In this document: piece by piece, positions 1-38,864 of the stretch
Layout of the letters: each line of letters begins with the position of its first letter
Numbering within the stretch: the first letter of the stretch is position 1
Source: Circinaria calcarea
Lineage: Eukaryota
Length of the DNA: 38,864 bases
NCBI GenBank assembly: GCA_051942165.1
Contig: JAVECS010000028.1
Location: 1 to 38,864, forward strand
Direction of reading: 5' to 3'
Position numbers and translations under genes: made by a program
Notes under the pieces: model-generated
Databases searched by the model: none
The model's input: the letters and a program-made list of their open reading frames with translations, nothing else
Told to the model about the DNA's origin: nothing

Positions 1-1201
1 GTGTTGCAATGCCTTGAAAGGATGACTCTATGACTCGAGGAGGGGCACGGCGGTTTGGGAGGGGGGAGAAAAAAGTGGTGGAGCTGCAGGGTAAGTGGCG
101 TGAATAGAGAGGTGAACGGGAAGAGGAATAGGTTAGAAGATGCGGAATCACTCGAAGGGCGGGCTGTGGAGGTGATGAGTGAACGATTATTATGTTGGGG
201 ACTATATGGTTGCGGCATGGGTAGGGTCATTGCAGGTTATCGGATATGGATGCTTTACCGACACATCATGTGCGAGAGATCGCAGCATGGCGTGGTCGTA
301 GCCCGGTGGGGGCAGATGATATGTAATTACTCCGGTTTTGAGTATCATCGGCAGGGGTTGAATGATCGAATGCTGACTTTGCGCAGTCCTTCCTGTAGGA
401 GATCCGCGAGGCCATTTATCCTTTATGCGTCAACAAACCATTAGGGGAACGTTCATATGGGGTGTCTAGTGTGGCTATATGAACTGGGTGTCTCTACTGT
501 GGTATAAAGCCTCCGGAATCCGGGCCGCCTATATGTTGCGTCGACCTATGTCTGGGCCATCGACTAAGCTCCGTTCGCACCTCGGAACCATTTCCCGCAG
601 GTGACTGCGACGGTTCCGTATAGCTAGGGTGTAGGTGGGGGGAAGTCCGGTCAGAGGTGGAAGAGGAGATTGGTGGTTGCCGTTTGAGGAGGCGTGGGAA
701 TAGGCCATATCAGGTGGCTGAATGGTCAGAGACATAACCAGGAATAAATTGGGCTACCCACACACATGAAGCAGACTGATGAAGTCTAGGGCTTTCATCG
801 GATACGCATAGCTCGTGGTGACTCGACTGCGCCGAGCCGCGTGTCCTTGACACATATTAGTATACCCCCAGCGCCCCTAAATGTCCCATACGCTGCTCCG
901 TTACGCTGCTCCGTTACGGCGCTCCCGAATACGAGCTTCTATTCGTCGAGGCCAGTATCCCGAATAAGTGGCGGTGACGTAGGTCAAGGTATGTCCATGT
1001 GGCTTTCCAGGTATAAAGAGTGGCGCAAAACGCAAATGAGGCAGCGCCGTCTCAGCGTGAGCTAAGCAGACAGTGCCAGCCTTCAAACGCCCGGGACCAG
1101 TAACTGTTTTGGTTCTTCTCTAATCATGCCGGAGGTTTCGGGCCCCTTATCGCGCGAGACGGAATGCACTCATGCTTTTCCCCTCGCTGCCCCGTTAAAT
1201 A

Positions 1202-1683
1202 CCTAAGTTGTTCGTCATTTCATATATCCTGGGAGTTCGCGGAGCTTGGAGTTTCTTAGTATGTAGTCCGGTAGCTAGGGTATTGCGCCAACTACGCAAT
1301 CTGTCTGTTTGCTTACGAAGCGGCACGAGCGGTGATGCAGTCCTTAATCCACCAGACGGAATCAGATCGACCAGATGGTGCCAGGTTAATCAGATGGTGC
1401 CAGATTCATTAGATGAAGCAAGATTAACCGGGCGAAGCCGGATCGGCCAGATAAAGCCAGGTCGGCCAGATACAACCAGATCAGCCAGATACAAGCAGAT
1501 CAGCCAGATACAAGCAGATCAACCGGATGAAGCGGATCGATCGGATGAGGTGAGATCGATCAAGTCATGCCAGATTAACCAGATGGGGTCTGATCGACCA
1601 GATGGGGTCTGATCAACTAGATATAATCAGGTTGATCATGTCGGGTCTGGCTAACAAAAAGATATTTGACTAAACAGCTCAGG
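1202..1683. mobile_element. Possible MITE-like element (imperfect TIRs, TA flanks) containing a degenerate tandem repeat
   Basis: Left end TA|CCTAAGTTGTTCGTCA (from 1200). Reverse complement of right end is TA|CCTGAGCTGTTTAGTCA (to 1685). 11/13 identity including the TA, with transition mismatches. No coding capacity. Confidence 0.35.
1350..1640. repeat. Degenerate tandem repeat built on CCAGAT/CAGAT units (~10-20 bp period)
   Basis: Recurrent ccagat/cagatc words, including near-perfect pairs 'cagatcagccagatacaag' x2 and 'accagatggggtctgatc' x2. Confidence 0.75.
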
Positions 1684-2339
1684 TAACTTGGATGCATTTC
1701 CAGATTGTTGGCTGGTCCTTGGCTGAAAAACAATTTATTTTCACTACCTACTGTATTATTTGCCGTGCTCCTCAAGTTTGCCCTAAACTTCGATAGCTTA
1801 GTTATCGGCGTTGCTCCAGTGCATCCAATAGGGATTTAACGTTTGGCCAGACATTCTGTTTAGTAACGGAAGGGCGAAACCCCCAACGCCTGTTGCCGGT
1901 GTCGGACTTGTTGACTGACGTTAGGTCGGTAACCTGGCTTATGCCTTCATCCCTCTGGTAGTTCCTACTCCATTTCTCATTTGCGTCTCCCTGTCTACTG
2001 TTATTGTGCCATGATAGGTAATATATAGTGCGATGGATTAGGATACTGTAAAAAGGCAATCCCTCAACACTCTCGAAATTTCTCGTAGAACCATATTTAT
2101 TCTATCCTACTATCCTTTAACTTGATCACCTTCAATTTTCCGCTCTCTTGATAGCTTCCGTCCACCATGTTATCGTGTCTTGATTCCTCGAGTTGGCAAA
2201 TATCCGGAGCACATGGTCCTAAACACTCTTTAACGACACCGCCGGACAGACCCCTTTGTCTTTCGTTGCCTCCGCTCCTTGACTATTAGTCCCTCTTGCT
2301 TTCCGCTTAGCCACTCCGTATCCAAATCTGCCACATGTG

Positions 2340-3170
2340 TAGTTTATTGCATTAATTATTATAGGCAGGGCTAACAGGTAGATGGAGCTATCGGCGCGGA
2401 TGTAGTTTTTAATAAGAATCTTGAGCCTTATAATAAGACATCGATCATCTTCCTAGAGGCCACACATATCCATTATCATAAACCCACTCACTATTTCTGG
2501 GTTGTTTACAACCCCTGGAAGATCTGTGAAGAATAGGTTCAGGAGACCGGGACCAGATATCTGCAACAATCAGATGAGATTCCAAGGAGTATCTTCTGGA
2601 CCACTTACGTCAACCCGGACAACTTTGGGAGAGAATTTGGTTTGTATCGTGTTTGACGTCCCACCATTCTTGCTCGGCTTGTATTTCTCGTACGACGCAC
2701 TAGGGTTTAGAGTTGCGAGCTGTGTCAACTTCAAGATTCCTTCCAATTCGTTTTGGTTCATCATAATGCCAAACAGATAGTATTCTGGACTCTCCAGGGT
2801 CCCAAAGGTTTATCATCCGATGCACCGTCCTCTGTGTTCTCTTGTGTACCTCCATAGACGTAGTTCTGGTGGAGAGTGACCCTACAAAGCCGCGGGACTT
2901 CGATTTCGCTTTCTGCTAAACTTGTCTCAAGTGGGCAATGTTGCCATTAGTAACTCTATAGTGCAAATTTGCCAGTCTCATAGTTTACATGAGTGTAACA
3001 GCCTGTTCCACGGAGTACCTTGATCTCACTTACACCTTGTGTTAGTAGGCTGATGGCCTGGAGTCGCCCAAGTGGAAAGCTCACCTCATACCCTCCGTCA
3101 AAGAGCTCTTCCCTATACAGTAGTCGCCTACTACGACTATCTTAGGTAATGGGACATTAAGATCTTTGAT
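2340..3170 (-). pseudogene. Dynamin-family (Vps1/Mx-like) GTPase N-terminal fragment, decayed
   Basis: Minus strand reads DLNVPLPKIVVVGDYCIGKSSLTEGM (degenerate G1 motif GDQSxGKSS), CPLETSLAES, LGPW..TQLATLNP, KFSPKVVRVD|intron|ISGPGLLNLFFTDLPGVVN (G3 DLPG), then IKNYIRADSSIYLLALP. Frameshifts are present and no middle/GED domain follows. Confidence 0.85.
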
Positions 3171-3444
3171 TCTAATGAATCAGAGTCCTTTCCTGTGCAC
3201 TGTAGATTGTAGGAGGTCTCATATATATATATAGTAACTTAATTTTGAACTGGTTCGGGCCGTTGTCTCTGTTTTCGGAGGTTCGAAAGTGGTTTTTTAC
3301 TTGGCGGTAGGGGGTTTTTCGCCCATACTCAGCTAGTCGCTCCATAGGCCCAGCAGGGTGCTCAGCAGCGTTATCTAAATAAATAAATAAATAAATAATT
3401 TGGTATCTAATAGCTATCATATATTACCAGCTGTTTTATTATTA

Positions 3445-6044
3445 CTATCCCTTTATTTGTTCTGGTACATTTTCATCCCCCGTAGGCGGTGGTCTTGGTA
3501 AACCCCGCTCATGACAATAAAAGAAAGATTTCTCGCCAAATCGCTGTCGTTCTTCTTCGACTACCACTTGGAAACACTCCCGCCAAGATTGCAGAAGCCT
3601 TTCTTCTGTTTTCTGGACCAGCGCGTAAGCTTTTGCGTCGTCTTCTCCCAATAATATCGCGCGTTCAGCCCGAACCATGGGATCGTTCCACGACCGCAAG
3701 CCTAGTAATGAATCGCCAATTGCACTAGAAGCAGGTAACTTGACGGCTGCAGCAAACGGTTCAGAAAGTCGGCCATAGCAGTTCGGTCTACCGCTTGGAC
3801 TCAGATTGGGCGATGCTAGATCTCGGTGCAGGATGGAGATGTCATTAAGATTCTCGGATTGGGCGTTATCTAGGGTGATCCCGTCGTCCTCTCGAATTCC
3901 ACAAAGCCAAGGGAAGACGGCTAACCTCGGTTTGGTTGCCCTTTCGGATGATCCATGAAGAATATCTGGCCTGGTAATCCTCACTCCACCCGCAGTATTC
4001 GGCATTGGTTGATAGGCTCCAAATTCTGCCTCATGATTCTTAGTATACATATCGCGCGATATTCCAGTTGTGTGACAGCTACTGTTGTTTTGACCCCGTT
4101 CGGAGAGACTCTCCCACCAATCTCGAATATGGTTGTGGAAACCTTTGACCAGCCAGGTACAATTGTCAGCGTCTTCGTCGTGCAGGAGGGTGATAAGACT
4201 CTGGACTATATTAGTCCCGTGCTCGCCCCTGAGTAACAATTCCACGTTACTATCGATATGTCGGAATCCGGTACGATCTCCAGCCTTATTACTTCTGACG
4301 TAATCAGGGTAGCTGACTAATTGGGTAATTCCGTCTTCTCTAGCGGCAGCGGTAAGAGCATAGACGACGAGGGATTGTCGACAGGCCTGAACGAAAAGAG
4401 CAAATGTGGCTACGCGGTTCCGGCCCATAGTGGATCTTCCGGCCACTATCGGTCGGCAATGCCAGTCATACATTGCGCACTCTTGTTCAATTATATGCTT
4501 GACTTCTGAACGAGCGTAAGCGGGAGTGCATTCTTGATATTGACAGTGCCGTCCTTCTGATAATCTTCCCAAGCCTGTAAGGAGCCCCAGCGTCGAAAAA
4601 CCGTTTTCCTGCAAAATGTGAATAAGGGGTTGGGGTTTGAGGCCCACATCGACGGACCCAGAGCGATGCTGGGGTTATCTCGATAGCGGTTAGCGAGGAA
4701 ATAGCTTGCATGTTGGGCTCTAAAGCTTTTTAGCTCTCCGCTGGCATTTGCCTTTAATGTGGCTTGGATGCGCCGGACAATTTGCACGCGAGATACGTTG
4801 TTTCTTAAGCCACACCCAATAGAAGCCAAGACTCGAAGGTGTAGAAAGCAGAGCTTTGTCGGATTGCTCCAATTTCGAGGTGGTTGTTTATGCATCAAAG
4901 CCATTGCATCTAATTCTTCATTAGGTGTAAACCTTTAAACAACTATCAAAAAATCGCGAGCAAGTTTAGAGCAGGTACATTGATGGATTCTTTTTCTAAA
5001 GTGCGCCAGTGATGGTCGATCTCGCTTAGCTTCGACGGTGTTATTTTTGGGGGGGCAGCTGAGTTTGTAGATTGAGTCAGTTTCTGAAACTTCCGAGGTG
5101 GAAAAGCTGGAAGAGGTGACATCGCTAGTAGCGCTGTCATCATCGATCGAAGCACCGGAAGAATTGGAAGCGTCGTCGCCACTAATGGAATCATCGATCG
5201 AAGTACCGGAAGAGGTAGAAGCGTTGTCGCCACTAATGGAAGTACTGGTAGAGATGGTTGGTTCCGGGATACGACTTATTGGAAGCGCAGGCACTGATGG
5301 TCGGGTAAGCGGTGAGGATCCGGTACGCTGTGAAGATGGGTGGGCTAAAAGTTTGCACCGCCGCTTGGGGCCTGAGGCGGCTATCGGAGAAGGTTGGTTT
5401 GGCTCCTCAGTTTGTCTTTTAACGCCGATTGTCCCTTCCATTTGGGATGTGGTCGAGCTCGGCTCCATAATCGAGCGTGCTCGCTTGATGTCAGTGGCTA
5501 TTAGGACTTCAGTGCGTCGCCCGTTTACCGGCCTCTGTATTATAGCTTCTCGTAAAAGTTGGTATCCTCGATCCTCGGAGTCGACAGTCATACAGAATCC
5601 TTTGAGTTGTTTCAGGAACTGAAAGCTTGCCCTCGCAGGGAAATTATATCCAACTGTGGTAGTCATTCGTTGAGCCCAGCCCTGACCCCACTGATTTGTG
5701 ATTGCTTTGAAATCTCTCTCTTTCATTTTATCCGTAGATTTGGCTAATTTTATCATAGGTTGAATGAAGGTATTGTAATTGGCTGCTTCTTTCAGGCATT
5801 GCCGTGCTTCAGTCGAATTCCCGACCCCTTTGTTAAGCCTCTCCCATACACAACGTACGAATGAGGCCCATTTCTCTTCGTGAAGTTGTGCGTCTTGCAG
5901 CCATTGCAGCATAATTTCCTTTCGCTCCTCTTCCTGCGCTTGAGCGAGGCGTTTATCGACTGCCTGGTCGATGGTGACATTATCACGTCGTGCCTCGCGC
6001 AGAACCTTGAAAGCCGGACATTCGGGCGTAGGGGTGCCAGACAT
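3445..6044 (-). pseudogene. Large fungal protein with C-terminal 2OG-Fe(II)/phytanoyl-CoA dioxygenase-like domain, interrupted by one stop and one frameshift
   Basis: ORFs 6044-4935 and 4904-4491 share a frame and are separated by TAA at 4937-4935. A frameshift near 4530 leads into the 400-aa ORF. Motifs: FRHID (HxD), VQSLITL..DEDADNCTWLVKGFH, VRITRPDILHGS (distal His), then R. A CTC..CFLHLR Cys/His cluster lies upstream. Confidence 0.7.
5140..5241. repeat. 51-bp tandem duplication (17-aa Ser/Asp repeat) inside the dioxygenase-like gene
   Basis: tcatcgatcgaagYaccggaaga..gaagcgtYgtcgccactaatggaa occurs twice; encodes ISGDNASTSSGTSIDDS / ISGDDASNSSGASIDDD. Confidence 0.9.
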
Positions 6045-6167
6045 CGGAAAGGAGTTATATATTATATTCGTAATCTTATAGCTTAGGGTATTAGTGTTTT
6101 TTACATCACCGGCGTCTACTTCCAGTAATCTATATTAATAGCTTAATAATCAACTTAAAAGCCCCAT

Positions 6168-6223
6168 GATTGTTTGCGTTCGACTGTTCGCGTTTGATTA
6201 TTTGCGGTCGACTGTTTGCGGCA
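6168..6223. repeat. 4 x 14-bp tandem repeat upstream of the dioxygenase-like gene
   Basis: gattgtttgcgttc gactgttcgcgttt gattatttgcggtc gactgtttgcggca. Confidence 0.85.
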
Positions 6224-6659
6224 TCGATACCAGGTCGGTTACTATATTCGGCGAACAATGAATTTCGCTTAGATTAATAGCAGACTTATCTTCATAGTGT
6301 ATACGTTGTTTTTCACACCCTTACGTTGATCTGATGGAAATTATGTGCCTGTATCCACTAGATCTATTTACTTTTAGAGAAATGCCTCAAGGGATGAGGT
6401 TCGCCATGAGATCAAATATGGTTGCCGTCTTCGCAGCTCCTCGGAGAAGTCGGACCGGATCTTAAACACAAAATTAGGTTTAGTACGCGCTCACGTGTTT
6501 CATATAGCGCGCTGCGAATCGATGTCAGACAGCAATTAAGCTAATTCTCTAAAGATTCAACCAAGAGATAAGTTAGTTCTTCATCATTTTAGTGTAATTT
6601 ACTTAAGGCGCTCTCAGTATGGCTGCATAACTGCTAATTTACGTTTTAAAGGTTCTGAA

Positions 6660-8831
6660 GCGGCAGCTAATAAGGGAACGTCAGGACTACTGAATTCCGT
6701 AAACTGTGATCGATAGACTTGCTAGAGAGCGAGTTCTGTCATTTCGCTCAGAGCGTTCTCTTCAAAGCATGACTTCCGTCATGCTTTGAGAGGTCCAGCT
6801 TGTTGCATTAGAAAGTCTATGTCTTTGGGTACTGCAGGTGCTTCGGTCGCGGCAATATGGCATGAGGGAGAAATGACACGCGAGGAAGTGCTTTTTCTAG
6901 CAATGAACAAGAGAAGACAAATTGATGGAGAGGAGAATGGGTCAAATAATAGACGTTTTGCATCTGTCTGAGATGGAGGAATGCACATTTTCGGGAACTG
7001 CGGTGTACTGGTATGTAAACAGGAATAAAGTTCCTTGTCGTCCCACAGAGTCCAATCGCAGTCGTGTTGGGTGGCTGAGAGAGGAACTGCTTTGAGGCGA
7101 TTAGACTCGTCGAGATTCACAGAGATGCGACTCATGGCACGCAAACTCGTAAGTATCGCGCCGCGGTCAGATGTCTTGAGTTGATTTAGTAATGAGGTAG
7201 AGAGAATCGAGTAATATTTGACTTCGGTCAAAGAAATCGAGAGAGGGAGATTAGTGCGATTTAAAAATTCTCGTAATGGATGCTGGTCTAAAAAGAATAT
7301 TTGGCACTGTCTTCGAGCAGGGACATGTTTCGTATTCTAGCCCAGCCCTATTGATTTTCGAGAGCTTCCGGCTGAATTCCTCAGTCACAATCTCGTCTAG
7401 AAGATCACGGAGTTGCATGCTCTGAATACGTTGAAGTATGTCTTTTGTGCCGTTCATACCACAAGCATATATAGTTCATCGCGTGCGTTATCGGCTGCAT
7501 AGGAGATCTTCCATTTACTCTTGTAGAGAAAGTGCTGACCTCAAGCACCCTTTCTATCAGATCTTCAGCAAGGTTAGGGAAAGCTTCAAATTTGTACTTG
7601 TCGCCTCGGATATCTTGACAAGATGATGTGGCGCGTAGTCTTGTTGTTCAGGAACGTTAGATAGTAAGGCGAGTAGGGTCCGCACATAGGTGTTAGGCCC
7701 ATCAAAACCGGCTATGAATTCCATTAGGTTTGGTATGACTAGCTTTAATGGGTACTTGCTCCCTGGTAGCATCATACCCTTGTAGCTTGGCTTTGTTTTA
7801 CCTACCCTTGTTGCTTTCGCCTCTCGCATCAACCTTACCCTCTCTTGGAATAAGCTTGGATTATTACTAGGAGTTACAACTGGGCGAAGTGTAGGAGGTA
7901 TCTGTGGTCGAGGTTCATAATTTGCCATGCTGAATGACATGCTGTTTGGATTCGAGGAGGGATTGTAAGCATAGCCGCCATTTACGGACCTAATGGTAGG
8001 CTGTGGAGGTTGTAGATGGTGGGACGTATGTCGAGTCTGACGGGAAGAAGATACATCGGGTTGGAACAGAACACGTTGAGGTGGTGCTGACGCAGACCTG
8101 TGGTTTAAAGCGAGCATCAGAACCTGACTCCCTATCTTGATTTGTATGGGATTGGCTTTGCGAGATGATAACTCTGGTTGTATACCCTCCTCCACTGCCA
8201 GGCTCATCTAAATCCATCTTTTCTTACTTGGGTGTTGTTTTGTGCTCTTCCCCACCGGACCCATTACTCTCCTGGCTACTAATCTACTACTCGCGACTCT
8301 AGGGAGGCCTGAAGTTGTCCATTGTGCGGCTCAGAGATCACCCCCTTCTGCACTAATGTTTTCGAGGATCTCCTTGGGTGGTGGTTCTTTGTTATGGATA
8401 GTTATGATTCCGAAAGCACTAAAAGTCTTAGGCACTTGTGTGTTAGGAACGGGTAGGGCAACGCACGTGAGGTTCTTATAGTAGCCGGTTTTGAGCGCAA
8501 AAGGTGTAAGCAGCTGTATTTGTTTGGCCCAAGTTGAACTCTTGGCTAACTTTTCGCCAAGCTAGCTTTTCGGAGCTCACTACATCATAGCCACCGCGGC
8601 TGCTTACGAGGTCGAAGAGCTTGAAGAGATCGATGTGTTTGCCATTAACGCGCGTAGTGGTATCATGATTGGTGCTGAGCAGGGGAGTCGAATTAGCTAT
8701 GGTATTAAGCGGAGTTTAACTATTCAACACATACCCTCTTACGTATGGAAGGCTTGTAGCTTTTCGAAGAACTCATCACGACCAAAGGGTATGTGCCCTC
8801 CGGTCTCTCCTCTCTCCATTGCTGGAGCCAT
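6660..8831 (-). pseudogene. RSC9: RSC chromatin-remodelling subunit Rsc9 pseudogene (ARID domain through start of RFX-like domain), 3'-truncated
   Basis: From ATG 8831: MAP..RDEFFEKLQAFH*EG|intron|..KHIDLFKLFDLVSSRGGYDVVSSEKLAWRKVSQEFNLG..(frameshift)ALKTGYYKNL|intron|..TIHNKEPPPKEILENI. Then GFDGPNTYVR..QDYAPHHLVKIS and, near 6780-6660, *RKSCFEENALSEMTELAL*QVY..PLLAA. Many stops and frameshifts; introns retained. Confidence 0.9.
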
Positions 8832-9212
8832 GCTGCGAATGCAACGGTTACGATGTCATGTGGATCCTATGGCAAGCTTGACCACCAACATCGCACCGAC
8901 AGAAGAGAGCTTAGTCGTAGTGTGCGCAATTCAATTCGGTGATTGAGCATTCAGACAATCAACCGGGTTCCCGAGACGTGACCACAACGCAGCGCGTGAA
9001 ATTTCCCAGTCCTACCACTAAGCCTATTCCACCTTTTCGTAAGTGGAAAGGTTCCTTCAACCTCAGGACATGTCGACCACACAACGTATGCTGCAAGGAA
9101 GACTCTCCTGCGGCAATGTCGTAGAAGACATTGTTATCAGGAGGTTATTCTTATAGTATTAACGACTGGTGAAGGCGACTGGGTTTGAATACAATCTCCT
9201 CTTGTACGAAAC

Positions 9213-10904
9213 ATGGCATTGTCTTCTCAAGCCAATACTCTCGAGGCGGAAGGTCTAACGACTCTTCCCCTGAAGAAATTCTCCTATGTCACGACCCGAC
9301 CGTCACATGGAAAGCTTCTGTGGACGCATTTACCACAGCGGGACAATCTCTTTGCAGTTTTCGATTTTACTACAGCCAAAGACCTTGAGGGGCTAACTGT
9401 GAAAAAGAAATTTCTGAGGTTTATACGTGGTGACGAGATCTTGGTATGCAGCTCCACCAACAAACTCTACCGTTGAATAGTTTCTACTCTAGTTGTTCAC
9501 TGTTCTGATTCTTCTTCGACGTTTAAGGAGGAGATAGATCTCGCAGAGCTAGGATCTCATGTACGCCACGACGTTAATACAGCAGAATCGCAATCTCAGC
9601 CTGTCTCCGATTCTCAGCGCGCCATGGTAATTATATCCAAGAAGCCTATGATAGCCTTGCGCTACCATCTTCCGAATGGCCTGGTAAGTTTTTACACTTC
9701 AGCCTTTTAAAAGGCTCTACCGCTCAATTTTCATCAGGTTCGAAGGCTGCAGATCAAGTTTGATCCCATTTCCGGCTATGACACGGCTTTGGAGCTACTT
9801 AACATTCTTGCTATTCCCATAGAGAACAGAGATGTAGGAAGTCAAAACCAGCGGGCGTTGGGTCCAGATCTTGATAGGACACCGGCCGTACCACCCTCAG
9901 CCTCTGTTGGCTCCTTGACTACTCCAAGTTATTATCCCATTCCACTTCACACATCCAATAGCCGCCTTGAGGCCGGCGCCACGCAGTCTGCCGTCCTTGT
10001 ATTGAACTCTGCCGAAGCTCGGCCAGGTGTTGTGGACACGACTCGCCGGTCCCTGTTTCAGCAAGAGATTGCAGAAGCTCGTCGTCAAGCTACCGCGTCC
10101 ACCCCCCTTCCCGATGACACGCTAAGCCAACTACTACCTCCGAAACGTACCCTCCCTTTTCCTGATCCACCGGCGAAGTCCAACCGTCAAAAGCACCTTT
10201 CGGAGGTCTCTAGGCCCATGTCTGACATTTTAGGCGCGGAGAAAGCAAGCGCCAGAAAGCATAAGCCGAGTAAGGGTGCCGCTGGTGAAAAGAAAGCTGC
10301 AATTGGAATCGGTCCAAGCAGCAGTTTTATGGCACCTCCGAGCTCATCTACTCCATTTATGAGTAAAAAGGGCGCAAATCTTAACATCAGGACGTCCGCG
10401 AACGGACACGCGACGTTTGGTTGTGCCGAACCCTCAGAATCTCAAGAAAGGAGCGCCGAACCTCAACATAAGCTAACAAGCTCAATACTCGGCGAGCCTG
10501 TTGCACATGCACAAATCTTTACAATCCAGCCAGGTAGCAATCGGCTGGAGGAAACTGACCAAGATGTAGGGATTCTTGTATCTGCAGGCTGGGTCGCACA
10601 GGTGAATGCCTTTATGCTGCACCACAGCGCCAGGGCTACGAAAGAATGCCGAGTCGAGGATACACTCACAACTGAATTTAAGGACAGGGTTGAAGTTTTT
10701 ATGGAAAAGCACGGTGGCTGTTGTGTACCCGAGGCTACCACCCAGCTGCAACCATCCGCACTCGCTGAATTCGCCAAGCTATCGGAAACTGAGCGGTCGG
10801 CGGCGATGGATGTCGTCATCGTCGAGTGCCTCAACGATGACGACTTTATGTGCCTTGTTGACGAAGTGGACAAGTCGTGGCAGAGGGTTGGATGGAAGTT
10901 GTGA
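9213..10904 (+). CDS. REC114: Meiotic recombination protein Rec114-like (N-terminal PH-like domain, disordered middle, C-terminal helical domain), ~517 aa
   Basis: Exons 9213-9443, 9528-9683 and 9738-10904 (GT..AG introns) join in frame with no stops. N-terminus LPLKKFS..WTH..LFAVFD..LRFIRGDEIL|EEIDL..IISKKPMIALRY..|VRRLQIKF..YDTALELL. C-terminus IVECLNDDDFMCLVDEVDKSW resembles the recalled Rec114 terminal motif (CLxDxxFxxxVEEVEK). Confidence 0.75.
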
Positions 10905-12395
10905 AAACCTACAAACTCACAATACGTACCGGTGAAGAGAGGAGTTGTCCTTTGATTTCTCTGCTTTTGAGCTATATACCCCCTGTTTTGCATTGATTCT
11001 TCTCGTTTGGCTATTTGGGGCAGCGGGTATCTTGATTGTCCGGTAGGAAGGACCATTCTTAGCTATATAGTTAGCTTATCTACTGAGCATTACACGTTAT
11101 GAAAGTGCACTCACAAGGCTTTTTCGTACAATCTCCGTATTTTGTAACCCTAGCCTCACCATTAGGCAGACTGATTGGTCTACACGACAACTAAACCCCC
11201 TTCCCAAATAGGAATAAACTTAGCCACCGTAGCTCACCTCCCGTTTTGGCTACATATCCAAACATTCTCCCAATGTAAACGCATTGTCAAGAATCTATCC
11301 CCTTCCCTATCAGACTTCTCGAAGAGGGGTACCGGAGCAATTACTACCTGAATTGTTAGAAAAGCCAGTCAAGACACAGACCAAACGCTTAGAGGGTGTA
11401 TGGTATTCTAGGGGTCCATCGTGATGTAGAAACGAGAGTGATAGGGCTCGCGTTAACGTCATCAACACCCGCGATCTTCCACTACCCCGATGCCGCTAAA
11501 AATACGCTAAGGGCCGGATTCAAATCAAGCATATAGTTATCGTCCTCAGCTATTATACTTATTTTTGTTACCTCTTTCTGCACCTTACACTTCAACCCCT
11601 TCTCCTTTGTTCGCTCGGTCAGTCGTCCTCCTCCAGAACACTATCACCCCGCTCGATTATTACTGCTTTAAGCCACGTCAACTCATCCACTACTGCTGCG
11701 CCAGTGAGGCCTTACCTTTTACCATCGGTAGGTCAATCTTTCTCAGACATCGGACAGCTGTATGTCAGCATCTTGTTGACAGTCAGCCTTAGATTAAGAG
11801 ATCATACCTACAACAATGGTCACACCTTCAACGATCATACCTCCAACGCGTGCGCCATCACACCTTCACCATCCAGTCCGGCAGTAAGTATGCCTGGGAG
11901 GCTGCTCCAGAGACGCCGTCGAGGAAGTTACGTACACCTGGAATGATGGAAAGTAGTGCATTGGGTAGGACGATGGATTTCAGGAAGATGATGACATCCA
12001 TGAAAGCTTAATACGCAAGGAAGATCTCGACTGGACCATTACAGGTACGACCAATCCTGGGTTAGATTAATAATCAATAACTGTTTAGTTCGTCCAACTG
12101 ATATATGTGCAGCGGAGGATACTTCTAGCCCCATTGGACAAAACGCCTGTGAAGGGTCTAATAATGAATACCGTATCGACCACGAAGCTGTAGAGGATAT
12201 GTTAGATGTACCGGCTATCCACGAGTCATTTAAGCCATCATCCAGGCTACAATTTCCATTTGACGACAATTCGCAGACTAATAAGGTCTATGATCCACTA
12301 CTTCAACCTTCGAGTCCTCCACCCAGAAGAAGTATACATACAGTACTTCAAAGTGGGAAATCGGTGTCCATAGATGGTCAAATCACCTTGATGCA

Positions 12396-13247
12396 ATGTC
12401 TTCAAATTCCATACGCTATTCTTCTTCTCATCAAACTCCATCTTCAGACAATAACTTACGCGGCATTACCTATCTTAACAAAGAGGCAGCAATGGCAGAG
12501 GAGGAGAATTATCTTAGTGACGGAGACGAGCAAGATCTCTTGACTCTTGTAGATGGGATGACTAGCAGTCCGCAAAAGCCCTCCACTATTGTTACTCCTT
12601 CCCATTCATCCCCACCGAAGCTACAATGGAATCCGCCAACTTTCTACAAGCCAGGTCAACCATTCTCGTCATCCACAATGGCAGCCGTACCTATGCCTAC
12701 TCCACCCAAATCGTATTCCAAGCCAATGTTACCTACATATCCGCCTCACGTTTTAGCCGTTGACGGCAAAGGTAATCCAGTCCCATTCGCTCGCCCAGCC
12801 TTTCCTGATCCCGTTCGCGATCGCTCTCCTATCCTTGGTCTCTCCCGTTCCGTGGCACTCCGAACGTGCTTCCGCATCGGCGAAGCTCTCAACGCCGCAT
12901 CGTCCGCATTCCAAAACAGCATTGATATTGTAATAGAGCTTTACGCGCGGATCACATACTCGAAAAGAGATGGCAATGGGTTGAAACGATATTTTCAATT
13001 TGCAGACATGTTTCGCGGTGAACTTCCGCCATTCTTGAACGGGTCTTATGATGTTTGGAAAGGCTCTGATTTATGGGAACTCGACTCTAGCGAACTCCTC
13101 GGTGAAAATGGTAAAGGCCAGATCGCGAGGGCAGTGGGAAGGATCAAGAGGGACGAGAACACCAAGACGTGGAAAATGACAACTTTGAGCATCTGGAAAG
13201 CCAATTGGGACGACGTTGGTTATGCCAAAGGTGTTGTCTGCGCTTGA
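12396..13247 (+). CDS. SPATA22-like (RPA2-like OB-fold) meiotic ssDNA-binding protein; C-terminal domain open, original N-terminus (from ~11816) damaged
   Basis: LRTCFRIGEAL..IELYARITYS..KRYFQFAD..LWELDS..GQIARAVGRIK..TTLSIWKANWDD aligns by eye with the recalled SPATA22 OB fold (LRIISAVIES..FEVLAVL..KTFLMRD..FYEIDR..GRVHRCVGNY..CVSVRPAS). The upstream frame from ATG 11816 has stops at 11885, 11954 and 11966, an intron at 12045-12112, and a frame change before 12396. Confidence 0.6.
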   Translation: MSSNSIRYSSSHQTPSSDNNLRGITYLNKEAAMAEEENYLSDGDEQDLLTLVDGMTSSPQKPSTIVTPSHSSPPKLQWNPPTFYKPGQPFSSSTMAAVPMPTPPKSYSKPMLPTYPPHVLAVDGKGNPVPFARPAFPDPVRDRSPILGLSRSVALRTCFRIGEALNAASSAFQNSIDIVIELYARITYSKRDGNGLKRYFQFADMFRGELPPFLNGSYDVWKGSDLWELDSSELLGENGKGQIARAVGRIKRDENTKTWKMTTLSIWKANWDDVGYAKGVVCA

Positions 13248-14989
13248 AGCAGACTTACGAAGCAGACCTGTCGAGCAGAAAGGGAGAGCTGGCTGGAGGA
13301 GGACTAACGTATTGCTATACATCTTGCTACTAGCCCCAGGACTTACTAACCATAACAGCTACTAATGTGTAGCTTAGTATAACTTTCAGAAATGGTTTGC
13401 TGGCCAACAGGCTTTGGGTAAGCGCCAGGGAAGATCTCTAGTTCTATAGCTTCATTGATATACTAGCCTATCTCCTTAACGCAGAAGTTCTTGCAAGCTT
13501 CCGTCTCATTTTCTTTATCGTGCTCATCCACCCGTGAAACGACCCAGTTAAATTAAAGCGGACACCTGCATGTTTTGTATGTATAAGTCAGGCAGCATTA
13601 CAAAGCCTTAAAGGTATCTTCATCATTATCGTTAAAAACCTGGTCTCTTCTAGTGTGCACCTGGTGCTACCTATATCCAACCATCTCCCACTAGTAGCGA
13701 CTCTCGCTTTGTAAAATTAGATATAGTCGGAGGAGCAGCCTAAGGCAACACTTTCAGAGCACTAGTGTGATACTTTTCAGCGCTCTTAGAATTACTTTTG
13801 GAGTAACATCCGGCTCTCTTCGATCCGCCATCGCCCACTCCTCCGAGGGGTGGCCATATGCACGAATGAATTGGTGCATCTACTAGGCTCTACTCTACTG
13901 GCGCCTGATGATTGGCACATGTCTACAGATCTATTCAGGATCCACATCGCAGCTTCTTATGAGCTTCAACATACTCCTATTATTTAAATCTAAGAATCTA
14001 TACTTTTTTTTTTAAACGTAACCTGCAGTTTGTTTGTCATTCATAAATTAGGCATGAACACAACCTACCCCTCACCTTATTTGTGACGTGAACACCGAGT
14101 TCGTCCTTTATTATATAACATCACTCCTCCTTCGCCATTGTTGTCCTTAAATCTCTGTATTCTCCTTCATCTAGAACTACATCTGTTACTGTAGGCTTGA
14201 CTGCTCTGGGATTTTCGCTTTACAGCGCCCGAAAACGTTTTCTACAATAGATTCCTTGCGTGCTCTGTGAGTAGCATAGCTTCTTGTAGAGTCAAAATAA
14301 CAAGAACGCCCAGCAAAAAAGCTGACTAAAACTCCAGTCTCCATGTTACAGCCCTATGTTCGCAGCCAGCGGTTGCGGTCGGACCGACTTTGACTGCATT
14401 TGCAACAACAATTGGGGCTTTTAGCAAAACTTGTTATGTTAGTGTAATGTGAGCCTAGGCGCGGAATAACTTTAGCCCTAGCCAATACATACCCTGTATG
14501 GAAAGCGCCCCTGGCTTAGCTTTACGTAGCTCCGTTGTACTTCCATAATGGAGCTATGTTATATTAGTGAACGTTTCTGACCAATACCATGGCCAAGATT
14601 TTGTGCCAGCATGGTAGGCCTGCCACCTTGGCCTTACTATATCAGGCTTAAGGTCTCGGCGCCGGGCTCCCCGTACATAACATACCTCTTACAAAACTTT
14701 GCTAAAAAGCCCCAAATGTTTTCAACAGCAGCATCGGTGCTTGCCAGGGAGCCTCATGCAATAACGTTGACCTTCAGGGTACGTTTTTTAACTAACCCGC
14801 ACCACCTTTTCTTCGCACACCAGCCCCCACTTCCCTAGTCTCCATCGTCTGCGCTCCCGTCGCCAGTACCCGCTATCCGACTCGATACTCCGATACCCCC
14901 ACTTGCGCCGCACCACCGGGAAGTCAACTACCCCCCTCCATACCTTGCTTGCTACCACAAACCCATAAACTCTTTCTCTCTACCTTACC

Positions 14990-15780
14990 ACCCCGTTACT
15001 CGCTCGCCCCGTCCCCTTCCAATTCGGCCTTACCTTACAACCTAAAGTTCACACTATCCCATCTAATCCCCCGTACTTTCCAGAACCACCGCACCTCCAC
15101 CGCCCTCGTCGCTAGCGGCAGCGACCCCCAGGACGTCAAATGCGCTTGCATCAACCCAGGGTATCTGAATGTGCACGGACTCCGTGTCCAGGCTGTGTTG
15201 TAACGACACAAATCGTGCTAGCGACTCACTGATAAGTAATCTCCGCCCTTCTTCCCCCTTCCGGGGAATGCAGACCCCCGAAATATAGAAAAAGATATCT
15301 CCCATGTGCTGGTTACTGGCGTATTGCCAAACGAAAGCCAGCCGAAAAGAATATATACCTTTCCACCTCATTCCCCTGCTTCGCCTTCCACCTTTTCCCT
15401 CCTCTCCCCATATCCCATCTTCCAACCGCTAACCCCCAATCCCTCTGCAATCTTCTAGTCTTCACATCCGTCTCCCTCGCCACCGGCGCCCCCGTCGGCG
15501 ACTCTGGCCCTTACAACGCCTCCCAGATTGGCGGTTACCTAAAGTATATGATTCAGAACGGAAGGGCGCCGAGTGTGCCGTTGTTGAGTGTTTCTGCTTC
15601 TGCTTCTGCTACCGCTACTTCTGCAACTCCGGTGACGTCTACGGGGGAGCCGCTGCCGACGTTCAAAGGTGGGGCGGGGGGGGAGGGGAGGGGGTAGGTA
15701 AGATGGTGCAACTCCCGAATTTAGCAATCAGCGGCAGCGTTGCTTGCCTAGCCATTTGGGCAATGGTAAACACTGCGATT
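14990..15780 (+). pseudogene. Degenerate CFEM-like, Ser/Thr-rich, possibly GPI-anchored protein
   Basis: TALVASGSDPQDVKCACINPGYL(frameshift)CTDSVSRLCC resembles CFEM Cys spacing with the first Cys residues lost. It is followed by SASASATATSATPVTST and a hydrophobic tail (LAISGSVACLAIWAMV). Stops and frameshifts present. Confidence 0.4.
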
Positions 15781-16370
15781 TGTTTGGATCCCCAGCCTGA
15801 GGGTAGGATAGAGGAGGAGATCTTTGGGAAGGAGGGCGTATTAGGAGGATTGGTGAACATGGGATTTGGATCTGTATTGACATTGGGTGCGATTCTGAGC
15901 TATGTCACTGAGCCCTAAGGTTCAAAGATCTTGATTAGAGTGTGAACTTTTGCACCTTGGACGGAAGATTAGCTCGATGGTCGATGCTTGTTCCTTCTAT
16001 TTGACTTCACGAGACTAAATTCCACGCCGGCTAAAGCAAAACTGTAGATCCGACCCTAGTGCTCCTCTTTTTCCATGTGGTAGAGCCGAGATAGCTAGAT
16101 AGCTAGATTGCTCATGTGCTCCATGCCCCTTCCGCCAGGGTCAATGAAGCCACTATGTCCCATGTGGGTGGATCCAATCGAGTTGCTGCATATTCTTCGA
16201 ATTTTTCTTGATCGACCGTAAGCCAAGCTCTCGGGAATGAAGTGGTTGCAAAATACATGCGTTAATGATACGTATATAAGAAGCTTCAGAGTATCATTCT
16301 CGGAAAAGGGATTCCCAGGACTATCGGAATGCTGGGCAGCTCGAGGGGTCGAAAGCATTAGAAGGACGAC

Positions 16371-17580
16371 TTAATCCTCGTCAGTCTCCGTTTCTTCGGG
16401 ATCGCGAGCTCGATCGGTGAAAACTCTGTTCAACAGGTGAGCAAGAGGAATGGGGCCGTCACGTGGAAGCTATTGACTTACAGGTGGCTTTCGTAAAACT
16501 TTAGCATCTAGCGATCGTGCAGTTAGATTTGACCATGATTTGATCAAGTGTACCAAGGAGTAACGTACCCGCTGCGGACATGCAACATAGACAGTTGACA
16601 GCTTCGCCTTTGAGACGTACCACGAGCCTGTTTCGTCCTTTGCCGCCCAGACTAGATAGGCATACTTTTCGTCGCCTATGCCAGCAGTCATCTCGATGCT
16701 CATCACATCGTTTTCCCATGCTCCTGGTGTGACAGGCGGTGGCATCCAGGCATCAGCGATGACCGGATCCTCATCGTCCTCGACCTCAACCTCCTCTTTC
16801 TTCTTTCGTCCCGGCCTTCCTCTCTTAGCGGATGTTGCCGTCTTTTGCTTCTTCAAAGCAATATCGGGCGTGTCAGAGGTATCGGGCGTGTCAGAGGTAT
16901 CTGGCGCATCGGCTTCGGGTTTCGTAATGCTTTTGCGCCCGCGTTTTTTTGTAGATTTCACACCTGGTTCACCACCGATCTTATCCCAGTACTCTTGGAG
17001 TAGTTCTCGTGCTCCCCTGTGGAGATATTAGTCAAATGAACCTTAGACCTCGAGGGATTCCTAAGGGTTGGAAGGAAAAACGTGGATAATGTACTCACTC
17101 TAAATTCTCCTTTACTTCCCAGGTGAGATCCACCTTACTGTCGTAACCAAGCCACTTGATCTGATAACGTGGCACTTTCTTTGGTTCGACATGTCAGTCT
17201 TGTCTGAAAGGGTATTGAACTTCACAGAGACTATCTTACATCGTCCCATTCGAGGTTGTGACCAAGGATCTTCTCGACAGTGTAGCTGCATTTTCTCTTC
17301 AGTGTCCATTTCACCCAAGTACACCATCCGTATTTACACCTTTTCTTCTTCGTCTTTACCCTCATCTGACGCCAAACTCAGCGCGTCTGTTTCGGCTTCC
17401 GCATCATCTTTGACTGCTTTGCCCGTTGTCTTCTTGCCTTTGGCATTACGTGGCGGGATCTCTATCATCTCTATCTCCTCGGACGACGCTTCGCTCTCAC
17501 TTAGTGCCGCTAAACGCACCATATATGAGCAAATTGCGCACCAACAGCTTCGGACCGTTTAGAGTTGACTTACGAGGCAT
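16371..17580 (-). CDS. Heterochromatin protein 1 (HP1/Swi6-like), chromo + chromoshadow domains, 277 aa
   Basis: Seven exons 17580-17574, 17509-17338, 17285-17240, 17178-17099, 17016-16569, 16507-16482 and 16425-16371 total 834 nt in frame. Protein: MPPALSES..VYTVEKILGH..YQIKWLGYD..TWEVKENLEGARELLQEYW (aromatic cage Y/W/Y), basic hinge, then WENDVMSIE..AYLVW..VYVACPQRMLKFYESHLVF. Confidence 0.92.
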
Positions 17581-18017
17581 CTCGTAGGAAGTTCGGCGAT
17601 CTCAGCTGCTTTGCGATTAGAAAGTTCGAAGAAAGCTCGAGGCTGTCAATTTGAAGGAACTGAGCCAACTCGATAATGGGCGTAACTATCAGCTGCTTGT
17701 CGGTGACTTGGGGGAATCTTGAGGTAGTTGGGCGCAAAGTGGGAAGAAGAATCACGCATTGTACGGAATAGCGTCACGGAAATCAAAGTTCAGCCTTATC
17801 AACTTCAACGCGTCAAAACGAGGCTAAGACGAATTAGGTCGCAAGCCTTGGTTTGATATCTTTGTGGAAATAACGCACCTGCATCGTACAATGACTGTAA
17901 AGCTTCTGAGACTTCTACCTGCTTTCCTTATGACACTTTACTTTCTTTTCTCGTTCGCAACTCATCACTCCACGGGGCCTGTGGTAAATCTTGTCTGAAG
18001 AGGCTACCCTCCAAAGA

Positions 18018-18360
18018 TGGCGATGCGTATGTACAATTCATATGCTATTTATTACCTTCCTGGAAGGAATGGTTTTGAGCTGACAGTAGTGATATGGCAG
18101 AAATTAATATGTCAAATGGTATGACTCGAGAACTCATTCACGAAGTAAAGGATTGTGCAGCTGAGATCGTCTGTATAGTACATGTAATGAAAGATGAACA
18201 AGGACGGCTTTTTATCGTGTTTGGGGAGTATGTTGGATCACTGTAAACTAACTTTGCATTCCAGAAAAGGCGAAATGTAACAGCCAAATGGGTGGAGATG
18301 CTAATAGTGGAACTTTCAAGCCAGGGGCATAAAAGAGATTACGCGGAAATAATGCGGTGA
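18018..18360 (+). CDS. Small spliced ORF divergent from HP1 (hypothetical; weak chromoshadow-like similarity)
   Basis: ATGGCGATGC|GTATGT..GCTGAC..CAG and a second GTATGT intron give MAMQINMSNGMTRELIHEVKDCAAEIVCIVHVMKDEQGRLFIVFG(D)QGHKRDYAEIMR. The 3' end is uncertain. Confidence 0.3.
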
Positions 18361-18486
18361 AATCACATATCCTTGCTGCAAGAAGGTAGTCAATATAATT
18401 CGGACGTCACTGGTAGGATATGTCTTTGCTATTGATGGTTATTGCCTTGCTTGTCTCCGAAATCTGGAGAGCAAATTTTCAAGGTA

Positions 18487-18653
18487 TTCCTTAAACCGTT
18501 GCTCAGGCGGACAGAACCGTGCACGCTATACTAGTAGGGGGAGGTTTTAATCCCCCGCATACATTACTCTGTAAATGGGCATTATTTCTCCGCTGATTGG
18601 CCAGAACTAAGGATTTATCAATGCCCGGAACCCCCGAGCAACGGTTTAAGGGA
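18487..18653. mobile_element. MITE, 167 bp, ~21-bp TIRs with TA target-site duplication (Tc1/mariner-type)
   Basis: Left TA|TTCCTTAAACCGTTGCTCAGG. Reverse complement of right end TA|TCCCTTAAACCGTTGCTCGGG. The 16-bp core CCTTAAACCGTTGCTC is perfect. TA at 18485-86 and 18654-55. Confidence 0.85.
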
Positions 18654-18699
18654 TAGCTTATACCAACCAAGCATGCCTACCGCGGAAGGTAGCATTATA

Positions 18700-20520
18700 T
18701 ATAAATAGATTCAAATATACAAGCAACTGCTTATCATCGCACCATATATCGAGAAGGTTTATTAACAAGCTATCCCATCCGGTCCATAGCCGTTCGAAAT
18801 GCTACTTGATATCTTCAATTGGCCAAATAAAGGAAAGATATCAATCACGCCCCGAGGTGCTTTTCTTCATGTCCTGGACAGAGGCGAGGGTCTGGCCATT
18901 AAAAATCAACGCATTAAAGAAATCGACAATCATAGTGTTGGGGCCATATGAGGGCACCTTGGGGACTTCGACCATGACGGGTGTGTAATGCATAGACGAA
19001 TGACGAGTTATTGGCCTCGTCTGGTGGGAAGAAGATAGTCGGCTTCTTCAAACAATGCGCTCTCTTTCCGAGCACTGAATTTGAGGTCGTAAACACTCGA
19101 GCTGGCCTTGCTGCATTGATTAGATTGACCCAGTTGCTCATTTTATGAAATGTTAAAGTATCTTAGTACGCATTGGGGCAGGGAATATCCAATATCTTCT
19201 TCATTTTACTCAACATTGCTGTCAACGATCGCCGATCCCCTAATCTATCGAATAGCTGCATCTCAATTACTAATAATCATGCCATAACTAATGTCTCTTA
19301 ACAGATACCTATCCTAAAATGTTAAGGCTTCGATTATATCGCGGTCTAAGATATCAGAGTACTTGTCACGAATGAAGTTGAATAAGAAATCTTCCTTATA
19401 TTCCACTCTGCAGTGAAGGACCTTGGCGAAGATCTCCGTTACCAACAGCGCCAGGTTACTATTGTATTTCCAACAACGCAAATCTGAATTCCATACTGCA
19501 CGATCCGCACCGTCCTTGGTCTTTCTCGGCTTGGTACTCAATAGTTGGCGTCTCGTTGGTAGCATCAATAGAACGGGTAAGCGAAGGGTCGCCTGTAGTA
19601 TACCTATGGAAGTACTCGGTGGTAGATTACAATATCTTTGAGAGTGGGATCGATTGTATGTTATCAGTTATTTGATATAGTGGGGCCTGATAGGAATTTT
19701 GAGAGTTCATCGTGTATTTGGATCTCAAGTAGATGCTTTGATAGATGAATCACAACTTTGGCAAGGGCCAATAGTACTTGACGTACCATGATGGAGTGAT
19801 TAGGAATATGAGCTTTAATGAGCCTCGATTTGAAATTCGAATTGACTTAGATCGACCTAGATACAGATTGCTAGTCGGTAAGAAAGTGAGAAATCTTTTA
19901 GAATAGAGGACTTAACTTAATGAAACTTCATAATGGATTGGATACCGCCTACTGGGTGGTCTCACGGTCAGCTTGTGGGGATATTCGGAGCTGAAATTTA
20001 GTGAGATAATCGTATTATCATCGAAACGAGAGGAGATGCTCTAGGGATTGTGATAGGATGTATACGACTTAGCAGAAGGCTAAAGGTTGTAGGTTCTAAA
20101 CTACTTGGATGGTGAAGAAGTAGTGAAATTCTAAGTTAGTAAACTGCTTGATTGCAACAGAGAGGTATCCGTTTTCTTATACCTCTTAATCTTACATACT
20201 GATAGATATTCATGCCAAGGTGAGGCATGATCCTCTTCCTCAGCGATGCGTGATCTACTCAGCAGCGAACGAAGAATCTCTAGTTCCGTATCAGCTGTCC
20301 CTTTCGATTTTTGTAGGTGATGCACTTGTGCACGACGTTGCTTTGTTTGCAACCCATGTTTGTTCGTAGTTTGCTTTGAACTTGTTGTGCTGCTTTTTAG
20401 ATGCTCCTCGACCGATTGTTTTGATCGGCATAGCTTATTGATTTCATCGCGGAATCATTATCATTCGATAACATTTTGGTCGATTGCATCTTGCTTTGCC
20501 CTTACTTAATATCAACTGCT
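18700..20520 (-). pseudogene. Decayed multi-exon gene of unknown function
   Basis: Protein-like segments in minus frames (ELEILRSLLSRS..PWHEYLS|GTATGT; WKYNSNLALLVTEIFAKVL..DIIEALTF*; VDFFNALIFNGQTL..FIWPIEDIK*HFERLW) with splice signals and many TAA/TAG/TGA stops. Family not recognised. Confidence 0.4.
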
Positions 20521-22636
20521 CTTGGCGCTGAGGGAAGGAGGAAGGCGTGGAAATCGGATACTGATGGAGAACAAAGGAAAGGGGATCTGATCAAACCTAA
20601 GATAAAAGTATTCCTAATAATGAAAGAGGAGGGAAATCGGAGTAAAGGCACAGTGAACATTGAGAAGTACGAGGGTAAATATATAGCGAGAACACATAAA
20701 GAAGAGTGGGTTAAGGAAGTCGGAGGAAGAAAGGTCGGCAGAAATAATCTCAGGGGAAAGGAGTTAGAGGGACGACAAGATTGATGAAGAATATTTAATA
20801 TCGAGAGCTTTCGATTTATCTAATACTACATTCGTTCCCGATTGTTGCGACCACTAATATGAGATCTCTGTTTTAAAAGTGAGGTATTGCGTCGCTCTCA
20901 GTAAGAAATGCTGCGCTTTATGGAAAAGGCGACGTCCACCAACATAACCAATTATATGAATCGACGCAACGAAAGATGTTTATTACCGTGTAGAACTGGC
21001 CCAACATATATTTCGTCGTGAAGATGGATGCTAAGCCATCATGGTTGGTTTCTTCATTATGGAGAAGAGTCGCGCAAAACCTGACAACCGATTGCTTGAG
21101 ATATTTGGCTTTATAGAGTAACTGCACCGTCAAAAGCATCGAGACGTATATTCTCTCGGAGCTCTCACTATTATCCCTATCCACGCTCCCTATCCAAACC
21201 GCTGTTGAACTGATAGACGTGGAAATCTTGTACTGCCGTGAACTCAGACCGTGTGTCTGTTATGGGTCTCTCAGGTTTACTTTGGTTGCAAGGGTATTAG
21301 TCGTTAGCACCACGCTAAAGCCACTAATTATTACTAATCTAACTGGTGGAGAACGAGGGTCTAGCTATATTATGCTGCAATTAGGCGATTACGAATAGTG
21401 ATCACGAAAAGCTTATTTGAACGAAATACCAAACGAATATTTGGCATGCATGTGATCGTGGCAAATAACGTATTAGGTATGGTTCAAGGATAGGGAAAAT
21501 TGCGTTACAGGCATAAATTTCACGTATTCCCCACATGTATTCTAGATTCTTCAGTAGTAACAATAATGAATACCGATTCGCACTATATATTCAACATATT
21601 ATGCATCGATCTACTATTGCCACGCTAACGACTATTACCCATTCGATGCAGGCTAACGGTGAGTAAGCGATGAAGCTAGTCTCAGTTAGGAAGCGCTAGT
21701 ACCTGTTGCCACTTCTCGGCTTGGGTCATGCTCGCATCACAAGAGAATTTGTACGCGGAATCCTTTGGAGTCGGATCGTCCCTCGCTGTCCTTCGGCGCC
21801 TTTACAGCTATACGATAGTATCGCCTCGCGCAGTTTGGCTTCAGTGCGGAAAGACGACTTGCGAGGGAGATTTGGATCGAGGTCAAGGTCAAGGTCGAGC
21901 ACGGAGGAGGACTAGAGTTCTCCTTGTTTTTCTTTCCTTTCCCTAGCGAGGGAGGGGGAGCTTCATATTTACAACAGGGGGGGGAGCCTAGGAAACTTAT
22001 GGTATGTCCAAAAGCTGTTGGGTATTCGGTATAGTTTTGAAAGGATGAAGGGGGACGGATGGAGAGAGAGAGAGGGTGAGAAACAGCTAGAGGATGGGTA
22101 GCATTTGAGCACATGTTTTCTGTTCGGGAAGAGGGGCTGTGGTATGTAGAGCGAGTTATTTATTAGCTTTCCTCTTGATTTCTTTCTTTCTTTCTTCCAG
22201 CATCGAAAAAGGGGGCAGGGTTTGCGTTGCGGCTATGGGGGGTAGGTAGGGGTATGCTATAGCTCTCTCCGAACCTCCTGTCCCTTCTCAACAAGAGGTA
22301 TAAATGACTGCCCACTGGCAATTCCCTTTCCTCCTTGTTCCGAATTGAGCGTTCCACGCCGTTACATTTGCGCAACAAAAATGTGTATAGCAAGCATGAG
22401 CCGGAAGCTATGCACCTGTCACGATATATCTTTTGTATCCCGCACCCCATTCGATTCTAACCTGCTGCGCACTAAACACCGTGTATCTCTCCCTTTTCTC
22501 CCCTAAAGTGTCCTTGATGCTGCGGTTTCGGGGGACCAAAGGGGCCAGCAGAAGGCTGTTCAAACGCTTAGACGTCAAGCAGCATGTTCTCCTCGAAGGG
22601 GTTGGCGACTGATCTTTCGTTAGTCGCAATCGGGTA

Positions 22637-24182
22637 CTATACCGGCCCCGTTTCTGGGTTATCGAGCAGTTCGTCGTCGTCATCATCTTCGTTACTGCCA
22701 TGACCCATTCCCTCGTCCTCATCCTCGGAAAATAGCATTTCCTCTTTGTCATCTTCATCGTGAAGGCCTCTACCCAGCATCTCCTCCTGATCACTGGACA
22801 AGGAGGGCTCGTCAGGCATTTGGAACGCCGTCTCGGGTTCTTCATTGTCCAGCATCTCGTCTGATGCACGATGTTGGTCCGCGGCAGGGGTCTGAAGTGG
22901 CTTTAGTTTACGAGCCGCCTGGCGGTCGAAGAGGCGGTGTTGGATCAAGTTCCAGAGACGGGTCTGGAGGGCTACTGTAAGAGTCTGTGGGGACATGGTA
23001 AGGAAGGGGATGCCATTGAGTTCGGCTTCCGGTTCGCAATTAAGAGGTGAGGACAATAGTGTGTCGATTTTGGAGCCAAGCACAGCCGATTTGGCGCGGC
23101 GGTGTATGGAGGCTATGGAATGAGATATTCTAGGAAGGAAGCGGTTGCGCTGACAGACTGCCTGTAAGAATTACCAACGGCAGCCTTGGAAAAGGGCTAA
23201 GGTCTGTACTTACATGGAGGTAGCCAGGGCTGAACAAGGCGGGGGAGATCTCTGCGAGTTTAGGGCCGGGAGAGATCTCTTTCCTTTCAACACCAGGGGA
23301 CAAGCGTATCTTGGTATCGTAGATGAATGAACGTAATATAGCGTCGACGATTTTTACCGCAGCGGTTATATCTAGAGCTTGGCGGTTTGGGGTGGAAATC
23401 GAACTGGAGCTCTTCCTTTTCCTCTTCTTTGCACTCGTGCGTGGTGTGACGGTGAAGTATGAGTTGGGAGTTTTCCCCGTTAGGTCAATATTTATCAACG
23501 GCCTAAATTCCGCAGAACAAAGATCGTTATCTTCAAATAGAATATCGTTGCCAGAGGTCTTTCCAGGGTAATCAGATATCTTATGTTTGATCCTCTTGCG
23601 CACAATTTGGCTTGTCCTCAAGAAAATCAGATCGATCCTAACCTCTTCCAGCCCAGCGCAGGGAATGTCGGCCGGAGGTCTAGTATCGGAAACGATGAGT
23701 GTGCGTGCTTTAGTGGCGGATTTCGAGTTCCAGAAGGGCTGTGGACCATGCTTAAGTGAAAGTATCAACGTGGCCGAGCTGTCTGTATCGTCTATTTTAC
23801 AAGATGGATTACTAAGAGAAGGTTGAAGGTAAAGCTGAGACCACATCTAACAAATTTCTTAGTGGTAAGCAGCAACGTAAGATCAAAGATAGATTGAAAC
23901 CTCTGCGTTTTTGAGAAAGGAGCCCATATCTTCTATCAGGTCCCGTAATTCGAACTCATCCATACCTATACCATCTATTTTTATATGCAGAAAAATCTTG
24001 AGATCATTACCGCGGGCAATCCACAACCCACCAGCCGTGACTAAATCAATGCCACGGGTTATTTTCCAGGCAGGGAAGTCTAGCGGGCAACTAAGTCGTA
24101 TGGAGCACGTTGAGGAAACTTGTAGGCAAAGCTCCGTAAAACTATGAACGAGATTGCCAACCTCAACTAGTGCAGTCGACAT
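22637..24182 (-). CDS. Rec102/TOP6BL-like Spo11 partner (TopoVIB-like), ~479 aa with acidic tail
   Basis: Exons 24182-23901, 23846-23214 and 23161-22637 splice in phase 0 without internal stops. LKIFLHIKIDG..EFELRDLIEDMGSFLKNAEMWSQLYLQ..TLILSLKH and LAEISPALFS..FLPRISHSI parallel recalled yeast Rec102 segments (LKIKLNFKM..QELFTKLREIVGSSIRFWEEQLFYQ..VILSLKC; LEFEYPMVFS..LAPISYAL). Confidence 0.6.
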
Positions 24183-24449
24183 GATATAGAATTACAGAAA
24201 GTCCCTAAGAATTGTTGTGACAGTGACTCCAATCGACTTGGGGGAATATCGCCAGGGGAGGGTCGTCCAGTTATTTTAGCGGCGATTCACTGCCGTAAAA
24301 CTCAGCGGTACTCCGTATGGAATTCTTAATACAACGCTATTCTAAGGCTTTTCTGGTTAGAGCTCAATCTTAGTCTCATCACCCTCGAGGGAGAAAAACT
24401 AATAGCAGCGATAATTGTTTCCTTAACCTTCCTCTTCGGGCAACCATGT

Positions 24450-26440
24450 CAAGCGTTTAAGCGAACCCATGAAATTTGACGCCGTCCCGAAGCCACCCGA
24501 GAAGAAGTCATCTCATAGTATTGGGATTTCGGCGGCTAAACCCAGTGAAGTGGCTACTCATTCTATGATACCAAGTTGAATTGCTAACCGAAGGAAAAAT
24601 TCAAGAGTTTCAGCTTTAACCAAGCACTTTAAGCAATCAAGTCGTGAGTTCGAGAAAAAAACGCCTTCAGGAGCGCCGAAAGCGGGCAGCAAAGAGTGGA
24701 CAGTCTCGTGCGTATCCTATGGCATCATTGAAGTCTGTTGTGGAGGTCTACCGCAATGTTCATGGGGCTGTTGAAGAGAGAACCAGCGGATGAGATTCAC
24801 TTGAAATCAAGCCGTCTCATCGTGAACTCCAAGGTTCAACTTCTACCGCGGATGGCATGCCCCTTAACGATGAATTGAACACTGCGGGTGACGTTTCACA
24901 CACAGAGAGTACTGCCACTGAGGAAACTGCTGCGGAGGACACAGCTGTGGAGGACACTGCTGCGGAGGACACTGTTGCAGAGTATACATAAACGGATGAT
25001 AATACCCATGTGGACAGCCACCCCGGTCCCGACGCAGAGAACGAAACGACTCGAAGTGACAAGGAGACCCTACTAGTTGAGATCGCAGATCTGCCTAAGA
25101 AGGACGGTGTGTTGTCGCCATGTAAGGAGCAGCTTGATCTAAAGCTTGAGCTACGGAAGCACGAAAAGACATCGCTCATGAGAATGCTGACAAACATCTG
25201 GGCTGAGAAGTCTGCGAGCGGATGGCAACCATTAAAGTATCCATTTGATCAACCGGATTGATTCAGACAATTCTGCGCGACAACGAACCTGCTCACTGAT
25301 CACTTTCACCCTGGGCTCTGAAGATTATTAGGTCAAGCTATAGAAGAATCAGGAGAAAAGTGGTGGTCTTAGAGGAAGGCATGATAGGAGCCATCTGCGA
25401 ATTACTCTACTTGATACTGACGAGCTGATGGAGGTTGAACGATCTCTCCTACGATCGACCGGCACCCATCTCAAGTATCAATTCCAAGAGGGCTCGGCAA
25501 AGATGCTTTGCAAGTTTTTCTACGCCGAACAAATCGATGCTGTTCGCCGGAAATGTGGCGTTGCAGAGCGAATCGTCGAGTCCTTATCTAGATATTTGAA
25601 ATGGGATTCCAAAGGTGGCAAAACTAAGTCGGTCTTCCTCAAGACACTCGACGATCGCCTTGTTCTCAAATTCTCTCTCCCCCATCGAGACGCAAGCCTT
25701 CCTTCGGTTTGCTCCCGCTTACTTTTGGATCATGTCCGAGGCCCTGGTTCCACGCGCTTCCGTCTGAAGATGCTCTTGTTCTACCAGATTGTCATCAAGA
25801 GCCCCGTCACTGGCGTCGAGTTCAACTGGTTCCTCCTCGTCATGGAGATCCTCTTCTACGACCGCTCGCCTACGCGCATCTTCGATCTTAAAGGCTTTAT
25901 GCGCAACCGGCGCATCCAATCCACGGGCGAGCAGAAGGAAGTCCTCTTGGACGAAAACATGGTCGAGTTCATCTATAAGTCGCCCCTGTCTGCGCGCTAG
26001 CATCCCAAGAAGCTTCTCAGAGCAAGCGTCTTCAATGGCACACTGTTCCTCTCGCGGCAGAACGTCATGGACTACTCGCTCATGATCGCCATCGACGAGG
26101 GCAGGAAAGAGTTGGTCGTGGGCATCATTGATTGTATCCGCACCTATACCTGGGACAAGAAGCTCGAGAGCTGGATAAAGGACCGCGGGAAGAATCGGTC
26201 CACGGTCACGTCGTCGAGGAGCCGGTTCAGGGAAGTGGTGGGGAGATATGTGCTCCAGGCGTCTGAGTAAGTCATTCCCCGCCCCTTCCTAGCCTGCGGT
26301 GGAAACGTGAATTTGGTACTAACGGTCACTTGCAGCTGCTGGCACCAGTTCCAAGCGCTACAGATCGTGGCGCGGCCGACACGGTTTGACGATCGGGTTT
26401 CTAGTCCCGACATGAAGTTTAAGCAGGTGATTGGGGTCTG
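24450..26440 (+). pseudogene. FAB1: Fab1/PIKfyve PI3P 5-kinase C-terminal fragment (PIP5K domain), decayed
   Basis: VSALTKHFKQSSREFEK, HEKTSLMRMLTNIWAEKSASGWQPL, HLKYQFQEGSAKMLCK..WDSKGGKTKSVFLKTLDDR, RIFDLKG..RNR, VMDYSLMIAIDE..VVGIIDCIRTYTWDKKLESWIK. Stops, frameshifts and deletions. The last intron (GTAAGT ~26267..CAG 26335) is retained. FYVE/CCT N-terminal region absent. Confidence 0.93.
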
Positions 26441-28320
26441 AGGGCCTTAAGTACTAGTGAGTTTGAGATGTGCATAGCGAAAGGATCATTGTCGTGTATT
26501 AGGGGGGATTACAATACTTATGTAGAGGGATATATCAGGGGATGATGGTTACATTCGTATTGGAGGAGCGGTTTTTTTATGGACTAGGATAGATTGTAGT
26601 TACGACTTATGAAGATTGTTTATAAAAACAAGGCTTAAGCGGAGCTTAGCTCTAGTAGAGAAAATGGAAGTTTTCAGTAAGATTTTCGCTCGTTCTCGCA
26701 TTCTGCCCCAGCAGCTCCTATTATATCTTTGCCGAAATGTCCCCAAGGGATGCATTCCCGATATCCAAGCGCCAGGGTGACGATTCGAGAACTAAGATGG
26801 TGTTCTGAGTTGCAGCCGGTGAGAGGAGAAGTTCCGTAGCTGCATTTGGTCCTCTGGCATATCCTATCTGAAATACGTAGTCCAGAGCCGGTACTAGTGG
26901 GTCTGCAGCCCTTTGAGTGTAAGTCCTAGCCAAGGTACTGGACCAAGCCGGCGATGATGACGGACAGACTCTGGGATCCGTTAGGCCGATAAATCTTTGA
27001 TATGTCTATTTTACTTACATTGTGCCTCTAGGACGAAAGCAGGTTTGTCGATTTAGCGAGATTGGTAGCTTCAACGGCAACTCCTGGCAGACTGGGTTGG
27101 CAATGGGGGAAGCCGCCCTTATCTTCCTTTTCTACTTCTGCTGAGCAGCTATGCAACGTAGCGTATGCGGTTGGCTAGATTATTGCTCAATCGTGAATCA
27201 TTGTCATCCAATTACGCTTCCTTTCACCCAAACAGCGTTCCAGCCTGCGATAGTCCCGAGAAACCTTCTCCAAGAAATCTATAGGCCATACTTTCGCGGG
27301 GCTGCACAGTATTCTTACTGGTTGATTCCTTGCCGTGTTCGAGACGGCGGATTCAGTACCTTTGCGGTGCTCCCTAGCGTAAGGATCCTCCCCATGTAAT
27401 CAGGCTGGTCTTCACTTTCAACTTTCAAATTCACACGGATTCTTCCACTTTGATCTTGACTATACAATGGCCGGGTACCACCACTAGTCCTAGGAAGCGA
27501 CTCGTCATATCTGCTTTCTTCATCTCTAGTGGTGAGTGCGAGTCTGCAGTCGGTGATGTAGATGCGAGCGTGAGCGTAAATTGAGTAGTGGGAGGACAGT
27601 ACTCATAGCAGCGGGCGAGGATGACATTGCGTTCCTGTTTCGGGGTAGGTTAGCCATGTAGTTAGGTTCGATAGAAGAGACAGGCCAAGAAAGTACATCG
27701 TCGGTGCATTTGAACTCGCCGACGAACATGCGGGTGTCGTTGGTGTGAACTCAAAGGAGCTTATTGAGAAGGGATGTCAGGTAGTTTGTCGCGTCAGTTG
27801 GGTCCATTGGGAAGAAAACCGAAGGTTCTCAAATCAGTGAATTGGGAACGGGATGAGATAAAGATGCCCTACCCTATCTCGATAAGGATGTGGGAACAAG
27901 GGGGCTCAACAAGACTCCTAGTATCTCGGCTTAGGGGGGCAGTGAGGCGCTACCTTTATCACCAATATCCTCTGATTTGAACTCACACCTCTCTACAACT
28001 AACACCTTGAATATTATGGTATTATATATGAGAATATCTATAAACTACTCCGTTCGCTTTAGAAGAAGCTATGATATCTACATTCTTTGCGTGTTTTGGC
28101 GAGCTTCGGCACCAAACCTCCCAATACTTGCCCTAAAGCACAAAGTAAGTACCGAATTCTACTTTTCTTGCACCCTCATTCTTGCCGTCCGAGAGCTTCC
28201 CTCCGTCTCAATCCTTCACTTCACCTTTAGCTTGGTATAGTGACTGCTAGCTCGTTGACTGCTATTGTCCTGGCGGCTTTGCAGTCTTGCTCTCACTTCT
28301 CTCACTTCACCATCGTATCC

Positions 28321-30114
28321 ATGATGAAGCTTTTTACTGGTTTCGATGTTCGAGTCTCCCGTTTACCGAAAGCTCCAAAATACAATCGGCTTTCCGTTTC
28401 AACTCACACCATTAGACCACCGGCCCAGGATTAGGATCCTCTGAAATGTAAGCCAACTCACAGATGGACGACGGAAGAACGGACGGTACTCTGCACCCTC
28501 CAGAGGTGGTTTTCGTCTTCCGAGGAGGGTAACAATCGAATGATCACACTTCAGGCTATACGCAAGGTGTTCGTCCTCTACTTTGCTAATAGTTCTGTTG
28601 AGTCGAAAAGCACTAGGGCTGGGCTTAGTAATGGCGCGGTTGCCTCGCAACTTGCTGAAATTTTGCAAGAAGGACTAGGTAGTCTGGCTTGGAGAAATGT
28701 GTATATTGGCACCAACTTTATCAATGGTAAAAATGACTGGGCCAATACGAGAGCTGAGCTAATGGTAACTGCTCGTGAGAATCATATTGGCTTGATTGAT
28801 CAAGTCTTGGAGAATAAAGAACAAGTCGAGGCAAGGCTAGGCACAGGGATCAAGCGGAAGAAGGAAGAGAGATGGGATTATAAGACAGGTGTTTTAGGCA
28901 ATATAATCGACTGTATGAATACTAACGAAGATGATGAAACGCTTATCTGGAAAAGGCGTAATACATATGCGCCGAGATTTCTGTCAACTCCTCGAAAACG
29001 ATATTATTAAAAAGAAATCGGTCTTCTTGCACCTCTCACAAGTCCGGATAAGATACCTTTAAGCTATATAGGGATGTTGTCAGAAGACATGTGACTTGGC
29101 GTTTAAGATAGGGGATGATCCGAGGTATTTTTAGAATCGAAGGACCTATCGAAATAGAACTACTCGTTTCTAACATTTCACAATTATGGCATAAACACTG
29201 CCAAAGGTTTCCGTGCTGGGGCGTTCCTCTTCCGTCAGCCGATCCGTCGCCGCCGCCAAATTACACCAGTCAAGTCTTTAAAGAAACTGCTATTATTCAT
29301 CTGACGCCACTCGAGAAGCCATCTTCTTTGATCTCTGTGACAATGTCGCCATTACGACCCCTACACAGATGTTTAAAGTCTATATCCAATGGTAGTATTG
29401 CTATTATCGATCTACAGTATCTTGCACTCCATCAGTCATGCGCTTACCCTCGCCTGTACAACACTGGCGATGTCATCCATCAATTCGGAATCCGGGGAGT
29501 CAATTTAAAGACGGGTCAGAAGTACTACTCCAATCGAGCTCGTGAGGTGAGTAAATATAGCTCATAGCATATCAATACTAACTGGCGACAGTTCCTCTTC
29601 GGGGAACGTATCGAAGCGGAGGCCATTTTAGTAGTTTTCTCGAAATCCGATTTCTTGGAATACTCTAAAACACATCCTAAACTTCGGAAAATGCTGCGCT
29701 TGGATACTTTCCAAGAAGCGAAAACGGCAAATGAGAACACTAAAGGACTGAAGAGAACGGGTTTGAAGGCCATAGGTCATAGTCTCGGTCATTTCCTTGC
29801 CTGCGTCGTCAAATTACCCCTTGCTCGCCTGAGATCTGCCGCACTGCTTTTTACGCGATCTTTTAGATCTGAGGGTAACCGAAACCCGTGACTAGCGTTA
29901 CTTACCGGCGTTGAGACTGGGTATCATGATTACCTTCGCCAACTGCTCCTTATGGGAAATCTACCCACTATTACAGTGGTCATCGAACGTCTTCACAAGC
30001 CACAGAAGGGAGCAGAGAAAGACTTGGAGTTCTTTAAGAGCCGCGAGAGAATCGAGAACATGCTTGGACTCAACGGGCGTTAATCACCGCCTAGACGATC
30101 TATGGACTATCTAG
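28321..30114 (+). pseudogene. Fungal hypothetical with N-terminal HRWTxEER motif and C-terminal ADP-ribosyltransferase-like (DUF7587-like) region, decayed
   Basis: In-frame stops at 28432 and 29008. Motifs HRWTTEERTVLCTLQRWF; SLISVTMSPLRPLHR..IAIIDL..RARE|intron|FLFGERIEAEAI. Domain call from recalled motif pattern only. Confidence 0.5.
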
Positions 30115-31299
30115 GATGTGCACCAGGTTGTGCACTCGCTTCAGAAGTATCCCCCTCTCTTTCCTCGATAGCCTACGAGCTCAACGATTTCTCATAATGT
30201 ATTCCTCGGTTCTACACGTCAATTCTGTCATTTCCAGAAAGCCGACGGTGAGTTCTATCTCACTACTGCCAAGACTCTCCTACAGATTTACTGTCTCCAT
30301 CTTCCCTCCGGGATCTCAGATCTACACGGACACTGCATCCAGTACGCTTGTCAGTTACTGCAGGTAATTCTCGTCTTCTCATTCTCTTGTGCAGCCGACA
30401 GAAGATCTTCGATACGGTATATGGTCAGATGTCTGCAAATGCACGAGCACGTTGGACCAGGTCAGGCATGTCAGACACCGGGTTCGAAATCTAAGTCATG
30501 CATCCTTTCCCTTCTCAAGATGAAATGACTGCATATAGAAAATCCTTCACGTGCACACTCCATCCTCTATATTCTCTCCGTACTCCCATCTCGTTCTTCT
30601 TCTCCTTTTAGATAGCTGGACGGCCAATGAAATGCAAGAGGATAATTTCCGTTGGGTAATTGAAATCAAAAAGACTACTTACTGTACTTTCTATGTGACA
30701 CCGATGCGGTGAGCCCCTGATTGGTAATCCTACTATTCGGACGTAGTTGAAATCCTATGTTTTAAGGCGGTATGAGGGTACGTTTATAGAGTTTAGGTCA
30801 TAGCATATATGCATTGAGATAGATACCGACCCAGATCCCTGGGAAGTGTACGAATATCAGATGGGCGCTGATCACAGTACGGACATATTTACATGAACTC
30901 GGGGCGCTGCTGGCTTGAATGCAGTACATCTTAATCTCGAATCGCCTTGCAGGCAGGCAAGTATCTTATAGGATACGGGGATCTACAGACTCTCACTCCT
31001 CCATTATATCTACATCCACCTCCTCCGCTCCTCGACCCCTCTTCCCGTAGCCCTCCCTCTCCAACCCTTCCGTGCCTTGATCGGCTTCAAGAACCCATCA
31101 ACGTGAACAGCGTCAAAAATTTCATCTTCAGACTCCACTACAAAAACCAAATGCCCATGCATCTCCTTCAAATGCTTTTGGAAATTTCAGTTCCTGGCGA
31201 AGCCTCGTTTGGACCTGGAACAATCAATGACGGGACAGTATAAGATACCATTTACAATGCGGGCGCTCAGGGGCTTTAGGGGGGTTATTGGGGAAGTAT

Positions 31300-31895
31300 C
31301 GCTCAGACTATTCTCGAAATCGCTATCGCTTTGGCCTATTTCATCATCGGGATGAGGGTAGGAAGGTAAGTGGTCCCGCGTATTTTGTCGTTACCTTCCC
31401 GCAGAGTGCGGAACTCGATCCCTTCGCCGAAGAGATCGGCGCATCGTTTCGCGGTTCTGCGGATGGTGGATTGGTTCCAGCCTGTCATGGACGCGACGCT
31501 TAAGATGTCGCCCCAGTCCTGGAGACCGAGCTCTGGTCGACGACGGCTCCGACTTTGTGTCCGTGAGGTGGATGAGATGGATTTGCGGCGTTTTCTTATC
31601 GGAGGCCAGGAGGAGGCCTGTCATTGGCCAAGCCGTCCACTGCTTTGGAGGTTCCCAAATGCCATATTCGAGCATGGAATTTTCATCGTCTTCCTTAGCC
31701 TTCAGCAACTTCTGTCTTTTCTTCAAGGCATGTGCGTTGTAGAGATGAATGCTTAGATCAGCTGCCTTTACCCGGTCCAGGCTATTTGCTATAGCCCTAT
31801 CTGCCGCGGTCCAGCTTCGCCACATAGAAGGTGGATCGTGGAACTTGTTTGGACGTAATACTTCCAAGGAAGGAGATCTAGAACTTGTTCGCCGG
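31300..31895 (-). pseudogene. RRN9: RNA polymerase I factor Rrn9 fragment with internal deletion
   Basis: RPNKFHDPPSMWRSWT..SLDRVKAADLSIHLYNAHALKKR..WEPPKQWTAWPM (Rrn9 domain). After a frameshift this joins directly to the C-terminal motif DWGDILSVASMTGW..RTAKRCADLFGE. Confidence 0.85.
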
Positions 31896-31940
31896 CTTCG
31901 ATAACCCTAACCCTTACCCCCCCCTAGACACGGGGAGGAC

Positions 31941-32292
31941 AAGCGCCTGGCTATCCACGATGACGATAAATGAAAGGAGAGTTACTTTTCTCTAAAAACT
32001 AGAGGACGAAGTTGCAGAGGGCAGTTTCGCTATGCACTGCGCCGCTATGTTCGGTATACCGAACAAAGTTATCGAGCGGGCGAAGGTGGCTGCCAAAGAG
32101 AGGGACCATACCAGTCGGTTGAAAGAAAGCTTGGAGATGGCAAGAATGGGATGCTGGGTGCCACTTGGGGTACAAAGCGATGTTGCCCGGTTACTCCGCA
32201 AGGCTAACGAGGAAGTTGGGGAAACGGGTTTAGCCGTACTAAGGAAAGCGATCGAGGCTCTTTGGAATGGGCAAAAGTGTTTTAACCTCTAA
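31941..32292 (+). pseudogene. MSH6: Mismatch-repair protein Msh6 extreme C-terminal fragment
   Basis: KRLAIHDDD(frameshift)ERRVTFL*KLEDEVAEGSFAMHCAAMFGIPNKVIERAKVAAKERDHTSRLKESLE..WVPLGVQSDV matches the MutS-V terminal helix-turn-helix of fungal Msh6. A stop replaces the Y of FLYKL. Confidence 0.88.
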
Positions 32293-32707
32293 TATCATAA
32301 GGAGTCTACTATTGTCTCCCGCTGTTTGTGAGCTATATACTGGCATGTGGCTCGGCCATTGTCCGCTTAATTGCCTTTTGCGTCTTCACCGCAAGATACC
32401 CTTTAGCATATTTAATATGTAAACAGATAGAGCTGCATTTGCCATTAATTTCCTTGGCCTCGATACCTTCAAGTTTCCCGTGATCGACGTGACTCCCATG
32501 ACTGGACAAGAACGTTCTGAAAAGGTTCGCGCAGTTACCATGCATACCGAGAAAAGTAAGCCACACCGCAAATTAAGCTGTTATGTTGGCCTTCCTCGAT
32601 TACCTGATCGAACAAGCTTACGGTCATTGACGGAATGCTGTGCAACCAACGATCACTCTAACCTCCTTATACAAGCAGCGCATCGCTAAAACCTACAAAT
32701 GCCTCGC

Positions 32708-33567
32708 CTACTCTCTATCGTCACCACCTGATATCTCAGCGGCGACAACCCTGCCATCCGCAGCTTCTACGCCAACAGCCCCGACGTCGTCGAAATTGCC
32801 GCCTTCGTCCGCTGGCGCCAGGTCGCGAGAAGAGTCTTCGGCTTTTGCAATGGCGGGGTTATCTCCGTTCCCTTCATTCTTCCCGCCCTCCTCCATCGTA
32901 ACCTCTATCTGTACTGCTCGCTCTTCTTCCTCTTCATCCTGCCTGCCATCCCTTCCTCCCTTCACACGTTTCGCAAGGGGCTTCTGGACGTTGTTGTCAG
33001 CAAACGCGACCTTGGGCTTCAAAGCCGGCTTTCTCCCCTTCGTCTTAAGGGGGCACCATCTCCCCTTCCCCTTCTGCTGCTCCTTCTCCTCCCCCTCTCC
33101 CCGCTTGCACCCCATCGTCATCCTCCCCACCATCCCTTCTCTTCACGCGCTTAGATCCAGTCCTTGGAACCTTGTTATCCTCAGAGGGGCCCTTCGGCTT
33201 CAGCGCGCGCTTTCTCTGCTTCGCCTTAGGAGCAGCGTTCTCCCCGTCCCCCTGCCCCTCCACATTCCCATCCTCAAAGGTAAAGGCGGTGACGGCGTCG
33301 AGGCTCTTCTTGGCGCGCGTGAAGGCTTTGTTGGAAGATTGGGGGTTTGTGTGGTGAGTGAGAGCGGTGAGGCGGATGGATTGGGCTGTTTGGGTATTTA
33401 TTGGAGATGGGTGAGCTTGGGAGGAGGCAATGGGACTTCGTGGGGCTTACTTTGAATTCGGGCAGACACATGATTGCTGCCAGCAGGACTTTCCACTCGG
33501 TCTTGGTTAGGGAAGAGAGTGTGGTGGTTGTAGTTGGAGTGTCGAGTGAGGACGTGTCATTGTTCAT
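32708..33567 (-). pseudogene. Small fungal hypothetical (short helical N-domain + Lys-rich/acidic tail), frameshifted
   Basis: MNNDT..LTKTEWKVLLAAIMCLPEFK|intron 33450-33386|(frameshift)TALTHHTNPQSSNKAFTRAKKSL, then KAKQRKRALKPK and an acidic tail with another frame change. Confidence 0.5.
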
Positions 33568-36077
33568 AGCAATTGTAGGTATTGGGGTTAAGTGAGCTGG
33601 GTAGTCGATGGAGTAGCAAACAGAAAGAGGATAGGTTTTCAAGAGAAGCCAGCGAATGTGAGACTTACATGCTAAATTCACAGTCGCTCAGAAATTCCCG
33701 GTGTCCAGGGGCCTGCTAGAACTTTCCGGACTGTGAGTATAGAACTCAAGGGATAATGGTTTTAGGCATTGCAGCACTTGTAACTGAATAAGGTAAATAG
33801 TCATAACTTTCATGCATAAATTCCACCGATGCATGATAGTCTCGAAGGATCCAAGCCTTTTGAGATGTTAGTGAGAAGCCCAGATCGCTGGTTTGCAGCG
33901 AATTGTCAACTGATAGTGGTCTGCAACGAAGGCACGAACTCACCCTATCTTTCACTTGGGAACTTTCTCACACCAATTATGATATAGGACTGACAAGTCA
34001 TAGTGACTATCATGAAAAGCGGTGCTAGCCAGTAGCAGGCAATACGACTAGCTAGATTAATTTTGCGTGTTCCTTATTTGGAAGTTCTTTGAGCATTCCT
34101 TGAGGCCCGTCGAATATGCTCCATGACAGTACCCCGAACGATATTATTTGTACCATTTGGTTGCTGGTTTCCAACGTAAGGTCGAAATGGTTTGGCTTTC
34201 TTCCCATTCACCAAGTCCTTTTATTTACGTCGGGGCCTGTCTGGGTTCTCACAAGGTCGGCTACCCCAAATTTTGCTTTCTTCTCCTCAGGTCTGTTAAA
34301 CGCATCCTCGAACACGGGCAGTCCCATAGAACGCATTGTGATTATATCGATTTTAGTATTTGGGGGGGGGGGATATTTCTCAACGAGGATGAATGATGGT
34401 ATGTCGATGTGTTCACCAATGTCGGCGACGTAGCCAACATCCAGCAAGGGTGACCGTTTTTTCGAATCGGCAATGCAACCCAGGATGCACCTAGCCCAAA
34501 AAACTACTGTAGAACCGCACTGCAGAGCTAAAAGTCGCTAAGCCGCTTTTGGGCACAATTGCCAACATGGGTCTGAGGCATTTTTTTGAACCAGGGCGCG
34601 TGTTTGTGGCCTCAGGTGCGGACTGGCCTCTCAGGTGTCGCTTCGCTCCAGCAGGTACCTCTCTTGCTCTAGGTGTGTCGCTCCAGGTGGTTTGGCTCGC
34701 TGCAATTGCAGCGCTCCAGTATACCTCTCCAGTTGCATTACATCACAATCCTCCATGATAACTTCCTCGTGTACGGCCACAAAGACCTTGCTCGTACGTA
34801 TAGGCAACTTCCTTCGCCAGCGCAATAGCTAACCATCCCGATACTCCTTGCTTCCGATCACGCTCTGCATGCAGTACCCTGTACAATCTTCTGTTACAGG
34901 GCCTTAGTGGTTCGTGACGACTCAACAAAGAACGTGTATTAAGGAAACATCTATGCCAGCGTACCTATGAATCCCACTACTTGACCTCAAATTCAAACTA
35001 TAGATTCCACTACAATACAGTCATTTCTTGTTTTACACTGACCTGCCAGGACACGAATCTATCCCTTGCATCTACGGTATACCTTCAATCCAATCTCTCA
35101 CCTATAACACACCCGAAGCCGTCAATCGCAGAGGAATCTAAGCTATCAAAGATGTTATATAAAGATTTACGGGAAAGAGAATATCCTTACGGAGAAACAG
35201 CTGCCTTGTGCTTGGAGCGCGAGAGACTTTTATCTAGCTGAGGCCAAGCCTCGATACCAATAGGATTAAGTTAAGGTAATCAATTTCAGTCTCCAATGCA
35301 GAAGTAAGCAACGTGGGGTGTCAATCGCCTTATAAGCCAACTCCTTCCATACTCTCTCAGTATCCTAGGTGAAGATAGCTCCAACCCTTGGGGATTTCTC
35401 AAGATTGCTATTAATTCATAGAAATGTTATACATCCACACCACCCTTCTCTACTCGTGTACCACGAAGTGACCGTATTGCGAGATGACACAGTGTAGGGG
35501 AATGGGTGGTCAAGGTACGCGACCCCAGTCAGGGTGCCGAAGATATAACGGCCATTTGTGCGCTATGGTTTGAGGGATGGCGACCAATACTTAATGGCGG
35601 TTTGAAGTGCCACGTATACACAAAGCCGATGAGAAATCCGAAACTAAAAGCCAAGACCACACAATGCATTGGAATCTTTACCGGCCCGGGAACGCCTTGG
35701 GTATTTTTGTTCCCTAATCTACCGCTGTCCAACCCTGATCTTATTGTGCCCTAGTTTAACCTTTTATGTGCATTATCCTACATACTGCTTGAAGTGGCCA
35801 GCTCTAGCATACACGGAAGGCCTATTGTGAGCGCACGGAGCTCAGAATAAGATGTTCAGTGTTTGTTTCATGTAACCAATCATATCGTGAACTTGGTCAA
35901 GCCGCTATAGCAGCTTGGCTAAATCACTTGCTTGATATTTACAAATATCTGGCTAAACTACTCATATAGCCTGATTAGTAGCTTTCGGAACTATATATAT
36001 AATTTAGCAAGTAAATTACCTGATGGCATGGCTTGTGCATTCCGGAAAACATCTTTTGTTACTACTGCTACCCACTC

Positions 36078-36475
36078 TGGTACTGGCACTGATACTGGCA
36101 CTGGCACTGGCACTGGCACTGATACTGACACTTGGCACTAAAACTGGCACTGGTACTAGCACTGATACTGGCACTGATACTGGCACTGATACTGGCACTT
36201 GGCACTAAAACTGGCACTGGCACTAAAACTGGCACTGGCACTAAAACTGGCACTGGCACTGGCACTGGCACTGGCACTGATACTCGCACTTGGCACTAAA
36301 ACTGGCACTGGTACTGATACTGATACTGATACTGGCACTTGGCACTAAAACTGGCACTGGTACTAGCGCTGATACTGGCACTGATACTGGCACTGATACT
36401 GGCACTGATACTGGCACTGATACTGGCACTGATACTGGCACTGATACTCGCACTTGGCACTAAACCTGGCACTGG
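36078..36475. repeat. Hexamer minisatellite (ACTGGC/ACTGAT) with higher-order units punctuated by CACTTGGCACTAAA
   Basis: Directly visible. It explains the spurious VPVPV/ALILAL/TGTDTG ORFs. Confidence 0.95.
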
Positions 36476-36859
36476 CTCTTCGTGTTACTATTCTCTTCCG
36501 CTGCTGCTGCTCTCTTCGGTGACGCTGGCCCTATCAAGTTAGTCGAACGAAGGAGGGTCGAACAGCAGCCGAGGCACCTGTTGCTGATCCTGGGGGTGAT
36601 GGTGACATCAACAGGAGCATAGCAGTCAGTAGTACTCGTTCAATTACTTGGTTGCCTACACGGGCGGCTGGCCAAACGATTTACTTGGTGGATTATATGC
36701 GTGCGTTTCGTCAAATGGGCCGCTTGGTCATCTACAGGGACTTTCGAGTTACACGTGTAATTGACCAAATACCCTACTTGGTGAAACTACTATGCAACTT
36801 GGCCAAGTTCACGACTTGGTTGATTAAACGGAACATATCCACAACTATCACTGATGATC

Positions 36860-38313
36860 TGCAAATCCTCCCAGCGGAGCAAGCCTCCAGGACACATCTC
36901 CATATCCCGAACGAGGTTCTCTTGCTCATATTCGGCTATCCAAGAAAAGAGAAGGTGAGGAAAATCAGGGGACCATCCCAGACTTGCAATGCTCTTGCCA
37001 CGCCTCTACTCTTCGACCACATCTACATTTCACCGCATCAAAAATACTTGGAGGTTTTCACGAACATATCACAGAGTCCTCATCTGAGCCGGTAGATCAG
37101 AAGACTTATCTACGATACCTCGACCTTTACTGTCTGTTCAGGCAAGAAATGGTACGTGAAGCAGGTCCTTCAGCAGATCAGCTACTTACTCTGGAACTTC
37201 GGACGCGGGCTGAATTCAGAAATACCAACGAACAAATTAATGAATTACTCAAGGCTGCATATCCTGTAAAACCTCCAGAATACGAAATGTGCACACGGAA
37301 AGAAAATTACTATCCTACAAAATCATAAACAGGGGATATGAGGCGTATCTGATGGAAGCCAAAGAACAACGCGAACATGGAAAAGGAGAACGGACTTGCT
37401 GCCCGTCTCTGCATGGGTCTGTCTGGAGCTGCTGCTTAGTTTATAGACGGTATCCTTTAAATATAAATAGGCAAGTCAATTGCGAAACCTGAGATTCAGC
37501 GTTGACGACAATTGCACCTTTATCTCTAAAGGGCAGTCCTTTTTCTCGGTCCTATCATCCTCTATACCTAAGACCCACATCGGTAGAGCCTCCGACCCAT
37601 CTTTCGCAACTCTTCATCGCGTTTTCCACCATGATGCGTGCCCTAGCGCTGACGGGGATGGAAATCACAAGACTCGAATACGCGAACCCCACTGGAATTG
37701 TACATTATGTGTTTGATTCGAAGGCAACCATGGATACAGTATTACTACAGCATACAATTGGCGCGTTGAGACGCATTCGCCATTTGAATATAGGCCTACA
37801 TGCAAATTAAAACTACAGACTTCAAGCCGCTAGATAGTATCATGCCGGAAATATTAAGATCGATGGCTAATCTTGAAGATCTCGAAACCAATGCTAATGG
37901 GTCAGATCGAGATAGTTAAATACCATATTTTCTCTCCGATATCTTTGGTTAAACGCCTATCACCTGGCCGAATCTCTCCACGCTATACCTTCAATTTTTT
38001 TTGCATGCTCGCAGACTAAACTTTTATCTTTCCTTCGCCTTTAATACAATCTAGGTGACTTGCATGTTGAGGTAACCGAACTAGCGGATAGGCAATGAGC
38101 AGATAACTTCAATGAGTTCCGTAACTTACCATCGCTGAAGAGTTCTGAAGTGATTTATCCACTTCGAGACAATGGTAAAGTTAATCTATGGGACGGTGAC
38201 GATTGGGGTTTTAAGACGGAAAAGGCGTTGAAGAAGAATGTCTTGAAAGACAGTGAGGAAAACCATTTGAAGATGGAGAATATATCGAAGAACGAGATTG
38301 ACAGCGACGGGTG
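36860..38313 (+). pseudogene. F-box domain protein, decayed
   Basis: HLHIPNEVLLLIFGY..VRKIR..CNALATPLLFDHIYISPHQKYLEVFTNISQSPHLSR*IRRLIYDTS, followed by a leucine-rich region with multiple stops and frameshifts, ending ..EIDSDG* at 38313. Confidence 0.75.
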
Positions 38314-38399
38314 AACATACACTAGTTTGAGTTAAACGCCAAAAAAACTAAGTCGTCTGTCGGTAAAAGTTTTGTCCAAAGGCTTTATCACTAAAGTCA

Positions 38400-38864
38400 T
38401 AGGCAGTCTTTAGCTGCTAAAGACTATCAGAAACGAAGATATAGTATCTCGCAAAACGCTCGGTATAATAACTATTAAGGAGTATATCATGACGTATATT
38501 ACTCCCTGGAGCCATCTAGCAACCTTCAGCTTATCAACTTTAGACGGCTTACATAACAGCGTCGCCATAAATCCCCTAGTAGAATCACCTAGCTAATATA
38601 AGGCACGCCTTGTTTCGGATTAGAATCTGGTATTTTAATTGATCTATATAACTCTAATATCGCTCAATTTGTTAGTAGCTCGACGAATAAGTAGCGCACG
38701 GCTATATTATTATCTCTGATTTTAATAATAAGTGAATAAAGAAGTGCTTATTACTCTCTGTATAAAAAACTTCCTTTCCTCATCCTCCTCCTCCTTCTCC
38801 TCCTCCTCCTCCTAGACGCCTATATTTTCCCATCTATCTGCTAATGGTCCCCTCCCTCCCTCAC
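38400..38864. other. AT/TpA-enriched, RIP-like degenerate sequence with a (TCC)n tract; probably the edge of a decayed repeat or gene
   Basis: High TA/TAG/TAA density and a TCC-rich run at ~38775-38812. No recognisable domain. Confidence 0.35.

What the first reader, a model, noticed from the sequence alone, without database searches (positions are those of the whole stretch)
22637..24182. Cryptic Rec102/TopoVIB-like subunit in a filamentous ascomycete
The spliced 479-aa protein shows colinear matches to recalled S. cerevisiae Rec102 blocks: LKIxLxxK, ELxxxxxxxGS..W.QLxxQ, ILSLK, LxxxxPxxFS and LxxISxxL. The conserved Trp falls where the transducer WKxY-like motif is expected. An IDGIGM string superficially resembles a GHKL G1 box but may be coincidental. 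TOP6BL-family members are extremely divergent and often missed. The long acidic tail could be a Rec114-PH-binding element (inference).
Basis: partly seen in the sequence, partly recalled or inferred. Interest (0 to 1): 0.75.

Follow-up and report, generated by a model that had tools for sequence, protein, structure and literature searches.

The report
Duplicated Rec102-type Spo11 partner gene
This is a spare but still intact copy of the filamentous-fungus version of Rec102, the partner of the enzyme that cuts DNA to start meiotic recombination; the family is known, but its conserved tail motif and the DNA-binding homeodomain inserted in some relatives were not found described in the papers searched.

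Summary
The three-exon, 479-aa gene folds confidently (pLDDT 78) and matches yeast Rec102 over almost its whole length (Z 12.4, 200 of 227 residues; next hit 5.4). It is transducer-only: IDGIGM is not a GHKL box. Such homologs were already modelled for Sordaria and Neurospora (PMC11746154), so the kind is known. (1) This copy is a relocated duplicate: the genome holds three copies, the native one among single-copy genes. The window is a mosaic of duplicated genes; 6 of 8 others compared are broken, while this gene, a Rec114 copy and an HP1-like copy stay open. (2) Family tails end in a conserved Met-Leu motif (44 of 94, background 7%), which this copy lost through a stop 23 codons early. (3) Four of 156 relatives, all Helotiales, carry a TALE homeodomain inside the switch loop, a candidate for direct sequence targeting of Spo11. 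Expression of this copy and the role of the tail remain untested.

The parts
23901..24182 (-). Exon 1 (aa 1-94): first strands of the transducer sheet and the helix before the conserved Trp; holds IDGIGM (69-74) at a strand-to-helix turn
   Evidence: strands 2-15, 20-32, 54-70, helix 76-91
23847..23900 (-). Intron 1, 54 nt, phase 0
   Evidence: same intron in the other two copies
23214..23846 (-). Exon 2 (aa 95-305): W96 (WKxY-like Trp), remaining strands, disordered switch-loop insertion (172-253, about 105 aa shorter than in the native copy), start of the stalk and the conserved LAEISPALFSPGY block
23162..23213 (-). Intron 2, 52 nt, phase 0
22637..23161 (-). Exon 3 (aa 306-479): stalk helices and helical hairpin to about 390, conserved basic patch 385-393, then acidic disordered tail with repeated D/E-M-L motifs; ends at TAG 22639-22637
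22568..22636 (-). Lost end of the tail: 22 further in-frame codons and a TAA, carrying the family's terminal Met-Leu motif; coding in the other two copies, cut off here by the TAG
9213..10904 (+). Intact duplicate Rec114 (517 codons; exons 9213-9443, 9528-9683, 9738-10904), second copy on contig C1196
16370..17522 (-). Apparently intact duplicate of an HP1-like gene (label recalled from motifs; ends approximate), second copy on C2006
24348..26290 (+). Broken PIP5K (Fab1-like) fragment starting about 165 nt upstream of the ATG, in place of the native upstream region

Best explanation
The gene encodes the Pezizomycotina form of Rec102/TOP6BL, the B-type subunit of the meiotic Spo11 complex. Shown by model: residues 2-171 form the transducer sheet with the conserved Trp, 254-390 the kinked stalk and helical hairpin; there is no GHKL ATPase. 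Inferred from yeast Rec102: the hairpin and C-terminal extension grip the Spo11 winged helix and the basic patch at 385-393 helps bind DNA. Inferred, less sure: the long disordered switch-loop insertion and acidic tail, with repeated and terminal D/E-M-L motifs, supply the partner-docking role that Rec104 has in budding yeast, most likely to the Rec114 PH domain. The window's copy is a lineage-specific duplicate moved into a mosaic of copied genes; it was kept intact by selection for most of its history and is now probably a functional or slightly weakened extra subunit (shorter loop, terminal motif lost). Odds: family membership about 0.95; past selection on the duplicate about 0.85; currently expressed about 0.5; tail binds Rec114 about 0.35.
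For: Model on 110 sequences: pLDDT 77.9, pTM 0.72. Against 48,161 chains the top hit is 8uru_B, Z 12.4, rmsd 3.7, 200 of 227 residues, model 3-397 to chain 2-258; next Z 5.4; chain B is taken as Rec102 from its length and numbering (PMC11746154 section 9). Foldseek ranks the same chain 3rd and 5th (prob 0.96, E 0.02). A distant relative, P0100, gives the same top hit (Z 12.1). Pfam REC102 in P0068, P0091, P0100 (E 3e-4, 8e-4, 5e-3). 882 representatives at E<=0.001, named ones from lichens, Aspergillus, Dothideomycetes and Helotiales. Duplicate status: three loci, one clade with support 100; 9.4 kb beside the C159 copy is single-copy; similarity to C159 starts 5 nt before the ATG. Selection: versus C433, 0 frameshift gaps in 479 codons where 7.0 are expected from flanks (P 0.001), P(no stop) 0.044, omega 0.40 versus neutral mean 0.68, 2.5th percentile 0.45. 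Motifs: [DE]ML[LF]?[DE] 57 times in 97 tails versus 3.7 shuffled; ML in the last 8 residues of 44 of 94 tails versus 7% background.
Against: P0004 itself has no Pfam match and the three REC102 matches are below the curated cut-off; no Foldseek match at E<=0.001; sequence profiles find no Rec102 in the PDB. Omega alone is weak: broken neighbours also give 0.21-0.52 against intact donors, and window versus native is 0.62 on 271 codons. The copy lacks the native upstream DNA and has lost the terminal motif, so it may be silent or newly decaying. Several broken neighbours were copied only as fragments, so their decay does not prove special retention of meiotic genes. No eukaryote-wide consensus for the Rec114-binding motif exists (PMC9671922, passage).
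Confidence: 0.85

Rival explanations
1. True Rec102 homolog, but this copy is a silent or recently dead duplicate; only the native C159/C4699 copy works.
For: Native upstream region replaced; about 105 aa lost from the loop; nonsense change removing the conserved terminal motif; 6 of 8 other duplicated genes compared are broken.
Against: No frameshift or internal stop, splice sites kept, and the C433 sister copy is also open; unlikely under neutrality.
Confidence: 0.35
2. The extra Rec102, Rec114 and HP1-like copies are cargo of a giant mobile element (Starship-like) or accessory region and are kept because they change where or how often that region is cut or silenced in meiosis.
For: The window is a patchwork of 78-90% identical copies from more than ten contigs; the open copies are two break-machinery subunits and a chromatin protein; the genome has DUF3435 captain matches on 14 other contigs.
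Against: No captain match on this contig or on C433; no element ends found; only one Spo11 locus; whole-gene copies survive more easily than fragments in any case.
Confidence: 0.2
3. It is a GHKL-bearing TopoVIB-like subunit with an ATP site at IDGIGM.
For: The string resembles DxGxG.
Against: The protein begins at the first transducer strand; DxGxG occurs in 11 of 110 relatives, the N box in 0 of 110; G73 is usually P, S, D or H; the whole folded part is accounted for by Rec102.
Confidence: 0.01
4. The three copies come from a mixed assembly of related strains rather than from duplication.
For: Fragmented metagenome-derived assembly, 5,512 contigs.
Against: Native flank single-copy; one Spo11 locus; matches stop at gene or segment edges while the donor contigs continue into unrelated genes.
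Confidence: 0.07

Closest known systems
S. cerevisiae Rec102 (PDB 8URU/8URQ chain B; Pfam PF21736)
   Same: Transducer sheet, conserved Trp, kinked stalk, helical hairpin and C-terminal extension; no GHKL.
   Different: Switch loop of about 80 aa here (family median 126 between anchors) against 8 aa in yeast; acidic tail of 85 aa here (family median 156), absent in yeast Rec102; Rec104 is reported only in Saccharomycetaceae (PMC11746154 section 10).
Sordaria macrospora XP_003350816.1 and Neurospora crassa Rec102 homologs (Yu et al. 2024, PMC11746154)
   Same: Filamentous ascomycete, long switch loop (truncated in their figure), splice site next to the Trp motif (here exon 2 starts at M95-W96). 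Very probably the same orthogroup (inference; the sequences were not compared here).
   Different: Only modelled from strand A to the loop in what I read; tail motif, duplicates and homeodomain forms are not mentioned in the passages seen.
Vertebrate TOP6BL/TOPOVIBL (PF15091)
   Same: Transducer plus a disordered C-terminal region ending in a conserved motif; top three feature matches.
   Different: Has a GHKL-like domain; its REC114-binding motif is metazoan (PMC9671922) and was not matched here.
Archaeal Top6B
   Same: Transducer topology (2q2e_B residues 332-480, Z 3.9 only).
   Different: No GHKL, no H2TH, no switch lysine context.

Membership tests
Rec102/TOP6BL (transducer-only) | Central beta-sheet of the Top6B transducer | tested here: met
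   Strands within 2-171 at pLDDT mostly above 90; Z 12.4, rmsd 3.7, 200 aligned to 8uru_B
Rec102/TOP6BL (transducer-only) | Near-invariant Trp of the WKxY-like motif after short helices | tested here: met
   W96 in helix 94-98, 94% of 89 rows; equivalence to yeast W91 inferred from topology, residue pairs were not printed
Rec102/TOP6BL (transducer-only) | Switch loop between the last sheet strand and the stalk | tested here: met
   Residues 172-253 lie between strand 157-171 and helix 254-269; much longer than in yeast
Rec102/TOP6BL (transducer-only) | Kinked helical stalk ending in a helical hairpin | tested here: met
   Helices 254-269 to 387-390; alignment runs to chain residue 258
Rec102/TOP6BL (transducer-only) | Sequence profile match (Pfam REC102) | tested here: inconclusive
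   0 for P0004; 3 of 156 family proteins match below the cut-off; the profile also finds nothing in the genome
Rec102/TOP6BL (transducer-only) | Binds Spo11 and is needed for meiotic breaks | not testable with these tools
   Needs a full-length spliced Spo11 and genetics
GHKL-bearing TopoVIB/TOP6BL | GHKL (Bergerat) domain with N, G1, G2 boxes ahead of the transducer | tested here: not met
   No N-terminal extension in the family; N box 0 of 110, DxGxG 11 of 110
Metazoan TOPOVIBL REC114-binding tail | C-terminal motif docking on the REC114 PH domain | not tested
   A different conserved terminal motif exists; no complete PH domain was available as one sequence (database models P0160 and P0161 each miss an exon)

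The most novel reading that the evidence does not exclude
In filamentous ascomycetes Rec102 is a self-contained targeting subunit: its loop and tail replace Rec104 as multivalent Rec114-docking arms, and the loop is a plug-in site through which Helotiales attached a TALE homeodomain directly to the Spo11 core complex, choosing break sites by DNA sequence without a PRDM9-type chromatin step; in this lichen an accessory region keeps its own Rec102, Rec114 and HP1 set.
Probability: 0.2. Interest if true: 0.85.

Novelty: new variant of a known kind. Interest (0 to 1): 0.52.

Why it matters
TOP6BL is routinely missed in filamentous fungi (a 2024 paper reports only spo11 and a ski8-like gene among these factors in Trichoderma reesei, PMC11381340 passage); a family of 882 representatives with a fold-verified anchor lets it be found and deleted in Sordaria, Neurospora or Aspergillus. 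The terminal motif gives a precise test of how the core complex is recruited where no Rec104 is known. A homeodomain built into the Spo11 B subunit would be a new route to recombination hotspots. Retained extra copies of Rec102 and Rec114 in a duplicated region raise the question whether break-machinery dosage is under selection in lichen fungi.

Tried and rejected
Pfam on the three exons and on P0004: nothing. Sequence profiles against the PDB: no Rec102 (best E 1.7 and 8.3, unrelated). Foldseek: no match at E<=0.001, peptidase-fold rows tied with Rec102. Complex prediction of residues 1-400 with the first exon of this genome's Spo11: no answer, score 0.00, alignment not used, partner fold uncertain; no evidence either way. 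Tail with Rec114 PH could not be set up, as no complete PH domain was on hand. Sequencing runs: none was listed. Metagenome locus scan with alignment A2 did not run. Pfam REC102 over the genome: nothing rang anywhere. Language-model look-up of the gene at 12294-13247: unnamed Ascomycota clusters only. Repeat scan: no element ends. A profile of the four homeodomains found no further carriers among 156 proteins. GHKL reading and mixed-strain assembly were rejected (see rivals). Earlier scan notes: none. Literature searches listed no paper on lichen Rec102, on a homeodomain-bearing Rec102 or on duplicated Rec102/Rec114; only the top 6-20 rows of each were seen, subscription papers are largely missing, and the supplement of PMC9665070 could not be read and that of PMC12871325 (models across ascomycetes) was not opened; either may list these orthologs.

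Full report
Observation. The gene lies on the minus strand, 24182..22637, in three exons with two phase-0 introns (54 and 52 nt), giving 479 aa. It equals a database model, P0004, labelled by its source as a hypothetical protein of the lichen fungus Circinaria calcarea. The quoted strings are there, but only W.QL and PxxF/WSP are family-wide (73 of 110 each); LKIxLxxK and ILSLK are private (2 and 3 of 110).

Family. Pfam gives nothing for the exons or P0004. A profile of 12 close relatives finds 882 representatives at E<=0.001, of which the best 150 were listed; I aligned 110 proteins chosen for coverage. Of 20 looked up, 18 carried names, from lichens, Aspergillus, Dothideomycetes and Helotiales. 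Three of the 156 proteins scanned match Pfam REC102 below its cut-off (E 3e-4, 8e-4, 5e-3). The language-model look-up ranked vertebrate TOP6BL first to third (0.87-0.88), which the tool classes as a lead only.

Fold. The model (pLDDT 77.9, pTM 0.72) has a sheet in 2-171, W96 in a short helix, a disordered stretch 172-253, helices 254-390 and a disordered acidic tail. Against 48,161 chains the best match is chain B of the yeast Spo11 core complex, Z 12.4, rmsd 3.7, 200 of 227 residues, with the next at 5.4. Chain B is taken as Rec102 from its numbering (2-258 of a 264-aa protein; PMC11746154, section 9 part 1 read). Foldseek lists the same chain but only at E 0.02. All four structural features that Yu et al. 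list besides the Spo11 contact are present. There is no room for a GHKL domain, and IDGIGM sits at a strand-to-helix turn and is not conserved.

What is known. Yu et al. 2024 found and modelled Rec102 homologs of Sordaria macrospora and Neurospora crassa, noting a mis-annotated splice site at the Trp motif and truncating their long switch loops (PMC11746154; passages and sections 9, 10 read). A 2026 preprint modelled core complexes across ascomycetes (PMC12871325; passages and section 17). So the kind is known; I infer, without direct comparison, that this is the same orthogroup. Rec104 is reported only in Saccharomycetaceae, binds Rec114 in yeast, and the metazoan tail motif has no eukaryote-wide consensus (PMC9671922, passages). 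PMC9665070 and PMC12642689 (passages) did not mention these fungi; PMC11381340 (one passage) reports only spo11 and ski8-like genes in Trichoderma.

This copy is a duplicate. The genome holds three copies: this one, C433, and C159 whose last exon continues on C4699 (overlap seen by inspection), plus a fragment on C1352. They form one clade (support 100). C159 lies among housekeeping genes (labels recalled) in a 9.4-kb single-copy stretch, keeps a loop of 193 residues between anchors against 87 here (family median 126), and its similarity to the window starts 5 nt before the ATG. The window is a patchwork of 78-90% identical copies from more than ten contigs. Of 8 other duplicated genes compared with their donors, 6 carry 2 to 28 frameshift gaps and stops; Rec114 (517 codons) and the main exon of an HP1-like gene carry none (the other HP1-like exons were checked by eye). 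For Rec102 against C433, flanks predict 7.0 frameshift gaps and none is seen (P 0.001); P(no stop) is 0.044; omega is 0.40 against a simulated neutral mean of 0.68. Against this: broken neighbours also show omega 0.21-0.52, window versus native is 0.62, several broken genes were copied only in part, and the native upstream DNA is missing. One Spo11 locus was found. Captain-type DUF3435 matches occur on 14 other contigs, none on this one.

Tail and loop. Across the family both disordered parts are enriched in D/E-M-L motifs (tails 57 versus 3.7 in shuffles, loops 20 versus 0.6), and 44 of 94 tails have Met-Leu within the last 8 residues against a 7% background (3 tails under 40 aa were left out). 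The native and C433 copies end in this motif; the window's copy stops 23 codons earlier at a TAG, with the lost codons still in frame behind it, so the change is recent or an assembly error. Docking on the Rec114 PH domain is my preferred reading by analogy with TOPOVIBL and Rec104; it is an inference.

Homeodomain forms. Four of 156 proteins (Mollisia scopiformis, Cadophora gregata, Rhynchosporium secalis, Calycina marina; source labels) have a TALE-type homeodomain within the loop (PF05920, E 3e-14 to 1e-6). They fall in one 11-row subclade (support 88, fast method, long branches) together with 7 rows that lack it. The model of P0100 shows the homeodomain at 239-289 between disordered linkers and matches both Rec102 (Z 12.1) and homeodomains (Z up to 9.7). 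The recognition helices are divergent: the usual Asn is kept in 1 of 4 and the Trp in 2 of 4 (read; the consensus is recalled), so DNA specificity is uncertain. The window's gene has no such domain.

Verdict. A real Rec102/TOP6BL ortholog (about 0.95), of a filamentous-fungal architecture partly noted before; this particular gene is a retained, slightly truncated duplicate near a retained Rec114 duplicate. The assignment itself is of modest novelty. The terminal motif and the homeodomain insertions, which searches did not show in print, are the parts a specialist would want to test. Interest 0.52.

Noticed in passing
relatives P0026, P0059, P0099, P0100 (residues about 240-340): TALE homeodomain inserted in the switch loop of Rec102 orthologs of Helotiales; annotated by sources only as homeobox domain-containing proteins.
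   Followed up: partly
window 9213-10904 (+): Intact second copy of Rec114 (79% aa to C1196 in the last exon); both database gene models miss one PH-domain exon.
   Followed up: partly
window about 16370-17522 (-): Apparently intact second copy of an HP1-like gene (label recalled); all exon indels against C2006 are multiples of three; first donor site is weaker.
   Followed up: partly
window 11897-13247 (+): Partial, frameshifted copy of a conserved Ascomycota gene of unknown function (donor C1282); its C-terminal domain has no Pfam family.
   Followed up: partly
window 6653-8900 (-), 24348-28800, 31020-32260, 36825-38315: Decayed copies of ARID/RSC9-like, PIP5K/Fab1-like, DUF7587, RRN9, MSH6-like and F-box-like genes (ARID/RSC9 and MSH6 labels recalled).
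   Followed up: partly
window 3445-6134 (-): Two long open frames (409 and 399 aa) with no Pfam match and no second copy in the genome; one looks like a 2-oxoglutarate dioxygenase-type fold from memory only.
   Followed up: no
window 14410-14720, 18481-18659, 21372-21600: Short dispersed repeats with dozens of copies in the genome, one with 27-nt inverted arms; MITE-like.
   Followed up: no
window 1351-1660 and 36054-36454: Tandem arrays with 19-nt and 6/12-nt periods; the second is flanked by 38-nt inverted arms (35864-35901, 36798-36835).
   Followed up: no
G000:C433 and C970: A second mosaic colinear with window 22174-38500 at about 89% identity, so the whole patchwork was itself duplicated.
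   Followed up: partly
PDB 9ynu chain C: Weak (E 8.3) match of the family's LWxxMQ helix and acidic tail to an uncharacterised 433-aa chain; probably compositional.
   Followed up: no
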